IMG/VR virus record: IMGVR_UViG_3300024331_000152 | Span: 32,001-96,000 of that record | From: a virus | Taxonomy: Duplodnaviria; Caudoviricetes | Direction: 5' to 3' (one strand) | Length of the DNA: 64,000 bases | Part shown: positions 1 through 64,000 of the stretch, piece by piece | Numbering within the stretch: position 1 is the stretch's first letter | Layout of the letters: each line of letters opens with the position of its first letter | Translations under genes and position numbers: made by a program | The notes under the pieces: generated by a model | Database searches by the model: none | What the model was told of the DNA's origin: nothing | What the model saw: only the letters and a program-made list of their open reading frames with translations

Positions 1-154
1 GCGATCCTGCGCGCCGCCGTGATGCTGTTTGCGCCGCAAGGTAACGATGGGATCTGGTGCCAGTAGAACGGAATTCCGGCCTCGGTTAGCTGCTTCTCGT
101 ACTCATCGATCATTCCCTCGCGATGAGTGATCTGGGCGACGACGATAATGTCTT

Positions 155-736
155 TCACTGGCAGAACCCCGAGCTTGGCATATTGATGATAGGGGGAACA
201 GTCGGGAAGGACATCCACTGGTACTCCTCAACGAGTCTCTCAATGAAGATCCCGTCAGAGGTGTAGTCGAGAATGTCTGGCCACTGTCCGATTTCTCTTT
301 TTACAACAAGATTCGCGGTGTCCACATGACACATTCGTGGTGTGCCCACAGGAAAAAAGAGACCGCCATGACGGAGAATTGGGAAGAAGGCAACTTGAGG
401 TAAATCATTGTCAACCAGCGCAGAATGAATTGTGGAGAGCGATTCATTATGAGCGAGAAAATTGTCGTCGTCAACTCCGATTAAGTAATCGGCATCAGTT
501 TCATACCATGCGTTGTGGCGACAGGTATTTCCGCCGTTGTGATGCTCAATAGGGCATTCAATAATCTTTCGCAGAGGGTGTTGGATTTTGTCGAGCAGTT
601 CTGCGCGCAGCGGCTTACTGTCTACCATAACGACGTGTTGCCAATTGCTGTGAGTTTGAAGATCGACAGACTCGCAACATCTCAAAAGAGAGTCGCGCTG
701 TATTGTAGGGGTCACAATTCCGAACTTAATTGACAC
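155..736 (-). CDS. Glycosyltransferase family 2 (GT-A fold)
   Basis: N-terminal IVTPT..R..L..C.ESV..QT..NWQHVVMVD and YLIGVDDDN (DxD) motifs typical of GT2. Confidence 0.8.
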   Translation of the reverse strand: MSIKFGIVTPTIQRDSLLRCCESVDLQTHSNWQHVVMVDSKPLRAELLDKIQHPLRKIIECPIEHHNGGNTCRHNAWYETDADYLIGVDDDNFLAHNESLSTIHSALVDNDLPQVAFFPILRHGGLFFPVGTPRMCHVDTANLVVKREIGQWPDILDYTSDGIFIERLVEEYQWMSFPTVPPIINMPSSGFCQ

Positions 737-1338
737 GACTCCCTCCGTTTCGCCCAGTATGCAACTCTCTTTTCTCTCATTTTGCGCTTAGTTTCATCAG
801 AGACCGAGTGGCCCATCTTTCCCGCGCTCAGACGTGCCCGCCATTGTTCGTCAAACACACGCTTTTTGCCAAACATAGGATTGCCCGAGCCGGTCATCTT
901 TTTTGAGTGTTCCGTAGGGTCGTACCCTTGTATCGGATTAGCCTTGCGATATTGGCTCAAAATATCTTTGAAGGACTGACCTCTATTTTTTCCAAGCCAG
1001 TATCCCTGCTTTCCTTTGTTGGCTATACTGATTTTCCTTTTATGATCTTCACTCCTGATAGATCCGCATGCTCCCTCACCGCCGTCTGTAAAATTACGGA
1101 GACAACCAGTGCCAAGATCTTCACGCCCATAAAATGAGATCAGAAAACATTCAGCAAATAGCGCTTGATCTTCAGATTCGTGATCTTGAACAATCACATA
1201 TTCTTCTGGTGGAGATCCCTTACGGTACGCGCGGCCCCTTCTTCTGCTCGTGCGGAAGCCCTTGCCAGCGTAAAAGGGAGTACCGTCAGGCCGAAGCCAA
1301 AGGTATGTGTAGTATGTTCGTATTGTTGCTTCTTTCAT
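712..1338 (-). CDS. GIY-YIG-like homing endonuclease with NUMOD3 repeats
   Basis: YYTYLWLRPDGTPFYAGKG N-terminus, NFTDGGEG, SEDHKRKIS / GNPMFGK / SDETKRKM NUMOD3 motifs. Confidence 0.8.
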   Translation of the reverse strand: MKEATIRTYYTYLWLRPDGTPFYAGKGFRTSRRRGRAYRKGSPPEEYVIVQDHESEDQALFAECFLISFYGREDLGTGCLRNFTDGGEGACGSIRSEDHKRKISIANKGKQGYWLGKNRGQSFKDILSQYRKANPIQGYDPTEHSKKMTGSGNPMFGKKRVFDEQWRARLSAGKMGHSVSDETKRKMREKRVAYWAKRRESCQLSSEL

Positions 1339-2762
1339 GACGCTCGCAGAATAGACGGCGGAAGATTCATGCCCATGCTGTGTTCAAAGTGTACTGCGGC
1401 GGCGGCGGCAGGAAACGGGATTTCAAGTTTCGACCGGACCTCGTTCTCTACTTCGTCTCTCAGCCTGACAATTTCTTGTGGGGACAGGTAGTCTGTCCAG
1501 ACATAGGACGTATACTCTCCGGGTTTGCCTTTATAGAACTGCATCTCGCGAGAAAAGTCTACATTTTTTGAATAAAGAACATCGCCATTAGTTTCGAACT
1601 TGTACGTGTCTCCTGCGACGTGGATCGCGGCGTCGTAATACTGCGTGCCCGGGTAGACTGTGATCACGGTACAGTCGAAGTCATCAGGCTTTTCCTGCAA
1701 CAACCAGTCGCGTGTTGCGAGGACTGTCTCTTCACTCTCTCCCGGGTGGCCAAAGCTCATTAGCGCCTTCACTTTTAGACCGTACTTGTGCGCTATCCGT
1801 AGCATGCGCGTGTTGTCGTCCACGGTCGCATTTTTGGCGATGTTTTTGAGGATCTTAGGATGAGCTGACTCGAATCCGCAGAGCAGCCAGCGGAATCCGG
1901 CTGCGTACATTACCTCAGCCTGTTCTTCCGTGAACAATTCGGCCTTAACAAATCCGCGTAGCCTCCAGTCGATCCCCATGCTGGCGATCTCGCGCATGAG
2001 CGGGACGATGTTACGGTTAACGTTAAGCTCATCATCGTACGCCATTATCGAGCTTAGTCCATATGTGTCATGGATGAAGCGCATCTCGGCAATGACATTT
2101 TCCGTATCTCGCGAGCGAATTCTACGGAGCATTGCAGAGTTTCTTCCGCCGCAAAAATTACAATGGAAAGGGCAACCGAGTTGAAAGATTGCTGATGTAG
2201 CGCGTTTTCCATCGACGTAATAATGATATGAATCCATGTCTATCAGGTGACGAGCGGGCCACGGCGCTTCCGTAAAATCCTTCGACGTATTCCAGAGTAC
2301 AGATTTTGGATCATCCGCATCCACGAGGCCCTTGGTAAATGGCGAGATCGCAGAGAAAATCGCTTTTTCTCCATCACCGGCAACTACCACATCGAAGTCT
2401 TTCAGGATCTCCACCAGAGCCGATTTAGCTCGTTCACTTGCTCGCTTCGCGGCGGCATGTACGAGTGTCGGATGCGGACCGCCAAGGACAGTTTTCGCAC
2501 TCGGATTGCTTGTCTGTAGTGCCTTGAGCACACGAAGGCAGGCGGGGTATTGAGGCGAGGTCGATGTGAAAGCGAATATGTTCGGGTTGCCGACATAATC
2601 AGTTGCTGCATCCTCATAGTTCTCAACTCCTGTGAGATCCAGATGCTCTACCTTATGTCCGGCCTGTTCAAGCACAGCCCCAACCTTCAGGATTCCGAGA
2701 CTGGCAAATACCCTCTCGTCAAGAAGAAATGGACTTGGCGGCGTCACGAGGCAAATATGCAT
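1335..2762 (-). CDS. B12-binding domain radical SAM enzyme
   Basis: GCPFHCNFC (CxxxCxxC), upstream LGGPHPT and VVAGDGE cobalamin-binding motifs, GFES. Confidence 0.9.
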   Translation of the reverse strand: MHICLVTPPSPFLLDERVFASLGILKVGAVLEQAGHKVEHLDLTGVENYEDAATDYVGNPNIFAFTSTSPQYPACLRVLKALQTSNPSAKTVLGGPHPTLVHAAAKRASERAKSALVEILKDFDVVVAGDGEKAIFSAISPFTKGLVDADDPKSVLWNTSKDFTEAPWPARHLIDMDSYHYYVDGKRATSAIFQLGCPFHCNFCGGRNSAMLRRIRSRDTENVIAEMRFIHDTYGLSSIMAYDDELNVNRNIVPLMREIASMGIDWRLRGFVKAELFTEEQAEVMYAAGFRWLLCGFESAHPKILKNIAKNATVDDNTRMLRIAHKYGLKVKALMSFGHPGESEETVLATRDWLLQEKPDDFDCTVITVYPGTQYYDAAIHVAGDTYKFETNGDVLYSKNVDFSREMQFYKGKPGEYTSYVWTDYLSPQEIVRLRDEVENEVRSKLEIPFPAAAAAVHFEHSMGMNLPPSILRAS

Positions 2763-2791
2763 GCCTCATACGGTAGCAGAAAATCGAGGAA

Positions 2792-3262
2792 TTATAATTC
2801 CTTCAGGCTGATCCTGCCACCATTTTTGTTGATAATTCCAGCCTTATTTAAGCGAGATATGACGTTGTAGACATGGGTTCTTGCACAGCGCAGGTGGATG
2901 CGGAGCTGTTCGGCATTCATCTCGCCGTGCAGCATGAGGACGTCGATAGCCTCTGCTGTTTGCCCACCGAGCTTCTGTTTCCACGAATCCCAGACGACCT
3001 TATTGCGTGGCTGTTCGCCGGTCTTTGCGCCCGCTCCGGTAACCGAATCCATCTGCTCGAAGAGATGAGTGAGACCACTATACAGTGGCTGCAAAAAAGT
3101 GCGGATCTGCGAGAGGGCCTGTTCTTCCTTGTCAATAAGGAGCTGGTTTTGTCGCAATTTTTCGCGAAGCTCGGCAACTTCAGCCCGAAGCTGGTCGTTT
3201 TCTTTTTTTATCTCGTAATCCCAGTTTCTAGGAGGAGGGATTGGACTATGCACTATGCTCAT
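2792..3262 (-). CDS. Coiled-coil plus C-terminal winged-HTH protein
   Basis: Heptad-rich N-terminus; C-terminal MNAEQLRIHLRCARTHVYNVISRLNKAGII resembles wHTH. Confidence 0.55.
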   Translation of the reverse strand: MSIVHSPIPPPRNWDYEIKKENDQLRAEVAELREKLRQNQLLIDKEEQALSQIRTFLQPLYSGLTHLFEQMDSVTGAGAKTGEQPRNKVVWDSWKQKLGGQTAEAIDVLMLHGEMNAEQLRIHLRCARTHVYNVISRLNKAGIINKNGGRISLKEL

Positions 3263-3863
3263 CAGAAGAGCCTCCTGTCAGCTTGGCGCGGAATGCGCCA
3301 AGAGTTTGTGTGAGGATGGCTGGCGCGCCGACGCGTTCAAGGCCGCGAATATACGAAAACGCTAGACGAAGCGCACACATATTCAGCCGGGGCTCGTTGT
3401 ATTGGTCGATGGCCATGACATATTCGTGGCGGTTGCTGTGCGTGCCGGTGATCCATGCCTTAGCCTGAATCCGGGCCTCGTTGAGCTTCTTGAAAAGCGC
3501 CGGATCGCCACCGCCAGCGGAGTCTGGATGGCATTTCCTTGCGCGGTCGCGAAAGACTTCATCGATCTCGGCCATCGTGGGTGCCGGATTGTCGAGGCCC
3601 AGCGTCTGTTGCCACGAGAAATCTTCTTTCTTGAGCGAGAACCACACGGCGACGCCGGGATCGAGACGTTCGTCAGGGCTTCGCGAAATCAGGATAGAGG
3701 TGGCATCCATTCGGGTCAGTTCATCGACGAGCGCTTTGAAATATTCAACCCGCGACTTCTTCCACGATGACTGAAGTTTACGTTCCTTGATGCGTGTTCG
3801 CTCTATACCGTCAGGCCATTTAAGCTTGTTCGCATCCTCCACTACGTCGAGTTTCTTCTTCAT
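3246..3863 (-). CDS. J-domain (DnaJ-like) phage protein
   Basis: LGL..PT..EI...FR..ARKCHPDSAGGGDPALFKKLNEA J-domain with HPD. Confidence 0.8.
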   Translation of the reverse strand: MKKKLDVVEDANKLKWPDGIERTRIKERKLQSSWKKSRVEYFKALVDELTRMDATSILISRSPDERLDPGVAVWFSLKKEDFSWQQTLGLDNPAPTMAEIDEVFRDRARKCHPDSAGGGDPALFKKLNEARIQAKAWITGTHSNRHEYVMAIDQYNEPRLNMCALRLAFSYIRGLERVGAPAILTQTLGAFRAKLTGGSSDEHSA

Positions 3864-3876
3864 TGTCTTCTCCCGG

Positions 3877-4602
3877 CTAGATCTTCTTGAAAGTCAGAGC
3901 CCATACCCACGGGTTTTCTTTGTGTGCGTGCACACCGTTGATGTCATCCCAAAGGTAAAAGTATGCCTGACGTCGCGGCGGCGCGAGATGGTTTTTTACG
4001 AGGTACGCATCGTCTATACCTTCGGCAAGAGCATCCTCTTCGCTGATGTCCTGCAAGCGCTCGACACGTACGTCTGTGATCTCCAGCAGTGTTCGCGAGC
4101 ACCAGCGGAACATGAAGCGCGCGTGCCGCCACTTGTCACCGTGCCGTCCATTGTCATGTGCGACGATCCACTTGTCGGCAGCTTCACGCGTGGGCTCGAT
4201 AGGCCGGAAAGAGTTGTCCGCTTTATATCGGACGCCGTCGATACCAGTCTTCGGATCTTCCCATGTGCGCCACGCCTCGCGGACCCAAAAACGGTCTCCG
4301 ACGATGCCGTGTGCTTTGGGACCATGTTTTTCGATGAATTGTTGGACACCCATACTATGGTAAGTCCCAACACTTTCACACTCTGTGATGACGTGCTTTA
4401 GAGGTCCCGGAGGAAGTTCGGTTGGAAACATGTCTGGGCAAATAAACAGGTCACCAATTTCTATTTTTGTAAATGACTGTGCGGGGCTAATAGTCCTGCA
4501 TGACCGAGGCTGAGGAGTAAGCACGCGCCGCGTTTGCCACTTCAGGCCGTCGCGAGACTTCTGAGCGTTCGCAGGTGTGAATAAGATACCGCGTTCTTTC
4601 AT
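3877..4602 (-). CDS. Conserved phage protein (ASCH/PUA-like, MKERGILF family)
   Basis: MKERGILF..K.QTRR, GDRFWVREAW, LEITDVRVERLQDISEEDALAEG, NPWVWALTF. Confidence 0.7.
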   Translation of the reverse strand: MKERGILFTPANAQKSRDGLKWQTRRVLTPQPRSCRTISPAQSFTKIEIGDLFICPDMFPTELPPGPLKHVITECESVGTYHSMGVQQFIEKHGPKAHGIVGDRFWVREAWRTWEDPKTGIDGVRYKADNSFRPIEPTREAADKWIVAHDNGRHGDKWRHARFMFRWCSRTLLEITDVRVERLQDISEEDALAEGIDDAYLVKNHLAPPRRQAYFYLWDDINGVHAHKENPWVWALTFKKI

Positions 4603-4940
4603 GGATTCACCTTCAGAAACTCCCGAAAGCTCCCGCCTGTTGCATCCGACCAGTCAAGGAATCGTTGATACCGCTGTTGGCTCTTCGTCAGCACAGGAGC
4701 CTTCGGCGACGCGCTGCGCATAGCCACAATACCGTTGCCTGTCACGCGATAACAGACGTCACCACCGGTCGCTGTATTTCCCGGAAACTTTTCCATAAAG
4801 CCCAACGTCACCAACTCATCAGCAACCGCACATTCACCGATGTAGTAGTCGCGGTAGTACCAGTCATGACCTTTCGGCCAGCGACCGTATTGATCCGACC
4901 CGAGAGCGTGTTGTAGGACTTCAAGCTGGCGCGGCGTCAT
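4599..4940 (-). CDS. Hypothetical phage protein
   Basis: ORF overlapping both neighbours in a - strand operon. Confidence 0.6.
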   Translation of the reverse strand: MTPRQLEVLQHALGSDQYGRWPKGHDWYYRDYYIGECAVADELVTLGFMEKFPGNTATGGDVCYRVTGNGIVAMRSASPKAPVLTKSQQRYQRFLDWSDATGGSFREFLKVNP

Positions 4941-5692
4941 TTGACCACCGGAAACTGATTTGCGATCAGATGTGCAGGGATCAGGTGTTTGCCTTCATCT
5001 GGGATGCGCGCCGACATCTGCTTCATAAAGAAGGCGACGCCATACTTTTCACACTCTTGTTTTATATCTTCTGCCCACTTCTGCTCCATTGGGCGAAAGC
5101 CAGCGCCGCTCTCACCACCGCAAATGATCCAGTCAGGAAGTCCTAACCCGCTATGACTGGCATCCATAGTTAATGGGCCGATAGCAGGCTCATAGCTTAT
5201 CCACGCAGGGAAGCCACGATCCTGACGGAGGACCGCGATTAAAGGCCAGCGGACGTCGTAGAATTCCTGATTCTCGCAAGTCGTTCCGATCCACACGTTG
5301 TCATGCACGAAATCATGCGGAAGGTAACGTTCGTACCGATGCGGTCTCTTCGTCAGGAGCTGCCAGATCAAGTACGGCGTGTGATCGATCAAAGACCAGA
5401 GCCGCTCGCGCGCACCTTCCGGCGCTTCGTCATCCATCACATCGCAGAGCGAGCCACAGAAGACTTTATGCTTCACGCCTGCCTTCTCAGCCTCACGGTT
5501 CCACTGAAGCGGCTTCTTCCAGTTTGAATCAGACGTCAGGCGGCGCGGCTTTCCTTTACCCCAGCTATCGTGTCCCCAGCGGTGGTCTTGTGATTCCGCA
5601 TAACAATGGTCACACCCGGGCGAGACCTTCGTGCAGCCAATCCAAGGATTCCAGCTACTGTCCGCCCATGCGATCTTAGTAACCTTTCCCAC
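4937..5692 (-). CDS. Gp37/Gp68-like (DUF5131) radical-SAM-like protein
   Basis: IAWADSSWNPWIGCTKVSPGCDHCYA, QLLTKRP, WIICGGESG; GTG start with AGGAGG RBS. Confidence 0.85.
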   Translation of the reverse strand: MGKVTKIAWADSSWNPWIGCTKVSPGCDHCYAESQDHRWGHDSWGKGKPRRLTSDSNWKKPLQWNREAEKAGVKHKVFCGSLCDVMDDEAPEGARERLWSLIDHTPYLIWQLLTKRPHRYERYLPHDFVHDNVWIGTTCENQEFYDVRWPLIAVLRQDRGFPAWISYEPAIGPLTMDASHSGLGLPDWIICGGESGAGFRPMEQKWAEDIKQECEKYGVAFFMKQMSARIPDEGKHLIPAHLIANQFPVVK

Positions 5693-6434
5693 GATGTACC
5701 TCCTTATGACACACATCGCAAAGCGTGATTCCATTAGCGAGCAAAAAGCGAACTAAAACGAAGGTCGCGAATGGAAGAATATGATGGGCGTGCAAGTTCC
5801 CTCCCGTTGCATCGCCACAGCGTTGGCAGGTAAATCGGTCCCGTGAGTAGACTTCGTACCGCCAGCGCTTATACTCGGCGCTGTAGCGTATACCCAGACG
5901 CTCAACGCCACGTCCATCAACATATCCATGGCATTGATTTCCACGCTTCGCTACAGCTCGAACAGACGCGCTTATTTTAGCTCGCTCTTGAAGGGTACGC
6001 GGCACACCGCGTTTTTCACTTACAAACCCCGGTTTCCGACCGCCATTAAAATTGGGTCCAAAATGTTTACCCTTCATCGGTGACGGTCGTCCTTTTGTAC
6101 ACTTGCGAACCTCGACACGTCGAACAGCTAGGCAGCGAGATGCCAGCCCGTCCGCGCGCCACGCATCGCGGCCAAAGTTTTCTACAGGTTCCATCTTTTT
6201 ACAATCAGAACACCAACGCAATCCAGACGCACAAAGACGCCGGTATTCGTCAATCGGAATACCGATTCGCTTCATGAACGTCTTCAACGCGCCGTCTCTC
6301 GTCTGTGCCATTATTGCGTTATTTCTTCCTCGCTTCCAGCATCGCGTCGGCCATTTGATAATATCGTTCAGCCGCCTTATCGAAATATTTGATTTGGAGA
6401 GCACTGTCCCCGTAATCTTGAGCAGCCCAATCAC
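5676..6434 (-). CDS. HNH endonuclease
   Basis: VYSRDRFTCQRCG..LHAHHI...NGITLCDVCH; true start probably downstream (MAQTRDG). Confidence 0.8.
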   Translation of the reverse strand: MIGLLKITGTVLSKSNISIRRLNDIIKWPTRCWKRGRNNAIMAQTRDGALKTFMKRIGIPIDEYRRLCASGLRWCSDCKKMEPVENFGRDAWRADGLASRCLAVRRVEVRKCTKGRPSPMKGKHFGPNFNGGRKPGFVSEKRGVPRTLQERAKISASVRAVAKRGNQCHGYVDGRGVERLGIRYSAEYKRWRYEVYSRDRFTCQRCGDATGGNLHAHHILPFATFVLVRFLLANGITLCDVCHKEVHRGKGY

Positions 6435-6657
6435 CTGTCAGCGCCGCCATCGCGAACTGATCGCGGATAGATAGTTTGTCAGGAAACAGAGCTTCGATGA
6501 GCTGCCCGTCTGCAAGCTTTTCGGTCTGCTTGAGCTTCGCCTCAAGCTCTTGCCACTGTTCCTTGTCGTACCCGGGTGTGCCGACAGCCTTTGTCCAGAG
6601 CGTGTGGAGTAGTTGATGATTATTCATAGTCCCCCCCAGTGTTTCAGTATTTGTCAT
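6319..6657 (-). CDS. Hypothetical phage protein
   Basis: SIRDQFAMAAL...YQMADAMLEARK, a common small phage protein motif. Confidence 0.6.
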   Translation of the reverse strand: MTNTETLGGTMNNHQLLHTLWTKAVGTPGYDKEQWQELEAKLKQTEKLADGQLIEALFPDKLSIRDQFAMAALTGDWAAQDYGDSALQIKYFDKAAERYYQMADAMLEARKK

Positions 6658-6850
6658 TCAGATCTCGAAGATAAAAAAGTTGCTTTGGACTCACGGAGCG
6701 CGCGTCGTCCATCTTGCCGATAAACTCCGCTTCTCTTTCGGTCATTTGGCTCACTGTGATGCGTTCCAGAAGTTGGCGCAGGATGCGATCCTTCTCTGCA
6801 ACGCGTTCATCTTCGGTCAGTGTTGATTGGCTTAGATCGTGGTATCCCAT
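6644..6850 (-). CDS. Hypothetical protein
   Basis: GGAGG RBS upstream, coupled to the next gene. Confidence 0.55.
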   Translation of the reverse strand: MGYHDLSQSTLTEDERVAEKDRILRQLLERITVSQMTEREAEFIGKMDDARSVSPKQLFYLRDLNDKY

Positions 6851-7046
6851 ATGCCTCCTATTTCACCTGTTTCAGACTGGCTTTTCTGGCCAAGCATTTG
6901 CTTCATTCTTCGTGAGCGCAGTGGTTGCAACGACGACGACGTTCTTTAGTCCAAACTTGCCTATCCTGTCATCGAGAAGCTTATGAATAGCCTCGACTGG
7001 ACAGCCGGTCAGGTGCGCGTACTTGCGCTCGCATACAGGGCATTGT

Positions 7047-8276
7047 CTATCGAGCGGCATGGATACCGTCCTTAATCCACTTCTGCCAGCGCGGCCAGAG
7101 CTGTTTCCAATCGAGGTGATCAGGCAGCACAGTACGCGTCTTTGTCTTGATGATGTCATCTGCTGCTGCTGCCCAAATATGAGGATCGTAAACGGGCCGC
7201 TTGCACCCATACAGCCCTTCGTAACGATAGGTCTGCGTGCCGACAAAATGCCCACCACCGTTCTCTGGCGCGCCGCCATAGTTCGCGGCAACACAAGGCG
7301 TGCCGCAAGCGACCGATTCGAAGATCGGGAATCCGAAACCTTCACCTAACCCGATTCCAAACGTGAGGTCGCATGCGCTGTAGGCGATTGCCAAATTTAC
7401 TTCACTTAGCTCGCCGGAAAGCAGCGTGTCTTTGTCGAGACCGTAATCGATCAGTAGTGAAGGGATCGACCAATAGCGTTCCAACGCGTCGGTGTGTATC
7501 CAGAGTCTGATTTTGTGGCCGTTGCGCTTTAAGATCGATGCTGTCTCCAACGCTAATGCGTAGTCTTTCCGATGCTGGTTCGTTGCGACGATGCCGATCA
7601 GCACCTCATCCTGCGCGATACTCTTCTGCACGCCGTAGATCGAGGTTGAGCCCGTCTTAGCAAGGAACTGCTTGCGACAGAGAGATTGATTCGTCGGGAA
7701 GAAGACGCTCGTATCGATGCCATGCGGCAGGTAATCGAGATCCCTGACGTTGTTCTCCAGTGAATTAGCACAGATATTTTGTGCCCACGACGAGTAGGCG
7801 AGTAGGCGATCAAAACCTGCAAGAGACTTCCGCAGAGGGAACGTCAGTTTGTCGTTCGGACCTGTTGCATCGATTGGAAGGTAGGCCCAGCGTTTGAAGG
7901 GCTTTTGAAGAAGAAATTTCTGGAGCTGTGGAAACACAGCGAGCTGCGGGGCTCTGTCTGGGATCGCGAGCCACATCAGGCGCGACAGATCCCAGACAGA
8001 CATCAAGATTCCGTGTTCACCTTGCGCGAAATCGTCCCATACTACCGGCAATGATGGCAGTATAAATTCGGTTGAAACAGGCTCCTTCTCCATCGTGTAT
8101 TGCTCGAAGCCGAGATGACGAGAGTGTGGTGCGCCCCATCCATACGTGCCGACGCGGATAATGTCGGACATGTGCTCGTGAATCCCTTTGGCGATTTGTA
8201 GTGTGATTCGTGCAAGCCCGGTCGGCGCAGTGATTGCATCGGACACGAGCAACATGGGTACTGTTTTGACGGCCAT
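7047..8276 (-). CDS. Glycosyltransferase family 4 (GT-B fold)
   Basis: PTGLAR, LPHGIDTSVF, NQHRKDY, EGFGFPIFESVACGTPCVA (ExxxxxxxE motif). Confidence 0.85.
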   Translation of the reverse strand: MAVKTVPMLLVSDAITAPTGLARITLQIAKGIHEHMSDIIRVGTYGWGAPHSRHLGFEQYTMEKEPVSTEFILPSLPVVWDDFAQGEHGILMSVWDLSRLMWLAIPDRAPQLAVFPQLQKFLLQKPFKRWAYLPIDATGPNDKLTFPLRKSLAGFDRLLAYSSWAQNICANSLENNVRDLDYLPHGIDTSVFFPTNQSLCRKQFLAKTGSTSIYGVQKSIAQDEVLIGIVATNQHRKDYALALETASILKRNGHKIRLWIHTDALERYWSIPSLLIDYGLDKDTLLSGELSEVNLAIAYSACDLTFGIGLGEGFGFPIFESVACGTPCVAANYGGAPENGGGHFVGTQTYRYEGLYGCKRPVYDPHIWAAAADDIIKTKTRTVLPDHLDWKQLWPRWQKWIKDGIHAAR

Positions 8277-8315
8277 GTCGCCGAGAATATCAGGAAGCGC
8301 AGAGTTTGGCGAGTG

Positions 8316-8747
8316 TTATTCTTGGCACTCTTCCACAGTGATCAGAGCATGTGGCGTCTCGTGATAATCCTTCGAAACCTGTGCGCGTACCACCTGACAA
8401 TCATCTGTCCAGAGAATACCTTTCAATGCATCGAGACATGATCGCATCAGCTTGTCTTCATCGGGCTTGACAACGGGGTATAGCCGGTCCTTCGGAGCGA
8501 ACTTCGGTCGTGCAAAATAGAAGCGCAGAGTTATCGATACCGGAGCTTCTTTAGGAAAAGGAATCGTATTAAATCCAGCATCAACGCGCGCACGAAGCGC
8601 AGCCCATCCGACCTCTTGGCGGAATGGCATTGTGTTAGTGTTGTCGGATTTGACGAAGGCTTTGCCCGTACGATTCGAGATAATTGCGCGCATGCTCCCT
8701 TGCGGAGCTGGTGTGCCGAGCACGGTAAATGATATCCGTGGTCCCAT
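8316..8747 (-). CDS. rusA: RusA-family Holliday junction resolvase
   Basis: GTPAPQGS and KPDEDKLMRSCLDALKGILWTDDCQVV catalytic motif. Confidence 0.85.
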   Translation of the reverse strand: MGPRISFTVLGTPAPQGSMRAIISNRTGKAFVKSDNTNTMPFRQEVGWAALRARVDAGFNTIPFPKEAPVSITLRFYFARPKFAPKDRLYPVVKPDEDKLMRSCLDALKGILWTDDCQVVRAQVSKDYHETPHALITVEECQE

Positions 8748-8883
8748 TGTCCAGAATCTGGATTATTTCACAAGAGAGGCTCCGACATCCCTGCGCTCCG
8801 GCTTCCCCAACCCAAGCGGGAGCCCCTCTTGCATGAGCGACAATATCAAATTGCATTCGTGAAATCTATATCAAAAAACATGC

Positions 8884-9048
8884 TTGACACTCTGCCGGAA
8901 TCATGGAATGATTCATTCCGTGATGAAGTTCTTAGCTCTCAGTTCGCTCTCTCTGTATTGCCTGTCATCGGCAGGCATGGGGGCGTCTATGTAAGCGCGA
9001 GCTTCAGTAGACTTGGCAACTGCCCCCGGCTAACCGCTGGGGGTTTTT
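8884..9048 (+). promoter_or_regulatory. Promoter, leader peptide and attenuator of tRNA operon 1
   Basis: TTGACA-17-AATGAT; uORF 8923-8994 MKFLALSSLSLYCLSSAGMGASM; terminator GCCCCCGGC/GCTGGGGGT+T4 (9022-9048); antiterminator GGGGGC 8979-8984. Confidence 0.8.
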
Positions 9049-9052
9049 ATTT

Positions 9053-9129
9053 GCGCGCGTACGCCAACGGAAGAGCGAATCGCCTTAAAAGCGATTGGTT
9101 GATGGGTTCGAATCCCTCGGCGCGCACCA
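9053..9129 (+). tRNA. tRNA-Leu(TAA), short variable loop
   Basis: Cloverleaf, ATCGC-CTTAAAA-GCGAT, CCA end. Confidence 0.85.
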
Positions 9130-9131
9130 AT

Positions 9132-9207
9132 GTACCGGAAGGTAAAGGCTGGAACCAGCGGTCCGCAAAACCGCTTTTAGCGAGTTGAACTCTCGCCCGG
9201 TACTCCA
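9132..9207 (+). tRNA. tRNA-Cys(GCA)
   Basis: GCGGT-CCGCAAA-ACCGC, U73, CCA. Confidence 0.85.
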
Positions 9208-9217
9208 ATTTTGAAGT

Positions 9218-9294
9218 GCTCCGGTAGCCCAAAGGCAGGAGGCGCACGGTTCAGGTTCGTGACAGTGTGGGTTCGAATCCCACCCGGAGTACCA
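9218..9294 (+). tRNA. tRNA-Leu(CAG), short variable loop
   Basis: CACGG-TTCAGGT-TCGTG, TTCGAAT T-loop, CCA. Confidence 0.85.
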
Positions 9295-9297
9295 AGT

Positions 9298-9376
9298 GCA
9301 CGAGTAGCCCAACTAGGTAGGAGGCACACGCTTGAGGGGCGTGGCAGTATGGGTTCGAATCCCATCTCGTGTACCA
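9298..9376 (+). tRNA. tRNA-Leu(GAG), short variable loop
   Basis: CACGC-TTGAGGG-GCGTG, CCA. Confidence 0.85.
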
Positions 9377-9387
9377 AATTTAAATGT

Positions 9388-9466
9388 GCCTGCGTAGCCC
9401 AATTAGGTAGGAGGCGTCTGGCTTAGAACCAGAACAGTATGGGTTCGAATCCCTTCGCAGGTACCA
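9388..9466 (+). tRNA. tRNA-Leu(TAG), short variable loop
   Basis: TCTGG-CTTAGAA-CCAGA, CCA. Confidence 0.85.
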
Positions 9467-9467
9467 T

Positions 9468-9546
9468 GCCCTCGTAGCCCAACTAGGCAGGAGGCACTTC
9501 ATTCAAAACGAAGTCAGTGTCGGTTCGAATCCGACCGAGGGCACCA
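9468..9546 (+). tRNA. tRNA-Leu(CAA), short variable loop
   Basis: CTTCA-TTCAAAA-CGAAG, CCA. Confidence 0.85.
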
Positions 9547-9555
9547 AGTTTTAAC

Positions 9556-9648
9556 GGAGCGTTGGCTGAGTCTGGTTTAAGGCACCTCACTGCTAACGAG
9601 GCGTGACTGTAAAAGGCACCGTGCGTTCGAATCGCACACGCTCCGCCA
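9556..9648 (+). tRNA. tRNA-Ser(GCT)
   Basis: CTGCTAA loop, long variable arm, G73 CCA. Confidence 0.85.
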
Positions 9649-9655
9649 TTTGAAC

Positions 9656-9743
9656 GGATGAGTGAGCGGAATGGTATCGCCCTGCGTTGGAAGCGCAGCT
9701 CACGTGAAAGCGTGTGCAGGTTCGAGTCCTGTCTCATCCGCCA
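9656..9743 (+). tRNA. tRNA-Ser(GGA)
   Basis: CTGCG-TTGGAAG-CGCAG, long variable arm. Confidence 0.85.
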
Positions 9744-9744
9744 T

Positions 9745-9832
9745 GGAAGCACTGGGCATGTGGAGAGCCCACCCGCCTCGAAAGCGGACGTACCGCAAGG
9801 TACTGAGTGTTCGACTCACTCTGCTTCCGCCA
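9745..9832 (+). tRNA. tRNA-Ser(CGA)
   Basis: CCGC-CTCGAAA-GCGG, long variable arm. Confidence 0.85.
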
Positions 9833-9836
9833 GTTT

Positions 9837-9924
9837 GGGTGTGTGGGCGAGCGCTTTAAGCCTCTGGCCTTGAAAGCCAGCGTACCGAAAGGTACCGTGG
9901 GTTGGAATCCCACCGCACCCGCCA
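9837..9924 (+). tRNA. tRNA-Ser(TGA)
   Basis: CTGGC-CTTGAAA-GCCAG, long variable arm. Confidence 0.85.
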
Positions 9925-9930
9925 TGTTGT

Positions 9931-10019
9931 GCAGGCGTCGTGTCTACTGGAAGACCAAGCGGGCTGTAAACTCGCTGCTCCTTCGAGCTATGGGGGTTCG
10001 ATTCCCTCCGCCTGCACCA
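9931..10019 (+). tRNA. tRNA-Tyr(GTA)
   Basis: GCGGG-CTGTAAA-CTCGC, long variable arm, CCA. Confidence 0.85.
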
Positions 10020-10467
10020 TTTACTTCACGTCTGAGTTGTACCAGCGGATCAGTTTCTTGAACAGGCTAAGCCTGAGAACGAGCAGGCAGTCGGCGCGTT
10101 GTTTCCATGGTCTCAGAACCACGGTGTAAGGCATCTTTCTGTAGACTGTTTTTCCGCCTTTTATTGAGCCGCAATGCCCAACAACTTCGACTGTCCACGT
10201 GCCTAGCCTAGCGCCCGAAGACTGTTTTGGATCTAGCGTGGATACGTCAAACGAATCGACGAACGTCACCGCTTTCCGAAAATCTTTGATCGGTATTGTG
10301 ATGTCGGCACGAGAGAGACCGGTAGACACCATAAATCCGATATTAGTTCCGCTGAACCATATTCTCGCCTCAAGCTCTGGCACTTCGAAGACGGCCACGT
10401 TTACATCCCAATTACCTTCATTTAAATCGCGAGGTTTCATGACGAGAGTATATGCTAAACTGCGCGC

Positions 10468-10731
10468 ATGCCGATCCAGCGCAAGCATGCTGTGTTCTAC
10501 ATCCCTCACACCGGGCTCTACTATACCGGAGCTGGGGAGTTCCTCGACGGCAAAGGCGAAAAAATCAAGTGGGATCGTTCGATCACGGTCTACAATACTC
10601 ATGCCAGAGCCGAGCGAGCCAGAAATAGAATCCTGCAACATAATCCGTTACAGTACGCTCGCGGCGAACTGGTGGTGATCAACGTCGAGATCATCGAAAA
10701 AGAGGATGAGGTAGGAGATGGCTTTCGATAA
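10468..10731 (+). CDS. Hypothetical protein (probably leaderless mRNA)
   Basis: Preceded by TGCTAAACT-GCGCGC-ATG promoter motif. Confidence 0.6.
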   Translation: MPIQRKHAVFYIPHTGLYYTGAGEFLDGKGEKIKWDRSITVYNTHARAERARNRILQHNPLQYARGELVVINVEIIEKEDEVGDGFR

Positions 10732-10933
10732 CGGCTGGCCGAAGCATGTAGTGAATGGCGTCAGATATTCTGTCCATAACGAAGGTGAGTTCAACGGCAC
10801 GACGACGTGGATGGTAAAGCGCTACAACAACCCGAACGATGACGGCAATTACGTTGAGTGTCTGTTCTCTAGCGTCACGAAGGATGAGCTGATAGCGATC
10901 CAGCAGGCGATCAATACCGGATCGTGGGGATGA
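10718..10933 (+). CDS. Hypothetical protein
   Basis: GAGGTAGGAG RBS, coupled to upstream ORF. Confidence 0.55.
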   Translation: MAFDNGWPKHVVNGVRYSVHNEGEFNGTTTWMVKRYNNPNDDGNYVECLFSSVTKDELIAIQQAINTGSWG

Positions 10934-10954
10934 CCGCAGAAGAACTGCGGGACT

Positions 10955-12310
10955 TTAGAACCCGCGCACTTGTGATGCAGGAGCAGCAATATCTCGCGCT
11001 GGCATTTGAGGCGGCAAAGGCGGGGCATTTGCGGCTTTGCGATGAACTCTATCGCTGGGCTGCTGACCGTCATCAGAATCTACAACTTTATCTCGGATTG
11101 GTTCCCGACCAAACAGAAGCGCCTGCGCATCGGCAATAGTCGCCTTTTCGGGAAGCTGGCTGCGAAAATCGTCGTAATTCGAAATAGAGAAAACTTCTTT
11201 TGCTCGCTGGTGAAACCGGCGCAACTCTTCCTCGCGCGCCCAAGTAATATGAAACTCGCGGTCGATTCTTCCCTTGCGCACAAGAGCTGAATCGAGTCTC
11301 TCGCGATGATTCGTAGTGATAATCAGCAATCGTCCCTCGGTTGCAACTACGCCGTCGATCACATTCAGCAGATCCGAAGCGACGATTCCTTTGGTTACCT
11401 CGTCGCCGTCTTTGTCGAATTTGCGCTCCCGGGCGGCAGGCACGCAGTCCACATCCTCGATGAGCAGGATCGACCGATTACAAACGGTATTGATGAGCCT
11501 CTGTAGATCTTCAGAACGTTCAACGCCAGCGACGTTGAGGTAATAAAGTGGAAGCTCTAAATGCGTGGCAAGCGCTTGCACTAAGGATGATTTTCCTGTT
11601 CCCGGAGGACCATAGAAGCAGAAGCCGCGCCGCCATGGGATACCGAGCATTCGGTACTTGTCTTTGATCGACAAAAATTGCTCAATGTCGGTGACAATGG
11701 ATTCTATTTCACCGGCAGGCAGATAGATCGTATCGAGAGAGCGCGGCGACAACTCGCGGCTATCCCACCAGCTCCCTTCGTTGCGGTAGATGAAGAGTTT
11801 CTTTTCGAGTTGGGCATAGAACTCGGCCCGGGCCTCGTCAAGTAAATCAGTGATGATTTGGCGATCCAGCGTTCCCCAGATCGACACTTGGATCGTGCGG
11901 CGCGGACGGAATAGAGACGTCGCACCTTCAGCTATCGCCCCCGGCGTTCCCGGGGCAGAGGCTTCCTTATCGGATGTAAAAATTAGGAGATACCGCTGCT
12001 TGAAGCGCAGATAATAGGTTCCGTAGCGCGGGATCGTTTGATAGTCCATGCCGTCGATGGTGCGCTTGCGCCGGAGCATGAGATCTGTGATGCGCTTCTC
12101 GCGAATACGCTTTTCGGCCCATAGAGCAATCCACATGTAGGCTTCTTCGGTCTCATGCTCTTCGACCGCAACGGCGACATGCAGCTTTCGGAGGAAGTAG
12201 CCAATCGAATAGTTGTAGACGAGAGACCAGAAGTTTCGGAGCCAGCCCAGAGCTACTCCGCCCACCACGAGCAGCCATGGCGAGTCTTTCATCAGTTTTT
12301 GCCAATCCAT
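10955..12310 (-). CDS. BCS1-like membrane-anchored AAA+ ATPase
   Basis: N-terminal TM, GIPWRRGFCFYGPPGTGKSS Walker A, ILLIEDVD Walker B, TTNHRERLDSALVRKGRID. Confidence 0.9.
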   Translation of the reverse strand: MDWQKLMKDSPWLLVVGGVALGWLRNFWSLVYNYSIGYFLRKLHVAVAVEEHETEEAYMWIALWAEKRIREKRITDLMLRRKRTIDGMDYQTIPRYGTYYLRFKQRYLLIFTSDKEASAPGTPGAIAEGATSLFRPRRTIQVSIWGTLDRQIITDLLDEARAEFYAQLEKKLFIYRNEGSWWDSRELSPRSLDTIYLPAGEIESIVTDIEQFLSIKDKYRMLGIPWRRGFCFYGPPGTGKSSLVQALATHLELPLYYLNVAGVERSEDLQRLINTVCNRSILLIEDVDCVPAARERKFDKDGDEVTKGIVASDLLNVIDGVVATEGRLLIITTNHRERLDSALVRKGRIDREFHITWAREEELRRFHQRAKEVFSISNYDDFRSQLPEKATIADAQALLFGREPIRDKVVDSDDGQQPSDRVHRKAANAPPLPPQMPARDIAAPASQVRGF

Positions 12311-12420
12311 TCCGAAATAATAGCGCAGATTTTCCAGAATCTGGAAACGATGCTAAAGTGGTGAGCATTCCGTGGTTCCGGCAACACGTTAAGCAACCGG
12401 AAAATCTGAAAGGTAATCTG

Positions 12421-12858
12421 ATGAATACAAAAGCTACGGCTGGTGTAGATATTTCCGCGTCATCTCCCTCTACAACATTCAGCACGAATGGCCCGGTATC
12501 GAGTTCGGCATCGTCTTTCGATGTTGCTGAAGACTTTCCAATGATCCCACTGCTTGCAAGACCAGAATATGTGCCAGTAGTAACGCACATCGTGAATGCA
12601 AATGTGATACCTAATCTGCGCGTCCTTCTCGCATCAGCGCTGGGTGCTATCGATGCAGCAATCCCAAACAAGGACCAAAATCGTGCGGTGCGGCATATTG
12701 TTCGTACTCAATTCGACGCCGCCTATGCTGATATCTTGCAACGCGCATACCCGACGTGCCAGTTCGGATGGGAAAGCTGTTATGCGGTCGAGCCGGAATT
12801 ATCTCGGTCGAAAGCTTTCAGCGGTCTGACAGTGAGTGCCGGGTCTCCTTCAAAATAA
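12421..12858 (+). CDS. Hypothetical protein
   Basis: Long ORF, start MNTKAT after AAAGGT. Confidence 0.5.
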   Translation: MNTKATAGVDISASSPSTTFSTNGPVSSSASSFDVAEDFPMIPLLARPEYVPVVTHIVNANVIPNLRVLLASALGAIDAAIPNKDQNRAVRHIVRTQFDAAYADILQRAYPTCQFGWESCYAVEPELSRSKAFSGLTVSAGSPSK

Positions 12859-12895
12859 TTTGCGAGCTTAGTGAAACCTGTGGTATTTTAGAGTT

Positions 12896-12970
12896 CGCGG
12901 TCGAGTGGATGGGTCCCACGATGCCCTCATAAGGCATAGATTGCAGGTTCGAACCCTGTGACCGCAACCA
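12896..12970 (+). tRNA. tRNA-Met(CAT), initiator-like
   Basis: ATGCC-CTCATAA-GGCAT, C1:A72 mismatch, CCA. Confidence 0.8.
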
Positions 12971-12980
12971 ATTGACTGGA

Positions 12981-13210
12981 ATCCTCGGGGCAGCGTTGAA
13001 GCGTTACTAGTACGTGGAGCTTGGTAGAGATTCGCCTTGCAGTATCGTCCCCGATAGGGCAAGGATGTGAGGCCGTCACAACTGGAGAGAGAACCGCCGA
13101 TCTCTGACAACGGCTCAGCGGTGACGCTCAGGAGAGACTGAGGATCTTCAAGGAGGACCCGGCATGACGCTTGATTACCGAGATTGCGAATCGCGAGAGT
13201 CGGTCCTCGA
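12981..13210 (+). ncRNA. Candidate structured ncRNA between tRNAs
   Basis: No credible ORF; ATCCTCGG(12981)/CTGAGGAT(13138) closing helix, CCTTGC/GCAAGG and GAGGACC/GGTCCTC helices. Confidence 0.45.
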
Positions 13211-13216
13211 ATCTTT

Positions 13217-13291
13217 GGCTGTGTAGCTCAACCAGAGCACCCGTCTTCAAAACGGTAGGTTGCAGGTATACAACCCCTGTCACAGCCACCA
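13217..13291 (+). tRNA. tRNA with UCA anticodon (UGA-reading; atypical T-loop)
   Basis: CCGT-CTTCAAA-ACGG, acceptor GGCTGTG/CACAGCC, ACCA. Confidence 0.65.
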
Positions 13292-13314
13292 ATTCTCTCG
13301 ACAAAATTTCAAAC

Positions 13315-13390
13315 GGGGTAGTAGCATAGCGGCTAATGCACTTGATTGTCGATCAAGCCATCGCGGGTTCGAGTCCCGTCTGCCCCGCCA
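13315..13390 (+). tRNA. tRNA-Asp(GTC)
   Basis: CTTGA-TTGTCGA-TCAAG, G73 CCA. Confidence 0.85.
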
Positions 13391-13408
13391 TAATTTTCAG
13401 GAGATTCT

Positions 13409-13621
13409 GTGAGCAAGTGGAGCCCAGTAGGTGAAAACGAAACCGGCTTCACTGAAGGTGGAGACCACGGAGAATTCAACTGTGGAAACTGTGTTCACAT
13501 GAAGGATGGCTGCACGCATCCGATCATGAAGGCGATCTCGCAGCGGCCTCGCAAAAAGAACGGAAACGTTGAGGTAGACGAAGATGACTGCTGCACGTTC
13601 GTACGCAGACCGGGAGACTAG
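13409..13621 (+). CDS. Small Cys-rich protein (HiPIP-like cysteine pattern)
   Basis: CGNCVHM..C...VDEDDCC; AGGAG RBS. Confidence 0.45.
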   Translation: MSKWSPVGENETGFTEGGDHGEFNCGNCVHMKDGCTHPIMKAISQRPRKKNGNVEVDEDDCCTFVRRPGD

Positions 13622-14140
13622 ATGATCTGTCCTGATTGCGACAAAGCGGAGATGGTCGAGACTGAAGTGACGCGCGACTTTAAAGTCGGTCGCAAGGAAC
13701 CTGTCACGTTGTCGGCTACGGCGGTAGTTGAGATCTGCCCAGCGTGTAAGTGTGAACTGCACGGCTGGCAGATGGAGAGAGCGAAGTCGCTCGCGATGTC
13801 TAAATGGATGAAGGAAAACCACAGGGTTGACATTAACCCGCCAGAAGATTTGCGGATCGCTCACGCGGCGTCATCGTTTCACCTCAAACAGCTTGAGCAT
13901 GAAGGTAAGGCAGCATGTTTCTATTGCCTACGTTTCTTCAACATCGAGGAGATTGAGGACTGGATCGACAATGAGCAGACGGCGCTCTGTCCGAAGTGTG
14001 GTATTGACTCCGTGATTCCAGAGACGGACAATGTAACACCAGAGTTCCTAAAGCGCATGCAGCAATATTGGTTTGATGCAGGCGCAGACCTTGCAAAGAA
14101 AGATTGTCAGGAGCCTGCTCCTGCAATGCCGGGAACGTAA
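13622..14140 (+). CDS. Double zinc-ribbon protein
   Basis: CPDC..CPAC N-terminal ribbon plus ACFYC...TALCPKCGIDSVI domain. Confidence 0.6.
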   Translation: MICPDCDKAEMVETEVTRDFKVGRKEPVTLSATAVVEICPACKCELHGWQMERAKSLAMSKWMKENHRVDINPPEDLRIAHAASSFHLKQLEHEGKAACFYCLRFFNIEEIEDWIDNEQTALCPKCGIDSVIPETDNVTPEFLKRMQQYWFDAGADLAKKDCQEPAPAMPGT

Positions 14141-14418
14141 TGATGGATAGCGTTCAGGACTGACCTTGCCATCCAACTAACCTTTGGAGATAAAACCCAA
14201 TGGAAGTCAAACGGAAAGAAATTGAAACGCTGATCGAAAAGTCAGCTAAAAGCACACGATTCTGGAGACGCTATGCGTTTTTCTCAGGCGGCATGTAATT
14301 GTGCAAATGCCATACGCTGCTTGCTCGACGCAGAACTCGAACAAGCTTGTTCCGGCCCGAAGTAGACCGGTGGTTGCACCCCGCCTCGCCGCGAGGCTAA
14401 GTCGCGGCAGAGATTTAA

Positions 14419-14735
14419 GCATGTAGAAGGCAACTAATCAGATTTCGGACGTGGGTTCGAATCCCACCGAGTCCACCAATCAGCTAACGCGCCGGGGCGA
14501 AACGCCTTGGTTCAACGAAAGTTCAGCTAAGAGTTAAAGCTGGTCCGTTGGCTGATTTGTGGGCTCGCCAAGGTTTCGACGGGATCAGAAGACGTTGTGC
14601 AGTTCATGCCGAGTGCTGTGGCCTGCGTTAAGGGACACGGAAAAAACAAATGCAGATGCTTCGGCACTGCCGATGGCAGCCTAAAAACTGACGTCTGAGG
14701 GTGGCCGCAATACTCATCAAAGAACCATGCGGCAC
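14419..14735 (+). ncRNA. ssrA: Permuted (two-piece) tmRNA, tag (A)ADASALPMAA
   Basis: 3' acceptor piece TTTCGGACGTGGGTTCGAATCCCACCGAGTCCACCA (ends 14478) precedes 5' piece GGGCTCGCCAAGGTTTCGAC (14561); G3-U70; tag ORF 14652-14684; outer boundaries approximate. Confidence 0.85.
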
Positions 14736-14745
14736 AAATACGCTA

Positions 14746-15150
14746 ATGCCTTACAAAGACAAAATTAAGCGTGCAGAGTATTGGAGGAATTATGTAATTG
14801 CCAACCCTCACGTCAAAACCAGAACTAAGACCGACAGGAAGCGCGAGAACGGCGAGGGCTGGGAGATTAAGAACCGCATCCCCTTCAAGATCTCGTGCTG
14901 CGATTGTGGTCTCGTCCATAATCTGGTTATCGTAGCTCCGAATACGAGAAAGGGCGCAGTCCTTGGCATCGCTGCGGAACGAAACGAGCGCGCAACCGGA
15001 CAGAAGCGCAGACATTTAGTGACGAACAAGCCAGAGACGCCTGAGGAGGCGGCGCGCAGACTAGGCGTGTCGAAGAAACGTCTCGAATCAATTCGCGAAA
15101 TTATGTCGCGCCCTGTGTTACGCTCAAAGCGAAAACACTTGAATCCCTAA
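14746..15150 (+). CDS. Hypothetical protein with CCDCGLVH zinc motif
   Basis: FKISCCDCGLVH motif common in phage proteins. Confidence 0.6.
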   Translation: MPYKDKIKRAEYWRNYVIANPHVKTRTKTDRKRENGEGWEIKNRIPFKISCCDCGLVHNLVIVAPNTRKGAVLGIAAERNERATGQKRRHLVTNKPETPEEAARRLGVSKKRLESIREIMSRPVLRSKRKHLNP

Positions 15151-15222
15151 GGCGTTCAGACCGCGAATCTGAGCGTCTCTTTTTTTCTTGACAACAGGCG
15201 CAGAGTTTCGTACCTTCTGTTC

Positions 15223-15711
15223 ATGCATTGAATCGCCAACACGCATTCATACGTTTTCGTCCGGTACGATCTCTCCCTCGCACAATCTGTAATCCAGTCG
15301 AGCCATGCTACCCATTCGATGGCTAATGGGCTCTCCCAGAGCCCTGAAGTTCCGCATATCGTTCTGATCGGCGTTCCAGACGTCAAGGCCCTTGAACGGG
15401 TCATTCAAAAACTCCGCGACAATCACATTGAATTTGCTGCCTTCGATGAGCCTGACGATAATCTCGGCTTGACGGCGGTCGCTACTGTTCCTCTCAACGA
15501 AGAGCAGAGACTTGTGTTCCAGAACTACAAGATCTGGACTGAAGAAGAATACTTTTACACGCGCGTAGCTCAGTGGTCAGAGCACTCCGGGAGGTTGACG
15601 GAGAGGTCGGCTGTTCGAATCGGTCCGCGCGTACCATGGGCGGTTCATTCGGTGATGTATCCGGTTCGAATCCGGTATCGCCCACCATGCGCGGTTAGCT
15701 CGACTATGTAG
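15223..15711 (+). CDS. PTH2-like peptidyl-tRNA hydrolase with in-frame UGA at codon 3
   Basis: ATG CAT TGA then in-frame YVFVRYDLSLAQSVIQSSHA...IVLIGV...FDEPDDNLGLTAVAT; leaderless promoter TTGACA-17-TACCTT. Confidence 0.7.
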
Positions 15712-15737
15712 AGGGGAAGATCCTCGCCCGCGCTCCA
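15559..15737 (+). ncRNA. Three tandem tRNA-like elements with CCA ends (15559-15636, 15638-15687, 15689-15737)
   Basis: Acceptor stems plus CCA; first has a 9-nt anticodon loop, second is essentially acceptor plus T-arm, third is truncated. Confidence 0.65.
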
Positions 15738-15743
15738 ATTCGA

Positions 15744-15819
15744 GCGCTCGTGGCTCAGCGGCAGAGCGCCGGTCTTCAAAACCGGGTCAGCGTGGGTTCG
15801 AACCTCACCGAGCGCTCCA
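15744..15819 (+). tRNA. tRNA with UCA anticodon (UGA-reading), Gly-like acceptor
   Basis: CCGGT-CTTCAAA-ACCGG; G1-C72, C2-G71, G3-C70, U73; short variable loop. Confidence 0.8.
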
Positions 15820-15926
15820 CTGAAATTTGAGGTAATATATTTCTGCGCGCCGAGCGCGAGACCTGATCAGATCCGTCTCAACGGGCTGGCACGATGTCCA
15901 GCGCATCTAGCAAAAGGAGAATCAAG

Positions 15927-16277
15927 ATGCGTACTCGTTGCAAGTTCCGTGTTGTTGGAATTGAAGATGTTGATCACCAGATCCAGAAAAGGATCTACAA
16001 AGATCAGGTAAGCGCTGAGGAATATGCGGCAATCGAGAGTTCGGAATGGCCAGACCGTAATGGATTTGGGGATATCAGAATGTACAAACTCGTTGGCCTC
16101 GGCCATGCCCAGAACATCCGGCTCGCCGCTCAGTATGATCCATCAATCCCCGAAGATCAGCGCTTTATGGAAGCAACGCCGACTGGAGAGTTGAAGTTTT
16201 ACGTCAGCAACCCAGCAGTGATCGGCGGCTTTCAGATCGGCAAAAATTACTACATTGATCTGATACCATGTGGCTAG
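15927..16277 (+). CDS. Conserved phage hypothetical protein
   Basis: MRTRCKF...EDQRFMEATPTGELKFYVSNPAV..FQIGKNYYID; AAGGAG RBS. Confidence 0.65.
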   Translation: MRTRCKFRVVGIEDVDHQIQKRIYKDQVSAEEYAAIESSEWPDRNGFGDIRMYKLVGLGHAQNIRLAAQYDPSIPEDQRFMEATPTGELKFYVSNPAVIGGFQIGKNYYIDLIPCG

Positions 16278-16305
16278 CAGACCAGTGCCCGACCCTACAC
16301 AGGTC

Positions 16306-16338
16306 AAAAGGCCCATCCAGTTTCTGGACGGGCCTTTT
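16306..16338. terminator. Bidirectional intrinsic terminator between convergent genes
   Basis: AAAAGGCCC-ATCCAGTTTCTGGAC-GGGCCTTTT. Confidence 0.65.
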
Positions 16339-16690
16339 ACTTTACTCGTATCTTCGCTAGCGGTCCGGACGCAATACTCGTGTTCATTTGTCCAGCGATC
16401 ATCTGCTTGGTCTGCACGATGTAGCAGGCCGAGGAATTCTTCGGAATCGCATCAACGTATGCCAGTAGCGTGGTAGGAGATTGCGCGTTGAGCGGGGCGT
16501 AGTTTTTTGCGCTCGTAGCCGGACAGGTTGTTCCTGAGATCATCACACGGCTTACGATGTAGCTGCAAGCTGGCCACCCCGTACCGCAAGTGACAGGCAG
16601 TTGCCATGAGATCGTAACCTTGACGTTGGGCGGCGCGGCTGACGCGTACGTAAAGACGAAAACACCGATGAGAATGATCTTTCGCAGCAT
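16337..16690 (-). CDS. Secreted FN3-like small protein
   Basis: Signal peptide then VTISW..SYIVSR..LNAQSPT..YVD..CYIVQT. Confidence 0.55.
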   Translation of the reverse strand: MLRKIILIGVFVFTYASAAPPNVKVTISWQLPVTCGTGWPACSYIVSRVMISGTTCPATSAKNYAPLNAQSPTTLLAYVDAIPKNSSACYIVQTKQMIAGQMNTSIASGPLAKIRVK

Positions 16691-16843
16691 CGGGAACCCT
16701 CAGAAAATCGTCCAGATTCTGGACCGTGAGCGCAGTATAATACGAAAAGCCAACGGGGCGTCTCTCTAAAGTGGAGACGAATAGTATCAGGTCTTGCCGT
16801 CCGTGACCTGTTTCAAGGCAAATCAAATTGAGACAGGTGAAAA

Positions 16844-17320
16844 ATGGCAGGATACGTGTACCTTATCGGTACGCCAACGTTTCGTTGGTATAAAATCGGC
16901 AAATCCCGCGTTCCTGAGATCAGGATTCAAGATCTCGGAATTCTTCTCCCTTTTAAAATTGAAATTGTTGGTATCTGGAAAGCGCACGACCATACCGCTC
17001 TTGAGTCTCTACTACACGAGCGATACGCCGAAAGAAGAATAAACGGTGAGTGGTTTCACTTCTATCGCGCTGAGGTTATGGGGATATTCGCGTCCCTTCC
17101 TGAAGAAGCGAGGATATTTCCGTCTGGAAATTCCGATTCGTTTTTCGCTAAATTTTCGAACATCGAGCGAGATTGCCCGGAAGGCAAGAGACTTCATTTG
17201 TCTACTAGGAGGGTGCGTGGAAACTTTACAGATGAGCAGAGAGCCTACTTGCGACAAAAAGCGATAGAGGAGCATAAAAAGAAAAAAGCGCTACGGGATG
17301 CAAATAAGAGTATGCTTTAA
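16844..17320 (+). CDS. GIY-YIG (T5orf172-like) nuclease
   Basis: GYVYLI..YKIGKS..RIQDL...LESLLHERYAERRINGEWF. Confidence 0.8.
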   Translation: MAGYVYLIGTPTFRWYKIGKSRVPEIRIQDLGILLPFKIEIVGIWKAHDHTALESLLHERYAERRINGEWFHFYRAEVMGIFASLPEEARIFPSGNSDSFFAKFSNIERDCPEGKRLHLSTRRVRGNFTDEQRAYLRQKAIEEHKKKKALRDANKSML

Positions 17321-17402
17321 GCGTCGGGAAACCGACTATCCAGCAGGCTTGCAACGCGATTGTATGGGGCTTTAGTCTGCGGCCCGTTTCAAGGAGAACC
17401 AA

Positions 17403-18266
17403 ATGATGTATATCAAGCATTTCGTCCTCGCCGTGCGCGTCAACGGTAAAATCCTCAAAGAACATGACCAAGTTGTCCACCTCCCTTTCGGAGCTGAGTA
17501 TGAGCTGTTGCTCAAGAACCTCAACTCGCGCCGCGCGATGGTCGGTGTCTCCATTGACGGCAAGCGTACCAGTGATTGTCGTTTCGTAATTCCAGCTAAC
17601 TCGGAGAGCGTTCTTGAGCGCTACGTCAAAAACGGCAACATGGACTCCGGGAACCGCTTCAAGTTCATCGAACGCACCTCGGCAGTTGAAGAACATCGCG
17701 GAGTGGGATCGGACGACGGTATCGTGCGCGCCGAGTTTTGGGCAGAGCGAGAAGTTGTCACGCTTCCTCGCACAATCATCAATGATTCATGGCTTCCTTC
17801 ATCTCCGTATGATCGCAGGCGTCGCACGCTTGGAAATTCTGGAGGCTTTAGAAGTTTCAGCGGCATCACAGGACAAAGTGTTCCATCTGATGATGTGTCG
17901 TGCATGTACGGTAGTGTTCAAGGTGGAGCTGAGGCCCCGGGATCGAGCTTTAACGTAGGCTCGCTCAATGCGCAGGTGACATACACGTCATCGTTGGGCG
18001 CGGACATGTCGAAGATCGCAGATAACGACGCGGGCATCACCGTCCCGGGCAGCGAGTCGTCGCAGCGCTTCCACTGGACAAACGGCTTCGAGCTGGAGAG
18101 CACAAGCACCGTAATCATACTTCAGCTTCGTGGCGAGATCGGCGGACAGGCTGTTGCTGCGCCGGTCACGGTGGAGTATAAGCCTGTCTGCATCACCTGT
18201 GGCAAGACCAACAAGGGTACCAGCCGTTTCTGTGACCAGTGCGGAACGGCATTGCAAATTCTTTAA
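17403..18266 (+). CDS. Hypothetical protein with C-terminal zinc ribbon
   Basis: AAGGAG RBS; CITCG..SRFCDQCG. Confidence 0.65.
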   Translation: MMYIKHFVLAVRVNGKILKEHDQVVHLPFGAEYELLLKNLNSRRAMVGVSIDGKRTSDCRFVIPANSESVLERYVKNGNMDSGNRFKFIERTSAVEEHRGVGSDDGIVRAEFWAEREVVTLPRTIINDSWLPSSPYDRRRRTLGNSGGFRSFSGITGQSVPSDDVSCMYGSVQGGAEAPGSSFNVGSLNAQVTYTSSLGADMSKIADNDAGITVPGSESSQRFHWTNGFELESTSTVIILQLRGEIGGQAVAAPVTVEYKPVCITCGKTNKGTSRFCDQCGTALQIL

Positions 18267-18274
18267 ATAACCTC

Positions 18275-18467
18275 TTGCAATTTGCGCGCATCATAGGTTA
18301 AGGTAGGAAGCGTTATGAAACTCAACCGAGCCAATTCGAACCATTCGTTTAATCCAGCGGCACAACCGCAGGGTACAACGCGTGTGCGTGGCTCGGCCTG
18401 AACAGCATCCTTTAGCAATGCGATGCAGTACAGACCCCCGAGCCTAGATAATAGACTCGGGGGTTTT
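18275..18467 (+). promoter_or_regulatory. Promoter, leader peptide and attenuator of tRNA operon 2
   Basis: TTGCAA-18-TAAGGT; uORF 18315-18401 MKLNRANSNHSFNPAAQPQGTTRVRGSA; terminator ACCCCCGAG/CTCGGGGGT-TTT; GGCTCGG(18390) pairs CCGAGCC at 18326 or 18438. Confidence 0.8.
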
Positions 18468-18474
18468 GATTGGC

Positions 18475-18999
18475 ATGGGAAAGTGGCTGCATCGTGTTTC
18501 GAATATCGATTTTGATTCTCTCACTGGTGATTGCTCTACTTGTGGGCGCGTGAGATTGAAAGTAAAGAAAGGCGGCAGGAGATTTGCATGCGCTGTATCT
18601 GAGCAACGCTGGTGCGATGGACAAAGCGTATCAAAGAGAAGGGCTGCTCGCCGTAGACAAACTAGAAAGTTGCTCGCAAAGCTTCTATCTAGTGGATGTC
18701 GGATATGTCGAGTAGCCAAGAAAGGAATTCATTGTCATCATCTCGATAGTTCCACAAAGAGTTTCAATATTTCGCAAGGGTATACAGACTGTTCCAGAGA
18801 GCTGTTAATTGCCGAGCTGAAAAAATGTATTGCCGTGTGTCAGCAATGCCATACAAAGATTCACTTCAGGCAGTTTGTAGTATCTGAGGATTTGATTTCT
18901 GAGTGGAATAGAGATGTAGATGTTTTATTCACGCGTAGCTCAATGGTAGAGCCCTGCACTGTTAATGCAGTCATTGGGGGTTCGATTCCCTCCGCGTGA
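18475..18999 (+). CDS. HNH endonuclease
   Basis: GCRIC..IHCHHLD..K.FNISQ..AELKKCIAVCQQCH; 3' end runs into tRNA-Asn. Confidence 0.75.
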   Translation: MGKWLHRVSNIDFDSLTGDCSTCGRVRLKVKKGGRRFACAVSEQRWCDGQSVSKRRAARRRQTRKLLAKLLSSGCRICRVAKKGIHCHHLDSSTKSFNISQGYTDCSRELLIAELKKCIAVCQQCHTKIHFRQFVVSEDLISEWNRDVDVLFTRSSMVEPCTVNAVIGGSIPSA

Positions 19000-19003
19000 G
19001 CCA
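18929..19003 (+). tRNA. tRNA-Asn(GTT)
   Basis: CTGCA-CTGTTAA-TGCAG, CCA. Confidence 0.85.
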
Positions 19004-19010
19004 AATTAGT

Positions 19011-19084
19011 TGCGTCTTCGTTCAGTGGCAGGACGGTTGACTCTGAATCAACACACGGGAGTTCGATTCTCTCAGACGCAGCCA
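19011..19084 (+). tRNA. tRNA-Gln(CTG)
   Basis: GTTGA-CTCTGAA-TCAAC, CCA. Confidence 0.85.
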
Positions 19085-19092
19085 AATTTTGT

Positions 19093-19168
19093 TGGGAGAT
19101 GGCCGAGCGGCGTAGGCACGAGCCTTTGGATCTCGTACAGGCTGGTTCAACTCCAGCTCTCCCAGCCA
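19093..19168 (+). tRNA. tRNA-Gln(TTG)
   Basis: CTTTGGA loop, U1-A72, CCA. Confidence 0.85.
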
Positions 19169-19169
19169 T

Positions 19170-19245
19170 GCGGATGTAGTTCAATTGGCAGAACGTTGGA
19201 GTGCCACTCCAAAGGTTGCCGGATCGTTGCCGGTCATCCGCTCCA
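19170..19245 (+). tRNA. tRNA-Gly(GCC)
   Basis: TTGGA-GTGCCAC-TCCAA, U73 CCA. Confidence 0.8.
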
Positions 19246-19282
19246 GTTTGAGGTGAGAGGAATGCATTGAATTGATGATGAC

Positions 19283-19358
19283 GCTGCCGTAGCTCAAGTG
19301 GTAGAGCACCTGTCTCGTAAACAGGAGGTTGGGACTTCGAGTGTCCCCGGTAGCTCCA
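19283..19358 (+). tRNA. tRNA-Thr(CGT)
   Basis: CCTGT-CTCGTAA-ACAGG, CCA. Confidence 0.85.
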
Positions 19359-19378
19359 GTTTTCCCTGAGGTGATCTT

Positions 19379-19915
19379 ATGATCCGTAGAACAGTTTTGA
19401 TGCTGAACGCGAGCTACGAACCGCTGCGGATCATCAGCGCAAAGAAGTCCCTGACACTCTTAACCAAGGGTGTTGCCGTGGTGGAGGTACCAACCAAGAT
19501 CCAAGTCCACGCGGGGATCTACTTGCCGAGTGTTATTCGGTTGCGTCATTTCCGCAACGTGCCGCACAAGAGGCCAGTGCCGTCGAGAAAGAACATCTTC
19601 ACCAGAGACGGTTTTCGCTGCTTGTATTGCGGTGCCAAGGCTCCGAAAGTAGTGCTCGAACTTGAGCACATCGTTCCGAGATCGAGAGGCGGAGCAAACG
19701 CTTGGGACAACCTTTGTGCATCTTGTCACGATTGCAACCAGAAGAAGCGTGACAGGACTCCGGAGGAAGCAGGCATGAAGTTGATTCACAGACCTCTGCC
19801 CGCGACCGTACACACCGGCAGGTTCGTCTTGAAGACGATGGGTAACGAAATTGCAGAGTGGGGTCCGTTTCTATGGAAGGACTCTAAGGGCGAACAGAAG
19901 TTGCAGTTCGCATAA
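19379..19915 (+). CDS. HNH endonuclease
   Basis: [56 protein letters not shown]. Confidence 0.9.
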
Positions 19916-19975
19916 CAAGAAATAGCGCCGGGTTATGGATTGACAATTAAGCTCCGTGTGAAATAAAACGGTCTA

Positions 19976-20368
19976 ATGCCATACAGTGACCCGGCGAAAC
20001 AAAAAGAAGCTCTTCGGCGATGGTATCGCAGAGTTGTTCGTAAAAGACGCACAGATTGGTTTAAAGGAAAGCAATGTGCGACTTGTGGAAGTACGCGAAG
20101 ACTTGAATTGGATCATGTTGATCCAGCGCTGAAGGTGGATCATAAAATTTGGTCATGGAGCGAGAAAAGACGCACTGAAGAGCTTAATAAATGTGTTCCA
20201 CGGTGTAGAACTTGTCACATCGAGAGATCGGCAGAGCAACAACGAAAGCCATTGGTTCACGGAACGCGCGATGGATATATGTGGCATCGTTGTCGCTGTA
20301 GGGAATGCGTTAAAGCTGCGTCGCTCTACCGTAATGAGCAGCGACGTTTGAAGGGACGAAAGAATTAA
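19976..20368 (+). CDS. HNH endonuclease
   Basis: CATCGS..LELDHVDP..EELNKCVPRCRTCH, HGT..Y..CRCREC. Confidence 0.8.
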   Translation: MPYSDPAKQKEALRRWYRRVVRKRRTDWFKGKQCATCGSTRRLELDHVDPALKVDHKIWSWSEKRRTEELNKCVPRCRTCHIERSAEQQRKPLVHGTRDGYMWHRCRCRECVKAASLYRNEQRRLKGRKN

Positions 20369-20369
20369 A

Positions 20370-20444
20370 GCACTCGAAGCATAGTCGGAGATGCCCTCGG
20401 CTTGTATCCGAGAGAACAGAGTTCGAATCTCTGCGAGTGCTCCA
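20370..20444 (+). tRNA. tRNA-Thr(TGT)
   Basis: CTCGG-CTTGTAT-CCGAG, CCA. Confidence 0.85.
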
Positions 20445-20510
20445 AAGATGTCGGATGTGGCCCCGAGTTCGAGGAGGAATAGGCGAGAGCTTATCGGGGC
20501 TCAGGTTTAT

Positions 20511-20586
20511 GGAGCTATTGGCCGAGCGGTTTAGGCGCGGGACTGTGACCCCCGACACGAGTGTTCAACTCACTCATAGCTCCCCA
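20511..20586 (+). tRNA. tRNA-His(GTG)
   Basis: CTGTGAC loop, G-1:C73. Confidence 0.85.
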
Positions 20587-20590
20587 ATTT

Positions 20591-20665
20591 GGGGCTGTAG
20601 TGCTAATGGGAACACACTGGTTTTGCACTCCAGAGTTGAGAGTTCGATTCTCTCCAGCTCCACCA
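20591..20665 (+). tRNA. tRNA-Ala(TGC)
   Basis: G3-U70, TTTGCAC loop, CCA. Confidence 0.85.
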
Positions 20666-20699
20666 AATTTACGCAGGCGCTGAGCCCTCTCTGTTCTAT

Positions 20700-20862
20700 A
20701 CGTGACACGCTCAGGGAAGAAGATCAAAGGTGTCGCGTATATGCTCGCTTTTGGTTACAACCTTGAAAGAATTAAGGCAGAAATCGCAAAATGCGTCGTA
20801 CGCTGCGCGAACTGTCACCGCCGCCGAACGGCGAAGGTTTTAGGAAATTGGAAGTTGCACCA
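20700..20862 (+). pseudogene. Remnant of an HNH endonuclease
   Basis: Frame reading LERIKAEIAKCVVRCANCHRRRTAK with no N-terminal half. Confidence 0.6.
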
Positions 20863-20863
20863 T

Positions 20864-20940
20864 CAGGGCGTAGCCTAGCGGCTTCAGGCACTCGCTTCGG
20901 GAGCGAGATGACGTGAGTTCGAATCTCACCGCCCCGACCA
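20864..20940 (+). tRNA. tRNA-Pro(CGG)
   Basis: CTCGC-TTCGGGA-GCGAG, CCA. Confidence 0.85.
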
Positions 20941-20986
20941 TTTTAACGAGCCGGTTTTCATTAAAGAAATCGGCTGAAAATTTTAA

Positions 20987-21064
20987 CCGGGTTTAGCCTA
21001 GTCTGGCTCAGGCACCTGCTTTGGGAGCAGGACGACGGGGGTTCAAATCCCTCAGCCCGGACCA
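20987..21064 (+). tRNA. tRNA-Pro(TGG)
   Basis: CCTGC-TTTGGGA-GCAGG, CCA. Confidence 0.85.
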
Positions 21065-21065
21065 T

Positions 21066-21154
21066 GCACCCGTAGCCTAGCGGATTCAGGTAACGGTCTA
21101 CGAAACCGTCGAGGGAAACCTCTTACGCAGGTTCGATTCCTGCCGGGTGCTCCA
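21066..21154 (+). tRNA. tRNA-Arg(ACG) with long variable arm
   Basis: ACGGT-CTACGAA-ACCGT, GAGG-GAAA-CCTC extra arm. Confidence 0.8.
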
Positions 21155-21169
21155 TAATTGTAAGTGTTC

Positions 21170-21224
21170 GGCGCGGTGAGGCTGGGCGTGGCACGGTGAG
21201 GTTTGGTTCGGTATGGTTTGGCAT
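21170..21224 (+). repeat. GGY-NN pentamer mini-array (11 perfect units), putative guide RNA
   Basis: GGCGC GGTGA GGCTG GGCGT GGCAC GGTGA GGTTT GGTTC GGTAT GGTTT GGCAT. Confidence 0.85.
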
Positions 21225-21250
21225 TCTTGCCATGAGGAGGGTTATGCGAA

Positions 21251-21655
21251 TTGAAAAGGACATTTGGTCAGCGAGCTGCTGACTGGGTTACTGAAGCAAG
21301 TGGTAGCTGGCCGTTCATTCTGTGGTCAGTTGTTCTTGGCGTACTCTGGGTCTTGTCGAATGTGAGCAAGGTCCTTGTCTTCGATCCGTATCCTTTCCTG
21401 TTTTTGAACTGGGTGCTGACTGTGATCAGCACGTTGCAATCCCCGCTCATCATGCTGTCGCAGAATCGGCAGAATGAAACTGATCGCGAGCGCGTAGATA
21501 TGATCGTCCAGAAGCTGGACGATCATATCCGGGAAATTAAATTGCGCGCATGGCGAAGTTGTGGTAGGGTAGTCAAGTTGGGCTCAGGCCCGAGATTGAT
21601 CTTTGAAATCAAGTTTCCGTGGGTTGTAAACATGGATGGCCTTAAAAGATCCTGA
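21251..21655 (+). CDS. DUF1003-family membrane protein
   Basis: TFGQRAADWV..GSWPFI, FDPYPFLFLN..LQSPLIMLSQNRQ..DR. Confidence 0.85.
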   Translation: MKRTFGQRAADWVTEASGSWPFILWSVVLGVLWVLSNVSKVLVFDPYPFLFLNWVLTVISTLQSPLIMLSQNRQNETDRERVDMIVQKLDDHIREIKLRAWRSCGRVVKLGSGPRLIFEIKFPWVVNMDGLKRS

Positions 21656-21830
21656 CGTTAGGTTAGGCTCCGAAGCGTCCGGTCCACGGGATCAAGTTTC
21701 CGCTGACAGTGTTGCTTACATGGCAGGGTAACCTGCATTTCACTACGAATGAAAAACCGGGGCAACCCGGGTGTACCCGAAAGGGTTGCAGCACGACACC
21801 AGCGGAGAAAGTTTGGGTTGACTTGTTTGC
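21550..21830 (+). ncRNA. Candidate structured ncRNA
   Basis: Follows TAAATT-GCGCGC promoter motif; nested helices AGTCAA/TTGACT, TTCCGTGG/CCACGGGA, TCCGCTG/CAGCGGA, GNRA hairpins. Confidence 0.45.
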
Positions 21831-21831
21831 A

Positions 21832-21900
21832 TACATGGTAGCTCATTTGGTAGAGCATTCGCCTCTTAAGCGAAGGGTAGTCGGTTCAATTCCGAGTCGC
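21832..21900 (+). pseudogene. tRNA-Lys(CTT) pseudogene
   Basis: D, anticodon (TTCGC-CTCTTAA-GCGAA) and T arms present; acceptor stem and CCA missing. Confidence 0.6.
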
Positions 21901-22118
21901 AGAACGTCTCTGTACCTGAGTACGTTGATGACAATCTTCGCGCCATCAAGCGTGAGATCGAGAGCCGTCAGGCTGACCGTCGTGCGGCTCGTGTACGCGA
22001 GTTGAAGTCGCAGCGCGCCGGTCTTGCAACCGCTCAGGAGAAGCGGGAGGCCATCGAGAAGGAGCTTGCCTCACTCGGCGAGCCTGTCTAGCCATCGTCC
22101 AGAAACTGGAAAGGCCCG

Positions 22119-22340
22119 CTATGTGCGGGCCTTCTTTTTGTTTGCCTGCTCCAGCTTCTTGCGGGCACGTTCCTTGCTGATAGCGAGGTTCAGTGCGCTG
22201 GTGTACGAGAGGCAGTAGATAGCACGCGTGCCCTTGGCGCGCAGTTCCATCCAGTCAGCCTTGAACTCGACTACGATGGAGCGGGTCTTACCCCGCTCCC
22301 ATACGCAGTTCTCAGTCTCGACGACATCTTGAGGGGGCAC
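22119..22340 (-). CDS. Small basic hypothetical protein
   Basis: IVVEFK..MELRAKGTR..Y.LSY phage motif. Confidence 0.5.
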   Translation of the reverse strand: MPPQDVVETENCVWERGKTRSIVVEFKADWMELRAKGTRAIYCLSYTSALNLAISKERARKKLEQANKKKART

Positions 22341-22468
22341 ACGCGGTACTCAACCGAACCCATCACAAACGTACAGCAAGCGCTTGAGAGATACGGCATC
22401 AAGAACGTGCACGCGGGTCATCTGGAGAAGCTTGCCGAGGTATTTGGGATTGCGGCGAAAAAAGAAGC

Positions 22469-22628
22469 TTGCAATTTGCGCGCATCCTGAGTTAAGCTCT
22501 ATTTCGTTATGCAGAGAACTATAGCCATGTCGATCACCAAAGGGACCAAGAGGGTCATTTGGGGAGGCGTGTCTTAGGGGTCTGCACGAGTAGGTTTCAT
22601 CAGACCCCGACTCAGGTCGGGGTTTTTT
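22469..22628 (+). promoter_or_regulatory. Promoter, leader peptide and attenuator of tRNA operon 3
   Basis: TTGCAA-18-TAAGCT; uORF 22509-22577 MQRTIAMSITKGTKRVIWGGVS; terminator ACCCCGAC-TCAG-GTCGGGGT-T5; antiterminator GGGGTCTG(22577)/CAGACCCC(22601). Confidence 0.8.
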
Positions 22629-22646
22629 GTTGTTTGACAAGTTTAT

Positions 22647-22716
22647 AGGGGATGATCTGGGATCGACGAGGTCTCCAAAACCTCACAGCGGAGTTCAATT
22701 CTCCGATCCCCTGCCA
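22647..22716 (+). tRNA. tRNA-Trp(CCA)
   Basis: GAGGT-CTCCAAA-ACCTC, G73 CCA. Confidence 0.85.
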
Positions 22717-22719
22717 TTT

Positions 22720-22796
22720 GCCAGCGAAGCAGAAGTGGATATTGCGCGCGTCTCATAAGCGCGTTGTAGTGGGTTCGAGTCCCACCGTTGGCACCA
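22720..22796 (+). tRNA. tRNA-Met/Ile2(CAT)
   Basis: CGCGT-CTCATAA-GCGCG, CCA. Confidence 0.8.
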
Positions 22797-22864
22797 AGTT
22801 CACAGCGGTGTTCGCCTTACTCTGACGGCGCAATACCGTCCCGCTGTGAATCCAGTTTCTGGAC

Positions 22865-22944
22865 GCACGTGTAGCTGCTAGTCGGTATGTAGCAGTCCCC
22901 TTATAAGGGACCGGTTGTGGGTTCGACACCCGCCACGTGCACCA
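22865..22944 (+). tRNA. tRNA-Ile(TAT)
   Basis: GTCCC-CTTATAA-GGGAC, CCA. Confidence 0.8.
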
Positions 22945-22995
22945 AAATTAGCATCAAACCTGTTACGTCACCGGGAGACTGACAGGAGGAGAGCT

Positions 22996-23202
22996 ATGCT
23001 CATTACCCTGTTTTGGATCATTGCAGTTCTCGTTGTGGCTGGTCTTCTGTTGTACCTGATCAACACGATCCCGGGAATCGATCCAACGATCCACGCACTG
23101 ATCAGGGCTGTTGTGATCATCGTCTGCGTGGTCTTTGTGCTGTACTTTGTGTTCTCGTTGTTTAGCGGAGTGGCAATTCCAAGTCCGCACTTTACGAGGT
23201 AG
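22996..23202 (+). CDS. Small two-TM membrane protein
   Basis: AGGAGGAG RBS; two hydrophobic helices around NTIPGIDP. Confidence 0.65.
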   Translation: MLITLFWIIAVLVVAGLLLYLINTIPGIDPTIHALIRAVVIIVCVVFVLYFVFSLFSGVAIPSPHFTR

Positions 23203-23207
23203 TTTTT

Positions 23208-23282
23208 GGGCTGTAAGCTTTGTCGGCGAAGCAATCGACTCTTAATCGATAGAGCAGGGTTCGATTCCCTGACGGCCCACCA
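23208..23282 (+). tRNA. tRNA-Lys(CTT)
   Basis: ATCGA-CTCTTAA-TCGAT, CCA. Confidence 0.85.
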
Positions 23283-23340
23283 AATTTTGCGAAGGAGAAG
23301 TGAGATGCGAAAACAGAAAGATGACCCAGATAAACGAATT

Positions 23341-23416
23341 GGGGTCGTCGCATAGAGGCAACTGCAACGGACTTTTAATCCGAATGACGTGAGTTCGAAT
23401 CTCACCGGCCCCACCA
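23341..23416 (+). tRNA. tRNA-Lys(TTT)
   Basis: CGGA-CTTTTAA-TCCG, CCA. Confidence 0.85.
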
Positions 23417-23425
23417 TAGTTTTTT

Positions 23426-23502
23426 GCTGGCGTAACTCAGACGGACAGAGTGCCTGTCTTCTAAACAGGAAGCCGCTGGTTCGACTCCAGCCGTCAGCAC
23501 CA
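23426..23502 (+). tRNA. tRNA-Arg(TCT)
   Basis: CCTGT-CTTCTAA-ACAGG, CCA. Confidence 0.85.
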
Positions 23503-23503
23503 T

Positions 23504-23579
23504 GGCCCCTTAGCTCAGTCGGAAGAGCGGATCGGTCCTAACGATAAGGTCGGGAGTTCGAATCTCTCAGGGGTCACCA
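23504..23579 (+). tRNA. tRNA-Arg(CCT)
   Basis: ATCG-GTCCTAA-CGAT, CCA. Confidence 0.8.
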
Positions 23580-23585
23580 AGTTTT

Positions 23586-23662
23586 GCTGCCGTATCGGCC
23601 TCGCCTCCGAAGCGAGATCCCGTAGGTGGATAAGGCTGGTTCGAATCCAGTCGGCAGCTCCA
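23586..23662 (+). tRNA. D-armless tRNA-Arg(CCG)-like RNA
   Basis: Acceptor, CTCGC-CTCCGAA-GCGAG, long variable region, T-arm, CCA; D-arm replaced by 7 nt. Confidence 0.6.
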
Positions 23663-23667
23663 GTTTT

Positions 23668-23742
23668 GCGGATGTAGATCAACGGTAGATCGGGTGTCTT
23701 ACAAGCACTTCGTCGTGGGTTCAACTCCTACCATCCGCACCA
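23668..23742 (+). tRNA. tRNA-Val(TAC)
   Basis: GGTGT-CTTACAA-GCACT, CCA. Confidence 0.85.
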
Positions 23743-24220
23743 ACTTGTCGTGATCGAGTTCCCAATGGTGATTACGGCACAAGCCGACAAGATTATTAGG
23801 GCGATTAACGATTCCTAATGTCGTAGATTCGGCGAACTCACAAACGGGAGTGAGATGACAACAATCAACGTAGAGGTTGTAGCCGCAGATGGCGCATTTC
23901 TTCAAGAGTCCCGCTCTTAAAGCAACGCTCCTTGCATGAGATCGCACTACAGTATCGTAGGCGTTTCGAGATCCGGACTTTTTAAGATCTGCTAGGGTGA
24001 CAGATTCAAAATCTCGGCGACGGCAATCGCGACAACTTTTAACCCGATAGCGGTCTAGTATTTTGCCGCATTTTGGGCATGAATATATCTTTCGCGCATA
24101 CCCTTTCCAAGGGGTTCTAATTCTTTCTTTATTGTTGTAGATGGCCGCACATGACGAATTACAAAAACGTGGATTATTTGTTGGAACGTCGCAGTTGGCG
24201 CAGGTACGACGAAAGTTCAT
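23699..24220 (-). CDS. HNH endonuclease inserted antisense in the tRNA operon
   Basis: FCNSSCAA, CAICGY..VDCCHL...NNLVGLCRNHHWELD. Confidence 0.85.
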   Translation of the reverse strand: MNFRRTCANCDVPTNNPRFCNSSCAAIYNNKERIRTPWKGYARKIYSCPKCGKILDRYRVKSCRDCRRRDFESVTLADLKKSGSRNAYDTVVRSHARSVALRAGLLKKCAICGYNLYVDCCHLTPVCEFAESTTLGIVNRPNNLVGLCRNHHWELDHDKLVRMVGVEPTTKCL

Positions 24221-24347
24221 AGAAAGATGGTACCGGAGCTGTAGACAACGGCACCACCTTTTTAAAGAAGTAGCACAGGTTATCGTGCGAAAGAGTCATT
24301 CCTTATTCTGGACAAGACAAGGACTGGCTGTATGTTCAAAATTGAAC

Positions 24348-24424
24348 GCTGCCGTAGCTCAGTTGGCCAGAGCACACCCTTGGTAAGGGTGAGGTCGTCA
24401 GTTCGAAACTGACCGGTAGCTCCA
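24348..24424 (+). tRNA. tRNA-Thr(GGT)
   Basis: CACCC-TTGGTAA-GGGTG, CCA. Confidence 0.9.
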
Positions 24425-24430
24425 TATTGT

Positions 24431-24506
24431 TGGCGGATAGCTCAGGTGGTCAGAGCACGCGACCGATAATCGCGAGGCCGGAGTTCAACTCTCCGTCCGC
24501 CAACCA
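24431..24506 (+). tRNA. tRNA-Ile(GAT)
   Basis: CGCGA-CCGATAA-TCGCG, CCA. Confidence 0.85.
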
Positions 24507-24512
24507 AAGTTA

Positions 24513-24596
24513 GCGGGGGTCGCTCAGTGGTAGAGCCGCTGCCTTCCAAGCAGCCGACCTTGTGTCATGCGGGTTCGAATCCCGTCCCCCGCTCCA
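24513..24596 (+). tRNA. tRNA-Gly(TCC) with extended variable region
   Basis: GCTGC-CTTCCAA-GCAGC, U73 CCA. Confidence 0.8.
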
Positions 24597-25335
24597 AAGC
24601 TTTCAAGATCGCTTGGGCGTCACTATTATAGAAGCCACTCGAATTGAGACAGTTGAATTCGAGGACGTAAATATCCTCTCCAACTAAACAGAGATCCATC
24701 ACTACGGTCGGGTGCGGAAGCCAATCTTTCGCGCAGTCTGCGGCGGCTTCGAATACCCACTCGTACACAGTCTCCCGGATGCGACGGACTCCGTTGTGCC
24801 GGTATTGCGATCCAGCTACTACAACACCATCGACAACAAAGAAACGCCACTCCTGAGTAATCTCCCTTACTGGGCTAATCAGCATCTCGTCTTCGCCGTT
24901 CGGCTCTGTCTGTTCAATAAGCCACCAGTTGCGGTCTGCGGGTTCAAGAACCATTCCCGTATGGAGCTTATCTTTTACCGACTTCACGAAGACTGGTTCG
25001 GCTATCCACTCACTGCGCAGCTCAGCAGCCGTAATGGTCTTGATTTCCTTGTTTAGCATGCGCGGGTGCTTCCATGTGCGGGGATCGAACATACCGGGCC
25101 TGTAGAAGGCTCCCGGGCTCATCAGAGACGGCGCAAGGGAAGCCAACAGCGTAGAACCATAGACAAGCGTCGGCTGCAAGAGATCGAAGCCAGCAGGGAT
25201 TATCAGCTCATGCGAAAAGGGTACTACCTTCACTGTCTCGTAAGACATGCCGAGCGCTTGTAGCGCATCGGTCATCTGTTGAGTATTCGTATCGAGGATG
25301 CCGAATCCTTCTGAGTGCTCGACTAGCCATTGCAT
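24565..25335 (-). CDS. ATP-grasp (DUF4343/R2K-like) protein
   Basis: PVFVKS..K..TG, EWRFFVVDG.VV..SQY, VMDLC..VLEFNCLNSSGFY. Confidence 0.8.
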   Translation of the reverse strand: MQWLVEHSEGFGILDTNTQQMTDALQALGMSYETVKVVPFSHELIIPAGFDLLQPTLVYGSTLLASLAPSLMSPGAFYRPGMFDPRTWKHPRMLNKEIKTITAAELRSEWIAEPVFVKSVKDKLHTGMVLEPADRNWWLIEQTEPNGEDEMLISPVREITQEWRFFVVDGVVVAGSQYRHNGVRRIRETVYEWVFEAAADCAKDWLPHPTVVMDLCLVGEDIYVLEFNCLNSSGFYNSDAQAILKALERGTGFEPA

Positions 25336-25358
25336 ACAACTAATGGTAAACTGCGCGC

Positions 25359-25613
25359 ATGGCCCTCCGTATAAACAATGAAAGCAAAGAAGAGCGCGAC
25401 GCCGAGCGTGCGCTATGGCGCAAACAGCAAATCGAAGATCGTGAGTTCGAGAAGACGCAGACGATGGAATATCAGCGTCGGGAAGACCTCATATCCGAAC
25501 GAGATCTCTGGGCCGGGACAGTACAAGGGTTGATGGATAACGGACGGACTCTCGATCAGGCAATCGGACTTGCAGATAAGCTACTCGTAGAGTACAAGGT
25601 TCGATTTTCATGA
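25359..25613 (+). CDS. Hypothetical protein (leaderless)
   Basis: TGGTAAACT-GCGCGC-ATG. Confidence 0.6.
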   Translation: MALRINNESKEERDAERALWRKQQIEDREFEKTQTMEYQRREDLISERDLWAGTVQGLMDNGRTLDQAIGLADKLLVEYKVRFS

Positions 25614-25816
25614 TCTTCATCGCTTATTTGACTATTGGAATTCTCTACGCTATCGCCCGGTATGGCAAAATACGCCGTGTTGCGAAAGTGGTGGTTGCTG
25701 AGCGCTGCTGGCGTTTCCTGAGCCCCGCTATGATCGAGATGGTTGGAGCCTCAAGCGTGTGTCTTCTCTGGCCAATTTTTGTCTACATCGACATCACCTC
25801 GTGATAAACTGCGCGC

Positions 25817-26149
25817 ATGCCGCTATATGCGAAACCCGGCGAACGTCAGTACGATGGAACACTTCCCTTTCCCGGAATCGTCTATTGCTCTGACTGCGGT
25901 GCGCCGATCATTGACACGCCAACACATCACTATACTCACCGCATTCGAGTTCATTCTGTAAAGATCCAACTTGAGCGTTTGCCGACAACAAAACCAGCGA
26001 TTCTTCCACATGAATATAAGCCTCGGATCAGTGAAGAGGATAGCTGTCTGTGTGGCGCGTGCTTAGAGGGCAATTGTCTAGCCTGTGACGGCGGAGAGTG
26101 TAGATGTGTGTGTGCGCTCGAAATGGACGAAATCAGAGTTCGCCGGTAG
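25817..26149 (+). CDS. Cys-rich hypothetical protein (leaderless)
   Basis: TGATAAACT-GCGCGC-ATG; multiple CxxC. Confidence 0.55.
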   Translation: MPLYAKPGERQYDGTLPFPGIVYCSDCGAPIIDTPTHHYTHRIRVHSVKIQLERLPTTKPAILPHEYKPRISEEDSCLCGACLEGNCLACDGGECRCVCALEMDEIRVRR

Positions 26150-26165
26150 ATGAGCAGGTGTGGTG

Positions 26166-26519
26166 ATGCCGATCCTCTGCTTCGATAAACCGAAGAAGCT
26201 CCGCTCAACTGAGGAACATAATGAGACCTACCAGTCCGATACGAATATCGCCGGTACCTACGTGCCGAACATGTCAGAAGAAGACAAGCTGAAGTGGAAG
26301 GCGAAGCTGATCAAGGGAGACGATCCGCGCGTCGAGATTCGCAAGACAGTAAGTGGCCACGAGCCTTACATCCGCTGGCCACACTCCGCGCAGATCCTGA
26401 TCATCGTTAGGCCTTCTTTGGTCGTGATGTCGGCAAACAGCCGGATGATCTTTGACAGCCAAACATGGATAGAGCTGGCGCAGGCGGTGGCCGAGGCACA
26501 GGAAAAATTGCGCGCTTGA
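26166..26519 (+). CDS. Conserved phage hypothetical protein
   Basis: IAGTYVPNMSEEDKLKWKAK..RVEIRK. Confidence 0.6.
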   Translation: MPILCFDKPKKLRSTEEHNETYQSDTNIAGTYVPNMSEEDKLKWKAKLIKGDDPRVEIRKTVSGHEPYIRWPHSAQILIIVRPSLVVMSANSRMIFDSQTWIELAQAVAEAQEKLRA

Positions 26520-26686
26520 CAAGATAAGCAGGTAAGGTCCAGAATTAGGACAATTTGCCAGCCCACCTTTGGATATGTTCGCAGTAAAAACCTCGCCGTA
26601 AGACCACTTCCTGATCTACTCAAAAAATCTTCCAATTTCTGGCAAAACAAAGTCGGAGGAATCCGACTTTTTGCTATAGTCTCCCC

Positions 26687-27301
26687 ATGGCCGCAAATTT
26701 AATTCCAATCCAGACGGTTATTACGCCTTCTCGGCGCGAGAAACTGTGGATAAAGGAAGGTAAGAAATGTCACTGGTGCGGCCAGCCGACTCGCCTTGGC
26801 AGTTACAAGCCGGACGGCACACTCGCGTGGAACAGCGCAACGACAGATCATGTTCTTCCGCGCTGGAGGGGCGGCAGCGACGACGAATCAAATCTTGTGT
26901 CCGCCTGTCATCTCTGCAACAACCGTCGTTCTCATGAAGATGCGTGCGGCATTCCTGATGGATCAATGCTTGGCAAATACGACCCAGATAAGGGGATGGT
27001 TTACAAAGGAAAGAAGGGTCCTATGGTTCGCGTAGCACTGACTGGCGACGAAAAGAAAGCCATCATGAACGGCAAGTCTGTAGCACCGATGGTATCGGTC
27101 GTGACGTTACAAGATCTTGAGGAAGTAAAGAAACAGCGCGACCATGCGTTTAAGGAGGTGGCGCAGGCTAAATTCACCTGCGAGAGCCACCGGCTCGCTC
27201 TTGAGGAAGTAAAGGCTGAGCTACAGGTATGGAAGTCGATGACGGTATGGATGCTGATCCGGCTCCGGATCGCGGAATGGATTGTGCCGAAAATTAAGTG
27301 A
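26687..27301 (+). CDS. HNH endonuclease with coiled-coil tail
   Basis: CHWCG..ATTDHVLPRWRGGSDDESNLVSACHLCNNRR. Confidence 0.85.
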   Translation: MAANLIPIQTVITPSRREKLWIKEGKKCHWCGQPTRLGSYKPDGTLAWNSATTDHVLPRWRGGSDDESNLVSACHLCNNRRSHEDACGIPDGSMLGKYDPDKGMVYKGKKGPMVRVALTGDEKKAIMNGKSVAPMVSVVTLQDLEEVKKQRDHAFKEVAQAKFTCESHRLALEEVKAELQVWKSMTVWMLIRLRIAEWIVPKIK

Positions 27302-27911
27302 TCATGATCTGCGCTGTGTGCAATAATTGCGAGCATGAGTCCGGGAGGACATATGCCAGAAGTTGTTGTGAAAGAAAGCAACGGACACGAGTCCACGTTT
27401 AAGGGGATCGACAAAATCCTTGTTGAGTCCGACCACAGCCTGATCTTGAAGCGCTGCGGAGCAGAACAAAAGCGCGTTGTTCCTGTGAAGATCTTCTGGG
27501 GATTGCTGGAATTCGAACGCGTCGTAGACGAGACCGTTGATGTTCCAGTCGCGCGCTTTATGTCATGGCACGCCTACTGGGTCGATGGCGTCAAACACAC
27601 TGCATGATCTGGTCGTTTCATACGTCGATGGATCTCGTACCGAAGCGCGGAGATATTGTTCAGACTTTTGTAGGCGACCGGCGTGAGCGCACGTGGATGG
27701 TCATCAAGGCGCGTCGGATAAACCGGTCGCAATCTCCATTTCCTCGCTATGAGCTTTGGACGGTGCGCTGGTGGGAAATAGAGCCAGAGCTAAGAGTCAG
27801 ACTATGGCGTAGCGCTGAGCGTAACGGCGGTCAGAACGTTCTCCGCTACAAAGTGGAACCTCTCAAACAGAAACCACAAAAGAAGCGATCCTTTGAGGAG
27901 TACATGCAACG

Positions 27912-28664
27912 ATGATCGAACACGAGATTGCCACGAAGACAGTAAGTCCGAACGCATTCTTTTGGATGGTGATAGATGCGTTGTCTAACAGCAGGAGGTT
28001 GTCCTGTGTTCGTATGGCCGATGGCGAGAAGGCAATTTGGAATCAGGCGATCAGGCAGAAGCGATCCGATCCACTACAGACGCCGTTCAAAGATATTCCA
28101 GACTGGGCCAAGACCTACGGCGTAGACAGCATCACGGCTGAAGAGATCATGCACCGGCTGAGCTATGCGGCCACCTTCTGCACGCACTTTGCACCATCTG
28201 TCAGCGGCCTGCGACATGAAGCGTACAACCTGTACGACATTTGGAAGTCTCGGACCTTCTATATCGACAACTTCTTTGTGGATCAATGGAGCGACGATCA
28301 GAAAACCGAGCTATTCAAGACTGCCGGTCATGTTCTCTTCATCCATCGCAACGCGAACACCGCCGACTCGATGCAGATCCGCGTGCAGGCCAACCTTGGC
28401 GTCAAAGTTCATTTTATTAAGCTCGACAACTGGCGGGAGTGCTCTGAGGTAGCAGAGAAAGCGCTCGTCAACACAGCACCGCTGGTTCTTTTTAGTGGCG
28501 GTCCGGCAGGCAAGTACCTTGCACCGGACATTATGCGACGATCAGCGCTGCCTAAAGTTGTGATCGATCTCGGGCATGGTGCCGACAAATTCACTTTCTC
28601 GCACCTGCCGATGGACCGGAAGGCTGCGGAAGCATTTCATGCGGAATGGAGCAAGAGACAATGA
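27912..28664 (+). CDS. GT-D-fold-like glycosyltransferase
   Basis: LSCVRMADGE, LVLFSGGPAGK, VVIDLGH motifs. Confidence 0.6.
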   Translation: MIEHEIATKTVSPNAFFWMVIDALSNSRRLSCVRMADGEKAIWNQAIRQKRSDPLQTPFKDIPDWAKTYGVDSITAEEIMHRLSYAATFCTHFAPSVSGLRHEAYNLYDIWKSRTFYIDNFFVDQWSDDQKTELFKTAGHVLFIHRNANTADSMQIRVQANLGVKVHFIKLDNWRECSEVAEKALVNTAPLVLFSGGPAGKYLAPDIMRRSALPKVVIDLGHGADKFTFSHLPMDRKAAEAFHAEWSKRQ

Positions 28665-28987
28665 CTGGTATTCAGATGATCGAAGCCGAGCGCGTTCGGC
28701 AGATACAGGTTGAAGGCTGGTCGCCAGAACACGATGACCTTCATGACAGCGGCGAGCTGGCGGCAGCGGCTGAGTGCTACGTGGGGCTGGCAGCAGATCA
28801 GGAAGCTGGCCTACCTCAGGTGACAGTGGTGCCGTTGCAATGGCCCTTTGAAGAGAAGTGGTGGAAGCCACGGGACCAGCTCAGGAATCTTGCCCGGGCG
28901 GGGGCCTTGATCGCGGCAGAGATTGACCGCATCATACGAGTGGAGGAGAAAACCCATGGAGATCGCTCGCAGCCAAGTGAACGATGA
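28661..28987 (+). CDS. Conserved phage protein (ERxRQ..EGW..EHDD family)
   Basis: AERVRQIQVEGWSPEHDD..GELAAAA..WP..WWKP..RNLARAGALIAAEIDR. Confidence 0.75.
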   Translation: MTGIQMIEAERVRQIQVEGWSPEHDDLHDSGELAAAAECYVGLAADQEAGLPQVTVVPLQWPFEEKWWKPRDQLRNLARAGALIAAEIDRIIRVEEKTHGDRSQPSER

Positions 28988-29137
28988 GATCTGTCGGTTA
29001 ACCTGTGCGGCCTATGACAACCTTCATAGCTCTGACTGTCCCTACACACAAGAGAGGTGGAAGCAGCAGGGATGGGCTCGTAATGACCAATTTAGGGTAG
29101 CAACGCCAAAGGAAATTCGGGAGTCGAAGGCGGCATA

Positions 29138-29401
29138 ATGGTTGGCGGCAAAGTCATCAACATCGTGAAAGTCGAAGACGGCGTCTGGGTCCAGTGTCTG
29201 GACAGAACCTACTCAGAGCAGACGTGCGCGATCCGCGTGAAGGATGCTAAAGAGATGAAGGTCGGCGACTCGCTCTGGTGGCAAGGTCGGCATGCCTACT
29301 GGACGCCGAAGCCGGATGATGGTCGTGAGGATGTCAGGTTGGAGAGGATCGGCTACAGCCATTCATCGATCCCGGAAGATGCGATTAAGGCTTCTTTTTA
29401 G
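29138..29401 (+). CDS. Hypothetical phage protein
   Basis: MVGG..GDSLWWQG..AYWTP..RIGYS. Confidence 0.6.
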   Translation: MVGGKVINIVKVEDGVWVQCLDRTYSEQTCAIRVKDAKEMKVGDSLWWQGRHAYWTPKPDDGREDVRLERIGYSHSSIPEDAIKASF

Positions 29402-29661
29402 AGGCGTCTTTCTTCGGCCTGCCACCGTTGTAATGTTCACGAGGGTGTGATTTTTTGGCCAGCTCGGAGAAGTATTTCTTCCCTCTCTTCTTCTTGAGCT
29501 TTTGCGCTGCTTTCCGGGCAATGATCGAATAGAAATCTGGATTATCCTTTGTTAGTTTTTCTTCTGGTTCTTTCTTCTTTTTAGATGTGGAATTTGCGCG
29601 CGTCATGGGCGTAGTATAGGCGAAGATCGATTGCGAGTCTATCGGTTTCCGGGAGAGAGAA

Positions 29662-30690
29662 GTGAATAACCCCATCGTCCCATCTCTGGACAAGATCCTG
29701 CCGAAACGTCGTAAGCAACTTCACCAATCTGGCATCGAGATGTTGTCGAAATGCGGCATCCAGTTTGAGTTTCGCTACCTCCAAGGGTTGAAGCGTAAAC
29801 CAAACGCCTTCCTGATCTGCGGCACCGCGACCGACAAAGCTGTTGGTACGGATCTCGATCACAAGATCGACACTGGGGAGCTGGAAAACGAGAATGTCCT
29901 CCTCGATGTGGCTCGCGACACCGTCGAAAACTACCCCGACAAAGATATCGAGCTTGACGAAGACGAAAAAGGCAAGTCGGTAAACGACGTTCTCGGAGAG
30001 ACAAAAGATAAAGCTGTCCGTCTTGTAAGAGCCCATCATGCCGAACTTGCCCCGACGATACGGCCTGTGGCCACCGCAAAACGATTCGCAATTGATCTCG
30101 ATCCTTTTCTTAGGATGAGGGCCAAAAAGCTGCGAGAAAGAGCTGAACAAGTTTCAAAGCCACTTGCGCGCGTGCTGAACCAGCAGGCGCGGTACCTCAA
30201 TATCGCCGCGCGCAACGGGCTCGATTTTGTTGGCGAGTTCGATATTGTCGAGAAGTGGAATGAGGGGCCTGATGGGACCGAAACCGTAGTCAGTGTTATT
30301 AGAGATACTAAGACTTCAAGGAAATCCCCTAATCAGGATACGGCGGATTCCAGTCATCAGTTGTCGGCCTATGCCGCTGCTCACAATGTTCTATATGGAA
30401 ATAATCCTGATGCGGTGAAGCTGGACTACCTTGTCGATCTTAAAACAGGAACAAAAACAATGACGTTGGTTAGTCAGCGCGACGATACTGATGTACAGAG
30501 ATATTTAAACCGCATCGTTGCCGGAGTGATCCAGATGGAAAGCGGAAATTTTGTTCCTGCTCCAGACGTTGCTTGGTACTGCGATTCCAAGTGGTGTTCG
30601 TATTATCACATGTGTGAGTTTGTAAAACATAAGGACATTTCAACTCCTCAGCTCGTGACAATCAAGGGGACGACCGGCGATGCAGCCTAA
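29662..30690 (+). CDS. PD-(D/E)XK RecB/Cas4-like exonuclease
   Basis: LHQSGI..C..QFEFRY, GEFDIVE..IRDTKT, QLSAY, C-terminal CDSKWCSYYHMC. Confidence 0.8.
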   Translation: MNNPIVPSLDKILPKRRKQLHQSGIEMLSKCGIQFEFRYLQGLKRKPNAFLICGTATDKAVGTDLDHKIDTGELENENVLLDVARDTVENYPDKDIELDEDEKGKSVNDVLGETKDKAVRLVRAHHAELAPTIRPVATAKRFAIDLDPFLRMRAKKLRERAEQVSKPLARVLNQQARYLNIAARNGLDFVGEFDIVEKWNEGPDGTETVVSVIRDTKTSRKSPNQDTADSSHQLSAYAAAHNVLYGNNPDAVKLDYLVDLKTGTKTMTLVSQRDDTDVQRYLNRIVAGVIQMESGNFVPAPDVAWYCDSKWCSYYHMCEFVKHKDISTPQLVTIKGTTGDAA

Positions 30691-31417
30691 GTGCGATAAT
30701 CCGTCAGACTACGAGATGGAAGAATATAAAGCATGGCGTCGGCGCGTGTTTTGGACGCGTGTCAGTAAGGAACCCGGACTTGGTCCGCAAGGTGATTGCT
30801 GGGAATGGATTGCTGGAGGCACGCGGGCTGGCTACGGAACGATGTATTTTGCAGGCAGGAACCACTACGTTCATAGAATTTCGTGGTTTATATTTCATGG
30901 TTTATGGCCGACTTTGCACGTGTGTCACCGTTGTGATAATCCACCTTGCGTGAATCCAGATCATCTCTTTGAAGGCGACGATTCCGTCAATATAGCCGAT
31001 GCTATAGCGAAAGGACGAGCACGCCAAATGATAGATGGTCCCGGGCTTCGTGGTGAGACTCACGGAATGGTCAAGCTGACCAGCCAAGAAGTAATGGAGA
31101 TTCGTCGCCGGTACGCGATGCGTGAAAAAGTGCAGGTCCTCATGCAGAAGTATCATGTTACAGAGAGCTGTATTCGTATGATAGTGTGTGGCGAATCTTG
31201 GGCTCATCTTCCACTGATAAAGCGACCAAATAGCATAATGAAACTTCTGCCAGAACAAGTGCTCGCAATTCGTGCAAGTTCTCTATCTGCTCCTGAGCTT
31301 GCAAAACAATACGGCGTCCACCGCCAGACGATCTATAAAGTTAAATCCGGTCGGCCTTACGGAGACGAAGCCACTCAAATCTTGGAGGGAAAATGCCTGA
31401 ATCAAATCTCGCAGTAA
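30680..31417 (+). CDS. HNH homing endonuclease with HTH repeats
   Basis: CWEWI..GYG..VHRISW..VCHRCDNPPCVNPDHLFEG..N..D..KGR. Confidence 0.9.
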   Translation: MQPKCDNPSDYEMEEYKAWRRRVFWTRVSKEPGLGPQGDCWEWIAGGTRAGYGTMYFAGRNHYVHRISWFIFHGLWPTLHVCHRCDNPPCVNPDHLFEGDDSVNIADAIAKGRARQMIDGPGLRGETHGMVKLTSQEVMEIRRRYAMREKVQVLMQKYHVTESCIRMIVCGESWAHLPLIKRPNSIMKLLPEQVLAIRASSLSAPELAKQYGVHRQTIYKVKSGRPYGDEATQILEGKCLNQISQ

Positions 31418-32559
31418 TGTCGGCTGGCTCATCTGCAATGCAGGTAAGCCGTGAGTGGGAAAACCAAAAAGAGCTGATTATGCGGACGGTCGCCATAGGA
31501 CTCGACGAGGATCAGTTCCGCCTCTTCCTGTACGTTGCCCATGTACGTGGTCTCGATCCGCTCCAACGTCAGATCCACGCTGTCGTACGTAATACAAAGG
31601 AAGGCGACAAGTGGGTTCCAAAGATGACGATCCAGACCGGCATCGATGGCTATCGCGCCATCGCGAACCGGACCGGAACGTACATGCCGTCCGACAAGGA
31701 GCCGCGCGTCGAAGGTGCTGGAGGGGCAGACCTTCGTATCACGGTCTATGTGAAGAAGTTTCACGAAAAGTCTGGACAGTGGATGGAGTTCAACGCGACC
31801 GCTTACTACCGCGAGTACGTGCAGACCTATAAAGATCAGAGCGGCAAACAGGTACCCAACTCGATGTGGGCCAAAATGCCCATAAACCAACTCACGAAAT
31901 GCGCCGAGGCTCTAGCGCTCCGCAAGGGCTGGCCTGAAGAGCTTGGTCAGATCTACACCGACGAGGAAATGGGACAGGCAGACAGCTTTGCGCCGCCAGC
32001 GGACACGCGCCCCTCACAGCAAAACAAGACACAGCGAGAGGTTGGTACGCTCAAGCAGTCGAAAGAGCAGAATCGTGGACACGGCAACGAGGGCACCGAG
32101 AGACAAGCTCAACCAGACAAGACGATGTGTGCAGAGTGCCGACAGGTCGATGGGCACACTGCCGACTGCCCGCAGGGAAAGAAGGCCGCAGCCGCTAAGA
32201 AACCATCGTCCCGCGAGCGCTGGGAAAAGTCTGAAGGGCACGATCCGAAGATCCATATCAGCTTCGACGATGGCCTGCAACTCTTCGGCGTACAGAAGGA
32301 CTTGAAGATCTCGGATGAGGATATCAAGGCATTCCTCGACCGCGAGTTTAAGGTCCAGCACCGCTACCTCATCCGGCAGGATCAGTTCCAGAACGTCCTC
32401 AGTAAGCTGGCGGAAGTGTACGGCGAGAATCTTGATGCGGAACTAGAGGAAGAGCCCGAATCCGCCGAGGACGCGCCGCGCAATACCACAGCAGATGGCC
32501 TGTTTGATGAACCATCTGGCAACAAGCTGTCAGGAAAGCGGCACAAAGACCCGGCGTAG
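31393..32559 (+). CDS. bet: Single-strand annealing recombinase, Bet/RecT family
   Basis: FLYVAHVRGLDPLQRQIHAV, TIQTGIDGYRAIANRTG, WAKMPINQLTKCAEALALRKGWP. Confidence 0.85.
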   Translation: MPESNLAVMSAGSSAMQVSREWENQKELIMRTVAIGLDEDQFRLFLYVAHVRGLDPLQRQIHAVVRNTKEGDKWVPKMTIQTGIDGYRAIANRTGTYMPSDKEPRVEGAGGADLRITVYVKKFHEKSGQWMEFNATAYYREYVQTYKDQSGKQVPNSMWAKMPINQLTKCAEALALRKGWPEELGQIYTDEEMGQADSFAPPADTRPSQQNKTQREVGTLKQSKEQNRGHGNEGTERQAQPDKTMCAECRQVDGHTADCPQGKKAAAAKKPSSRERWEKSEGHDPKIHISFDDGLQLFGVQKDLKISDEDIKAFLDREFKVQHRYLIRQDQFQNVLSKLAEVYGENLDAELEEEPESAEDAPRNTTADGLFDEPSGNKLSGKRHKDPA

Positions 32560-32566
32560 GAGAAGT

Positions 32567-33382
32567 ATGACGAACAAAGAGCGAGCGGTCCGCTACCAAC
32601 GGGCCGCTGAAGCATGCAAGAAGGCGCGAGAGAATCTGCCGCCATACCCAACGGCGCTACTAGATTCTCTTGGCGCTTGTCCGCTGGACAACAAGTATGC
32701 GAAGTCGCCTCAACCGCAATTCCGAGGATGGACATGGTTTGTTGGTGGCTGTCCTGACGGGATGATTCCAAACAACGTCAGTGTGAGCCTTGAGAAAAGC
32801 GAAGATTGGGATCAATATGTCCCCGACGACATCGATCTTGACGATATTCATTACATGGGGATGTGGCGCGGTCGTACGTCATCGAAAGATCGAATCATCT
32901 ATTGCGTAATTCCGTCCTTCACACACGGTGAAGTCAGCCCGGGCGGCATAGTGGACGTCGGTGAAGAGAAGATCCGCATCGGGCAGTACACGCAGCAGGA
33001 GCTTGATGATCTAGTCCGTAAGGGTTGGGACATCATGCAGCAAATGATCAAAGAAAAGGGACGTTACGTTCCGGGAGGAATAAAAATGGGAAAGTCAGAA
33101 GTAGAAGAGATGCCATCGCCTAAACCAGCCGCATTTGTCGGCGCAAACAATCCCGCAATCGATGTGGATCATTTGTTCACCTACCACGCGCCGACGCCGG
33201 AACAGTTACCACGCTTCGCCTCGATCCGTGAAGGTGCCCGCATTTTTGCGCACATCATCCTAAACAACACGAAGCCGGGGCCGGATCAGACTTTTGCTAT
33301 TCGGCAGTTGGGCGACTGCGTGATGACCGCGAACAAGTCAATCGCACTGGAGCGCCCGCAACAAACACAGATAGTGAAATAA
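32567..33382 (+). CDS. Two-domain protein with C-terminal Acb2/Tad1-like helical hairpin (internal start at 33086)
   Basis: FTYHAPTPEQ..F.SIRE.A..FA..I..P..DQTFAIRQL..CVMTANKSIA; internal GGGAGG RBS. Confidence 0.55.
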   Translation: MTNKERAVRYQRAAEACKKARENLPPYPTALLDSLGACPLDNKYAKSPQPQFRGWTWFVGGCPDGMIPNNVSVSLEKSEDWDQYVPDDIDLDDIHYMGMWRGRTSSKDRIIYCVIPSFTHGEVSPGGIVDVGEEKIRIGQYTQQELDDLVRKGWDIMQQMIKEKGRYVPGGIKMGKSEVEEMPSPKPAAFVGANNPAIDVDHLFTYHAPTPEQLPRFASIREGARIFAHIILNNTKPGPDQTFAIRQLGDCVMTANKSIALERPQQTQIVK

Positions 33383-33405
33383 TCCAGATTCTGGATCAAT
33401 ATTGA

Positions 33406-33507
33406 GGCGAGGCCCGGAAGGTGTGATGGGGAGAGGTGTGGCACTGTTACGCTAGGTCGGGATAGGCGCGGTGTGGTAAGTGGGCGGAGTCCTCAATCTC
33501 CGCCCAC
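33406..33507 (+). repeat. GGY-NN pentamer mini-array (15 units) plus terminal hairpin
   Basis: GGCGA GGCCC GGAA GGTGT GATGG GGAGA GGTGT GGCAC TGTTA CGCTA GGTCG GGATA GGCGC GGTGT GGTAA, then GTGGGCGGAG/CTCCGCCCAC hairpin. Confidence 0.8.
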
Positions 33508-33523
33508 AAATTCGGGAGGGAAA

Positions 33524-34187
33524 AATGGCAAGACCGATGATAGAAGCGGTGTCGATGCGCTATGAGTTTACAAAAGAAGAGCGCGGCGATTTGGGGGCTG
33601 AACTTGCTCAGGTATATCAGGAGCGAGCGAAGCTCGATGAAGATAGAAAATCTATGGCCGCTCAGTTGAAGGAGCGCGAAGCGGGGATGGAAAACCGCAT
33701 CGGCACTCTCTCTCGGCAGATTACCGCTGGACACGAAATGCGGACATACGACTGCACGTTGCGCTGGGACTCGCCAAACGTTGGCGAGGTTTCGTATTAC
33801 AACAGCGTAACCGGAGAATTTGTCAAAGCTAGGCCAATGACCGTGGCCGAGCGCCAGCTCGATCTCCCGCTCCAGACCGAGGAACAGACAAAGCAGAATG
33901 TCGTCTCGTTCTTCAAGAAGGGTGGCGAGGTTGTAGAGGGAGGCGCAAAGGAGGGCGAAGAGACGCCGGGAGGCTCCGATGCTCCACCGGAGACGCCGCA
34001 GCCGCAGGGTGAAGCTGTAGCGACGCAGAGCGGCCCACCAGAGCCGCCTGCCGACTGGCACGGAAGTCTTGAGGAATATTACGCGCATGTCGGATATAAA
34101 CCGGAGCCACCGAAGCCAGTTCTCCCGGCGCGCGGGAAGCGCCCGAAGAAAGGTGTTGACACGCCGCCAGAAACTACGGTTCAATGA
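33524..34187 (+). CDS. Conserved phage hypothetical protein
   Basis: GGGAGG RBS; YEFTKEE..coiled coil..TGEFVKARPMT..ERQL. Confidence 0.7.
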
Positions 34188-34638
34188 AAGCTGCTCTGGT
34201 GAGTTAATCCCTCCAAGGTACCTCGCCCGCTAAGCGCCCGAAGGCCCCGTTCTCCTGTAACCTCGTCCCCCCGACAGGCTAAACAGAACGGGGCTTTCGC
34301 CTTTCCGGGTCTTCCACAATCAGGTACCTGTTTTGCAAACAATCCACAACAATTTTTGCTGTGGAAAACACTTGCGCGCAATTCTTGAATGCGTATGATG
34401 GCTGAGTCAGGCCGTACAACCTGATGCCTCAAACAGCGAAGTCAGCATCCGCGCCGGTCGGGGTCGGCTCCAATCGACCCCACCACCTCGCACTGAATCC
34501 TGCGTGAGGACACTGGCGTGTGGATTAAGGCTGAACTTTGCTGGATAGCTTCCAGCGGAAAATTGAGGCAATCCTATGCTTGACGCTCACAGAGCGCCAC
34601 AGGCACGCGCTAGTTTTTTGTCTTTTGAGGGATCGAAA

Positions 34639-35469
34639 GTGAATGAACTAAAAAAGCTACTTGATCGTCCCATTGCTTTTCATCGACCTTTCGTAAAAAT
34701 CACTGGCAGCGTTAATGGCGCGCTGATGCTTTCACAGGCTTTCTATTGGGCTAATCGCACCAACGATCCCGATGGTTGGTTTTACAAAACACAACAGGAA
34801 TGGGAAGAAGAGACCGGCCTCACCCGGCGAGAGCAGGATGGAGCAAGAGCGAAACTCCGCTCTGTTGGCGTCATCGAAGAAAAGCTCGTTGGGGTACCTG
34901 CGCGCCTCTATTACCGCGTGAATATGAAAGCTTTGGTTGAGGCTATGCACGAAACCGCCAAACTAGATGCACCGGACCCCCAGCCAGATGCACCAAACAG
35001 CCAAACTGTAGGCACCGAACCGCCAAACTCTATGCACGAAACCGCCAAACTATTAAAGAACAGAGACTACACAGAGACTACACAGAGACTACCTGACGCG
35101 GCAACTCCCGTGGAAAACCCAAAAAGCCCTCAGGTGCCTATCAAGTCTGAAATTACTTCGCATATGGTTGCGAAAGGCGTAATCGAAGAGCTAATGCTCG
35201 CAGGGAAAGATCTTGCAGTAAACCTTGAGGCAATTGCTCAGGCAGAACTAAAACGCGGCGGTAATCCAGACGACATCCGCGACCGTATGATCGCGGCGTG
35301 GCGGCTGTACGAACAGGAAAAGTCAAAGCTGGAGTACGTCAAGGGACCGGCAAAATTTTTCGGCGACGGCGACTGGCGAGATCCAAAGTCGTGGCCATAC
35401 CCGAAGGGATCGCGAAAAAAAGATCCTTTTGAAAATATGAAATTCATTAACTCTGGGGGGAAGAAGTGA
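34639..35469 (+). CDS. Phage replication initiator (wHTH)
   Basis: DRPIAFHR..TGSVNGALMLSQAFYW..GWFYKTQQEWEEETGLTRREQ; lies shortly upstream of dnaB. Confidence 0.75.
   Translation: MNELKKLLDRPIAFHRPFVKITGSVNGALMLSQAFYWANRTNDPDGWFYKTQQEWEEETGLTRREQDGARAKLRSVGVIEEKLVGVPARLYYRVNMKALVEAMHETAKLDAPDPQPDAPNSQTVGTEPPNSMHETAKLLKNRDYTETTQRLPDAATPVENPKSPQVPIKSEITSHMVAKGVIEELMLAGKDLAVNLEAIAQAELKRGGNPDDIRDRMIAAWRLYEQEKSKLEYVKGPAKFFGDGDWRDPKSWPYPKGSRKKDPFENMKFINSGGKK
34943..35092 (+). repeat. Iteron-like repeats (probable replication origin)
   Basis: CTATGCACGAAACCGCCAAACTA at 34943 and 35030 with degenerate copies between at about 22-bp spacing; ACAGAGACTAC x3 at 35060-35092. Confidence 0.7.
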
Positions 35470-35682
35470 AATCGCGAGAGCCAATTAAGACGGCGATGAT
35501 TCGGCATAACGAAGGCATGATCCGGGATCTGATTCTGATGCCGGATACGCAAGATGCAACAAAACACGTACTGCTTGTCAGGCAGACAAAATTCAATGGC
35601 GATGACGGTTCTGTTTCATCGAAACGTATGACATTCACCGAAGAAGAGATGCTCATGATCGCCAACTTCTGGAGTACGCGGC

Positions 35683-38370
35683 ATGAGTAGGGACGACTAC
35701 GCCGTTCCAGATAAAGCGCCAGAGAAGCCGCCATCGCGGCGCAAGCGGCCTGCGCTGACAGATGGTGATGTATTGCACAACATCACGCTTCCGGCCAACA
35801 TCGATGCCGAGAAAACGATTCTTGGCGCGGTCTTCATGGACGAGGATTACATCTTCGAAGCCATCGAGAGGCTTCAACCTGAAGACTTTTCTCTTGACTC
35901 ACATAAGCGGATTTTTGCCTGCATGCTTAGCTTGTCGCGTGAGCGCGAGGCAATCGACATCGTCACAGTAAGTAACGATCTCTCAAAGAAAAAAGAGATC
36001 GAGTACATCGGCGGTGTGGCGTATCTTGCGTCTCTGTCGGAAGGTCTGCCAATGAGGCCACAGATCGACGACTATATCCGGATTGTGAAAGACAAGGCAA
36101 TGGCGCGCCGGTTGATTCACGTGTGTTCTAAAACAATCACGCAAGCCTCAGATCAATCAGAGCCATCATTGATCACAGCAAGCGCCCTAAGCGCTGGCCT
36201 TGAGGAAGTGATTTCAGGCAGCGTTCATCGCCGTCTCGTTCCTGTCGATGAAGCGACTATCGAAGTTCTCAACGACTTTGAGAAGCAAGCTCAGCTTACA
36301 GAGACTCCGGGGTTTAGTTGGGGCGTTGAGGGCCTTGACGAGGCGACAGGGGGCATCCAGCCCGGAGAACAAGCCGTTGTCGGCTGCTACTCTGGAGTCG
36401 GTAAGACGACGCTCCTCGCGCAGATCGTGGCCGCAAATTGTCTCAAGGGCCGCAAGATCGCGCTGTTTTTGATCGAGCCAACCAAGAAGACATTTCTTCG
36501 TCAGCTCTACGCTGTGCTTCATGGCATCCGCTACACGGCGTGTACGAAGCCATGGCTCGCTACATCACACGAGAAACAGCAGTTCCGCGACGCCGCGCGC
36601 TTCGTGGCGAATGAGTGGGCTAAGAGCCTATTCCTATTCGACGAACGCAACCTGACGCTTGACGAGGAGATTGCGCACGGTCGTCTGGCAATGCATCGCC
36701 ATGGCGTGGAGTTGATCGGGATCGACTACATCCAACGCATGCAGGTTCCCGCGACCGACAAGAATGAAGACATGCGGCTCCGAATGGGGCGCGCCAGTAT
36801 CGCGAATGCGGAACTAGTGAAGGATACTGGAGCCCGAACATTAGTCTTGTCGCAGTTGAATCGCGGGGGTAATCTTGAATCCGTTCCAACCATGAACATG
36901 CTGCGCGAGTGCGTACATGGCGATACGCGCGTAATTGACGCGGTGAGCGGCAGGCTATGGAAAGTGGCTGATCTTGAGGCTGGCGCGATGATTATGGCAG
37001 TAGATGATTGCCAACACGTTCGGCCTGCCAAAGTGAGTAAAGTGTGGAGTACCGGCGTAAAGCCAGTTTGGAAAGTTAAAACATCGACCGGAAAAACAAT
37101 CACATGCACAGCAAATCATCCACTTCGTTCAGCTACGGGGTGGAAAACTGTAAAAGAACTGCAAACAGGAGACTGCATTGCTTCTGCGATGTATATACCA
37201 GAGGCAAAGGAACCAGAAGATAATCACTATGACCTATGCAGGCTTCTCGGATATTTGACAGGAGATGGGAGCTACCTGCGCAGCAGATCAGTATCATTTA
37301 TTTCCAATGACACAGAGACGTTCGATGATGTGGAAGAAATTATGCTGAATTACTGGCCAAGCATTTCAGTGCATCGCAAAAAAAGTTCCCGATACCACGA
37401 GGCCAGCTTCACAATGGCGGGGAATGTGTCGAAAAATAACGGCAATCCTGTGCGAGTATTTCTTCAGGAAATTGGCGTATATGGGCAGCGTGACAGTGAA
37501 AAACATATTCCGGAGTACGTCTGGGCTCGCGGTAGAGAAGGTGCGCGGCAATTTTTAGCCGGTTATCTCGCCACGGACGGGTGCGTTAAAAAAGAAAAAT
37601 ACAACTCCGGGCTGACAGGATGGCGAGTTCACTTCGATAGCACCAGCTATCGGCTAGCGAGAGATATACAAACGCTCCTCCAAAGACTTGGAATAGTGTC
37701 TTCAATTTCAAACGGATACACTTCCAAGAAAGCAACAAAGCCACTCTATCGTGTGTACCTCAGTTCCTATAAACCAAATCTTTTATGGTTTGCCTCAACG
37801 ATTCCAGTGAGAGGTCGCAAAGCGGAGTTGTTGGCGTCAGCAGCGGCGTGGTGCGACAACACGAAGACAATAACCAATTCAGGCCCGTTCGGTCTTCCTC
37901 GTGAGATTAGCCGCTACGCGTCTATTCGTTACGCTGGCCTGTGGAAAGATCAAGGGAAAATGATGGACAGGGAAAGGGCCGCTGCGCTGGCATGTAAATT
38001 TTCAGATCAATGGCTATTGTCTTACGCCAAGAGCGATTTGTTATGGGAAAAAGTTGTTGCTATTGAACCGGCTGGAGAGGCTGAGGTGTACGATCTTACA
38101 GTGCCAGAAACGGGAGCGTTTTTAGCAGACGGTCTAGTTGCGCATAATAGTGGTCAGCTTGAGAATGACGCTACAACGATCTGCCTATTGCACCTCAAGT
38201 GGGATTCTGATCTCGGCCACTTCACAGATGAGGGAGCTGGGATCATCTGCAAGCAGCGCTTCGGGGTTCCGTGTAACGTGAAACTTTTCAAGGATTCAAA
38301 GACTGCAAAGTGGTGTTCCGGCGACAGGCCGGAAGGTGAAGTGGCGTACGAGCAGCCAAAGCTTTACTAG
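35683..38370 (+). CDS. dnaB: Replicative DnaB-like helicase with intein
   Basis: PANIDAEKTILGA N-domain, GCYSGVGKT Walker A, IDYIQ, LSQLNR, LRE|..|SGQLENDA. Confidence 0.92.
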   Translation: MSRDDYAVPDKAPEKPPSRRKRPALTDGDVLHNITLPANIDAEKTILGAVFMDEDYIFEAIERLQPEDFSLDSHKRIFACMLSLSREREAIDIVTVSNDLSKKKEIEYIGGVAYLASLSEGLPMRPQIDDYIRIVKDKAMARRLIHVCSKTITQASDQSEPSLITASALSAGLEEVISGSVHRRLVPVDEATIEVLNDFEKQAQLTETPGFSWGVEGLDEATGGIQPGEQAVVGCYSGVGKTTLLAQIVAANCLKGRKIALFLIEPTKKTFLRQLYAVLHGIRYTACTKPWLATSHEKQQFRDAARFVANEWAKSLFLFDERNLTLDEEIAHGRLAMHRHGVELIGIDYIQRMQVPATDKNEDMRLRMGRASIANAELVKDTGARTLVLSQLNRGGNLESVPTMNMLRECVHGDTRVIDAVSGRLWKVADLEAGAMIMAVDDCQHVRPAKVSKVWSTGVKPVWKVKTSTGKTITCTANHPLRSATGWKTVKELQTGDCIASAMYIPEAKEPEDNHYDLCRLLGYLTGDGSYLRSRSVSFISNDTETFDDVEEIMLNYWPSISVHRKKSSRYHEASFTMAGNVSKNNGNPVRVFLQEIGVYGQRDSEKHIPEYVWARGREGARQFLAGYLATDGCVKKEKYNSGLTGWRVHFDSTSYRLARDIQTLLQRLGIVSSISNGYTSKKATKPLYRVYLSSYKPNLLWFASTIPVRGRKAELLASAAAWCDNTKTITNSGPFGLPREISRYASIRYAGLWKDQGKMMDRERAAALACKFSDQWLLSYAKSDLLWEKVVAIEPAGEAEVYDLTVPETGAFLADGLVAHNSGQLENDATTICLLHLKWDSDLGHFTDEGAGIICKQRFGVPCNVKLFKDSKTAKWCSGDRPEGEVAYEQPKLY
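36910..38148 (+). mobile_element. Intein with LAGLIDADG endonuclease (413 aa)
   Basis: Starts CVHGDT after LRE, TANHPL block B, LLGYLTGDG and FLAGYLATDG, ends GLVAHN|S. Confidence 0.92.
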
Positions 38371-38400
38371 CTTAGTCCGGGAGAAGACGAGGAGGGTACG

Positions 38401-39138
38401 ATGGAAATTGTCCACGTCTTGGACGAGAAACAACGTGCACTGGTACTCGAAAGCGGACGAGTGCTTGTGGAGAGCAATGTCACACTCCGTAACGTTTCAA
38501 AGCTGATCGCATGGCATGGTGGGTTCATTGAGCACCTCGCCGATCAAGGTGCTTGGGGAGTTCTCGGATTTGCCAATCAGCACGAGTTCCGGATCGCCAA
38601 AGGCTTCAGCCGGTCAAACTGGTATAGGTTGGTCGCTATAGGTCTGCGATTCCAGAAACTGGACTGTGACAGCTACCTCGCGATGTCAACAGAAAATGCG
38701 GAACGGTTAGGTTTGGAGCGGGAAGATGTTCGCCTCGATCCGGAAAATTTGCGCGCCGCTGCTGAAATGAAAACTTCCGACTTCGCCGACTACCTTGTTA
38801 CCAAGGGAGCCCACGCGGAAGGAAAGTCAAAATCTGAGAAGTGGGCGGAATGGAATTTCAAACTTCGAGCTGAGCAGAAGAAAGTCATGCAAGATGGGCT
38901 GCGCGGTTGGATGGTTGAGCATGAACTCGAAGATGAAACGTTCGCTCTTGAACTTCTAATTGCAGAATACCGCGACCGCCCAGCAATGACGACATTTATG
39001 CTTGATGCGAAAGATAAGCTCACGCAGGCGATTAAAGAAACTTCGGATCTCAGCAGTTTAAAACTGACCGTAGCAAATCACGTTTTAGAAATGGGTCATA
39101 TAATTGAAGTGTGCTGCGGTGAAGTAGACGCAGCATAG
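38401..39138 (+). CDS. Hypothetical protein
   Basis: GGAGGG RBS, long ORF. Confidence 0.7.
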   Translation: MEIVHVLDEKQRALVLESGRVLVESNVTLRNVSKLIAWHGGFIEHLADQGAWGVLGFANQHEFRIAKGFSRSNWYRLVAIGLRFQKLDCDSYLAMSTENAERLGLEREDVRLDPENLRAAAEMKTSDFADYLVTKGAHAEGKSKSEKWAEWNFKLRAEQKKVMQDGLRGWMVEHELEDETFALELLIAEYRDRPAMTTFMLDAKDKLTQAIKETSDLSSLKLTVANHVLEMGHIIEVCCGEVDAA

Positions 39139-39140
39139 CC

Positions 39141-39205
39141 GCCGAGGTCAGGTGAGGTATGTCGTCGTGAGTTGACGCGAGGCGCGGCTGGGTGCGGTAT
39201 GGTTA
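39141..39205 (+). repeat. GGY-NN pentamer mini-array (13 units)
   Basis: GCCGA GGTCA GGTGA GGTAT GTCGT CGTGA GTTGA CGCGA GGCGC GGCTG GGTGC GGTAT GGTTA. Confidence 0.8.
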
Positions 39206-39207
39206 AA

Positions 39208-39235
39208 GAAAAGGGTGGCTTCGGCTACCCTTTTC
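39208..39235 (+). terminator. Intrinsic terminator closing the mini-array
   Basis: GAAAAGGGTGGC-TTCG-GCTACCCTTTTC. Confidence 0.75.
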
Positions 39236-39267
39236 GGTTTAGATGGTTCGAGAGAGGAGACAGCGTA

Positions 39268-39549
39268 ATGCAATCAGTATCGCCTGTTCTAACGGAAAAG
39301 GAAGTAGAAACAGAGCAAGTCATTGCTCTGGACCAGAAGAGATACTACCCCATCATTGTCTGCCGATACGTATACCACGACAAAGATGGAAACCCGGATG
39401 GAGCCGCGAGTCTTACCCGGTATCGCTTCACTGATGAAGATCGCGCGCTGATTGCAAAAGGTGCCGACTTGATTCTCTCGCAGCCGCATCATGCGCAGAT
39501 GATGCCGGTAGGTTTGCAGCTAGCAATGCCAGATGAGTACCCAGTTTAG
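39268..39549 (+). CDS. Hypothetical phage protein
   Basis: GAGGAG RBS; IALDQ..Y.P..RYRFTDEDRALIAKGADL. Confidence 0.65.
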   Translation: MQSVSPVLTEKEVETEQVIALDQKRYYPIIVCRYVYHDKDGNPDGAASLTRYRFTDEDRALIAKGADLILSQPHHAQMMPVGLQLAMPDEYPV

Positions 39550-39589
39550 TTCTTGACAAGTAATTACTGCCAGTATAGTGTCTTCGGTA

Positions 39590-39753
39590 TGCCTCAGCGA
39601 GTCGTAAGGGTTACGATCTGGATTTGTCTGCGATGCGGTCACGAGTGGAGTAGTAAGGATGGTAGTAAGCCAGTCTGCTGTGGGAGCTGCAAATCGCCGT
39701 ATTGGGATCGTCCTAGACAATCCGCAAAACAAAAGGCTACCGGGGGGAAATAA
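39590..39753 (+). CDS. Small zinc-ribbon protein, first gene of RAMP operon 1
   Basis: CLRCGHEW..PVCCGSCKSPYWD; promoter TTGACA(39553)..TATAGT; TAATG coupling to the next gene. Confidence 0.7.
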
Positions 39754-40421
39754 TGGCAACAAAGAAAGCGGCACCTGCGCCAACGCAGGATAGCAAGAGC
39801 GCTGTCGTACAAATCAAACCACCAAAGTTTCAGATTGGTGTTTTTAAAATCACTGGCACAGCACCGTTGGTGATGAACAAGTTTCCGCAAAAAGCCCTTG
39901 AGCAGATGGAAGACAAGCAGCGCGCAGGCAGTCAGGCGCGCAAGGGGCAAAAGAGAGAGTCGAAAGATTTCGAATCTCTCTATGAGGGCGCAAAACATAT
40001 CGCGCGGCAAGGCTGGTGTGGTATCCCAGCGTCGGCGTTCCGAAATGCAATGATCTCCGCCTGCCGTCTCGTTAATTTTAAAATGACACTCGCGAAGCTG
40101 ACGATCTTCATCGAAGCGGATGGTTTCGATAAAGACGAAGGCACGCCGCTGGTGCGGATCACATCCGGCAATCCGAAGCCAGTAAAGATGGCTGTCAGAA
40201 ATGCAACTGGCGTCTGTGATGTTCGTATCCGCCCGATGTGGGACGAATGGTCGGCTGTCCTGCGCATTCGTTTCGACAACGACCAATTCTCACTTACTGA
40301 CGTCGCCAACTTGCTGGACCGAGTTGGCCAGCAGGTCGGACTCTTGGAAGGCAGGCCCGACTCGAAGGCGTCGGCTGGCATGGGTTGGGGACTATTCAGA
40401 ATTGAGGAGGCTAAGAAATAA
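39753..40421 (+). CDS. Stand-alone RAMP/Cas7-like RNA-binding protein 1
   Basis: FKITGTAPLVMN first strand, GIPASAFRNAM helix, VRIRPMW thumb, C-terminal Gly-loop VGLLEGRPDSKASAGMGWGLF. Confidence 0.7.
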   Translation: MATKKAAPAPTQDSKSAVVQIKPPKFQIGVFKITGTAPLVMNKFPQKALEQMEDKQRAGSQARKGQKRESKDFESLYEGAKHIARQGWCGIPASAFRNAMISACRLVNFKMTLAKLTIFIEADGFDKDEGTPLVRITSGNPKPVKMAVRNATGVCDVRIRPMWDEWSAVLRIRFDNDQFSLTDVANLLDRVGQQVGLLEGRPDSKASAGMGWGLFRIEEAKK

Positions 40422-40873
40422 TGGGCACACTCTCGGCGAGTACACCAATCATTGACGAACTTCGTGCAATCGCGGCAAAGCACGAAGGTCGTCTTCACGC
40501 AGAAGAAGTTGTCAAAGCCGCCCGTTCTCAGAATTCTCCTTTACATGACAAGTTCATGTGGGACGATACTGAAGCGGCTCATCAGTATCGCCTAGAGCAG
40601 GCGCGCCACTTAATCCGTACGACGATTCAGTACATCGATGTCGGCGGATCGCCGCGCCCCGTGAATGTATTTGTGAGTCTCAGTAGCGACCGTGAAGATG
40701 GCGGCGGCTACAGAGAGCTACAAACGGTTCTCAAAAAGAAAGAGCATCGAGAGGTTCTTCTCGCCGACGCTCTCAAAGAGATGCGGTCGTTTGTGGATCG
40801 GTATGAGACGATCAAGCGGCTCAGTAAGGTCGTCGGTGAAATGAAAAGAATCTTGAAGACAGTGGCAGCATAA
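40421..40873 (+). CDS. Accessory protein coupled to the RAMP gene
   Basis: TAATG coupling; SPLHDKFMWDDTEAAHQYRLEQARHLIR; immediately followed by the pentamer array. Confidence 0.7.
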   Translation: MGTLSASTPIIDELRAIAAKHEGRLHAEEVVKAARSQNSPLHDKFMWDDTEAAHQYRLEQARHLIRTTIQYIDVGGSPRPVNVFVSLSSDREDGGGYRELQTVLKKKEHREVLLADALKEMRSFVDRYETIKRLSKVVGEMKRILKTVAA

Positions 40874-41404
40874 GTACGTTCGGGTGCGGCAGGTATGGTA
40901 AGGACGGGGATGCTTTGGAAGGGTTCGTTGTGGTGCGCTTAGGTGAGGCATCGCATTGCAGGCGCGGATAGGTTGGGTTTCGTTCGCAGTGATGTGGCTT
41001 GCAATGGAGATTTGAGCTACGGAGTTGCAGGCATGGTAAGGTTCGCAAGGTTTGTCTGGGTAAGCTGAGCTACGGAGTTGCAGGTGTGGTTAGGCCCGGT
41101 TGGTTAGGAAGTGAGTGGCAAGCCGAGGCATTGCAGGTACGGTTGGGTGAGTCTAGTTCGGGCTCGTCAGGGCGTGGCAAGGTGCGGAGTTGCAGGTTAG
41201 GAATGGTCCGGTAAGGCGCAGTACGGATGCGCCGGGAAGGGCAACGCTTTGCAGGCGAGGAGAGGACTGGTTAGGTTTGCTGTGGTCCGCTCGGGTATTG
41301 CAGGTGTGGAACGGGCGGCTAGGTCCGGCTGTGTTCGCTAAGGCTGCGCGGGGTTGGGCTGAGTGAGGTAAATAAGCAGAGTGTCGGGTAACCGACACTC
41401 TGCT
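40874..41404 (+). repeat. Multi-unit GGY-NN array: 8 units separated by TGCA, closed by a 13-bp hairpin
   Basis: CGGCAGG at 40887 and TTGCAGG at 40956, 41025, 41078, 41131, 41190, 41249, 41298 (spacing 69,69,53,53,59,59,49); AGCAGAGTGTCGG-GTAA-CCGACACTCTGCT at 41375-41404. Confidence 0.9.
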
Positions 41405-41422
41405 AAAAACTTGGAGGTTTTG

Positions 41423-41857
41423 ATGGGTAAGACGGTCAATAAAGTTTTTCTGCTTGGCAATGTTGGAAAAGATCCTGACATGAAGTCAACAGGCGGCGGC
41501 ACGCTCGTAGCGAGCTTCTCTCTCGCTACAGCAGATCGAACAAAAGACGCTCAAGGTAATTGGAGTGAGCGCGCCGAATGGCACAACCTTAAAGCCTTCG
41601 GTCGTACTGCCGAGATCATCCGCGACTATGTCGTGAAGGGCTCAAAGATCTTCGTCGAGGGCAAGCTTCAGACCAGTAGCTGGGACGACAAGCAGAGCGG
41701 CAAGAAAGTCTACCGCACTGAGATTATTGTCAACGACATCTCACTACTCGGCGGGCGCGAGGATTCAGGATCTGGTGGCGGTCAGTCGTATGGCAAGCAG
41801 TCGCGTGATGATTCGTACGACGCGGACCCGATCACAGACGAGGATATACCCTTTTAG
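41423..41857 (+). CDS. ssb: Single-stranded DNA-binding protein
   Basis: VNKVFLLGNVGKDP, EWH, KGSKIFVEGKLQT, C-terminal DEDIPF. Confidence 0.95.
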   Translation: MGKTVNKVFLLGNVGKDPDMKSTGGGTLVASFSLATADRTKDAQGNWSERAEWHNLKAFGRTAEIIRDYVVKGSKIFVEGKLQTSSWDDKQSGKKVYRTEIIVNDISLLGGREDSGSGGGQSYGKQSRDDSYDADPITDEDIPF

Positions 41858-41895
41858 AAAACCCTTTCTGAAGAAAACTGTGATACAGTCTATTC

Positions 41896-42333
41896 ATGAA
41901 GAAGACGTGTTTTCGATGCGGGAAAGAATTGGATATCGAGATGTTTTATCGGCATCCACGAATGGCCGATGGGCGTCTCGGAAAATGCAAGGACTGTACT
42001 CGTGAAGATGTCACAACAAACCGTAACGCAAAAATCGATAAAGTGCGCGCATATGACAGATTGCGAGGCGTAACGCAAAAGAGAATCAAAAGCAACACTC
42101 GAAACACGAAGAGGTGGCGCGCGAAAAGTCCTCGTAAGTACGCAGCTCACAATCTTCTTAACAATGCGATCCGCGACGGGAAGTTGAAAAGCAAACCGTG
42201 CGAGCGCTGCGGAGCAGAAAAAGTTCATGCTCACCACGAAAACTACGACAAGCCGCTGGAGGTTGTTTGGCTGTGTACGGTACACCATCACCAGCGGCAT
42301 AAGGAAATGAAGGCAGCAGGAATCGTACCGTAA
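41896..42333 (+). CDS. HNH-like protein
   Basis: KTCFRC..FY..DG..KCKDC, PCERCG..HAHHENYDKPLEVVWLCTVHH. Confidence 0.75.
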   Translation: MKKTCFRCGKELDIEMFYRHPRMADGRLGKCKDCTREDVTTNRNAKIDKVRAYDRLRGVTQKRIKSNTRNTKRWRAKSPRKYAAHNLLNNAIRDGKLKSKPCERCGAEKVHAHHENYDKPLEVVWLCTVHHHQRHKEMKAAGIVP

Positions 42334-42344
42334 TCCTTGGAGGG

Positions 42345-42614
42345 ATGATGAGTAAAAAGCGGCTATGGATTGTGTTGAGTGTTGCTGGTTTCGCGGTAGG
42401 GTGTGGAAAGAGTTACTCAGATTTACAAGATGAGAGACTTGAGAACCTTTCTGCAAACATTTCCTATCACAAAGATGACCGTACTGGCTTATGTTTTGCC
42501 GCGATATCTTCGCGCACATATGGAGCCGATACGGTTGTGAGCATCGCTAACGTCCCATGCGCTAACGTCGAGAAGTATATCGTGAAAGGAAAAACATATG
42601 GAATGGAACCATAA
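42345..42614 (+). CDS. Small lipoprotein
   Basis: Lipobox FAVGC; YHKDDRTGLCFA. Confidence 0.65.
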   Translation: MMSKKRLWIVLSVAGFAVGCGKSYSDLQDERLENLSANISYHKDDRTGLCFAAISSRTYGADTVVSIANVPCANVEKYIVKGKTYGMEP

Positions 42615-43116
42615 AGGGGTCATGATCGAGGCGACAGCGGCAGGCACGTTCAGGGCTGTTTTTGACGGCACCCACATCAGCAAAGGGTCGCTCTCAGCCG
42701 TTAAGAAAGACATCGACAAACGTCTGGAAGAGAAAGCCAAAGAAGTGACGCTGAGTTTACCTGTAGTGGTGCTGAGAGCCTCCGATAGGTTTTCTGGTAC
42801 CAAACGGGAAATCGATTCAGCGGTCATCACTGGTATTGACCGAAACTCTCTGAAAGCCATTGGTCATAATATTGAAGCGAAGGCCGGTTGGAAAAACGAC
42901 GAGATCCTTCCGGAGTCAAAAGAAAACAAGAAGTTACTTCATGACTACGTGCAGGCTGAAGCGGAATTTAATCGGCTGAAAGAACTCGTAGACAGACGTT
43001 CCGTGGACACTTACTTCGGCAGTGCTTTTAGTGTCCGGAACAAAATTCAGTACCATGAGGCCGTCAAAAAGCTTGAAGAGAGCTACGCTAAGGCGAAGAA
43101 GAGTGAAGCGGATTAA
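42598..43116 (+). CDS. Hypothetical protein
   Basis: AAGGA RBS, operon context. Confidence 0.6.
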   Translation: MEWNHKGVMIEATAAGTFRAVFDGTHISKGSLSAVKKDIDKRLEEKAKEVTLSLPVVVLRASDRFSGTKREIDSAVITGIDRNSLKAIGHNIEAKAGWKNDEILPESKENKKLLHDYVQAEAEFNRLKELVDRRSVDTYFGSAFSVRNKIQYHEAVKKLEESYAKAKKSEAD

Positions 43117-43563
43117 GGGCTGGCCAGTGATGAAAGAGAAGTGCGCGTCGTGCCCGTTTGGGCCGAACGGCGACCGCGAACTGCGCGCGAAAGTCATAGA
43201 ACGCACCGGATTCAACGCGAGCCAAATCTGCCATCACCCAGCGATACATGGCAAGAAACAGACACATCTCTGCCGGGGAGCCCGCGACGAGCAGTTGACA
43301 ATCTTGCACCGCATGGGCTGGATATCAGAGCCGACCGACGCGGCATTCGCGGAAACATCGAGGAGGATACTTGGCACATGATGCGCAGAAAACTTATCTA
43401 GGCGACGGCGTCTACGCTCAGCATCGCGAGGATGATGCGATTTTACTGACCGTCGAAGATGGCCTTGGACATAACGAACAAATTGTTCTCGAATTCGAGG
43501 TCTATACGGCTCTTGTCCAGTATGCCTGCCGCGTGTGGCCGGGAGGCGACGGTGGATAAGCCG

Positions 43564-43950
43564 ATGTTCCCTAAGCCCGGGCAGATCAAAAAGCAGCCGG
43601 AAGCTGTGAAGGTTCTCAAGGACGGTAGGGAAATTTGTAACATGAACACCACAGCCGGACGTAAGGAATACTTCCGTCGTATCCGGGTCATGTGGGAACG
43701 ACAAGACAAGGTATGCTGCCTGTACGGCAAAGTGGAAGGGTGCCCGGGCAGGCTCAGTATTGTCGATGCCACCTTCGAACATCAGGATGGCAGAGGGCAC
43801 GGCGGAGGTCATCACGATGACAGAATCGAGAAGCCAGATCCTGTTACAGGAGAGATTAAGCCATACAACGGAGCGGCGCACAACCTTTGCAATATGAGAA
43901 AGGGCTCAGTCAGAATGGACTACAACTCTGACATCTTGGAGGCGATATGA
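43564..43950 (+). CDS. HNH-like protein
   Basis: WERQ..CC..ATFEHQDGRG..NGAAHNLCN. Confidence 0.55.
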   Translation: MFPKPGQIKKQPEAVKVLKDGREICNMNTTAGRKEYFRRIRVMWERQDKVCCLYGKVEGCPGRLSIVDATFEHQDGRGHGGGHHDDRIEKPDPVTGEIKPYNGAAHNLCNMRKGSVRMDYNSDILEAI

Positions 43951-44372
43951 GATCAATTGGAGAACACTTCGTATGTCTCACGCATCCCGCTTTCAAAGAG
44001 CTGGACGATGCGATAGAAGTAAGGCATGTTATGAGGTGTCACGGCGTGCAGGGCTGGACGATAGAGAGCTGCTTGATATGTGGAGGTTTTCATCTTCGCA
44101 AGCCGAGCATGTCGCGTGATAAGCGGCGGCTGCTCTGGTTCTTAGCCTGCGTGATTGTAATAGTGCTCGCAGCAGTGGGAGCATCAGTATTTAATAGCTT
44201 GTTCTGGTTTGGCGCATGGGAACTGATCGGGTTCATGGTTGCGGTAGTTGGCGTTTATTGGCAGTATGGCAAACTGTGATGCGCGCAATTTACTTGACAC
44301 CCGAAATCCGGTAGCGCAGAGTAATAGATAACCCAGTCCAGATACTGGAATGTTTTCCGGGAGAAAACATCA

Positions 44373-44957
44373 ATGTCATGGAAAGATATTGTCTGGAAAG
44401 AGCACGATGTGCCTGTTCCTGACGCTCAGCCTCATCACTCATCTCCTGCGCCGCCAGCTCCGGTCGATACTCCAGTTGTCACTGAGAGTTCTCCAGTGAG
44501 CCCCGAAACGCCCGATGCAGACATCTACCAGCGCTTAGTGGGAAAGACCGACTGGGAGAGTACACCGGTCTTTCTCGCGATCAAGAAGCACCTTGCGCCG
44601 ATGAAAGATGTAGCAATCGATCCCAAGACGAAGTTCACTATCGCGCTCAAACAGGCAATGGAGATGGATGGGATAAACCCTGCCGACGTCACTGCCGCCT
44701 TTGAATCTGCCAAGGCAAATCTCCAGAGTCAACTGAGCAACTTTAAGCAGATAGTAATGAATAAGACGGCGACTGATGTCGATGCGAAGAAAAAGAAGGC
44801 CGAAGAGCTTCAACAACAGGTACAACAGCTCACCAAAGAAGCCTTCGATGCGCAATCTAGACTTCAGACTCGCGAGCATGCCTTTGAGTTTGCTGCCCAG
44901 CAACGTCTTGCTGAGATCACCACAAAACAGGCCGAATACAGCAGCCTATTATCCTAA
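44373..44957 (+). CDS. Coiled-coil protein, first gene of the ABC/OmpA operon
   Basis: Promoter TTGACA(44295), CCGGGAG RBS, helical C-terminus. Confidence 0.65.
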   Translation: MSWKDIVWKEHDVPVPDAQPHHSSPAPPAPVDTPVVTESSPVSPETPDADIYQRLVGKTDWESTPVFLAIKKHLAPMKDVAIDPKTKFTIALKQAMEMDGINPADVTAAFESAKANLQSQLSNFKQIVMNKTATDVDAKKKKAEELQQQVQQLTKEAFDAQSRLQTREHAFEFAAQQRLAEITTKQAEYSSLLS

Positions 44958-44965
44958 GGAGACCC

Positions 44966-46021
44966 ATGCCAAACAATCAACTTGCGCTACCAGACAATTT
45001 CAATCCGATGTCATGGCGCGGTCCAGACGGTAAGCTTAACCGCGAATTCTGGGGCGCGTTACTGGTGGGCGGTTCCATTATTGGGCTCGTCTTGTACTTC
45101 TGGAGCATCTTGCTGCCGTGGCTCCTGAGCATGATGGTGGATACGCTCCACCTGACATTCCTTATCGGCCTGTTTATCAGCATCCTGTATCTCGTGCTTG
45201 GCAAGCGCCCTCGCATGATGTTTCACGTGCTGATCCGCCGAATGACCAGCGTCTTTATCGCGACCTATCCAATTCAGATCATCCAAGAGCAGTTGTCGAA
45301 GATGAAGAAGAAGCGCGCAAAGTTTAACGGGCACATGACCCGCCTCAGCGCAGCTATTCGCCAAGTCAAAGATGTGATGGCTCAGAATGCCAAAGAGGCT
45401 CAGGAAGGTATGGGGCAGGCGCTTCAGGCGAAAAAGATGGCCAGCGCTGCCAAAGATCAGGACGAGCAGTTGCGCATGGAGCTTCAGATGAAGCGCAATG
45501 CGCGCAGGGCTGAGCGGCGCAATCAATCCAATATTGGCTTTTCTGAGCTTCTCAAGAAGTTGCAGAAAATATACAGCACTCTGAGTCGATACGCCACCAA
45601 CCTCGATTTCTTCATCGAGGATACAGAGGACGATATCAAGCAGAAGCGGATCGAGTACGAAACCTCGCAGAATGCAGGCGGCGCAATTAAGGCCGCGATC
45701 TCGATGTTGTCTGGAGACAGCGCGGTCGAGGAGGAGATGTACAGCGAGGCGTACTACCAGATTCAGAAACAAGTCAGCGAGCAGCTCGGATACATGGACG
45801 ACTTCCAGCGCCTATCGCAGAACTTCATGGATGGTATGGATGTCAAGACAGGCGCTGTCGATGATGCTGCCCTGAAGCAGATGGAAGAGTTTGAACATAA
45901 GCTCCTTACGTCTGGTGACAAGAGCCTTGAGATGTTCACGATGGACAAATCTTCAAAACAGGAACCGGTCCTGATTCCCCGCGTGGCGAGCGGCAGCAAT
46001 GATCTCAGTGACCTTCTGTAA
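44966..46021 (+). CDS. Two-TM plus long coiled-coil (PspA-like) protein
   Basis: Two N-terminal TM helices then about 250 aa of heptad repeats. Confidence 0.6.
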   Translation: MPNNQLALPDNFNPMSWRGPDGKLNREFWGALLVGGSIIGLVLYFWSILLPWLLSMMVDTLHLTFLIGLFISILYLVLGKRPRMMFHVLIRRMTSVFIATYPIQIIQEQLSKMKKKRAKFNGHMTRLSAAIRQVKDVMAQNAKEAQEGMGQALQAKKMASAAKDQDEQLRMELQMKRNARRAERRNQSNIGFSELLKKLQKIYSTLSRYATNLDFFIEDTEDDIKQKRIEYETSQNAGGAIKAAISMLSGDSAVEEEMYSEAYYQIQKQVSEQLGYMDDFQRLSQNFMDGMDVKTGAVDDAALKQMEEFEHKLLTSGDKSLEMFTMDKSSKQEPVLIPRVASGSNDLSDLL

Positions 46022-46045
46022 ATCAACAGCCGGGAGAAAGAACCT

Positions 46046-47923
46046 ATGTTTAGCTGGTGGGAAAATTTAACAGGCATCGCCAAGGCTGGGGTCCTCGCCT
46101 TGCTCGGTGTCATTCTCTTCTGGGTACTGCGGCAACCAGCAGTGCTCGCGCATCTACCATCATCCTTTGCCAAAGCGGTCAGCGTCGGCAAAGTCAACAT
46201 GCCCAAGATTGAAGACGCGGCAATCCCCGACGTCAAACCACTCCCATATCCAAGCGATTCGGACGCATCAGTAGGGGCGACTCTGGTTCGCGGCGGGATC
46301 TGGGAGTGGAACGCGCAGCTCGGATTACTCCTCGCGAATGGCGGTAAGACAACCAAGCGCGGATCACAGACGGAGAAGTTTGGCGTCAACCTCTCTCTTG
46401 AGCGGCAGGACGATACTGGCAAGATGCAGGACGGACTCGTAGCCTGCGCTAAAGAGTTAAAGGACGGCGCAAAACAGTGTTCTAACGGCTACAACTTTGT
46501 CGTGATTATGGGTGGTGGTTCACCACAATTCGTTGCCGTAGGAAACAGCAAGCTTCGGGCGGCTGGCCTTGGTCCAGAATGGAACTTCAAAACATTCGGC
46601 GCGGTGGGAAGGTCGAATGGTGAGGATGGTTGCTGGGCTCCAGAGAGCTACAAATCCAGTCCGCATTCGATTGCTAACACTGAGATGAAGGATGCAAACG
46701 GCAATGTATTACCGCAGCATGGCCTTCTGATTGAGGCTGTTGTTCGCGATGACGACTATAACATTTGTGTGAAGCACGCAGGCGACAATGGCGTGCTGAT
46801 CAACCCTGACGAAAAGACGTTTGATCCAAATGCTTTGAATTTTTTGAACTCACAGGACTATATCACCGCTGCGACAGATTACGTGTCGGGGAGTAAATGT
46901 GAGGATCGTAAACTCGTTCAGGACGGTCATCCAACCGGCAAAGACGTGCATGTTTGTGTGAATGGCGTGGCCACATGGTTCCCGGGTGATGAGATTCTTG
47001 CGACCAAGCGCGGCGGACTTGTTCCGATTGCAACGTCACATGACTATCTGATGTCCGCAGTTCTTGTTGGTCCTGCCAAATTTTTGTCGGATAACCATGA
47101 CGAAATCGTCAACTTTCTTTCCGCTGTAGGGACCGCTGGCGATCAAGTCCGCGCCTTCCCTGAGGCCAAGCGGCGGGCGTGCAAGATCTCGGTTGACGTC
47201 TACGATGACAAAGGCGATGGTGGCGACGCTAACGGCAGCTACTGGTGCAAAGGCTTCGACGGCTACACGGCACGCGATGCCACTGGTACCTCTGTACGTC
47301 TAGGCGGCAGCGCTGTGTACGGCATGGCCGATATGCTGAAAGTCTTCGGGATCAAAGAAGGCGCGAACGACGATTACCGCAGCGTATACAACGCGTTTGC
47401 GACCTTCGACAACACCTACTTCCCGACGATATTCAAGAAGACCGTGATCCCGCCAGTGAGCGAGGTTGAGATCAAGAGCTACATGAACGATGCCCGGGAT
47501 CGTCTGAGCGATACAGGTACCTCGTTTGCTGCGGCTCAGACGGTCGATTACAGCTCACAAGCGAACGGTCGGCAGCTTGGAGATGCGAACTACCACATCA
47601 ACTTCGCCACAGGCTCCGCAATGCCGTTACCAGACGGTGTAGCAGAGCTTCAGCAACTTCGCGATTCGCTTGCGATCACGAGTGCGGCGATTGAGGTGTC
47701 TGGCCACACCGACAATACCGGCAACTCTGCGGCGAACGAAGATCTGTCGCGTCGTCGCGCACAGGCCGTAGCAGACTTTCTGCATCGTGCTGCTCCATCC
47801 AGCTTTCCAATGAACCGTTTCCGGATCTCCGGTTATGGCGATCAGAGGCCGGTGGCGAGCAATACGACCACAGATGGACGCGCGCAGAATAGGCGCGTCG
47901 AAATACTACTCCGCAGTAACTAA
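46046..47923 (+). CDS. Substrate-binding-protein-like domain fused to OmpA C-terminal domain
   Basis: N-terminal TM; C-terminal INFATGSA..IEVSGHTDNTG..NEDLSRRRAQAV..GYGDQRP..NRRVEI. Confidence 0.8.
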   Translation: MFSWWENLTGIAKAGVLALLGVILFWVLRQPAVLAHLPSSFAKAVSVGKVNMPKIEDAAIPDVKPLPYPSDSDASVGATLVRGGIWEWNAQLGLLLANGGKTTKRGSQTEKFGVNLSLERQDDTGKMQDGLVACAKELKDGAKQCSNGYNFVVIMGGGSPQFVAVGNSKLRAAGLGPEWNFKTFGAVGRSNGEDGCWAPESYKSSPHSIANTEMKDANGNVLPQHGLLIEAVVRDDDYNICVKHAGDNGVLINPDEKTFDPNALNFLNSQDYITAATDYVSGSKCEDRKLVQDGHPTGKDVHVCVNGVATWFPGDEILATKRGGLVPIATSHDYLMSAVLVGPAKFLSDNHDEIVNFLSAVGTAGDQVRAFPEAKRRACKISVDVYDDKGDGGDANGSYWCKGFDGYTARDATGTSVRLGGSAVYGMADMLKVFGIKEGANDDYRSVYNAFATFDNTYFPTIFKKTVIPPVSEVEIKSYMNDARDRLSDTGTSFAAAQTVDYSSQANGRQLGDANYHINFATGSAMPLPDGVAELQQLRDSLAITSAAIEVSGHTDNTGNSAANEDLSRRRAQAVADFLHRAAPSSFPMNRFRISGYGDQRPVASNTTTDGRAQNRRVEILLRSN

Positions 47924-47936
47924 CCTTGGAGGAAAC

Positions 47937-48245
47937 ATGGCAAAAACCACAGTAGAACAGTTGCAACAAGATTTACAGGCCGCGTGGGAAACAGCATCCA
48001 TCCGCCTAGGCGAGTCTATTATGGCTACCGCAAAAATCGTAGCCGCAGGCTCCGCTCTGACGGGGGAAATAATGTCCCTCACAAAGAAACCCCTTAACCT
48101 GCCAAAGAGGAAGGCAGCAGCAGTGAAAGCTGTACGGAAGCCTCGTCGCAAGCTGTCGGCGGCTGCACGCAAGCGGATCAGCGACGCGCAGAAGAAGCGC
48201 TGGGCAGTATCAAAGAAAATCGCTAAGGCAGCAGCAGCGAAGTAG
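47937..48245 (+). CDS. Histone-like basic DNA-binding protein
   Basis: KPRRKLSAAARKRISDAQKKRWA. Confidence 0.6.
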   Translation: MAKTTVEQLQQDLQAAWETASIRLGESIMATAKIVAAGSALTGEIMSLTKKPLNLPKRKAAAVKAVRKPRRKLSAAARKRISDAQKKRWAVSKKIAKAAAAK

Positions 48246-48531
48246 CAAGGAGAAAAAGAACAATGACGTGGCCGGAAGCAATCTACAAGATCATCGTTGA
48301 AGGTGGTGGCGGGCTGCTTACGGCCATTGTTCTCGTCGCAATGTTTACCGACTTTTTTGAAGGTTTATTTGGATCAAAAACAGTCTACGAAATCCCAGAA
48401 GAGACTCTCGAAATACTGCGAGATCTCGCGAACGAGATGAAGGAATTTATCCCAGACAGTAAACCTCATGTGTACCGCTCCACAATCTGTTCATGGGCGG
48501 CAGCGTTAGACCGGATCATCGACGAGGATCA

Positions 48532-49311
48532 ATGATCAGTAAAATCTTCATTCCGAATGCGAAGATCGACCGCCAGTCATTCGTGATCATAGTGACCGTA
48601 GAGATTTTTATCGCGCTGTGCGCTTGGTGGCAGTCTCCTGTCGCGTTCATTCCGAAGCCGCTGGAAGTATGGCAGGCATTCGGAGATCTCTGGGATCAAG
48701 GGCTCGCTATAAATCTGCTCACGTCGTTGTGGCTGAATATAGAAGCGGTCCTGATAGCGACTGCGATTTCTTTGTTGATTGCGTGGGCGGGAACATTGCC
48801 TGTCTTCCGCGCGCCGGTCATGCTGATCGGAAAACTGCGTTACGTGAGTATGGCTGGACTTCTATTCGCATTCACTCTTGTGACAAACAATGGCCACCAG
48901 TTGAAACTGACAGTGCTGGTCTGGGCAGTGACCGTATTCTTTGTGGTCTCGATGGTTGACGTACTCAGTAGCACGCCGAAGGAGTTCCTAGATCTCGCAC
49001 GTGTGATGCATATGGGACCATGGCGCACACTCCTAGAGGTTCAGGTGCTTGGAGCGGCAGATAAAGCGTTTGATGTCATGCGGCAGAACATTGCGATGGC
49101 GTGGTTAACACTTGCTTTCGCTGAGGCAATCAGCCGCTCAGAGGGTGGCGTTGGGGCTATGCTGGCGACGAGCGCAAAGTATTTTCATCTTTCAGAGATT
49201 GCGGCGTTGCAGATCGTAATTTTCTCAATGGGCCTTGCGCAGGACTATGCGCTGGGATGGTTGAAGCGGGTGTGCTGCCCGTACGCGTTTTTGGTTGTGG
49301 AGGCAAGATAA
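48532..49311 (+). CDS. ABC transporter permease (NitT/TauT type)
   Basis: Multiple TMs, FIPKPLEV, EAA-like EFLDLARVMHMG, AWLTLAFAE..GGVG. Confidence 0.8.
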   Translation: MISKIFIPNAKIDRQSFVIIVTVEIFIALCAWWQSPVAFIPKPLEVWQAFGDLWDQGLAINLLTSLWLNIEAVLIATAISLLIAWAGTLPVFRAPVMLIGKLRYVSMAGLLFAFTLVTNNGHQLKLTVLVWAVTVFFVVSMVDVLSSTPKEFLDLARVMHMGPWRTLLEVQVLGAADKAFDVMRQNIAMAWLTLAFAEAISRSEGGVGAMLATSAKYFHLSEIAALQIVIFSMGLAQDYALGWLKRVCCPYAFLVVEAR

Positions 49312-49577
49312 ATGGCAGAGGTTGTCGGCAGTGGAGATTGGTTCGATCCTTTTGACTCAGCGCTCGACGGATGGAAAAGTGACGCAGGAATCAAAGTAAT
49401 TGGACGAAACACAAGCAACGGCAGATTAAACGTATGGCATTACGACAACGAGGAGACGGCACATAAATTCGCAGAAAATCTTGCGAGGTGGACCGGCGAT
49501 AGTGTTGTCGTGGTTCACATGATTGCGCGTTACAGATCAGAACCACCGAAACCAACAAAATATCCAGCGACGACAAA

Positions 49578-50402
49578 ATGATCGTTCCCTACACATACCG
49601 CGACACAATCCTCAAGCTCGACAACGTCTGTGTCTCGTACGACGGTCGTCCGATCTTGAAGAACGTGTGCGCGGAGATTAGGGACATTTATGTACCCGGA
49701 AAAGTAACAGGGCAAATCGTCGCCTTCCTTGGACCTTCAGGTGTTGGCAAGACGACCCTCTTCCGAAACCTTGCAGGGCTCGAACGTCCAACATTTGGAC
49801 AGATTCTGCTGGCGACGCAGAACGAGTTGGCTCCAGTCAAGGTCGGGCAGGTTGGCGTTGTCGCGCAGAGTTACCCTCTATTCGCGCACAGGACCGTGTT
49901 GGGGAACCTGATGCAGCCACTACGGCAGCATGGCGACAAGAACGCCAAGCAAGTCGCTATGGAGGCGCTGCGGCAGTTTGAGATCGAGGATAAAGCTCAC
50001 CTCTATCCCTGCCAGCTCTCCGGGGGCCAGAAACAGCGTGTAGCGATCTTGCAGATGATTCTCTGTAAAGAGCGGTTAATTCTCATGGACGAGCCGTTCT
50101 CAGGTCTCGATCTGATCAAACTGGAGAAGGCGTGCGAGCTGATCCAGCAAGCAGCAGATCTCGACGAGTTGAACACGATCATCGTGGTGACACATGACGT
50201 GACGGCGGCAGTCTCTATCGCTGATCACATCTGGTTGTTAGGACGTGACCGCGACACGCATGGTGACATCATCCCGGGCGCACGGATCGTCGATACGATT
50301 GATCTTCTGGAGCGTGGGCTCTGTTACGAGAAGGGAGCCATAACAGATCCGAAATTTACCGAAACTATACGCGAAATCAAAGAGAGGTTCAGGACCTTAT
50401 GA
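49578..50402 (+). CDS. ABC transporter ATP-binding protein
   Basis: GPSGVGKT, LSGGQKQRVA, LMDEPFSGLD, VTHD. Confidence 0.93.
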   Translation: MIVPYTYRDTILKLDNVCVSYDGRPILKNVCAEIRDIYVPGKVTGQIVAFLGPSGVGKTTLFRNLAGLERPTFGQILLATQNELAPVKVGQVGVVAQSYPLFAHRTVLGNLMQPLRQHGDKNAKQVAMEALRQFEIEDKAHLYPCQLSGGQKQRVAILQMILCKERLILMDEPFSGLDLIKLEKACELIQQAADLDELNTIIVVTHDVTAAVSIADHIWLLGRDRDTHGDIIPGARIVDTIDLLERGLCYEKGAITDPKFTETIREIKERFRTL

Positions 50403-50705
50403 GCGACGACAACGTTTATACCCTCACTCAGCTCCAACACGCTGAGACCGGCGATGGCCCATGGCGGCTGTACCTCTACGGCAAGAACGGATATCACAGC
50501 CGTGGAACGTGGTTTCGCAAAGGCGAGATGAAGTATCCAGACGAGGAGATCTCGTTTGATGAAGCGCGGGACCGCGAGCACTTTGCGACAAAGGCTGGGA
50601 TGGAGGTTCGCATCACGGACGGCGGTGACATGCTCGTCTTTCACTCTCAGGGCGGCAAGGTTGTATACGGCGAGAATTTCTGGAAAGAAGCGGAGGGACA
50701 CTCTG

Positions 50706-51077
50706 ATGGGATATCGTGACGATTTTCGAGAAGTAGAACGCGACGGCTGGTGGACTCTGCCACGCGTTGCGCTGGCATTCCTCGCGTTGATGTGCGTCAG
50801 CTTCGTACTGACGTTTGTGTCAGATTCGTTCAATCTGATTAGTTACAAATTCTGGGCACCCAAGCAAGAAGCTGCACGCCGGAAGGTCTACGAGCAAACG
50901 AAGTCTTACCGGCAGGGATCTATCCAGAGGCTCAACACACTTTGTACTCAAGTGTCGCAGGCCGACGCAGAACACAGGCCAATGCTCAACGACGTGATTG
51001 ATCACGAATTCGCTGAATGGAACATGGACGACGTACCAGACTACTTGCAGTCATGCCTTGCGAATGCAAGGCGGTAA
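50706..51077 (+). CDS. Membrane protein
   Basis: TM helix then FWAPKQEAARRKVYEQTKSY. Confidence 0.6.
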   Translation: MGYRDDFREVERDGWWTLPRVALAFLALMCVSFVLTFVSDSFNLISYKFWAPKQEAARRKVYEQTKSYRQGSIQRLNTLCTQVSQADAEHRPMLNDVIDHEFAEWNMDDVPDYLQSCLANARR

Positions 51078-51086
51078 AAGGGGATC

Positions 51087-51698
51087 ATGAAAAGAATAGT
51101 GCTACTCACCGTCGCGCTGTTGATTGCGATCTGTATATCCGGATGCTACTCAACCGCCAATCAAAGCAATGACTCCAAGATCGCTCAGCAGCAGGAACGC
51201 AACCTTGCCGAAGGAGATGCGCAGGTACCTCCGCCGTCAATTGTTAATTGGAATGAAAAGCGGATGGTAAAGCTGATTCAGGAGAAGCGGGATACGCCGA
51301 ATCTCGCGACGTGGACATACACCAAAAATATGGATGGGAAGTACACGTTTGTTTGCGAATCAATCGGCTATGGCGTGCCATACAACACGCGTTCGAATAA
51401 CCCTCAACACTACGAGTTCATGACGACGCGAACGGGGGCGTACTATAACGGCAGCGGCGGGTCGGGATTTTTCACTGACGGTCAAGGCAATCGACTCTGG
51501 GGCGAGCACGCCATAGTCGCACAACCAGAGCCGAATGGACTTTTCATTCCAGACTCAGCGAAGGGAACTTGGAACCTCTGTAAAGATCCCAAAACTGGCA
51601 AGCCGGACGTGACGTATCAGGAAGAGGACATTGCGGTCTTTCCGTACAAGCTTCCGGCAGAGATGGTCGAGGGTTATCACGGCGAGCCGATAAAATAA
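51087..51698 (+). CDS. Lipoprotein
   Basis: Lipobox ISGC; SIGYGVPY..QPEPNGLF..GTW..C. Confidence 0.7.
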   Translation: MKRIVLLTVALLIAICISGCYSTANQSNDSKIAQQQERNLAEGDAQVPPPSIVNWNEKRMVKLIQEKRDTPNLATWTYTKNMDGKYTFVCESIGYGVPYNTRSNNPQHYEFMTTRTGAYYNGSGGSGFFTDGQGNRLWGEHAIVAQPEPNGLFIPDSAKGTWNLCKDPKTGKPDVTYQEEDIAVFPYKLPAEMVEGYHGEPIK

Positions 51699-51901
51699 TG
51701 TCTCACGCCGACAGCGCTCTTCTCTGCCTGATGGCGTTCCTGACAATATTCGGTGGTGTGGTGATCGTAATTTTGCGCAGGAGGAGACGATGATTCCACC
51801 GATGTGGGAAAGAGATCCTGAACCTGAACCAGTTTTAACCGCCCTCTTTGCGCTGTGGATTTTGATCCTACTGGTTCTAGCGATACGCGCTTGGTAATTC
51901 C

Positions 51902-52957
51902 TTGGAGGGATCATTGAGTCTGCAAATCATCATAGAGAAGCTGGATACAGCGTGTTGTCCTGAGGATGTCTTTACCGACATCACAAAGGACTACCGCAAT
52001 CTAGCCAAGATCTGTCATCCAGACAGAAACAACGGCGATCCTCTCGCAGAGCAGGCTTTTCAGAAACTGAATGCGATGAAAGAGGAGGCAGACAAGCGTG
52101 CCGACAATAAGACGTGGGGCAAACGCTTGCCGTTGGCGCACTGCGTCCCGCTGGAGATTGGCGCTTATAAAGTAAAGCGCTCGCCTTACATTGGCGACAT
52201 TGCGGATCTCTACCGAGTAGAGAATAAGACGCACATCGTGAAGGTGGCGCGCAGTGCGGATGATAACGATCTACTGCGAGCAGAGCAGCGCGCGCTGGAG
52301 TTGATGAGCACGATTACAACGCCAGTACGTGACGGTGTGCCGCGCCTTCATGACAAATTCCAGATCGACGGAACGTGGAAGCGTGAAGTGAATGTGATCA
52401 CACAGTTTTCCGGATTCTGGACTGCCGCCGAGATCCATTCGGTAACTCATATCGACGACCGCACAATGGTCTGGATGTTCAAACGCATCCTTGCTGTGCT
52501 CACATGGGCTCATCATTACAAGATCATTCATGGCGCGATCTTGCCGCCACATGTGATGTTCTATCCGGATAACGATGGTAGCAATGTTGATCCCCGCAAA
52601 CACACAGTGCGACTTATTGACTGGTGTTACTCAGTAGACTATGAGAAGCGTACGCGGCTGTCTGCGTGGGTACCGGCATGGAAGGATTATTATGCGCCGG
52701 AACTTCTTGACAAGTCGTACGTCGGGCCTGAATCTGACATCTACATGGCAGCGCAGCTCATGATCTACCTGCTGCAAAAAACGCTGTTCATGCCAGAACT
52801 GCAAAAGGTGATTTTGAAGTGCCTTGAGAAAGATCCAAAGAAGCGCTACCGGAAGGCCGGAGATGCTTTGAAGGATTGGACTGAGGCGGCTGTGAAGGCG
52901 TTCGGCCCGCCTAAGTGGCATGAGTTTAATTTGCCGACAACCCCATCCGGGAGGTAG
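51902..52957 (+). CDS. J-domain plus protein-kinase-like protein
   Basis: YRNLAKICHPDRN; GDIADLY, IVKVA, IIHGAILPPHVM, RLIDWCYS, YYAPE, SDIYM. Confidence 0.8.
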   Translation: MEGSLSLQIIIEKLDTACCPEDVFTDITKDYRNLAKICHPDRNNGDPLAEQAFQKLNAMKEEADKRADNKTWGKRLPLAHCVPLEIGAYKVKRSPYIGDIADLYRVENKTHIVKVARSADDNDLLRAEQRALELMSTITTPVRDGVPRLHDKFQIDGTWKREVNVITQFSGFWTAAEIHSVTHIDDRTMVWMFKRILAVLTWAHHYKIIHGAILPPHVMFYPDNDGSNVDPRKHTVRLIDWCYSVDYEKRTRLSAWVPAWKDYYAPELLDKSYVGPESDIYMAAQLMIYLLQKTLFMPELQKVILKCLEKDPKKRYRKAGDALKDWTEAAVKAFGPPKWHEFNLPTTPSGR

Positions 52958-52961
52958 GAAA

Positions 52962-53906
52962 ATGGGCGCTGGTAGTTGGGATAGCGGAGCGTATTCAAGC
53001 TCCAAGTCAACACGTGCTGCAACAGGAACATCGGCATTTGCCTACAGTTCCAGAGCATCGTCTGTGCATGCGGATCTCGATCCCATGCGAATCAACAAGA
53101 AGCCATTCGGCAAGCTGGAGTCACGCGACTCTGCCGATCATCCTGAGTCCAATGCCGTCTTCGTCTGCTTTGATGTGACGGGATCGAATAAGGCCCGGGC
53201 GGTGGATGCGCAGGACCGGCTACCAAATCTGATGGACCTCCTGAACAAGTATCTGGTCGATCCTCAGGTGGCTGTTGCTGCCAACGACGATTACAAAGTC
53301 GAAGGAAAGAATGCGGTCCAGATATCGGAATTCGAGACCGACAATCGCATTGACGATCACATTCAGAAGATCTGGCTGGTCGGCGACGGCGGCGGCAATG
53401 ATGGCGAGAGCTATGATCTACTGCTCTACGCCGCTGCGCGCAAGATGGTGCTTGACTGCGTGGAGAAGCGCGGCAAAAAGGGGTACATGTTCATGTACGC
53501 CGATGAGCCGATCTTCGCCTCAGTCAGTAAGCATGAAGTGAAGGATATCTTCGGCGACGATCTGGAGAAGGATATTCCGATTGCCGAGATCATCGAAGAA
53601 GCACGCCGGAACTTCAACATCTTCATGATCTGGCCAGATCGCGGGTACGATCATGCGCGCAAGCAGTACATCAATCTGTTCGGTGCTGAGTTTGTTCTCG
53701 ATCTACAGCATCCGAATCTTATCTGCGAGCTGATTGCCTCCACAGTCGGCCTTTACGAGGCCAAGGTGACGCCGGACGATGCTGTTACAGATCTCGTAGC
53801 GGTTGGTGTTGGCGATGCTGAGGCTCGGGCTCTGGTGAAACATGTTGGGGCAGCAGTATCCTCTCAGCTTGCAACCTCAGGGGCAGGAAAGGCAGCACGT
53901 CTCTAG
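52962..53906 (+). CDS. vWA-like protein
   Basis: MGAGSW, ESRDSADHP, FDVTGS MIDAS-like, GGGNDGESY, KKGYMF..DE. Confidence 0.75.
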   Translation: MGAGSWDSGAYSSSKSTRAATGTSAFAYSSRASSVHADLDPMRINKKPFGKLESRDSADHPESNAVFVCFDVTGSNKARAVDAQDRLPNLMDLLNKYLVDPQVAVAANDDYKVEGKNAVQISEFETDNRIDDHIQKIWLVGDGGGNDGESYDLLLYAAARKMVLDCVEKRGKKGYMFMYADEPIFASVSKHEVKDIFGDDLEKDIPIAEIIEEARRNFNIFMIWPDRGYDHARKQYINLFGAEFVLDLQHPNLICELIASTVGLYEAKVTPDDAVTDLVAVGVGDAEARALVKHVGAAVSSQLATSGAGKAARL

Positions 53907-54562
53907 GCTCTCTTTCGGGATACCCAAGCGGCAGCACGGCGCAGCCGCTTGGGATCATCTTGAAATTGACCCAGACCCATATTACAAGGCCCACAGAGAA
54001 TACCTCTGACACACTTGCGACAGTATTTACCGTTAGGACAGCAAAGATGAGAATGATCGATAACCCAACCTTTAGCTCCCGGGTCGTGGGTATGGCATAT
54101 ACCGCAACCCTTTTTTACCTGTTTTTCGTACCATTCGACACTCAATCCATGGCGACGAATTCGCTCATGTCTGCGCCCAGCTCTATCTGCGCAATATTCT
54201 GCTTTGCAGCGTGCGCGCGTCTCTGCCAGCGAACGTTGATGAGCGCGTCTGCACCGCGCTCTATGACAAACAGCTTTCTTCATGCCTTTCAGGTAAATAT
54301 CTGGAGAGATCTTGCTTTCACAGTAGAAGCACTGATATTGCTTATTCAATCTTTCATAGCGTATGCCGCGCTTGTTGTAGTGAGAAAGCCTCAGGCCGCG
54401 CTTGCGCGCTGTAGTGGCGCGCTGATTGCGACCCTCTCGGTTTTGCGCTTTACATTTGTCACACGTAGGCATTGTGCCTACTCTGCTAATTCGGCGCACA
54501 GCAGTAATTTTGCATTGTGGACAAAAACCACGATTGCCGATTACGTTCTTGGAATAGGGCAT
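53903..54562 (-). CDS. Endonuclease VII-like homing nuclease
   Basis: CGIC..WVIDHSH.CC..C..CVRGILCGPCNMGLGQFQDD. Confidence 0.85.
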   Translation of the reverse strand: MPYSKNVIGNRGFCPQCKITAVRRISRVGTMPTCDKCKAQNREGRNQRATTARKRGLRLSHYNKRGIRYERLNKQYQCFYCESKISPDIYLKGMKKAVCHRARCRRAHQRSLAETRARCKAEYCADRAGRRHERIRRHGLSVEWYEKQVKKGCGICHTHDPGAKGWVIDHSHLCCPNGKYCRKCVRGILCGPCNMGLGQFQDDPKRLRRAAAWVSRKRA

Positions 54563-54576
54563 GAAAGGAGCTTACC

Positions 54577-55842
54577 ATGCAAGCTTTCTGCCTAGCAGGC
54601 ATGGGTTTTGGGGATGAAGCTAAAGGAGCCGCGACCGACAGTTTGGCCCGCCAATTTCCCGGCGAAGACGTCCTGATTGTCCGTTACAATGGCGGCTGTC
54701 AAAGTGCCCACAACGTGGTCACGCCGGAAGGCAGACACCACACGTTTTCTCAGTTCGGCGCAGGCATGCTGGCGAGCGACAAAGCGCGGACGCATCTGTC
54801 TCGCTTTATGCTGGTTGAACCGTTCTCAATGATCAATGAGTCCCGGGCTCTGAACGCGCTTACACCGTTCGTCTGGGGCCGCACCACGGTAGATGCTCGC
54901 GCGCCGATCATCACGCCGTTCTGTAAATATCTCAACCAGCTTCGCGAGCGATCACGTGGCAAGAACCGGCACGGTAGTTGTGGTCGTGGTATTGGCGTCA
55001 CGCGCGAGCTTCAGATCCGATTCAACGACGACGAGCGAGTCCTGCGTGCAGGCGATCTCCGGGATGAGAAGCTGACGTTCGAAAAACTCATGATCCAGCT
55101 CAAGGCAATCTTCGATGAGATGCAGGATCTTGAACAGCAAGTCGGCGAAGATCCGTCGTCAGAGCGTGAGCACCGCAGGGCGATCCTCGAATGGGTAACC
55201 CGCTACGGCGTATGGCCAGCCAAGATTGTGGACGAGATGCCGAAGTTTACAATCGCAATCTTCGAGGGCGCGCAGGGTGTCATGCTGGATGAGACGTACG
55301 GCACGGCACCGCACAACACGTGGACGAATACCACGTTCGAGAATGCGGACACGCTTTTAGATGAGGCTGGGGTTGACAAATACAGCCGCTACAACATTGG
55401 CTGCTTCCGTACCTACTACACGCGCCATGGGCATGGTCCGTTTCCGACCGAAGATCCCGCACTGGATCTACCAGAAGAGCACAATAACGACAGTGGATTT
55501 CAGGGAGTATTTCGTCGCGGCCACTTCGACTTCACGCTTGCGAATAGCGCGTATCAGGTTGTCGGAGGACTAGACGGAATTGCTCTGAGTCATCTTGACT
55601 ATTTACCTCGGATGGGATGGGATGAGAATGATTTCATCGCGTCGATCAAAGCAAATCTGGGCACGCCGATCTGCATGACAGGCAGAGGGCCAACCGCAGC
55701 AGAACGAGTGTGGAATAAAAAATTCGAGGTGAGCAATGGACGTCCTGCATCAAGTTCTGAAGGAACTCAAGCCGGGGGAGGAGATCCTGTGCTCACTCCA
55801 AACATTCCAGCGGATCAAAGAGAGGTTGAACGACTTCCGTAA
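54577..55842 (+). CDS. Adenylosuccinate synthetase (PurA)-like protein
   Basis: GMGFGDEAKG, RYNGGCQSAHNV, HGSCGRGIG, FEGAQGVMLD, RTYYTRHGHGPFPTE. Confidence 0.8.
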   Translation: MQAFCLAGMGFGDEAKGAATDSLARQFPGEDVLIVRYNGGCQSAHNVVTPEGRHHTFSQFGAGMLASDKARTHLSRFMLVEPFSMINESRALNALTPFVWGRTTVDARAPIITPFCKYLNQLRERSRGKNRHGSCGRGIGVTRELQIRFNDDERVLRAGDLRDEKLTFEKLMIQLKAIFDEMQDLEQQVGEDPSSEREHRRAILEWVTRYGVWPAKIVDEMPKFTIAIFEGAQGVMLDETYGTAPHNTWTNTTFENADTLLDEAGVDKYSRYNIGCFRTYYTRHGHGPFPTEDPALDLPEEHNNDSGFQGVFRRGHFDFTLANSAYQVVGGLDGIALSHLDYLPRMGWDENDFIASIKANLGTPICMTGRGPTAAERVWNKKFEVSNGRPASSSEGTQAGGGDPVLTPNIPADQREVERLP

Positions 55843-55921
55843 AAGAAACAGTCAGATCTTGTTGATCGTTCGTCCAGATACTGGATTTCAACGAATCAAA
55901 CGAAAGGAATAAGTTTTTTGG

Positions 55922-56131
55922 GGCGAGGTATGGCCGGGTCAGGTAAGGTCGGCTGGGGTGAGGTACGGTCTGGTGTGGCGAGCTTATGCTCGGTTGGTTG
56001 TGGTGAGGCTAGGTCTGGCAGGCCACGGCGAGGTGCGGTGAGTCGGGGCGAGGTCGGGTCCGGCAAGGTAAGTTGTGGTGCGGTAAGGCTGGCTCTGGCG
56101 CGGTAAGGTTAGGCGAGATGTGGTTAGGCAA
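55922..56131 (+). repeat. GGY-NN array: 42 pentamers in unbroken phase upstream of RAMP gene 2
   Basis: 33 of 42 pentamers begin GGY; ends at hairpin TCAATTC-CGGGA-GAATTGA over the RBS. Confidence 0.9.
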
Positions 56132-56155
56132 TTTCAATTCCGGGAGAATTGAGAC

Positions 56156-56797
56156 ATGGCAAGAGGAACGGCAACAATGGTAAACGAGCCGACCAATGGG
56201 GCGGCTGAGGCGATTGCGACTGGACTTCCTTACATCGTCAACGTGACGATTGAAGGCACAGCAGATCTTCTTCTTCATAGCTGGAGTTGCGAAGCCGTAG
56301 AAGAGAAGGCGACAGCAAAGAAGGGATCAGCAGCGAAGAAGACAGATAATTTGGAAAGTTACGTACGTCGCAACGACGATGGCGTAATCTGTCTGCCAAG
56401 CGAATATCTTCGCATGAGTGTCGTAAACGCCGCGAAGTATCGGCAGGACCCGCGATCTCCTCGAAAGTCCGCGATGGATTTATTTAAGGCCGCGCTTATT
56501 AGCCTTGAGCCCCTCTGCCCGATTACTACGGCGGCTGGAGATCTTCCGAGGGTTTGGGAATACGAACATAAGTGTCGCGTGCAAGTGCAGCGCAACGGCA
56601 TCACGCGCGTGCGGCCTGCGTTCCGTGAAGGATGGCGAGTAGATGTACCACTGATGGTAAACTTGCCGGAATATATTCCGACAAAAGACCTGAGCGACAC
56701 GATCACGCAAGCCGGTAAGTTGATAGGTGTGGGAGATTTTCGTCCGTCATATGGACGCTTCCATATTTTAAGTTTTGAAGTTCAGAAAGCGGAATAA
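56156..56797 (+). CDS. Stand-alone RAMP/Cas7-like RNA-binding protein 2
   Basis: VTIEGTADLLLH, CLPSEYLRMSV, RVQVQRNGITRVRPAF thumb, Gly-loop AGKLIGVGDFRPSYGRF. Confidence 0.72.
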   Translation: MARGTATMVNEPTNGAAEAIATGLPYIVNVTIEGTADLLLHSWSCEAVEEKATAKKGSAAKKTDNLESYVRRNDDGVICLPSEYLRMSVVNAAKYRQDPRSPRKSAMDLFKAALISLEPLCPITTAAGDLPRVWEYEHKCRVQVQRNGITRVRPAFREGWRVDVPLMVNLPEYIPTKDLSDTITQAGKLIGVGDFRPSYGRFHILSFEVQKAE

Positions 56798-56798
56798 T

Positions 56799-56890
56799 GG
56801 TTATGCTTTGGCATGCTGAGGTCAGGCGAGCCGAGGTCTGGTCAGGCCCGGTTTAGGCACGGTTTGGCTGGGTGTGGTTTGGTATGGGCA
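56799..56890 (+). repeat. GGY-NN array (about 18 units) downstream of RAMP gene 2
   Basis: GGCAT GCTGA GGTCA GGCGA GCCGA GGTCT GGTCA GGCCC GGTTTA GGCAC GGTTT GGCTG GGTGT GGTTT GGTAT. Confidence 0.85.
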
Positions 56891-56913
56891 GTAAAAAGAT
56901 GGAGGAATTTAAT

Positions 56914-57171
56914 ATGCTGATGGAAACAGAAGTTTTCCCGGAAACCGGAAGCGTGTTGTGTGTTTTAGACGAGAGCGGTGATTCGCGGTTTATGTGGGAT
57001 AAGGATGACCCGGCGCAGATCGCGAAGGCTCAGGCGAAGTTTAACGAGATGAAGGGGAAGGGCTACGTCGCATACCGCGTCAACAAGAAGGGCGGCATGG
57101 GCGAGGTGATCGCGGCGTTCGATCCGAACGATGAGCGAGTTATTATGCACCGCGCTCTTGTCGGTGGATAG
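56914..57171 (+). CDS. Small protein ending in Gly-Gly
   Basis: GGAGG RBS; DESGDSRFMWD..ALVGG*. Confidence 0.65.
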   Translation: MLMETEVFPETGSVLCVLDESGDSRFMWDKDDPAQIAKAQAKFNEMKGKGYVAYRVNKKGGMGEVIAAFDPNDERVIMHRALVGG

Positions 57172-57336
57172 CGTCTGGTGTATCCGGTGCGGATGGAGAG
57201 TGCATAAAATCCGCGCAGATGAGGTTGTGCATAAAGTTCTTGTCGGGAAGAAGTGCTACGACGGGGATGCTCAGCCTTCGCTGGTTATCTGGAAGTGGGT
57301 TAACGCGCGTGGTTGCTATGGCTACGCATCGGGAGA

Positions 57337-57840
57337 ATGACAATGTGTCTGAGCAGAATCACAGAGAGCTATGAGCCGCCGTGCCCGATGATCACGGACG
57401 GCTGGAAGCAGTTCAGTGGAAGCGAATCGAAGCCTACGTTCCAAAGCTTTGCCCTTAACGGAAAGAGTGAAGTCCCTCTCGATAAGTGGCTGAGAGCTTC
57501 AAACGACAGGGCTCCGAATGGTGTCAAGGCAAACGACGGGAAACTCTATGATCCCGGCTTCCACGTCTACGCGAACGAGCCAAAATCTACCAAGGGATAT
57601 CGGCGCGTATTTGTGCGGAACATCTCATGTCGTGGCGATGACTCGGGACAAGAAGTCATTATCGCGCAGGAGATCTACGTCTCGTCAGATCCGAATGGCT
57701 GGCCTCCGAAGGGGAACGAACCAAAGTCTGGCGGCGGTGACGGCGGTCCTGACAAGCCGCGCCCGAACCCAATCAAAAAGATGATCGACAAGACCATTGC
57801 CGACATGAAGGGTCTAGGCGTTACGCCGGGTCAAGCCTGA
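57337..57840 (+). CDS. Hypothetical protein
   Basis: GGGAG RBS; MCL..YDPGFHVY. Confidence 0.6.
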   Translation: MTMCLSRITESYEPPCPMITDGWKQFSGSESKPTFQSFALNGKSEVPLDKWLRASNDRAPNGVKANDGKLYDPGFHVYANEPKSTKGYRRVFVRNISCRGDDSGQEVIIAQEIYVSSDPNGWPPKGNEPKSGGGDGGPDKPRPNPIKKMIDKTIADMKGLGVTPGQA

Positions 57841-58388
57841 TGCCTCCAATCTTCGATTTCGGTGCAGCTCTACAAGGGCCGGTGACGACCAGTTCGAATG
57901 CAAACTTCTACAACGTGAGTATCGATCAAGCTTACGGGTTAGACAGCACCGCATTCCAGACGCTCTATGCTGCGCTCGGGAATGTCATATACGGAAATTA
58001 TGTGACAACAGCTCCCGCGCAAACACCAGAGCAGCGCGAGGCATGGGTTAAGGCTGAAGCGGAACGCGCGGCAAAGATAAACGCAGCAACAAAACGTGCT
58101 GAGAATCTCATGTTCTCGATCCTCAAGCCGGAGCAAGTTCGTCAGTATCAAGACACCGGCTATTTTGAAACCGAGATCGATGACCGCGTGTACCGGATTC
58201 ACAAGCGCTCGCACTCGGCAAATGTCGAGCTGATCGTTGGCGGCAAGCCGATTGCGAAATATTGCGTGCACCCATCAAACTGCTACTCGACGCCGGTTCA
58301 AGACACGATGATCTCGCAACTTCTGAAGCTGCACTCCGATGAGGCTGGCTTCTTGAAAACGGCTAATAAAACGGTTTTGTACGGGTAA
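57840..58388 (+). CDS. Hypothetical protein with CxHP motif
   Basis: Q..QY..TGYF..VYRI..YCVHP..PVQD..LL.L.SDEAGFLKTAN. Confidence 0.65.
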   Translation: MPPIFDFGAALQGPVTTSSNANFYNVSIDQAYGLDSTAFQTLYAALGNVIYGNYVTTAPAQTPEQREAWVKAEAERAAKINAATKRAENLMFSILKPEQVRQYQDTGYFETEIDDRVYRIHKRSHSANVELIVGGKPIAKYCVHPSNCYSTPVQDTMISQLLKLHSDEAGFLKTANKTVLYG

Positions 58389-58404
58389 GAGAAAGGAGAT
58401 TGGC

Positions 58405-58854
58405 ATGACACAAGTAGCTCTAAATCTTGTTCAGAAAATGTTCCCGTCAGTTACGAAGGTTATTGATGGGAAATCAGATATTCACGTTGAAGTCAACAAG
58501 CGAGATGCCTCGTCAAAGGCAGTACGGGATCATAAAGAGTGTGCGCTCGCGCAAGCATGCAGGCGTACTTTAGATCTCGACGGCGCGATCATCTCTCGAA
58601 GCGTAGCCTACCTCATCAAAGGACGAACTGCCACACGCTATCGCGTACCCAGCTCCGCGACCAGAGAGATCATTGCCTTTGACCGAGGGGCAGCTTTCGT
58701 ACCGGGCGATTACATGCTAAAGAGGGTTCCCAAACCGATGCGTTTTGGTGAGAAAAGAAGTGGCGGAAAAACGAAACCACCAAAGCGTAAGAATCGCCGT
58801 CCCGTATTTCGTCACGTTACCGAGGGTATAAGAAGCTCTTTATTGGAGAGCTGA
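58405..58854 (+). CDS. Hypothetical basic protein
   Basis: AAGGAG RBS; CALAQAC..ATRY..FD. Confidence 0.65.
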   Translation: MTQVALNLVQKMFPSVTKVIDGKSDIHVEVNKRDASSKAVRDHKECALAQACRRTLDLDGAIISRSVAYLIKGRTATRYRVPSSATREIIAFDRGAAFVPGDYMLKRVPKPMRFGEKRSGGKTKPPKRKNRRPVFRHVTEGIRSSLLES

Positions 58855-58886
58855 TGTTTGACAGGCTGTAATGTCTAAGGGGGGCG

Positions 58887-59252
58887 ATGCAGATAGAAAT
58901 TCTAAACTCATTAACAGGCGACGACAAAGAAGAGATCGACACTTCACAAGCGGAGGGCCGCGCGCAGGCCGCAAAGCTTGTGCATGAGCTGATCCGCTCT
59001 GGGTCCGCCGTCTTCCTTGAAAAGAAAATTGGCGAGCAAACCTACACTTACAGGGTCACGAATTATAGCCCTGACACCAACAAGTTGACGATTCGCCTCG
59101 ACAATCAGGTCGAAGATTCAGACATCGAGCACGAGCCGCACAAGAAGAATTCTGGCCGCAAGGGTCGTCCTCTCGGTCCGTACCGGACACGCGGCTACGT
59201 GAGTCCAGAGACTGGACGTACGGTTGCGGTTGCTCCACGGTCAGGTGGTTAG
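58887..59252 (+). CDS. Small protein ending in Gly-Gly
   Basis: NSLTGDD..APRSGG*. Confidence 0.6.
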   Translation: MQIEILNSLTGDDKEEIDTSQAEGRAQAAKLVHELIRSGSAVFLEKKIGEQTYTYRVTNYSPDTNKLTIRLDNQVEDSDIEHEPHKKNSGRKGRPLGPYRTRGYVSPETGRTVAVAPRSGG

Positions 59253-59254
59253 CA

Positions 59255-60013
59255 ATGGCCACACAGCAAGAAATGCCTACATGGGAGCAGCTCCGCGCGA
59301 ACATTCACGCGCTCGCTAAGGAGCGGGGCTGGCATCATGGTGTTCCGATCATGAGCGCCACTGATCCAACGCGAAAGGTTGTGCTGGCAAAGGGATGCCC
59401 ATTGTCAGACGTGCACGGTCACGGCAAACCAGTCTCGATCAACGCTCCTCCGGGATCTTTCGTCTGCAATCACGAAGACATCAGTGAGACCGACTACAAA
59501 GAAACTGTCAGCTCGTGGTTGATGCCTGCACGGGGTGTTGAGATCTACAAGCGCGGCACGAAGTATTATGCCGAGAAGTACAATCTCAGCAAGTGGCGCT
59601 TGGATATCTTCATTAAGTCGATGATGTGCGGAGCTGGAGCCGTAGATGCAGAAGCGGAATTCCGCGCCATGATTTCACTCTTCAAGCGCATCAATCAAAA
59701 CCAGCGCGATGCGTACATGATCACGGGAGCGTTTCCTGAGTCGAGTCCAAAATCTGGTGTGACGTACATCCTTCGCAAGGGCCTGCCTACGATTGCGATA
59801 AAATGCACGCCGCGACCGGAAGGCGGCGAGAATCAGAAGTTCCTCGCGGCGCTATGCATTCATCCCCTTGGCTGGTACCACGGAACACATGTTGGCGTGT
59901 GTCCTCCATCCGACGAAGTCCTCGGAGTCTTGCTCCAGATCCGGGCCGATGAACACGGCCTCTGGAAGCGGGCTCACCATCTCCCAATAGATGATCCAAT
60001 GGCGGGAATATGA
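59255..60013 (+). CDS. Hypothetical protein with CxHP motif (apparent paralog of 57840-58388)
   Basis: Q..AY..TGAF..VTYIL..LCIHP..PPSD..LLQIRADEHGLWKRAH. Confidence 0.65.
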   Translation: MATQQEMPTWEQLRANIHALAKERGWHHGVPIMSATDPTRKVVLAKGCPLSDVHGHGKPVSINAPPGSFVCNHEDISETDYKETVSSWLMPARGVEIYKRGTKYYAEKYNLSKWRLDIFIKSMMCGAGAVDAEAEFRAMISLFKRINQNQRDAYMITGAFPESSPKSGVTYILRKGLPTIAIKCTPRPEGGENQKFLAALCIHPLGWYHGTHVGVCPPSDEVLGVLLQIRADEHGLWKRAHHLPIDDPMAGI

Positions 60014-60197
60014 AACCAGACAAACCGTGGCATCCGATTGCGGAGCCACTCCGTCCTGAATTTCTTGCATGGCGAGAAGCAGAACAAGGCATCGAGGTTC
60101 TCGCCTATAACTACGCACTCTGGCAGACAGCCGATCCGGTGTGGAGTCAGTTCTATATCGAACGCGCTCCGTCGCTATCGGCGGTTTCGGGGGCAAT

Positions 60198-60446
60198 ATG
60201 AGCGGAGTCAACAACTTCGATGTACTCAAGAAGATGTCGGCGGACAACCTCGACATTCGTTTAGGCACGGACGTTCTGGAGCTGAAGAAGGTAAAGTCCG
60301 GAACCAAAGTCACCATGGGCGCGCCGGGGGATGTCGTAACCGGAGTCTTTACAGGAGAGCTTGTAGCGTGTTTGCTAATCTTCAACAAGAAGCAGTTCGA
60401 CGAGACGAAGAAGGCGCTGGAATCAACGACCACAATCCCCGGGTAG
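60198..60446 (+). CDS. Hypothetical protein
   Basis: NNFDVLKKMS..KSGTKVTMG. Confidence 0.55.
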   Translation: MSGVNNFDVLKKMSADNLDIRLGTDVLELKKVKSGTKVTMGAPGDVVTGVFTGELVACLLIFNKKQFDETKKALESTTTIPG

Positions 60447-61523
60447 ACTTTAATCTCCTGCCGCCCGAGATCCGGGATCGAGTAGACCGCGTCCGCAACC
60501 GGCTGAATCGCTCAATCGGTCGCATCCCGTTCGATCCGATCCTCTACGACACTATGAAGCCGGGTGTTGTCGTCGATGCGCCTCGACGCTGCGGTAAGAC
60601 AGAAGCGATCTTATGGATGGTCGATCAGTACCATGGCGGCAACGCGATTATCATCGCGATGAATGACATAAATATTTGCGATATGCGCTATCGGTATCGT
60701 ACGAGCAACTATCGCGGCGAGCCGAAATTCATCGCCCCAGCGTTGCTGGGCTTTCTCGACGGCCACAGTATGCCAGTCTTTTGTGACGAGTTCTTTCTGC
60801 ACGATGAGCGTGTCCAGAACGAGATCTCCCGGTACAGCCAATCCAACAGAAATGTTATCGCGGTTGGCTCCTCGCACTCTCAACATCCAGACTATCCGAC
60901 CTTCCAATGCATGCCTCTTTAGCTGGTCTCTCCCGGGAAGAATACGGCCAGTACATCCGTGTGCGCCGCCGTCTCGAAGCGTCTGTCGGCAGGCTTCCTT
61001 ACCCGGAAGAATGGGACAAGATCGTGCACTCAACCTGCCCGATGGCCCTCCATACATCGAACCCAAAATGCCTTGAATTCCTGATCTGGAGAGCAGGCGA
61101 ATTTTACGATCCAATCATCGTTTCCTCGACAGATCCTGACTCGCATCGGCTCCGCGAAAAGTTTGAAAAACAGTTCTCAGACGCGACGATTTTTTGCTCA
61201 GCTCAGGCAATATGCGAACAGTCAAACTTTGCGCCGCCAGAACAGAAGTACTTTTGCTTCGGCTGGTGGCGCTTCGAAGAGAGCAAAAAAAGGATAATTT
61301 CAGCCTCAAAACGACTTTGGCTCGGAGTCGGCCATTCTCCAGATATGGGACAAGGCGACGCGGCCTTCCAGTTGTGACTTAAATTACCGAAAAATAAATC
61401 ACTTGACTTCTTGTCACGACATACTGTCAGGAATAAGCAAAACAGCCAAAAATGGTCGAAAGCGCGCAGCCTTAGCGCAGGTATTCTGCGGACGCACACC
61501 CTTGTTTGCCCTATAAACAGGCA

Positions 61524-61549
61524 CAAAAAAGCCCCGCTCTAGGCGGGGC
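61524..61549 (-). terminator. Intrinsic terminator for the - strand operon
   Basis: AAAAAAA-GCCCCGC-TCTAG-GCGGGGC between convergent gene blocks. Confidence 0.65.
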
Positions 61550-61575
61550 GATTTGGTCTTCAAAGTGCCTGAGAT

Positions 61576-62259
61576 TTAGGCGGTAATTCTGCGCCGCTTT
61601 TCGCGGCTCAGGATCTTAGCTACGGTGCCCGGATGCCAGATGCCTCCGAAGCGTGTGGGAATGTTCTGTAGGTTGAGCCAATTTGCGATGTAGCGGGTCC
61701 GGCAATTCTTCTCGTGCATGGCGATCATTGTCTCGACGACGGCCTTCTCGGAAGCGTTGTCTTCCCCGTAGAAACGCTGTCCTTCGCCCTTTCCGGTTCT
61801 GGCTTTCTTCCGGGCTCTGGCATCCCGGAGTTTGAGGACGATCACGCAGCGGTCAAACTCGCTGACTGCCGCCAAGATCTGGCGGATGAGTTTGGCGGTT
61901 GGGTTGGCGTCGGAGCCCTCGGTCAGGTCGATCCCGGCCCCGGCTGCGATTACCTTGACTCCGATCTTCTGAAACTCCCGGATGATCACCTCGGCAACGA
62001 TCATGTCGCGGGCGAGACGGTCCGAGGACTCACAGAGAACGATCCCGATCTGGTGATCCCGGACGTACTCGATGCAGGCGGAAAGGCCGGACCGTCCCTC
62101 CAGCTCCATCTTGCCGGTGACGCCTTCGTCGCGAAACTCCTCGACGATGTCCAGACTCTGGACTTTGGCGTAACGCGCGCAGGCGTCGCGTTGCCGGGGG
62201 AATCCTTCTCCGGAGATCTGACCTTCTCCAGAGACGCGTAGGTATGTGACGGCCCTCAT
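61576..62259 (-). CDS. Serine recombinase (resolvase family)
   Basis: YLRVS..Q..GFPRQ, FRDEGVTG..RSGL, DRLARD, C-terminal IA..LN..PTR.GGIW. Confidence 0.9.
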   Translation of the reverse strand: MRAVTYLRVSGEGQISGEGFPRQRDACARYAKVQSLDIVEEFRDEGVTGKMELEGRSGLSACIEYVRDHQIGIVLCESSDRLARDMIVAEVIIREFQKIGVKVIAAGAGIDLTEGSDANPTAKLIRQILAAVSEFDRCVIVLKLRDARARKKARTGKGEGQRFYGEDNASEKAVVETMIAMHEKNCRTRYIANWLNLQNIPTRFGGIWHPGTVAKILSREKRRRITA

Positions 62260-63392
62260 ATGTGACAATCCACAACGCTGAGAAGCGTATTGTCAGGAAG
62301 AGAGTCGAGGAGCTTCGCGAATTCGTCATCCCAAAGGTCCTCATCCTTCTCGTCGTGTACGGCTCCCCACCACCCCATCCGGCCCTTGCTGTACCACTGG
62401 CTTTCGTGGACGATGGCGAAGGTACGGAAGGCACGTTTAGCAGCACGGTCGAGATAGACTTCGCGATCACATAGAAACTCATCAGCTTCGATCCAGATAG
62501 TTTCCTCGTTGGAGCGAAGAGCTTTTGGGCCAGCCTGTTCCCAGTAGAAATCGCGAGCCTTCTCAATGTCGTCGCTAAACTTCTCGCGCGTCTTCTCCCA
62601 ACTCAACCAGAGAGGAAGATCCTTGACGATACCGTGGACAAGGTCATATTTCGCAGCGGCCTCGTCGCGGGCTTCGGCGCGCATACCGTCGAAGTCGATA
62701 TCATGCTTGATCGCTTGATCTGCGCGGTCGCCCTTCGGTGCCTCGTAATCTTTGTCCATTGTCTGGATTCCGGGCTTTCCGAGTAGCCCTAGACCGTTGG
62801 TTTTGATCTTGAAGAATCCATTCCAACGTCCGCCGATCTGATACCAGTCCCACTTCGCGTTAGGGTTTGTGCGGTCAACAGTCTTCACAACATTGCCGTC
62901 TTTGTCTACCACGGTGTAGCCGTACTTATGTTTCCCAGCAAGATCCGGATTGGTTCCCTCGACGATAGACTGGCGGCTGTGCCAATATTCGATGAATTCG
63001 GCGAATGACTTTGCCTCGATCCCCTTCAGCCGAACTTCCTTCCAGCCGTCTGGCATGAAGTGAATCTTGGTTCTATAGCCGCGCCCATCTTCCCAGTCCT
63101 TGCTTGTCCAGCTCAGACCGTTGCCTCCCCCAGTTCCCGCGATAGGCCCGATCTTCTTCGATTCCTCAGGCGTTGGCTCGCGATAGAAGCGGTCCTCGTA
63201 TGGGTCGTGCAGGTTGCCTTCTGGGTCCATATAGCGTGGCTCGGTGTGCTCTTCGTATTCCTTCCGAGTCGTCTCTGTTTGATCGATCTCCTGAACGTAC
63301 TGGTTATCCTCACCAGTGCATTCAAACTCGTGGTATGGAGCAAGCTGTTCCTCCACGTTGTCGCCAATTACTAAAACTGTGAAATGGCTCAT
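62256..63392 (-). CDS. Conserved phage hypothetical protein
   Basis: MSHFTVLVIG..QLAPY, NPNAKWDWYQIGGRW, GRMGWWG, VVDCHI. Confidence 0.75.
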   Translation of the reverse strand: MSHFTVLVIGDNVEEQLAPYHEFECTGEDNQYVQEIDQTETTRKEYEEHTEPRYMDPEGNLHDPYEDRFYREPTPEESKKIGPIAGTGGGNGLSWTSKDWEDGRGYRTKIHFMPDGWKEVRLKGIEAKSFAEFIEYWHSRQSIVEGTNPDLAGKHKYGYTVVDKDGNVVKTVDRTNPNAKWDWYQIGGRWNGFFKIKTNGLGLLGKPGIQTMDKDYEAPKGDRADQAIKHDIDFDGMRAEARDEAAAKYDLVHGIVKDLPLWLSWEKTREKFSDDIEKARDFYWEQAGPKALRSNEETIWIEADEFLCDREVYLDRAAKRAFRTFAIVHESQWYSKGRMGWWGAVHDEKDEDLWDDEFAKLLDSLPDNTLLSVVDCHI

Positions 63393-63409
63393 AGATTTCC
63401 TCCAAGGAT

Positions 63410-63616
63410 TTACTTCGCTTTGTATCGTTTCTCGGACAGGTTGTACTCTGCTTTGCCCGGGTAGAGTTTCTGAAAGTCGTTGAGGTCTTTGCTGGCTTGC
63501 GGTGTTGAGAGGCCGAACTTGCGTTCGATGTGCTCGCGGTTGATGTAGCCGAAAATCCGCAAAGTCTCTGCGATCCAGTCCATGCGGTGTTGTCGGAACC
63601 AGTTAAGCTCTGCCAT
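63410..63616 (-). CDS. Small HTH protein
   Basis: INREHIERKFGLSTPQASKDL. Confidence 0.6.
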   Translation of the reverse strand: MAELNWFRQHRMDWIAETLRIFGYINREHIERKFGLSTPQASKDLNDFQKLYPGKAEYNLSEKRYKAK

Positions 63617-64000
63617 CTTCGTGCCCCACAATCTCTTTGCACTGCCAGCAGATCACTGCGCAGTACGGTTTACGGAACAGCTTGCGCCACCAGCTATGCA
63701 CTATGCCGCGCAGGAAAGGTTCGAACGGTTCATGACCACAGTTCGGACAGCGGTCGAACGGGGCCGGTTTGTCTTTGAGACGAGCGAATTCAATGGGCAT
63801 CAGTCTGCTCCAAGAAGCGATTAAGCTTCTCCATCTTGCGGTCGATCTCCAGAATCTCAGCAGTCTTGAATGATGGGCTATGGAGTTTTCCAATCTCCAC
63901 CATCAGCTCAGCCTCTAATGTGTTGAGGTAGCCGCGTACGCGGGAGCGAAGAGCGGTCAAGTCTGACTGACCTTTGGCGAGGTGCATTGCACAGGACGGC

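Follow-up and report, generated by a model that had tools for sequence, protein, structure and literature searches.

The phage genome is 143 kb long and comes from soil, and the window analysed here is a 64,000-nucleotide stretch of it (positions 32,001 to 96,000 of IMG/VR record IMGVR_UViG_3300024331_000152). Within 8884-10019 of the window, the order from 5' to 3' on the + strand is a sigma-70-type promoter, a short leader ORF, an intrinsic terminator and eleven tRNA genes. An earlier reading made from the sequence without database searches (the sequence-only reading) had named the leader ORF, the terminator and the tRNAs, all of which are present where it placed them. The features discussed below are as follows:

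8884-8912, + strand: sigma-70-type promoter (-35 hexamer 8884-8889, TG 8904-8905, -10 hexamer 8907-8912)
8923-8994, + strand: near-leaderless leader ORF, 23 codons plus stop, with the same length, start and stop positions in the related contig L004
8932-8970, + strand: putative sensor window, codons 4-16, all but one of the 13 specifying Leu, Ser, Tyr or Cys
8945-8951, + strand: segment 1, a pyrimidine run among the sensor codons, whose partner in the full-length fold without a ribosome is segment 2
8959-8977, + strand: 8-bp hairpin within the ORF (-11.9 kcal/mol)
8975-8990, + strand: segment 2, the 5' strand of the antiterminator (a G-run and the following bases, in the last ORF codons)
9007-9012, + strand: 3' strand of the inner helix of the antiterminator
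9022-9052, + strand: intrinsic terminator (stem 9022-9030/9036-9044, loop 9031-9035, T-run to 9052)
9053-10019, + strand: tRNA operon of eleven genes (five Leu, Cys, four Ser, Tyr)
18315-18401: further leader, matched to its own tRNA block
22509-22577: further leader, matched to its own tRNA block

ARAGORN at default settings called the five Leu, four Ser and Tyr tRNAs. Cys(gca) at 9132-9207 was called at a relaxed threshold only, but folds as a cloverleaf, and the tRNA at the equivalent array position in L004 is called as Cys(gca) at default. The gene order is Leu(taa), Cys(gca), Leu(cag), Leu(gag), Leu(tag), Leu(caa), Ser(gct), Ser(gga), Ser(cga), Ser(tga), Tyr(gta), which bears out the proposal that the operon serves Leu, Ser, Cys and Tyr only. 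The nearest terminase among isolated phages is 28% identical and comes from Tunturiibacter phages; isolated phages otherwise gave scattered tRNA matches and no relative. No RNA sequencing runs containing the stretch are listed.

The promoter combines a perfect -35 hexamer, a 17 nt spacer, an extended -10 TG and a -10 hexamer with four of six consensus positions, and is the top sigma-70-type match (10/12) in the 17.5 kb between 8000 and 25500. The upstream RusA gene is divergent and no + strand gene lies upstream of the promoter. The terminator stem (9022-9044) has nine pairs, seven of them G-C (-17.8 kcal/mol), and ranks first among the terminator matches of the region, so the ORF is flanked by the region's best promoter match and its best terminator match. 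Only 8 nt separate the terminator stem from the first tRNA, the inter-tRNA spacers measure 1-11 nt, and no other + strand promoter match follows the terminator. There is therefore no room for a promoter belonging to the array itself, and transcription must cross the terminator.

The leader ORF encodes a 23-residue peptide, as the sequence-only reading had stated. Its description as near-leaderless is fair, because the ATG lies 10 nt downstream of the -10 hexamer, a distance also found in L004 and in the other two leaders of the window; the predicted 5' UTR is 2-4 nt, a feature conserved in four leaders. No Shine-Dalgarno sequence precedes the ORF, and its translation would therefore depend on leaderless or near-leaderless initiation from the predicted start site.

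The leader codon list given by the sequence-only reading is correct. Among the 22 leader codons, 13 have a tRNA in the operon that reads them, against a background of 19% (binomial P = 4e-5), and no other of the 1,299 small ATG ORFs (15-40 codons) in the 143-kb genome has that share. The leader samples 10 of the 11 anticodons (random mean 4.1, P = 0.001), each tRNA by just one or two codons. The accompanying claim that TTG and CTA are the sole unsampled cognate codons holds when each tRNA is paired with its Watson-Crick codon; once U34 wobble is allowed, only the caa tRNA goes unsampled. The match is also specific to the operon. When the three leaders of the window were each scored against the three operons, the resulting matrix (13/3/4, 4/18/2, 2/2/15) was diagonal: each of the two further leaders, at 18315-18401 and 22509-22577, fits its own tRNA block but not that of the other. 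In both, the last codons or the stop region likewise serve as an antiterminator strand. The suggestion that the first leader is an independent instance of a shared design with an unrelated peptide is thus upheld by these two leaders.

Folding of the leader RNA yielded mutually exclusive structures. The antiterminator is the minimum-energy fold of 8975-9030 (-25.7 kcal/mol) and consumes the terminator 5' strand (9022-9030, segment 3), the second of the two possible partners of segment 2; the pairing between the ORF end and the terminator that had been proposed to block termination does, therefore, form in silico. In the minimum-energy fold of 8920-9052 (-54.3 kcal/mol, z = -3.9), segment 1 is instead paired with segment 2 and the terminator is present; the composite structure with the 1:2 pairing (8943-8987) has an energy of -19.3 kcal/mol. 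The hairpin at 8959-8977 may act as an RNA polymerase pause hairpin.

In equilibrium folds of the full transcript the terminator is present whatever the ribosome position. Such folding cannot discriminate between ribosome positions, so a transcript truncated before the terminator 3' strand was used, with an assumed ribosome footprint of -15 to +13 nt. With the A site at codons 1-15, the antiterminator stays formed and the terminator 5' strand is sequestered with a probability of 0.86-0.97; with the ribosome anywhere from codon 16 to the stop, this drops to 0.24-0.49 and the terminator is freed. Constrained folding had been suggested as a check by the sequence-only reading, and the expected position-dependent switch was obtained in silico. 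Since the full transcript always ends in the terminator at equilibrium, any such switch has to be kinetic, like that of trp. When no ribosome is placed on the truncated transcript, the antiterminator prevails in this phage (0.83) and is about even in L004 (about 0.5), and trp-like super-attenuation may therefore be absent.

The design is kept in a relative. L004 is a soil-metagenome contig whose RusA is 78% identical to that of the window, and it retains the -35 hexamer, the TG, the 23-codon ORF and the tRNA set, while its terminator sequence differs. ARAGORN called eight of its tRNAs, two more were recognised by eye and Ser(gga) was deduced from a gap in the array; the array order is the same except that Leu(gag) and Leu(cag) are swapped. 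Codons 2-18 of the two leaders are 59% identical, and 16 of 22 codons in L004 remain within the set, with Leu-Ser swaps among the changes. A simulation of neutral divergence gave a mean of 8.0 in-set codons versus the 16 observed (P = 6e-5). A 14-nt core of segment 2 is invariant between the two, and the internal hairpin persists through a single compensatory change at 8962/8974, from C:G to U:A, although 3/3 loop bases differ. In L004 an equivalent antiterminator pairing forms with different inner helices, and constrained folding shows the same ribosome-dependent switch. Further relatives were sought by several routes. The flanking glycosyltransferase and AAA ATPase proteins led to none in IMG/VR, exact and degenerate patterns of leader, promoter and terminator had no matches in IMG/VR or JGI metagenomes, and four more distant RusA homologues (P0005, P0008, P0010 and P0013) had no adjoining tRNA arrays. 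Two pattern matches in a genome collection were dismissed as chance, as tRNAs were absent.

We consider it likely that the element is a multivalent leader-peptide (ribosome-mediated) transcription attenuator of a phage tRNA operon, which would make tRNA synthesis demand-driven. The in silico tests agree with this interpretation: the codon match, the forced passage through the terminator, the constrained folding and the conservation in L004 are all consistent with the attenuator of a Leu/Ser/Cys/Tyr tRNA operon that the sequence-only reading had put forward. Transcription would begin a few bases upstream of the ATG at 8923, and a ribosome would load onto the nascent 5' end. If the Leu/Ser/Tyr/Cys-rich codons 4-16 were decoded quickly, the ribosome would reach the last codons or the stop and cover segment 2, the terminator hairpin would form, and transcription would stop at the T-run, 1 nt short of the first tRNA. 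Were any one of some ten tRNA species scarce or uncharged, the ribosome would linger in the sensor window and leave segment 2 free to pair with the terminator 5' strand, so that a coupled polymerase could read through and make all eleven tRNAs, after which RNase P would trim the leader away. The Leu, Ser, Cys and Tyr tRNAs would then probably be made only upon slow ribosomal reading of their codons. Because the product tRNA would relieve the stall, the circuit would work by negative feedback and supply, on demand, exactly those tRNAs sampled by the leader.

Three other explanations were weighed against this attenuator. The leader could be an RNA-only element, set for a fixed partial read-through or responding to a protein or RNA factor, or its ORF could sense translation only in general; the pyrimidine run would then exist to pair with the G-run and the Leu/Ser codons would be incidental. 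Segment 1 is indeed a C/U run complementary to the G-run, equilibrium folding always yields the terminator, and composition contributes to the codon match: pyrimidine-richness explains part of it in the window, where the +1 frame still scores 10/22 and a mononucleotide shuffle gives only P = 0.004. However, the in-frame match exceeds that of both other frames in the window (13/10/7) and clearly so in L004 (16/8/6), and the Tyr codon, the Cys codon and six Ser/Leu codon types outside the C/U run match too. The ORF also stays open in L004, where its length is unchanged, the three leaders and three operons give a diagonal matrix, and the leader matches neither the T-box nor any other Rfam family. 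We therefore regard an RNA-only or general translation-sensing element as unlikely.

Alternatively, the ORF could encode a small peptide, hydrophobic or signal-like, that is itself functional and has a promoter and terminator of its own; the array would then be reached by leaky read-through, and the codon match would be a by-product of a hydrophobic composition rich in Leu and Ser. This has in its favour an N-terminus that resembles a signal peptide (Met-Lys followed by a Leu/Ala/Ser-rich stretch), as well as a Tyr-Cys pair and seven C-terminal residues that are nearly invariant in L004. That conserved C-terminal part, however, is also the antiterminator strand, and the radical Leu-Ser swaps between the two phages speak against selection on peptide chemistry. 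Inspection of the leader peptide revealed no lipobox, the array lacks its own promoter, and the peptides of the other two leaders are hydrophilic yet match their own tRNA blocks; a role for the peptide itself is accordingly improbable. Small ORFs are common in this genome, and one could by chance lie beside an ordinary terminator, but the leader ranks first of the 1,299, three matched instances occur within one genome, and the divergence in L004 preserves the codon set to a degree that neutral drift almost never reaches in simulation. On these statistics a chance origin is very unlikely, and it is the explanation to which we give the least credence.

The proposed leader-peptide attenuator resembles those of enterobacterial amino-acid operons, which include trpL, hisL, leuL and pheL as well as the multivalent leaders of ilvGMEDA (Leu/Val/Ile) and thrL (Thr/Ile). 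In common with these, it has a promoter-proximal short ORF rich in the codons that would be sensed, an intrinsic terminator before the regulated genes and a predicted set of 1:2, 2:3 and 3:4 hairpins that exclude one another; a ribosome at the stop codon would mask segment 2, and several amino acids would be sensed at once. Unlike these systems, the phage element would regulate tRNAs and not biosynthetic enzymes, and its product would therefore act directly on the sensor. It also differs in its near-leaderless start without a Shine-Dalgarno sequence, in sampling about ten isoacceptors of four amino acids by one or two codons each and not by runs, and in a leader that ends 1 nt before a tRNA, such that removal by RNase P is expected. 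The pheST attenuator of Escherichia coli, with its pheM leader, controls phenylalanyl-tRNA synthetase and is comparable in that leader-peptide attenuation acts on a component of the translation apparatus in response to the supply of charged tRNA, but pheST is a host gene, the controlled product is a synthetase and a single amino acid is sensed. In T-box riboswitches, tRNA status likewise governs a decision between terminator and antiterminator, but the T-box recognises uncharged tRNA by direct binding, which involves its specifier loop and the T-box sequence and needs no translation; we know of no T-boxes upstream of tRNA genes. A T-box or other known RNA family was considered as an identity for the leader and rejected, as Rfam gave no match at the gathering threshold or at E values up to 1.

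As a textbook mechanism, leader-peptide attenuation is to our knowledge confined to amino-acid biosynthesis genes and a single synthetase and has not been described for tRNA genes, and why phages carry tRNAs and when these are expressed has been debated for decades. The tRNA clusters of T4, T5 and mycobacteriophages have been proposed to compensate for codon usage or to evade tRNA-cleaving defences, and phage tRNAs are believed to keep translation going where those of the host are unsuitable or have been destroyed (PMC10264068, PMC11555353). As in known phage tRNA clusters, the tRNA gene arrays here are interspersed with HNH endonuclease genes. In the literature on phage tRNA clusters we found no description of a codon-matched leader ORF with a terminator, and no published precedent was found for leader-peptide control of tRNA genes; a quick look at the tRNA regions of T5 and Bacillus phage P59 showed nothing convincing of this leader and terminator design.

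For phages with large tRNA sets, we lean slightly towards a more general reading in which each block regulates itself through a test ORF, detects a mismatched or destroyed host tRNA pool and replaces the missing species. The near-leaderless test ORF would sample the codons of its own block and only slowed ribosomes would open the terminator, including after destruction of host tRNAs by anticodon nucleases and other tRNA-targeting defences. If correct, it would give tRNA genes their first case of leader-peptide attenuation and tRNA-based counter-defence a sensor arm. A codon-matched attenuator would show that phage tRNA expression is demand-driven and block-specific, would provide a mechanistic link from phage tRNAs to codon mismatch or host defences that cleave tRNA, and would supply compact natural sensors for the decoding speed of chosen codons.

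A further metagenome variant of the leader (X2) is present on a 211-nt low-depth contig. It contains two offsetting 1-nt indels within the ORF, which, if real, would put about eight codons out of frame and weaken the codon match of this variant, and it has zero substitutions from 8974 onward.

The eleven tRNA genes of the Leu/Ser/Cys/Tyr operon stand directly behind a promoter, a small ORF and a terminator, with a RusA gene further upstream (window coordinates throughout):

8316-8747, opposite strand to the leader: RusA gene, upstream of the leader promoter
8884-8889, plus strand: -35 hexamer, perfect
17 nt, plus strand: promoter spacer, with an extended -10 TG
8907-8912, plus strand: -10 hexamer
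8923-8994, plus strand: leader ORF of 23 codons, ATG 10 nt past the -10 hexamer
9022-9044, plus strand: terminator stem (9 pairs, 7 G-C, -17.8 kcal/mol), T-run to 9052
from 9053, plus strand: tRNA operon of 11 genes, spacers of 1-11 nt

The promoter (8884-8912) was the top promoter match in 8000-25500 and the terminator the best-ranked terminator match of the region. As RusA lies upstream on the other strand, the small ORF is all that this terminator ends, and the tRNA array is too tightly packed to hold a separate promoter. The near-leaderless ORF, the terminator behind it and the content of the operon had been described from the sequence alone, and each was borne out: all five Leu, four Ser, Cys and Tyr tRNAs were found, in the order Leu(taa), Cys(gca), Leu(cag), Leu(gag), Leu(tag), Leu(caa), Ser(gct), Ser(gga), Ser(cga), Ser(tga), Tyr(gta). 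The Cys(gca) gene (9132-9207), which folds into a cloverleaf, was detected by ARAGORN at a relaxed threshold only. For this arrangement we infer the start site and near-leaderless translation.

The leader (8920-9052) folded at -54.3 kcal/mol (z = -3.9) with the terminator formed, and in this fold a pyrimidine run (8945-8951) within the sensor codons (codons 4-16) pairs with the G-run at 8979-8985. The proposal that the G-run at the ORF end pairs to block the terminator agrees with an alternative structure of -25.7 kcal/mol, in which 8975-8990 (segment 2, the 5' strand of the antiterminator) pairs with 9007-9012 and 9022-9030. Because the terminator always formed in the complete transcript at equilibrium, the choice between the two structures must be kinetic, and folding was therefore done on a transcript ending at 9033, which lacks the terminator's 3' strand, with a ribosome taken to cover -15 to +13 nt relative to each A-site codon. 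In line with the switch envisaged by the sequence-only reading, the terminator 5' strand was sequestered with a probability of 0.86-0.97 when the A site was at codons 1-15, versus 0.24-0.49 from codon 16 to the stop. The same transcript free of ribosomes favoured the antiterminator (0.83).

Codons read by the tRNAs of the leader's own operon (set codons) account for 13 of the 22 codons that follow the ATG, compared with a background of 19.3% in long ORFs of this phage (binomial P = 4e-5). Over all six frames the genome has 1,299 ATG ORFs of 15-40 codons, and no other reaches that share. Ten of the eleven anticodons are sampled, where 4.1 would be expected at random (P = 0.001), and 12 of the 13 sensor codons specify Leu, Ser, Tyr or Cys; the codons after 16 are fixed by RNA pairing.

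The strongest control on this codon match is its specificity, as the window holds two further leaders (22509-22577 and 18315-18401), each within a module that has a tRNA block of its own:

22509-22625: leader ORF and terminator module, own block Trp/Met/Ile/Lys/Arg/Val/Thr/Gly
18315-18464: leader ORF and terminator module, own block Asn/Gln/Gly/Thr/His/Ala/Pro/Arg

Scoring leaders against tRNA blocks gave a diagonal matrix (13/3/4, 4/18/2 and 2/2/15), so that each leader matches its own block, which upholds the claim of independent instances of the same design. Each samples 10-11 of the 11 anticodons of its own block, and in all three the ATG lies 10 nt past the -10 hexamer and the last codons or stop region form the 5' strand of the antiterminator. 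An identical 19-nt promoter block (18274-18292, 22468-22486) is common to the two further modules and unlike the Leu/Ser operon promoter, a difference that possibly marks a different temporal class.

Pattern and protein searches for relatives in IMG/VR and JGI metagenomes gave no match. A RusA homologue, 78% identical, is present on a 3.3-kb Logan contig from a soil metagenome (L004), which carries on the strand opposite RusA a -35 hexamer and extended -10 TG as in the window, an ATG 9 nt past the -10 hexamer, a 23-codon ORF, and a terminator that differs in sequence and is followed by a T-run. The tRNA set is the same as that of the window's operon: ARAGORN found eight tRNAs (Leu(taa), Cys, Leu(gag) and Leu(cag) ahead of an HNH-like ORF, and Leu(tag), Leu(caa), Ser(gct) and Ser(cga) behind it), inspection by eye added Ser(tga) and Tyr, and a gap in the array points to one more Ser. 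At the array position matching Cys(gca), default ARAGORN called Cys(gca).

The two leader ORFs differ at 23 of 72 nt, with 59% identity over codons 2-18 and 89% from codon 19 to the stop. The L004 leader has 16 of 22 set codons (16/8/6 in the frame test), whereas simulated neutral divergence with an equal number of changes left 8.0 ± 1.9 (P(16 or more) = 6e-5). Leu is replaced by Ser and Ser by Leu at fixed positions, and CTA and TTG, rightly reported as absent from the window's leader, are found in that of L004. In an 8-bp hairpin inside the ORF a single compensatory change (8962/8974, C:G to U:A) preserves all pairs, with a wholly different loop, the G-run to C-run pairing of the antiterminator is kept with different inner helices, and the ribosome-dependent switch is reproduced (0.85 at codons 1-15, 0.34-0.45 beyond).

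A 211-nt contig from a soil run (X2) represents a third variant, closer than L004, in which 11 of 11 substitutions fall within 8922-8973 and none over 8974-9055, and two putative, offsetting 1-nt indels, at 3x depth, lie inside the ORF. Its terminator is the same but leads into the start of a different tRNA, which is Leu-like, and a contig from another metagenome run (X4) has only 9006-9058 in common with the window; together these suggest that related soil phages swap leaders and tRNA genes as modules. The HNH-like ORF that separates Leu(cag) from Leu(tag) in L004 and an additional ORF of 177 residues that lies between RusA and the leader promoter (717-1268 and 1755-2288 of that contig) are both lacking from the window and are thus insertion polymorphisms.

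Three other explanations were weighed: the ORF could encode a functional signal-like micropeptide, its codon content could be due to chance, or the leader could act as RNA alone or respond to translation in general, with a pyrimidine run that happens to spell Leu and Ser codons. Part of the codon match is indeed due to composition, the sensor region being pyrimidine-rich; mononucleotide shuffles of the leader have a mean of 7.2 set codons (P = 0.004) and its +1 frame has 10 of 22. All three explanations are weakened by the diagonal leader-by-block matrix, the in-frame excess of set codons, the Leu-Ser swaps between the window and L004, and the set-preserving divergence in L004; the micropeptide and the RNA-only or general-translation element are unlikely, chance very unlikely. 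A T-box or other Rfam family was ruled out, as the leader has no Rfam match. By in-silico criteria, the design appears to be that of a leader-peptide attenuator, comparable to the ilv and thr leaders in being multivalent and to the trp leader, where the choice is likewise kinetic.

The mechanism that we propose for this attenuator is based on its anatomy, on the statistics, on the alternative structures predicted in silico and on conservation. With fast decoding, a ribosome would move quickly through the sensor codons to the ORF end and mask segment 2, and the terminator would halt transcription 1 nt ahead of the first tRNA. With slow decoding, a ribosome waiting for any sampled Leu, Ser, Tyr or Cys tRNA would leave segment 2 free, the antiterminator would form and all eleven tRNAs would be transcribed. 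The newly made tRNAs would then relieve the stall, giving negative feedback on tRNA supply, for which we infer coupling and an in vivo response. Likely uses are compensating for a host tRNA pool unsuited to the phage and replacing tRNAs destroyed during infection, including through the tRNA-targeting defences against which phage tRNAs are known to act (PMC10264068, PMC11555353). Leader-peptide attenuation is known, but its application to tRNA genes seems new: full-text searches turned up no account of tRNA genes being attenuated, for phages or elsewhere, and a brief inspection of the T5 and Bacillus phage P59 tRNA regions revealed no such module.

The window covers bases 32001-96000 of the virus record (142,794 bp, GC 0.53), which is rated complete in IMG/VR. 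A protein identical to its RusA has been recorded from a contig of 153,726 bp, so the phage has probably also been assembled at greater length. Near-identical DNA is present in one soil metagenome, with partial look-alikes in further soil and rhizosphere runs, and the closest terminase among isolated phages (28% identical) is from phages of the acidobacterium Tunturiibacter. All of the 35 tRNA genes found by ARAGORN, as well as a permuted tmRNA, lie on the plus strand within 9053-24596. The tmRNA (14386-14775; Rfam RF04321, 78 bits) is of the two-piece type with a tag peptide predicted by ARAGORN, and an HNH endonuclease gene lies within the array at 19379-19915. Further tRNA-like genes missed by default ARAGORN (22647-22712, 23586-23662, 13217-13288, 21838-21898) are Trp(cca), which required a relaxed threshold, a tRNA-like gene of no assigned identity that lies between Arg(cct) and Val, a 49-bit Rfam tRNA match and one partial tRNA match. 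The Leu/Ser operon groups class II tRNAs (Leu, Ser, Tyr) with Cys and so serves the greater part of the codon table's T row. Its five Leu tRNAs (9053-9546) are each only 77-79 nt, whereas class II Leu tRNAs are usually longer, with a long variable arm. tRNA-Cys(gca) has a non-canonical T loop and C at position 33, which is near-universally U and is U in the L004 counterpart.

What the first reader, a model, noticed from the sequence alone, without database searches (positions are those of the whole stretch)
15188..15819. Peptidyl-tRNA hydrolase gated by an AUG-CAU-UGA minigene and co-transcribed with a UGA-reading tRNA
Seen: TTGACA-17-TACCTT puts +1 at or near the A of ATG CAT TGA (15223-15231). 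The same frame continues into the conserved PTH2 N-terminal motif (YVFVRYDLS..Q..IQ.SHA), which lies before the next ATG (15319), so a full protein appears to need UGA read-through. A well-formed tRNA(UCA) with Gly-type acceptor and U73 lies downstream at 15744-15819. Established: lambda bar-type minigenes cause peptidyl-tRNA drop-off, which Pth relieves. Inference: this is a sensor of RF2 or termination failure, or a suppressor-dependent switch for translation rescue.
Basis: partly seen in the sequence, partly recalled or inferred. Interest (0 to 1): 0.8.

Follow-up and report, generated by a model that had tools for sequence, protein, structure and literature searches.

The report
Suppressor-tRNA-gated phage Pth2-like gene
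A soil phage with the normal genetic code keeps a UGA stop as the third codon of a tRNA-hydrolase-like gene and carries UGA-reading tRNAs, while its closest relatives keep UAG and UAG-reading tRNAs instead, so the gene is probably a natural switch made only when the stop is read through, which gives the puzzling suppressor tRNAs of many cultured phages a concrete target.

Summary
Observation confirmed. In this 143-kb code-11 phage (likely acidobacterial host) a probably leaderless mRNA starts ATG-CAT-TGA and continues in frame into a Pth2-fold protein; tRNA(UCA) lies 190 nt past the core and a second at 13217. The stop is conserved: 36 of 46 distinct homologous loci and 8 of 8 cultured phages inspected have ATG+1-12 codons+stop in frame (all TAG except this one, none TAA; background 12%). 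The window nests in a TAG/CUA clade, so stop and both anticodons switched together. Four 'ungated' homologues sit behind stop-containing leaders (most with xPP arrest-type motifs, one with an anti-SD hairpin): same logic, read-through = ON. Here the ORF also lacks its own stop and runs into an anticodon-less tRNA-like RNA and two 50-nt mini-tRNAs (possible non-stop/tmRNA second lock). Gate: about 0.8. Purpose as release-factor sensor: about 0.4. The bar-minigene idea is unsupported, and the Pth2 catalytic Lys/Thr are not kept, so hydrolase activity is unproven. No publication found; the XacN1 paper could not find its suppressors' targets, and its ORF364 is one. This scan found the system before on other DNA (at least 68 genomes, opal versions included). 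No experimental or read data.

The parts
13217..13291 (+). Second tRNA with UCA anticodon; non-canonical (5-nt D-loop without GG, enlarged T-loop), A73, CCA encoded
   Evidence: Rfam tRNA 49.1 bits; sequence; relatives likewise carry 2-3 tRNA(CUA), one often aberrant
14419..14684 (+). Phage permuted tmRNA (tag ends in AA); candidate second-lock partner, not proven part
   Evidence: Rfam RF04321 78.4 bits; ARAGORN
15150..15187 (+). Terminator-like hairpin and U-tract insulating the operon from upstream
   Evidence: fold z -3.1
15188..15216 (+). Sigma70-type promoter (perfect -35, weak -10) placing +1 at or near the ATG: leaderless mRNA (inferred)
   Evidence: 35-36 nt -35-to-ATG spacing, no SD, in window, L001, L010, L021, L027, L028
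15223..15231 (+). Gate: start codon, His codon, in-frame UGA followed by A
   Evidence: equivalent early TAG in 35 other distinct loci and 8 cultured phages
15223..15711 (+). Pth2-fold ORF (core to about 15552; 162 aa if UGA is read and the RNA is uncut); no stop before the tRNA-like RNA
   Evidence: family of 3051 clusters at 50% identity
15559..15636 (+). tRNA-like RNA with normal acceptor, D and T arms but a non-functional 9-nt anticodon loop (ARAGORN calls it Thr); overlaps the ORF
   Evidence: orthologues with variable or tetraloop-capped arms in six related loci
15638..15687 (+). Mini-tRNA 1 (50 nt: acceptor stem, short hairpin, T-arm, A73, CCA)
   Evidence: 2 found in window vs 0.03 expected in shuffles; same class in 12 related loci
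15689..15737 (+). Mini-tRNA 2 (49 nt, Gly-type acceptor, U73, CCA); contains the ORF's TAG
15744..15819 (+). Opal suppressor tRNA(UCA): 76 nt, Trp-type anticodon arm, Gly-type acceptor; not tRNA-Sec
   Evidence: near-identical acceptor, D and anticodon stems to a CUA tRNA of L038

Best explanation
A natural read-through gate. Shown by sequence comparison: the gene starts at ATG 15223, its third codon is a stop kept by selection, and the stop always matches a stop-reading tRNA of the same genome (UGA/UCA here, UAG/CUA in relatives). Inferred: host synthetase charges tRNA(UCA), most likely with Gly; at codon 3 it competes with host RF2; termination gives a dipeptide, suppression gives the Pth2-fold protein. 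Output therefore reports the ratio of charged suppressor to free release factor. Most likely purpose (about 0.4 of the purpose question): a gauge of termination/rescue failure during infection that switches on an enzyme recycling blocked tRNA 3' ends (peptidyl- or acyl-tRNA). In this clade a second lock is inferred: RNase P cutting at 15559 would leave a non-stop mRNA whose product tmRNA tags for decay, as for arfA/brfA, so the protein survives only when trans-translation is also overloaded.
For: 36/46 distinct loci gated in frame (35 TAG, 1 TGA, 0 TAA) against 12% background; 8/8 cultured phages with SD-led start and TAG at codon 3-4, all with tRNA(CUA). Window nested in a supported 7-row clade whose six other members have TAG; it has two tRNA(UCA) and no CUA. 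Second UGA/UCA case L049. Independent architectures with the same sign: UAG leaders ending in RAPP/RDPP/RSPP-type motifs before anti-SD hairpins (motif class PMC12992588). Other gene families carry the same early TAG. Purine after the stop in 29/36. No RF gene in the genome. Non-stop 3' end or C-terminal RGPP in many homologues.
Against: No expression, charging or read-through data; reads unavailable. TGA ends about 30% of this phage's genes and is not avoided relative to CUA phages (p=0.88), so suppression must be weak or transient. One gated phage record (G402, 89% complete) shows no CUA tRNA; four loci show no gate. Two homologues have ATG right after the stop. Catalytic Lys and Thr of Pth2 are not kept. 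No trigger that lowers release factor during infection was identified.
Confidence: 0.7

Rival explanations
1. Same gate, different purpose: a coherent feed-forward timer or leak damper. The co-transcribed tRNA must be processed and charged first, which delays and tightly limits a potentially toxic enzyme (archaeal Pth2 also cleaves fMet-tRNA, own knowledge).
For: Gene and tRNA share one operon; the engineered equivalent removes leaky expression (PMC7969014); timing by suppressors is proposed for recoded phages (10.1101/2021.08.26.457843).
Against: In many phages the tRNA lies kilobases away under another promoter; chromosomal Chloroflexota cassettes have no infection clock; arrest-leader design is typical of sensors.
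Confidence: 0.25
2. Negative feedback: the Pth2-fold protein deacylates or otherwise limits the suppressor tRNA (or the mini-tRNAs), capping read-through whose real benefit lies elsewhere.
For: All architectures turn the gene ON with read-through; invariant Arg11, His25, Pro74, Asp75 and near-invariant Gln22, Glu73, Thr81 could form a changed active site; stop usage is not adapted to a strong suppressor.
Against: Suppressor acceptor stems are very diverse, so there is no shared identity element; no beneficiary of read-through beyond the gated genes was found.
Confidence: 0.13
3. No decoding of the stop: ribosomes terminate and reinitiate at codon 4 or at ATG 15319; the tRNA is a bystander.
For: L001 and L027 have ATG directly after the stop; gene callers use the later ATG.
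Against: Codon after the stop is mostly GTT/GTC/GTA/ATC and others that are not starts; reinitiation would not need frame, would not exclude TAA and would not track the anticodon; ATG 15319 removes strand 1 and helix 1 with invariant Arg11 and His25.
Confidence: 0.09
4. The minigene is a lambda-bar-like peptidyl-tRNA drop-off device.
For: Two-codon ORFs can cause drop-off (PMC8012679); many homologues have 2-3 codons.
Against: Leader length 2-13 codons and second codon vary freely; TAA never used; no route from drop-off to more Pth.
Confidence: 0.04
5. Pseudogene or sequencing error, or a genome recoded at UGA (code 4/25).
For: Single assembly, reads unchecked; 3' frame differs from some relatives.
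Against: TAG to TGA needs two changes and two tRNAs changed in step; TGA ends 48 of 145 long ORFs; no other credible TGA-gated gene; both 3' frames occur in relatives.
Confidence: 0.02

Closest known systems
Stop-codon-recoded phages with suppressor tRNAs (codes 15, 4, 25; Borges et al., 10.1101/2021.08.26.457843)
   Same: Phage tRNA reading a stop codon makes genes with in-frame stops translatable in a standard-code host; regulatory use proposed.
   Different: Genome stays code 11; one stop at the very start of one or a few tRNA-related genes, not many stops in late genes; also uses arrest leaders; occurs as a bacterial chromosomal cassette too.
prfB (RF2) autoregulation at an early in-frame UGA (PMC5009743)
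   Same: Early stop as a gauge of release-factor level; bypass yields the functional protein.
   Different: Bypass is by a dedicated suppressor tRNA in frame, not +1 frameshifting; product is not a release factor; UAG or UGA interchangeable.
Pth2 peptidyl-tRNA hydrolases (PF01981; 1wn2, 1xty, 3erj) and Pth2-fold proteins such as Atu0240 (2gax); phage PTH2 noted in PMC7824862
   Same: Fold (Z 10.9, 101 residues, rmsd 2.8); N-terminal Arg/Asp, Gln, His motif; some relatives pass the Pfam cut-off.
   Different: Catalytic Lys is Gln/Asp, Asp is Glu, Thr is Asp/Asn; EPD motif; window protein does not hit PF01981.
arfA / brfA non-stop mRNA control by trans-translation (PMC8012679)
   Same: ORF whose transcript would be cut before a stop, next to a tmRNA.
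   Different: Cut would be made by tRNA processing of an embedded anticodon-less tRNA-like RNA; only inferred; limited to one clade.
RAPP/RGPP arrest-peptide leaders (SecM, ApdA, ApdP; PMC12992588)
   Same: In relatives: short leader, RxPP motif, anti-SD hairpin over the next gene.
   Different: Motif is reached only after reading a stop; absent from the window locus itself.
Synthetic suppressor-tRNA 'leak dampener' (PMC7969014)
   Same: Co-expressed suppressor tRNA gates a gene with a nonsense codon; works with amber and opal.
   Different: Engineered; this is a natural counterpart.

Membership tests
Pth2 peptidyl-tRNA hydrolase | Pth2 alpha/beta fold | tested here: met
   Model pLDDT 75; Foldseek E 4e-5 to 2zv3/3erj; VIA Z 10.9 to 1wn2, next unrelated 5.4
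Pth2 peptidyl-tRNA hydrolase | PF01981 above cut-off | tested here: not met
   No hit for window protein; relatives L068 28.1 and XacN1 25.3 bits pass 23
Pth2 peptidyl-tRNA hydrolase | Catalytic Lys18/Asp86/Thr90 (numbering and role from own knowledge) | tested here: not met
   By profile alignment: Gln 29/Asp 11 of 44; Glu 43; Asp 22/Asn 20; Thr position rests on spacing only
Pth2 peptidyl-tRNA hydrolase | Hydrolysis of peptidyl-tRNA | not testable with these tools
   needs assay
Stop-codon-recoded phage (code 4/25) | Many genes with in-frame TGA, TGA not used as stop | tested here: not met
   TGA ends 48/145 ORFs; no other credible TGA-gated gene
Stop-codon-recoded phage (code 4/25) | Cognate suppressor tRNA | tested here: met
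   two tRNA(UCA)
Selenocysteine system | About 95-nt tRNA-Sec with long variable arm, SECIS after UGA | tested here: not met
   76-nt canonical tRNA, best Rfam match RF00005; no stable hairpin after the UGA
prfB-type autoregulation | Slippery CUU-U site with internal SD; product is a release factor | tested here: not met
   ORF continues in frame 0; no RF-1 family match in genome
lambda bar minigene | Specific 2-codon ORF causing peptidyl-tRNA accumulation | tested here: inconclusive
   2-codon ORF present, but length and codon not conserved; accumulation untestable
arfA/brfA-type non-stop control | Transcript cut or ended before the stop and tagged by tmRNA | tested here: inconclusive
   ORF overlaps a processable tRNA-like RNA in window and six relatives; cleavage and tagging not testable

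The most novel reading that the evidence does not exclude
A dedicated, widespread termination-failure response: suppressor tRNA as sentinel competing with release factor, double-locked by tmRNA, inducing a Pth2-fold enzyme that works with the co-transcribed anticodon-less and mini tRNAs as peptide acceptors or decoys to free stalled ribosomes without release factors, probably against an undescribed host defence that attacks termination or tRNA ends.
Probability: 0.15. Interest if true: 0.93.

Novelty: new variant of a known kind. Interest (0 to 1): 0.77.

Why it matters
Suppressor tRNAs in standard-code phages have had no known target; the XacN1 authors searched and found none (PMC5852040), yet XacN1 ORF364 and unannotated genes in Serratia phage BF, Yersinia fHe-Yen9-03 and Ralstonia RsoM2USA start with this gate. 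That makes the question testable in cultured phages, corrects annotation across a family of about 3000 clusters, shows stop-codon read-through used as a regulatory input without recoding, and offers a stepping stone toward full recoding. The window supplies a natural compensatory change (UAG/CUA to UGA/UCA). It also points to an unknown stress on termination and to an undescribed class of 50-nt CCA-ended RNAs.

Tried and rejected
Single-sequence locus scans found nothing; the alignment was needed. Pattern scans for more TGA-gated genes or the same tRNA in viral contigs gave no family member. Stop-usage test showed no TGA avoidance. Gene X of the Chloroflexota cassette: no Pfam/PHROG, no fold match (best Z 3.2), atlas uninformative, absent from this genome. 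Only 1 of 401 Chloroflexota genomes had the Pth-like gene with one query. Papers on Pth2 active site were not held. Six literature searches found no description of the gate or of the mini-tRNAs; subscription papers are not covered. Rejected: tRNA-Sec, Thr tRNA at 15559, genome recoding. No complex prediction was run.

Full report
Context. The window lies in a 142,794-bp phage record, CheckV-complete, GC 53%, with 36+ tRNAs and a permuted tmRNA. It uses code 11: of 145 long ORFs 54 end in TAA, 48 in TGA, 43 in TAG. The best named hits of its SSB are Acidobacteriaceae, so the host is probably acidobacterial (inference). It encodes no class I release factor.

Observation. Promoter-like boxes, ATG CAT TGA at 15223-15231, the continuing frame and the tRNA(UCA) at 15744-15819 are all present. 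The -10 box is weak, but the -35-to-ATG distance is 35-36 nt with no SD in six distinct loci, which fits a leaderless mRNA. A second, aberrant tRNA(UCA) lies at 13217-13291; no tRNA(CUA) exists in the genome.

The protein. It misses Pfam PTH2 but its model matches Pth2 structures (Foldseek E 4e-5; Z 10.9 over 101 residues), and two relatives pass the Pfam cut-off. Starting at ATG 15319 would delete the first strand and helix with invariant Arg11 and His25. The positions of the Pth2 catalytic Lys, Asp and Thr (own knowledge) hold Gln/Asp, Glu and Asp/Asn: it is a Pth2-fold protein whose activity is unproven. The family has 3051 clusters at 50% identity.

The stop is conserved. Among 46 distinct homologous loci with intact 5' ends (30-63% identity), 36 have ATG, 1-12 codons and an in-frame stop directly before the core: 35 TAG, the window TGA, no TAA. 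For long open frames of this genome the chance rate of such an upstream ATG is 51/414. Leaders are unrelated in sequence; only the stop is fixed, and a purine follows in 29 of 36, a context that favours suppression (own knowledge). All eight cultured phages inspected have an SD-led start with TAG at codon 3 or 4; in fHe-Yen9-03, BF and RsoM2USA the gene is unannotated. All eight carry tRNA(CUA). The loci are related, so counts are not independent events, but the gate spans the whole tree.

Stop and anticodon covary. The window sits in a supported seven-row clade whose other six members have TAG; its tRNA(UCA) shares acceptor, D and anticodon stems with a CUA tRNA of L038. A distant locus, L049, pairs tRNA(UCA) with a TGA leader. 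The anticodon arm is Trp-type, so a path through TGG/CCA would keep pairing at each step (inference). Acceptor and U73 are Gly-type, so Gly is the likeliest inserted residue; acceptors differ widely among relatives, so the residue does not matter and the tRNA acts as a key. Exceptions: G402 (89% complete) has the gate but no CUA tRNA found; four loci show no gate; two have the leader split by an insertion.

Same logic, other wiring. Four homologues with a normal start lie behind a stop-containing leader; in L023 the DPP codons after TAG pair with the SD of the Pth-like gene (-27.8 kcal/mol). Chloroflexota contigs carry tRNA(CUA), a Met-Leu-TAG leader with RAPP/RDPP/RSPP, an anti-SD hairpin, an unknown gene X and a TAG-gated Pth-like gene ending near RGPP. 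These motifs are arrest-prone and the most avoided tetrapeptides in bacteria (PMC12992588). In every design read-through turns the gene on. Some phages gate further genes alike, including an HD-like domain, fused to the Pth-like domain in XacN1 and RAS14.

The 3' end. The window ORF has no stop before 15709 and runs through a tRNA-like RNA with a non-functional anticodon loop and two 49-50-nt CCA-ended mini-tRNAs. Six close relatives share the overlap, in either of two frames, and the minis recur in 12 loci with changed stems (2 observed vs 0.03 expected). tRNA processing at 15559 would leave a non-stop mRNA, the principle that puts arfA and brfA under tmRNA control (PMC8012679); the phage tmRNA lies 540 nt upstream. 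This second lock is inferred and clade-limited.

Mechanism. Shown: start, conserved stop, matched tRNA, fold. Inferred: charging, competition with RF2 at codon 3, full-length product only on suppression (about 0.8). Purpose: termination/rescue sensor about 0.4, timer or leak damper 0.25-0.3, negative feedback on the suppressor about 0.15. TGA is not avoided in this genome relative to CUA phages (p=0.88), so suppression is likely weak or conditional, which suits a sensor but also warns that activity is unproven. The bar-minigene reading is not supported.

Comparison and novelty. It works like suppressor-controlled genes of recoded phages and like prfB's early UGA but is a member of neither; its engineered twin is PMC7969014. 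Phage PTH2 genes are known (PMC7824862); their gating is not, as far as six searches show, and PMC5852040 states that no target of XacN1's two CUA tRNAs could be found. Earlier unchecked notes of this scan report the same system in at least 68 other genomes, opal versions too; I reached the conservation result before reading them and do not count them as support. Particular to this locus are the nested double switch, the leaderless start and the non-stop end with mini-tRNAs. Verdict: real, new variant of a known kind, interest 0.77.

Noticed in passing
window 14419-14684: Phage-encoded circularly permuted tmRNA with a tag ending in two alanines.
   Followed up: partly
window 15638-15737; L001, L004, L011, L026-L030, L032, L035, L040: Conserved class of 45-52-nt CCA-ended mini-tRNAs (acceptor + T-arm); one subtype has a core resembling tmRNA's tRNA-like domain. 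No Rfam match or paper found.
   Followed up: partly
L037 and L038, directly after the first tRNA(CUA): tRNA(CUA) genes with an extra inserted arm (two anticodon-like arms).
   Followed up: no
L073:2037-2474 and P0172-P0291: Gene X: helical 145-155-aa family (623 clusters, Chloroflexota and phage) always between the UAG leader and the Pth-like gene; no known fold.
   Followed up: partly
L073:1834-1907, L100, L102, L104: Chloroflexota tRNA(CUA) has A8, G14, U21 instead of U8, A14, A21: possibly a tuned-down suppressor.
   Followed up: no
L014-L018, L034, L042: About 690-bp insertion with an opposite-strand ORF splits the TAG leader from the Pth-like core and supplies a new SD and ATG.
   Followed up: no
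L004:6106, L022:4930, L024:4746, L079:4899: Other gene families (Cys-rich small proteins, HD-like) starting with ATG, 1-2 codons, TAG: a small regulon.
   Followed up: partly
L077:5295-5369 (Salmonella phage Arash): tRNA annotated as Phe has a CUA anticodon by ARAGORN.
   Followed up: partly
L084: Decayed Pth-like copy beside a Hen1-like RNA-repair gene in the Anaerolineae genome.
   Followed up: no
window 9132-9207 and 22647-22712: Weak tRNA-Cys and tRNA-Trp seen only at relaxed threshold; no clear tRNA-Phe in the arrays.
   Followed up: no

Follow-up and report, generated by a model that had tools for sequence, protein, structure and literature searches.

The second tRNA operon of the window (the whole 64,000-nucleotide stretch of DNA analysed) is likely to be governed by a ribosome-mediated transcription attenuator, one of three that would together place the supply of phage tRNAs under closed-loop control: judged by its sequence, the phage probably makes a given set of tRNAs only when ribosomes are slow to decode the codons of that set. 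To our knowledge, essentially nothing is known of how phage tRNA genes are regulated, and the usual view of phage tRNAs is that they are constitutive cargo, which serves to correct codon bias or to stand in for host tRNAs that have been cleaved. Three tRNA blocks of this 143-kb phage each lie behind their own unit of promoter, leader ORF and terminator (Table 1); the middle tRNA groups (12896–15819), when scanned, had no leader–terminator unit. Attenuators of the trp/his type combine a short ORF with alternative 1:2, 2:3 and 3:4 helices and an intrinsic terminator, and everything that such an attenuator predicts at the level of sequence was found. In units 1–3 a short ORF lies upstream of the tRNA genes on the same strand, with a hairpin and T tract 20–32 nt past its stop codon; formation of the antiterminator would exclude the terminator, and the upstream strand of the antiterminator is one that a terminating ribosome could cover.

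Table 1. Positions in the window of the three leader units and the tRNA operons behind them.
Feature	Position	Strand	Details
Unit 1 (sister unit)	8884–9052	+	Promoter −35 8884–8889, −10 8907–8912; leader ORF 8923–8994, 23 codons
Unit 1 helices	Region 2 8974–8986; terminator 9022–9044	+	Terminator hairpin followed by T tract
Operon 1	9053–10019	+	Five Leu, weak Cys(GCA) at 9132–9207, four Ser and one Tyr tRNA
Unit 2 promoter (predicted)	18275–18304	+	−35 TTGCAA 18275–18280, 18-nt spacer, −10 TAAGGT 18299–18304; read from sequence
Leader ORF 2	18315–18401	+	ATG start, 28 codons, TGA stop
Unit 2 region 1, CCGAGCC	18326–18332	+	Leader 2 codons 3–5; 1:2 helix ΔG −16.4
Unit 2 region 2, GGCTCGG	18390–18396	+	Leader 2 codons 25–27; 2:3 helix ΔG −15.5
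Unit 2 intrinsic terminator (regions 3 and 4)	18434–18472	+	Hairpin 18434–18464 plus T tract, ΔG −20.2 kcal/mol
Unit 2 region 3, CCGAGCC	18438–18444	+	Within terminator 5′ arm
HNH-like ORF	18475–18927	+	151 codons (~460 nt); Cys/His motifs by eye; between attenuator 2 and first tRNA
Operon 2, first tRNA group	18929–19358	+	Asn(GTT), Gln(CTG), Gln(TTG), Gly(GCC), Thr(CGT)
Operon 2, two endonuclease-type ORFs	19379–20368	+	19379–19915 HNH by Pfam; 19976–20368 no Pfam match
Operon 2, second tRNA group	20370–21154	+	Thr(TGT), His(GTG), Ala(TGC), Pro(CGG), Pro(TGG), Arg(ACG)
Unit 3 (sister unit)	22469–22632	+	Promoter motif as in unit 2, 22469–22498; leader ORF 22509–22577, 22 codons
Unit 3 helices	Region 2 22570–22585; terminator 22602–22625	+	Region 2 across stop codon; terminator hairpin followed by T tract
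Operon 3	22647–24596	+	Trp(CCA) (22647–22716; short D arm, A1–U72, G73), Met, Ile(TAT), two Lys, Arg(TCT), Arg(CCT), aberrant CCG tRNA-like gene, Val, Thr(GGT), Ile(GAT), Gly(TCC)

The candidate promoter of unit 2 ends 10 nt before the leader ATG, and its position would set the transcription start site. Its 19-nt motif has two copies in the genome, here and at 22469 ahead of leader 3, and is kept in one relative (L002/L011), although a consensus promoter scan did not pick it up. Nor did a simple consensus terminator scan pick up the unit 2 hairpin, because the loop is longer than 8 nt; the hairpin is followed by TTTTGATT, and its T tract includes just four consecutive T. Region 2, the upstream strand of the antiterminator, stops 5 nt short of the end of the stop codon and is the exact complement of both CCGAGCC copies, the one early in the leader and the one in the terminator 5′ arm. 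The original prediction had claimed this promoter, 28-codon upstream ORF and terminator, together with the 1:2/2:3/3:4 pairing, and each was present where it had been placed; the eleven anticodons listed for 18929–21154 were likewise correct. The layout needs amending at one point, in that the HNH-like ORF follows the terminator and precedes the first tRNA. This ORF gave no match in a Pfam search, and it is missing at the matching place in four relatives, where the terminator abuts tRNA-Asn directly.

From this anatomy we infer how the switch might work. Transcription from a host-type promoter would begin on the start codon of an ORF of 22–28 codons, or a few bases ahead of it. If that ORF were translated and read fast, the ribosome would arrive at the stop codon and cover region 2, the terminator would form and the polymerase would stop before the tRNAs. 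A delay in roughly the first 20 codons would instead cover region 1 and leave region 2 free to pair with the terminator 5′ arm before the 3′ arm had been made, and the polymerase would then enter the tRNA genes. With no ribosome on the leader, regions 1 and 2 would pair with one another, again giving termination. The leader is composed mostly of codons read by its own operon, 1–3 per isoacceptor, so that the transit time of the ribosome would sum the availability of just that set of charged tRNAs, whether encoded by the host or by the phage. The predicted outcome is negative feedback, in which shortage of a set raises synthesis of that set and plenty shuts it off. Given that the 1–3 codons sampling each tRNA do not form runs, sensitivity to the loss of any single tRNA may be low.

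Folding calculations are consistent with this scheme. In the naked leader, regions 1 and 2 form a long hairpin and the terminator folds as well. When the transcript was cut before the terminator 3′ arm and a 30-nt ribosome mask was applied, stalls from codon 1 to approximately codon 20 left the stop-codon stretch paired with the terminator 5′ arm, and a ribosome standing at the last codons or the stop covered that stretch. In the full masked transcript at equilibrium the terminator was lost at a single stall position, in leader 1, and persisted at all others; this calculation is uninformative about a kinetic switch, and the switch therefore rests on assumed co-transcriptional kinetics, as in trp. 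All 12 leaders measured had both a terminator (ΔG −16.6 to −23.9, with a T tract, 20–44 nt past the stop codon) and an antiterminator (ΔG −13.5 to −23.4), with region 2 at −39 to +14 nt from the end of the stop codon. Taken singly, antiterminator energies were modestly better than those of shuffles (fraction 0–0.2). Cognate pairings of leader and terminator arm had a mean of −17.9, compared with −13.2 for non-cognate pairings (permutation P = 1e-5); this duplex test was used instead of pair counting since the terminator columns were poorly aligned in an alignment of five diverged unit 2 leaders. The two strands change together, as when GGCTCGG/CCGAGCC is replaced by GGCCCGG/CCGGGCC in relative L006.

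In every unit region 2 is located at the stop codon, a position that fits the classical logic and argues against a scheme in which control is reversed or depends on another factor, with leader translation loading or releasing that factor, or with UGA-suppressor tRNAs reading through the leader 2 stop and so opening the terminator late in infection. Such a scheme seems to us very improbable. It could draw on the two tRNAs with anticodon TCA that the phage encodes (13217–13288 and 15744–15819), on the TGA that ends leader 2, and on an ATG-started frame (18423–18515) that crosses terminator 2. However, the stop codon is TAA in leader 1 and TAG in leader 3, and it is also TAG in the leader 2 homologues of two relatives (L003 and L004), so suppression cannot be the common mechanism.

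The codon content of each leader follows the operon behind it. Own-operon tRNAs read 13/22 codons of leader 1, 18/27 sense codons of leader 2 and 15/21 of leader 3 (binomial P = 7e-5, 1.5e-4 and 5e-6), compared with 2–4 for the other operons; for leader 2, genome codon usage would lead one to expect 31%. Nearly every tRNA is sampled: 10/11 in leader 1, 11/11 in leader 3 and, as had been predicted, all 11 in leader 2. A genome-wide control took in 668 small ATG ORFs, of which the leaders alone combined at least 54% own-set codons with near-complete tRNA coverage. Summed over 12 leaders, own-set codons made up 64% of the ORF frame, and the two remaining frames gave 35% and 28%. Chance as the cause of the match is ruled out by the binomial, small-ORF and frame controls and by replication in relatives, and base composition, as opposed to codons, is ruled out by the frame control. 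Mismatches were also seen: Pro(GGG) is unsampled in the three relatives that carry it, a Thr(TGT) inserted in operon 1 of L006 is unsampled by the leader, and leader 2 of the window retains a Phe codon where operon 2 has no tRNA-Phe, a remnant of which was sought in that operon and not found.

The same switch might have amino-acid supply, that is tRNA charging under starvation, as its natural signal, which would tie tRNA output to host nutrition. Because the ribosome senses charged tRNA alone, both signals act on one switch; moreover, classical attenuators such as trp and his respond to charging, and the phage leaders are strongly biased at the amino-acid level too. We nevertheless consider starvation an unlikely signal. 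Extra tRNA would not relieve a shortage of amino acid, making the loop futile, and a sensor of amino acids would not need its synonymous choice to track the isoacceptors of its own operon. Operons 2 and 3 each carry some of the isoacceptors for Thr, Arg and Gly, and 14/15 leader codons for these amino acids follow the leader's own operon (P = 3.4e-4). When synonymous codons were resampled according to genome usage for an unchanged peptide, Watson–Crick-matched isoacceptors were above expectation, with P of 0.01–0.09, in 11/12 leaders; the same null with relaxed U34 wobble had no discriminating power. For a switch that answers to decoding speed, cleavage by a host anticodon nuclease would be a plausible, if speculative, example of the natural trigger.

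Fourteen such leaders, all with a terminator and a co-changing antiterminator, were found in six related uncultured phages, in which the neighbouring AAA ATPase is 62–84% identical to that of the window. Every one of the 14 matches its own array (12–18 own-set codons each), so that leaders co-vary with tRNA content, the behaviour expected under the original prediction; the match to the own array is kept even in the L003 homologue of unit 2, where the residues of the peptide stand in a different order. A −35/−10 pair occupies the equivalent place in 13/14 units. IMG/VR, searched with the promoter motif and with a 287-aa neighbour protein, yielded no close relatives, and named phages gave tRNA-sized matches or distant proteins at most. 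The 56% relative L008 has no tRNAs nearby. P0040 is located on a bacterial contig.

Units of similar design are present in Caulobacter phage phiCbK (JX100813, 47.7–52.6 kb), where promoter, short ORF, terminator and tRNA block come in the same order as here; the lineage is unrelated, there is no sequence similarity, and one ORF is 45 codons long. The ORF ahead of the Phe/Val/Ile/Gln block is rich in Phe/Val/Ile/Gln, and approximately three-quarters of gp083, ahead of the Pro/Lys/Leu/Ala/Ser block, consists of those residues; the unit ahead of Glu/Asp shows a weak match (3/19 codons). The phiCbK genome paper does not describe a leader-attenuator design, its authors having annotated the hairpins as plain terminators (JX100813). 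Scans of XacN1 and Phaeobacter phage MD18 revealed no ORF-plus-terminator unit ahead of any tRNA block; tRNA-rich phages therefore do not all share the design.

The phiCbK annotation accords with the idea that the terminators are plain insulators, the short ORFs untranslated by-products or sources of peptides or RNAs with other roles, and the tRNAs transcribed from other promoters. In the phage units the leader start site and leader translation are predictions: most units lack a Shine–Dalgarno sequence, so their translation must be leaderless and dependent on a predicted start site. In Sinorhizobium, attenuator-derived RNAs are able to act in trans (PMC6614838). Yet plain insulation leaves unexplained the frame- and operon-specific codon match repeated in 14 leaders, the promoter between the upstream gene and the terminator, and the presence at the stop codon of a conserved sequence complementary to the terminator arm. 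A promoter scan from terminators 1 and 3 to the first tRNA found no promoter-like site, and we regard this explanation as decidedly unlikely.

Attenuation may not be the sole control on operon 2. The HNH-like ORF parts attenuator 2 from its tRNAs and the operon is interrupted by three endonuclease ORFs, which counts against simple attenuator control, and a promoter-like site lies inside it at 20763; internal promoters may therefore contribute.

The phage units share a common layout with trpL, hisL, leuL and pheL, in which regulatory codons also report charged tRNA linked to the regulated genes, and several inputs are already combined in the multivalent leaders of enterobacteria, such as thrL (Thr and Ile) and ilvL (Ile, Val and Leu). 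They differ from amino-acid attenuators in targeting tRNAs themselves rather than enzymes, the genes downstream being tRNAs and homing-type endonucleases and not biosynthesis enzymes or synthetases. Furthermore, they have 10–11 inputs with 1–3 codons each, in place of classical codon runs; their codons discriminate between isoacceptors; a 5′ untranslated region is probably absent from the leader mRNA; and there is no sequence or Rfam relationship between the two. In E. coli the pheM leader attenuator controls pheST, encoding phenylalanyl-tRNA synthetase, and is thus, like the phage units, an attenuator on a component of the decoding machinery and not on a biosynthetic enzyme, although it has a single amino-acid input, a protein-coding target and a place on the bacterial chromosome. 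T-box riboswitches resemble the phage units in that the state of tRNA sets read-through via terminator and antiterminator helices, but T-box RNA binds uncharged tRNA directly, without translation, and acts on synthetase and amino-acid genes. Neither a T-box nor a specifier structure was seen here: cmscan of 8000–26000 at E ≤ 1 returned tRNA, tmRNA and weak chance-like matches, and no Rfam leader family or T-box.

A literature search found no description of trp-operon-style leader attenuation for tRNA genes. If the attenuator reading is right, tRNA genes would for the first time be seen under leader-peptide attenuation, and 10–11 inputs would make this the most multivalent attenuator known. The leaders would offer synthetic biology small, naturally occurring sensors of how available isoacceptors are, and experiments are feasible now, as phiCbK infects a model bacterium and has related units. 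A wider proposal, which we put forward tentatively, is that in several unrelated phage lineages the tRNA operons are isoacceptor-resolving, closed-loop supply controllers. The leader ORF would serve as a many-input timer of decoding speed, the set would be switched on when any of its members is depleted, including through cleavage by host anticodon nucleases, and the tRNA array could then be an inducible counter-defence. A phage so equipped would gauge decoding speed for defined sets of tRNAs and make those tRNAs on demand, and the questions of why phages carry particular tRNAs, and why these are grouped as they are, would become directly testable.

Every element originally predicted at unit 2, the cassette ahead of the second large tRNA block, was found: a promoter, a short ORF, a terminator, and a GGCTCGG (18390–18396) at the 3′ end of the ORF that is exactly complementary to CCGAGCC both early in the ORF (18326–18332) and in the 5′ arm of the terminator (18438–18444). 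As had been claimed, leader 2 samples all of the tRNAs encoded downstream at 18929–21154 (11/11). A similar cassette stands before both other large tRNA blocks (units 1 and 3), and units 2 and 3 have in common a 19-nt promoter motif with no other copy in the genome. The codon match is diagonal, each leader fitting its own operon and not the other two (see table). Among the 668 small ATG ORFs of the genome, only the leaders combined a high share of own-operon codons with near-full tRNA coverage; summed over 12 leaders, this share was 64% in the ORF frame but fell to 35% and 28% when the frame was shifted.

Attenuator units, unusual tRNA genes and inserted genes in the window. Own-operon codons are leader codons read by tRNAs of the operon downstream; other operons matched 2–4 codons per leader.
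Feature	Position	Strand	Properties
Unit 1	8884–9052	+	Precedes Leu/Cys/Ser/Tyr tRNA block; own-operon codons 13/22, P = 7 × 10−5
tRNA-Cys(GCA), weak	9132–9207	+	Perfect acceptor stem, U73
Second TCA-anticodon tRNA	13217–13288	+	Rfam/low-threshold ARAGORN; predicted UGA reader
Two-piece (permuted) tmRNA	14386–14775		Rfam tmRNA_permuted, 78 bits
TCA-anticodon tRNA	15744–15819	+	Predicted UGA reader
Unit 2 promoter	18275–18304	+	−35 TTGCAA 18275–18280, 18-nt spacer, −10 TAAGGT 18299–18304
Leader ORF 2	18315–18401	+	28 codons, ATG ten bases past TAAGGT, TGA stop; own-operon codons 18/27 sense codons (background expectation 31%), P = 1.5 × 10−4
Terminator 2	18434–18464	+	Hairpin then T tract, dG −20.2; 32 nt past TGA
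HNH-type genes and remnants	18475–18927, 19379–19915, 19976–20368, 20702–20878, 23699–24220 (−)		Among tRNA genes
Partial tRNA, Lys-like	21838–21898	+	CTT-type anticodon loop, no acceptor stem; Rfam 37.9 bits, model positions 7–64
Unit 3	22469–22632	+	Precedes Trp/Met/Ile/Lys/Arg/Val/Thr/Gly tRNA block; own-operon codons 15/21, P = 5 × 10−6
tRNA-Trp(CCA)	22647–22716	+	A1-U72, G73, short D arm
tRNA-like gene, CCG anticodon loop	23586–23662		Perfect acceptor stem, T arm, long extra segment, no normal D arm

Operons 2 and 3 divide the Thr, Arg and Gly isoacceptors between them. Codons for these amino acids were read by own-operon anticodons only in leader 2 (7/7) and in 7/8 cases in leader 3, so that 14/15 split-family codons followed their own operon (P = 3.4 × 10−4); by sequence, the match lies at the level of the tRNA, not of the amino acid. 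When each peptide was held fixed and its codons redrawn from genome usage, the number of isoacceptors with a Watson-Crick codon was unusual in most leaders (P 0.01–0.09); with relaxed U34 wobble this null had no power.

Named phages were distant relatives only; a search with the BCS1-like AAA ATPase whose gene stands after operon 1 and before the middle tRNA group returned uncultured relatives at graded identity (84–62%), and the contigs of five were compared with the window. Gene order and tRNA blocks are kept, as is the assignment of tRNAs to the three operons across the six phages, while block content varies. Fourteen leaders were found in the six phages (five type 1, five type 2, four type 3), and that homologous leaders should follow tRNA content was borne out in each, with 12–18 own-operon codons versus 1–7 for other operons. 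The type-2 leader of contig L003 has a reshuffled residue order, and still 17/22 own codons sampling 11/11 tRNAs. Between the window and the 84% relative, leader 2 shows few base differences in its central part, and the sole synonymous change in the conserved central codons keeps the same tRNA. The fit is imperfect in places: Pro(GGG) lacks a leader codon in three relatives, as does a Thr(TGT) inserted in operon 1 of contig L006, and leader 2 of the window retains a Phe codon though its operon has no tRNA-Phe, a gene present in operon 2 of all four relatives; no remnant was found in operon 2 of the window.

A strong terminator and an antiterminator partner at the ORF 3′ end accompanied all leaders measured (12/12 for each). 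Helix sequences vary among phages with complementarity kept, and pairing between leader and terminator arm was stronger for cognate (mean −17.9 kcal/mol) than for non-cognate combinations (−13.2 kcal/mol; permutation P = 1 × 10−5). Naked leaders are predicted to fold into a long hairpin between the early and 3′-end strands of the ORF, plus the terminator. With transcripts ended ahead of the terminator 3′ arm and a 30-nt ribosome footprint masked, the stop-codon stretch paired with the terminator 5′ arm for stalls from codon 1 to approximately 14, 20 and 18 in units 1, 2 and 3, respectively; a ribosome at the final codons or stop masked this stretch. In equilibrium folding of complete transcripts the terminator prevailed at nearly all stall positions, so the proposed switch would have to be kinetic, as in the trp attenuator. 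Leaders start with ATG or GTG, and in 13/14 units a −35/−10 pair (two overlapping matches being read by eye) ends 6–10 nt ahead of the start codon, a position which suggests that the leader mRNAs may be leaderless or nearly so. A 30-codon frame (18423–18515), its ATG approximately 12 nt upstream of terminator 2, crosses the hairpin; contigs L002, L004 and L006 have a similarly positioned ATG.

All tRNA genes of the record (142,794 bp, 52.9% G+C) lie on the + strand at 9053–24596, four of them absent from the default run and recovered with Rfam and low-threshold ARAGORN (the weak tRNA-Cys, the second TCA-anticodon tRNA, the partial Lys-like tRNA and tRNA-Trp). All tRNAs with a long variable arm (Leu, Ser, Tyr) are found together in operon 1 (9053–10019), along with tRNA-Cys. 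At the corresponding sites of relatives the Cys and Trp genes are canonical, and contig L005 has a canonical Arg(CCG) in place of the tRNA-like gene, with CGG in its leader versus AGG in that of the window. The partial Lys-like tRNA between operons 2 and 3 is probably a pseudogene. Relatives have one TCA-anticodon tRNA at the same place, beside Met and Asp, and suppressor tRNAs are annotated in Xanthomonas phage XacN1; the stop codon of leader 2 is itself TGA. Several relatives also encode a permuted tmRNA, a form characteristic of alpha-proteobacteria and of a small number of other groups, and so a hint as to the host. The HNH-type endonuclease genes and remnants occupy different places in different relatives, the HNH-like ORF inserted between attenuator 2 and tRNA-Asn (18475–18927) being confined to the window, and look like homing elements riding in regulated operons, much as segB rides in the T4 tRNA region.

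A scanner for a short ORF and terminator before a tRNA block recovered all three window units, and none in the window's middle tRNA groups or the tRNA regions of XacN1 and Phaeobacter phage MD18. In Caulobacter phage phiCbK, a promoter, short ORF and terminator precede the Phe/Val/Ile/Gln and Pro/Lys/Leu/Ala/Ser blocks, with matching ORF residues, and a unit ahead of Glu/Asp matches weakly. At JX100813 46800–52800, three short ORFs, gp083 (annotated as a hypothetical protein of 45 aa) and two that lack annotation, have a promoter upstream and an annotated terminator downstream, ahead of the tRNA blocks; these look like leader peptides.

No Rfam leader or T-box family matched the units, a full-text literature search did not find leader-peptide attenuation of tRNA genes, and the phiCbK genome paper mentions neither attenuators nor leaders. 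The attenuator interpretation of unit 2 is supported at sequence level, and we consider it likely that the tRNA operons are under ribosome-mediated attenuation. The mechanism is classical; what is new is tRNA genes as its target and a many-input, isoacceptor-resolved leader, for which codon demand, host tRNA decay and anticodon nucleases are possible natural triggers.

Follow-up and report, generated by a model that had tools for sequence, protein, structure and literature searches.

VIPR, which was described only in 2026, consists of Vipr, a RAMP protein, and its guide, the vrRNA, and has been reported for Escherichia phage SUSP1 and a prophage of P. fulva (10.64898/2026.04.26.720920, 10.64898/2026.04.26.720927). 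Vipr coats a vrRNA of 9-16 GGYNN repeats in such a way that each GGY is hidden and the NN pairs are exposed; these pairs bind DNA while skipping every third base, usually the wobble base (the 1-nt-skip rule), and the targets are competing phages and satellites (10.64898/2026.04.26.720920). The filament and its gapped R-loop extend 3' to 5' from the tail of the vrRNA (10.64898/2026.04.26.720927). In published VIPR, conserved 3' tails have been described for type II only, and type II silences rather than cuts. Natural targets, which are known mainly for enterobacterial phages and satellites, have been called at a threshold of 0.8 identity over all informative positions (10.64898/2026.04.26.720920, 10.64898/2026.10.15.759431), and published self-searches returned no self-targets at or above 0.8 (10.64898/2026.04.26.720920). 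A class of solo vrRNAs is recognized by a distance of more than 20 kb from vipr; their self score is lower than their rival score, which has been read as avoidance of autoimmunity, and those of satellites load the Vipr of a rival to redirect or dilute it (10.64898/2026.10.15.759431). The published solo vrRNAs are found on vipr-less elements, where they replace a deleted vipr-vap1 or lie in non-coding DNA of satellites, and are directed against vipr, other vrRNAs, satellites and host REP elements.

Here we describe a GGYNN tract that shares several features with SUSP1 VIPR: the phage encodes a Vipr homolog with the GGY-contact residues, the tandem GGYNN units fall in the 9-16 range, the one skipped base lies on the codon wobble, and the predicted target belongs to a competing phage. 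Unlike in SUSP1, the guide has no recognizable 3' tail or pseudoknot, lies within a tRNA operon 18.5 kb from the nearest vipr gene and pairs with its best target through 8 of its 11 units (0.73, below the 0.8 cut-off). It resembles the solo or orphan vrRNAs of F5 satellites and VIPR-null phages of the SUSP1 family in standing alone and in matching self less well than a rival (10.64898/2026.10.15.759431); unlike these, it is carried by a VIPR-positive phage and sits beside a recoded copy of a protein-coding target. As it also misses the solo distance rule by 1.5 kb, the term dispersed or orphan vrRNA suits it better than solo vrRNA. VIPR, its code and solo vrRNAs were already known; a guide adjoining a recoded protein-coding target on a VIPR-positive phage, here in a tRNA operon, is not described in the VIPR preprints (10.64898/2026.04.26.720920, 10.64898/2026.04.26.720927, 10.64898/2026.10.15.759431).

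The window, that is, the whole stretch of 64,000 nt analysed here, comprises bases 32001-96000 of a 142.8-kb virus record that was judged complete and represents an uncultured phage; its sequence is present in full in a soil metagenome run. Two Vipr-like genes are found in it.

39753-40421, + strand: Vipr-like RAMP gene 1 (phrog_4652), with pentamer tracts over the next 500 nt or so
56156-56797, + strand: Vipr-like RAMP gene 2 (phrog_4652), with GGYNN arrays on either side at 55922-56131 and 56810-56885

The two paralogs share 22% identity. The profile of the gene 2 family (A2) matched SUSP1 Vipr (PDB 36pp_D) with an E value of 4.3e-15, positions 25-196 of the profile aligning with positions 4-188 of the chain, and the residues that contact GGY are kept: H17 of SUSP1 aligns with a nearly invariant H, R138 with the R of 'RP', which is invariant, and D177-W178-R179 with D-F-R, with positions counted by hand from the printed HMMER alignment. 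The AF2 model of gene 2 (pLDDT 80) gave Csm3/Cas7 as top Foldseek matches (E 9e-6, TM about 0.53). Vipr of this phage is a distant relative of SUSP1 Vipr, and tblastn matches in Felixounavirus phages were 33-40% identical over 30-36% of the query. Among GenBank phages, a relative of the window Vipr that is close to full length occurs only in phage DSL-LC04 (OR003939.1), in which the gene at 22438-23046 shows 51% identity and is annotated as a 'helix-turn-helix transcriptional regulator'. The accessory gene at 40421-40873 falls into no known family, its atlas matches being viral hypothetical proteins only. GGYNN arrays flank the gene 2 homolog in 29 of 29 IMG/VR relatives, upstream and/or downstream and nearly always on the strand of the gene, and strict GGYNN arrays occur at six places of the 142.8-kb genome, all on the + strand, where block shuffles gave 0-1; the long ones lie on either side of the two phrog_4652 paralogs. 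Other genes in this part of the window include a DnaB-like helicase gene (35683-38370) split by an intein that contains a LAGLIDADG endonuclease domain (Pfam Intein_splicing, LAGLIDADG_3) and an adenylosuccinate-synthetase-like gene at 54577-55842 (phrog_1211, '2-aminooxy adenylosuccinate synthetase', PurZ-like; E 1.5e-55). The PurZ-like gene hints at a 2-aminoadenine (Z) genome, which would change the strength of RNA-guide pairing on phage DNA.

The dispersed guide lies between a tRNA gene and a gene for a DUF1003 membrane protein, and the locus is organized as follows.

21066-21154, + strand: tRNA-Arg(ACG) (ARAGORN; Rfam tRNA 51.7 bits), the last tRNA upstream of the guide
21155-21232, + strand: insertion of about 75 nt (15-nt spacer, 55-nt tract and short 3' flank) in alignment A4 against array-less relatives
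21170-21209, + strand: guide units 1-8, NN = GC GA TG GT AC GA TT TC, spelling A-D-W-V-T-E-F-S by the 1-nt-skip rule
21210-21224, + strand: guide units 9-11 (GGTAT GGTTT GGCAT), 0/6 against the GSW codons of DUF1003 alleles
21234-21253, + strand: Shine-Dalgarno GAGGAGGG and TTG start of DUF1003, conserved among relatives
21251-21655, + strand: DUF1003 membrane-protein gene (Pfam PF06210, E 1.4e-21; alignment A3)
21278-21301, + strand: the phage's own copy of the target site, with the ADWVTE codons at units 1-6 and GCA AGT (Ala, Ser) as codons 7-8

An earlier sequence-only reading of this DNA had described eleven perfect GGYNN units behind tRNA-Arg(ACG), about 18 kb from the nearest RAMP gene. 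This description was confirmed: the 55 nt at 21170-21224 (+) read as eleven perfect units with the NN series GC GA TG GT AC GA TT TC AT TT AT, and the nearest Vipr-like gene is the one at 39753-40421. The tract is in the transcribed-strand orientation, starts 15 nt after the end of the tRNA, and 26 nt separate its end from the TTG start of DUF1003. The only promoter-like site in the vicinity is at 20763 and no terminator separates the tract from the DUF1003 gene; therefore, guide and gene probably belong to one transcript. The 75-nt insert contains no ORF, the RNA fold of 21155-21262 is no better than that of shuffles (z = -0.88), Rfam gave no match there, and a SUSP1-like conserved tail or pseudoknot was not found at the tract. 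Units 9-11 may nevertheless form a tail-like 3' end; the last three units of other tracts in the window are A/T-rich too, an enrichment that is weak and too little for defining a tail. The tRNA region as a whole holds 36 tRNA genes and a tmRNA inside 16 kb (8800-24600), including the 89-nt tRNA-Arg(ACG) and a tRNA-SeC(TCA) call. On the other side of the guide, a stretch without assigned function (21560-21830) precedes a partial Rfam tRNA match at 21838-21898 (37.9 bits, model positions 7-64, anticodon loop CTT-like), which was not called by ARAGORN.

The six first units correspond in frame to the DUF1003 codons at 21278-21295 (GCt GAc TGg GTt ACt GAa), matching codon positions 1 and 2 at 12 of 12 bases, exactly as the earlier reading had reported, and its proposal that the NN pairs read these positions and skip the wobble is equal to the published 1-nt-skip rule (10.64898/2026.04.26.720920). 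This site, which starts 54 nt downstream of the guide, is the best match for the guide in the whole genome. The local match also stands up to permutation: a run of six within 500 nt on either side, on the + strand, was obtained in 0 of 3000 unit-order shuffles, and of 559 windows of 1.1 kb elsewhere in the 142.8-kb genome none equalled the local guide score. It is the position of the match that matters, because a run of six anywhere in the genome arises in 13% of shuffles. Units 7-11 match the phage's own gene at 0 of 10 bases, and since the whole guide then reaches 12/22 (0.55), below 0.8, the own DUF1003 gene is not a target by the published criteria.

The decisive evidence for the DUF1003 match, as judged from sequence comparison, comes from the alleles of relatives. 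The homolog sequence ADWVTEFS, which had been predicted from the guide, exists in six related alleles (L087, L088, L089, L090, L094 and X2 record 4); all read GCN GAY TGG GTN ACN GAR TTY TCY, and where a search for homologs matching at least eight units had been suggested, these six match eight consecutive units, 1-8, at 16 of 16 bases. The first five are loci from five different samples, with upstream sequence present, and were found in the protein collection (JGI and Logan assemblies); the sixth is a Logan run contig, none is from IMG/VR, and most target-bearing relatives are short contigs. Among the five loci the skipped wobble bases differ (GAC/GAT, GTA/GTC, ACG/ACT/ACA, TTC/TTT, TCT/TCC). 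In each of these five relatives the best run of the guide is eight and lies at the DUF1003 site, a length that 0 of 5000 shuffled guides reached. All five carry tRNA-Arg(ACG) directly before DUF1003, with the ribosome-binding site about 5-15 nt after the tRNA and the array absent; alignment A4, in which the insertion was delimited, sets the window against L087, L088, L089, L090 and L009. Identity of the guide to any DUF1003 allele tops out at 16/22 (0.73), because units 9-11 match no allele, and these units are without a match because an invariant GSW follows the target codons. Remoter alleles, which have ADA or ADI or a Ser encoded by AGT, match at 12-15 of 22 bases; the complete and syntenic genome G001 has ADAVTEFS with Ser as AGT (13/22) and carries neither vipr nor arrays.

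The phage's own gene departs from its relatives just where the pairing would continue. Its codons 7-8 are GCA AGT where the matching relatives read TTY TCY, so that Phe is replaced by Ala and the Ser codon is switched from TCN to AGT. The closest allele, X2 record 4 (a 193-nt contig with a depth of 2.6), differs from the window at 13 of 176 bases, which include the wobble positions 21289, 21292 and 21295 and five consecutive bases at 21296-21300 (GCA AGT vs TTC TCT), and these five fall on units 7-8. A protein search found 78 DUF1003 homologs; counting the 76 proteins with the motif, the own one included, the phage's protein is the sole case of Ala, and Phe is present in 75 of the 75 others. 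By our arithmetic, the chance of all 4 NN positions of units 7-8 being changed is about 2e-5. Among relatives, the N-terminal 98 residues of DUF1003 are conserved and the C-terminal tail is variable (alignment A3). The earlier suggestion that DUF1003 is the target of the guide is supported, with the qualification that the relatives' allele is a likely target and the phage's own gene, recoded at units 7-8, is not.

Pattern scans were also carried out beyond these alleles. No guide match of at least 19/22 was present in G001, G002, G003, G004 or G006. The exact 22-base pattern was found in no viral contig, no genome contig and one metagenome contig (L056 6029-6060, minus strand); this perfect match was rejected as a target and judged a chance occurrence in an AT-rich, unrelated contig nearly devoid of ORFs. 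For the 8-unit pattern, 16 viral matches in about six sequence groups were obtained, none of them in DUF1003, which is roughly the chance level. Outside the window, a low-complexity stretch of the (GGN)n type at about 136500-136600 of the phage genome (G000:C1) trivially inflates the score of the GG phase for every array and is to be masked in guide-target scans.

The genome contains two further lone tracts.

33406-33490, + strand: second lone tract, in the leader of gene 33525-34184
39141-39205: third lone tract (about 13 units), downstream of the 38401-39138 stop codon and ending in a terminator-like hairpin

When strict 5-nt steps are kept, the tract at 33406 matches 33774-33800 at 17 of 18 bases, gapless and in frame, and scores 14 at its own gene against 8 at the best place elsewhere in the genome. 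It matches its own allele at 17/20 and the allele of the array-less L092 at 19/20. A homologous tract of another phage (L091:674-770) reaches 20/20 on the L092 allele and 16/20 on its own, the changes in the latter being V to I, Y to F and a Ser switch from TCN to AGT. By these comparisons, the pattern of a guide beside a recoded target recurs at a second locus and in another phage. The five to six 3' units of the two tracts are conserved between both phages and pair with nothing; as with the DUF1003 guide and its units 9-11, this suggests that the 3' part is tail-like. Homologs of gene 33525-34184 were absent from viral contigs, and the relatives used (L091-L093) were retrieved through the protein collection. 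Upstream of the homolog, L091 and L092 have a gene (L091:139-657, L092:248-769) that matches Pfam Acb2_Tad1_hairpin, an anti-CBASS/Thoeris sponge family. The third lone tract had no notable match within the phage's own genome. Arrays beside vipr genes behave differently from the lone tracts at 21170 and 33406: over 107 such arrays with 1385 units, matches to neighbouring DNA were not enriched, either as perfect runs or with mismatches, and the pooled number of local runs of six was 1 against 0.6 expected. Adjacency is thus a property of lone tracts only, and the earlier generalization that guides lie beside the locus they are directed against is borne out by two of the genome's three lone tracts and not by the vipr-flanking arrays. 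In 20 related virus records, arrays occurred only beside vipr or were absent, with no lone arrays, and the DUF1003 case is therefore not replicable on these records; the closest syntenic records, G001 and G002, had no Vipr match.

The proximity of guide and gene invites an explanation in cis, in which the leader guide would shut off its own DUF1003 through the six matching units once Vipr accumulates. The in-frame 12/12 match at units 1-6, only 54 nt downstream and the genome's best, would fit such autoregulation, as would a probable common transcript with no terminator between guide and gene. However, the relatives' alleles match better (16/22 vs 12/22), and the changes unique to the phage's own gene fall exactly at units 7-8, where they lower the match instead of keeping it. 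Published self-searches found no self-targets at or above 0.8 (10.64898/2026.04.26.720920), and the R-loop grows from the 3' side, on which the own gene is mismatched (10.64898/2026.04.26.720927). We therefore consider cis autoregulation unlikely. Coincidence has to be weighed on the same evidence, the tract being in that case a guide, or a decayed guide, with its true target elsewhere. One local run of six over the 107 pooled arrays is the shuffle level, 13% of shuffles give such a run somewhere in the genome, 22 informative bases at 0.8 would by our arithmetic produce thousands of chance matches in large databases, and L056, unrelated and poor in ORFs, does contain a perfect 22/22 match. What makes coincidence very improbable is the run of eight at the same site in five relatives, which none of the 5000 shuffles gave, together with the unique Phe-to-Ala change and Ser codon switch at guide units 7-8 and the repetition of the pattern at a second locus and in a second phage.

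A lone vrRNA might also serve as a decoy or hijacker that loads the Vipr of a rival phage, redirecting or diluting it, rather than arming the phage's own Vipr. Published satellites use solo vrRNAs in this way (10.64898/2026.10.15.759431), and the tract is far from both vipr genes. Yet this phage owns two vipr genes, the sequence spelled by the guide belongs to a conserved gene of relatives and not to a multi-copy decoy site, and G001, the closest complete relative with a syntenic locus, is without vipr and arrays, so that we regard this role as quite improbable. The remaining possibility is that the tract is not a guide. TRAP binds eleven triplets with 2-nt spacers, and the eleven GG-containing triplets with a 5-nt period just upstream of the ribosome-binding site could be a TRAP-like periodic protein-binding leader or a two-tier G-quadruplex that controls translation of DUF1003. 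In its favour, in an alignment with the closest relative's array, judged by eye, the GG columns are largely kept and many NN positions differ. Such a leader would leave unexplained that the NN spacers spell relatives of the neighbouring gene at 16 of 16 bases, the Vipr proteins of this genome retain the residues that read GGY, and the tract is missing from all relatives with the same gene in alignment A4. The idea of a TRAP-like or G-quadruplex leader that matches the codons by chance was accordingly dropped, on the VIPR literature and the relatives' alleles, and we find it hardly credible.

We therefore favour, with a probability of roughly 0.7, the explanation that 21170-21224 is a dispersed VIPR vrRNA gene directed against the DUF1003 of array-less relatives and linked to a recoded, probably spared allele of the phage's own; guide and resistant gene would, judging from the sequences, probably act together against close relatives. 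We infer the following course of expression, Vipr loading, binding, silencing and self-immunity. The tract is probably transcribed together with the tRNA-Pro/Pro/Arg cluster and the DUF1003 mRNA, and the vrRNA would be released near the 3' end of tRNA-Arg and then loaded with Vipr, one protomer coating each GGY and the NN pairs being left free. Units 1-8 would pair with the template strand of DUF1003 codons 10-17 (ADWVTEFS, with Ser as TCN), leaving out each third base. On a rival genome a gapped R-loop could form as in SUSP1 VIPR, and expression of the DUF1003/tRNA operon would be blocked. The own allele would escape through its mismatches at the 3'-most paired units, where R-loop growth would begin; it is because the recoding hits these units, at which growth of filament and R-loop starts, that the carrier is probably spared. 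Owing to their tight linkage, guide and resistant allele would be inherited together through recombination among co-infecting relatives. Counting against this explanation, no allele pairs with units 9-11, which lie closest to the 3' end, the place of nucleation in SUSP1 complexes.

The arrangement also recalls a known class of selfish elements. Free-standing homing endonucleases of T4-like phages, such as SegB in the tRNA region, cause intronless homing or marker exclusion. SegB is named in PMC13096335. Similar to the genes of these enzymes, the guide looks like a selfish insert between genes of a tRNA cluster, with a predicted site in the adjacent gene of insert-less relatives and an altered site in the carrier. 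In contrast to them, the insert has no endonuclease ORF, and its specificity would be carried by RNA; the comparison is an analogy only. The tRNA region is also home to classical homing-type genes, as HNH-endonuclease-like ORFs (19379-19915 and 19976-20368) interleave its tRNA genes, and such ORFs are likewise present in L087 and L089. Going further, lone vrRNAs could be mobile cassettes of a guide plus a resistant allele, where disabling of, or damage to, the matching allele of a co-infecting relative favours recombinants that copy both the guide and the recoded site. We put this forward tentatively and regard it as rather doubtful. If it were true, lone vrRNAs would be an RNA-guided counterpart of intronless homing, or an allele-by-allele poison-antidote drive across phage genomes, and natural recoding, at the 3'-most paired units and as Ser TCN/AGY switches, would show which mismatch rules VIPR follows.

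In summary, an uncultured 143-kb soil phage carries, in a tRNA operon, a guide that adjoins the very gene it spells; relatives keep this gene intact, and the carrier has it recoded. The loci provide natural evidence on which mismatches may be protective, namely those at the 3'-most paired units and the switch of serine codon family, the TCN/AGY switch being one of the few ways to alter the positions that are read with the amino acid unchanged. A cut-off of 0.8 identity without positional weighting would miss guide-target pairs of this kind. Our results suggest a selection that keeps guide and resistant allele linked, and they bring a homing-like or drive-like role of RNA-guided silencing within reach of testing.
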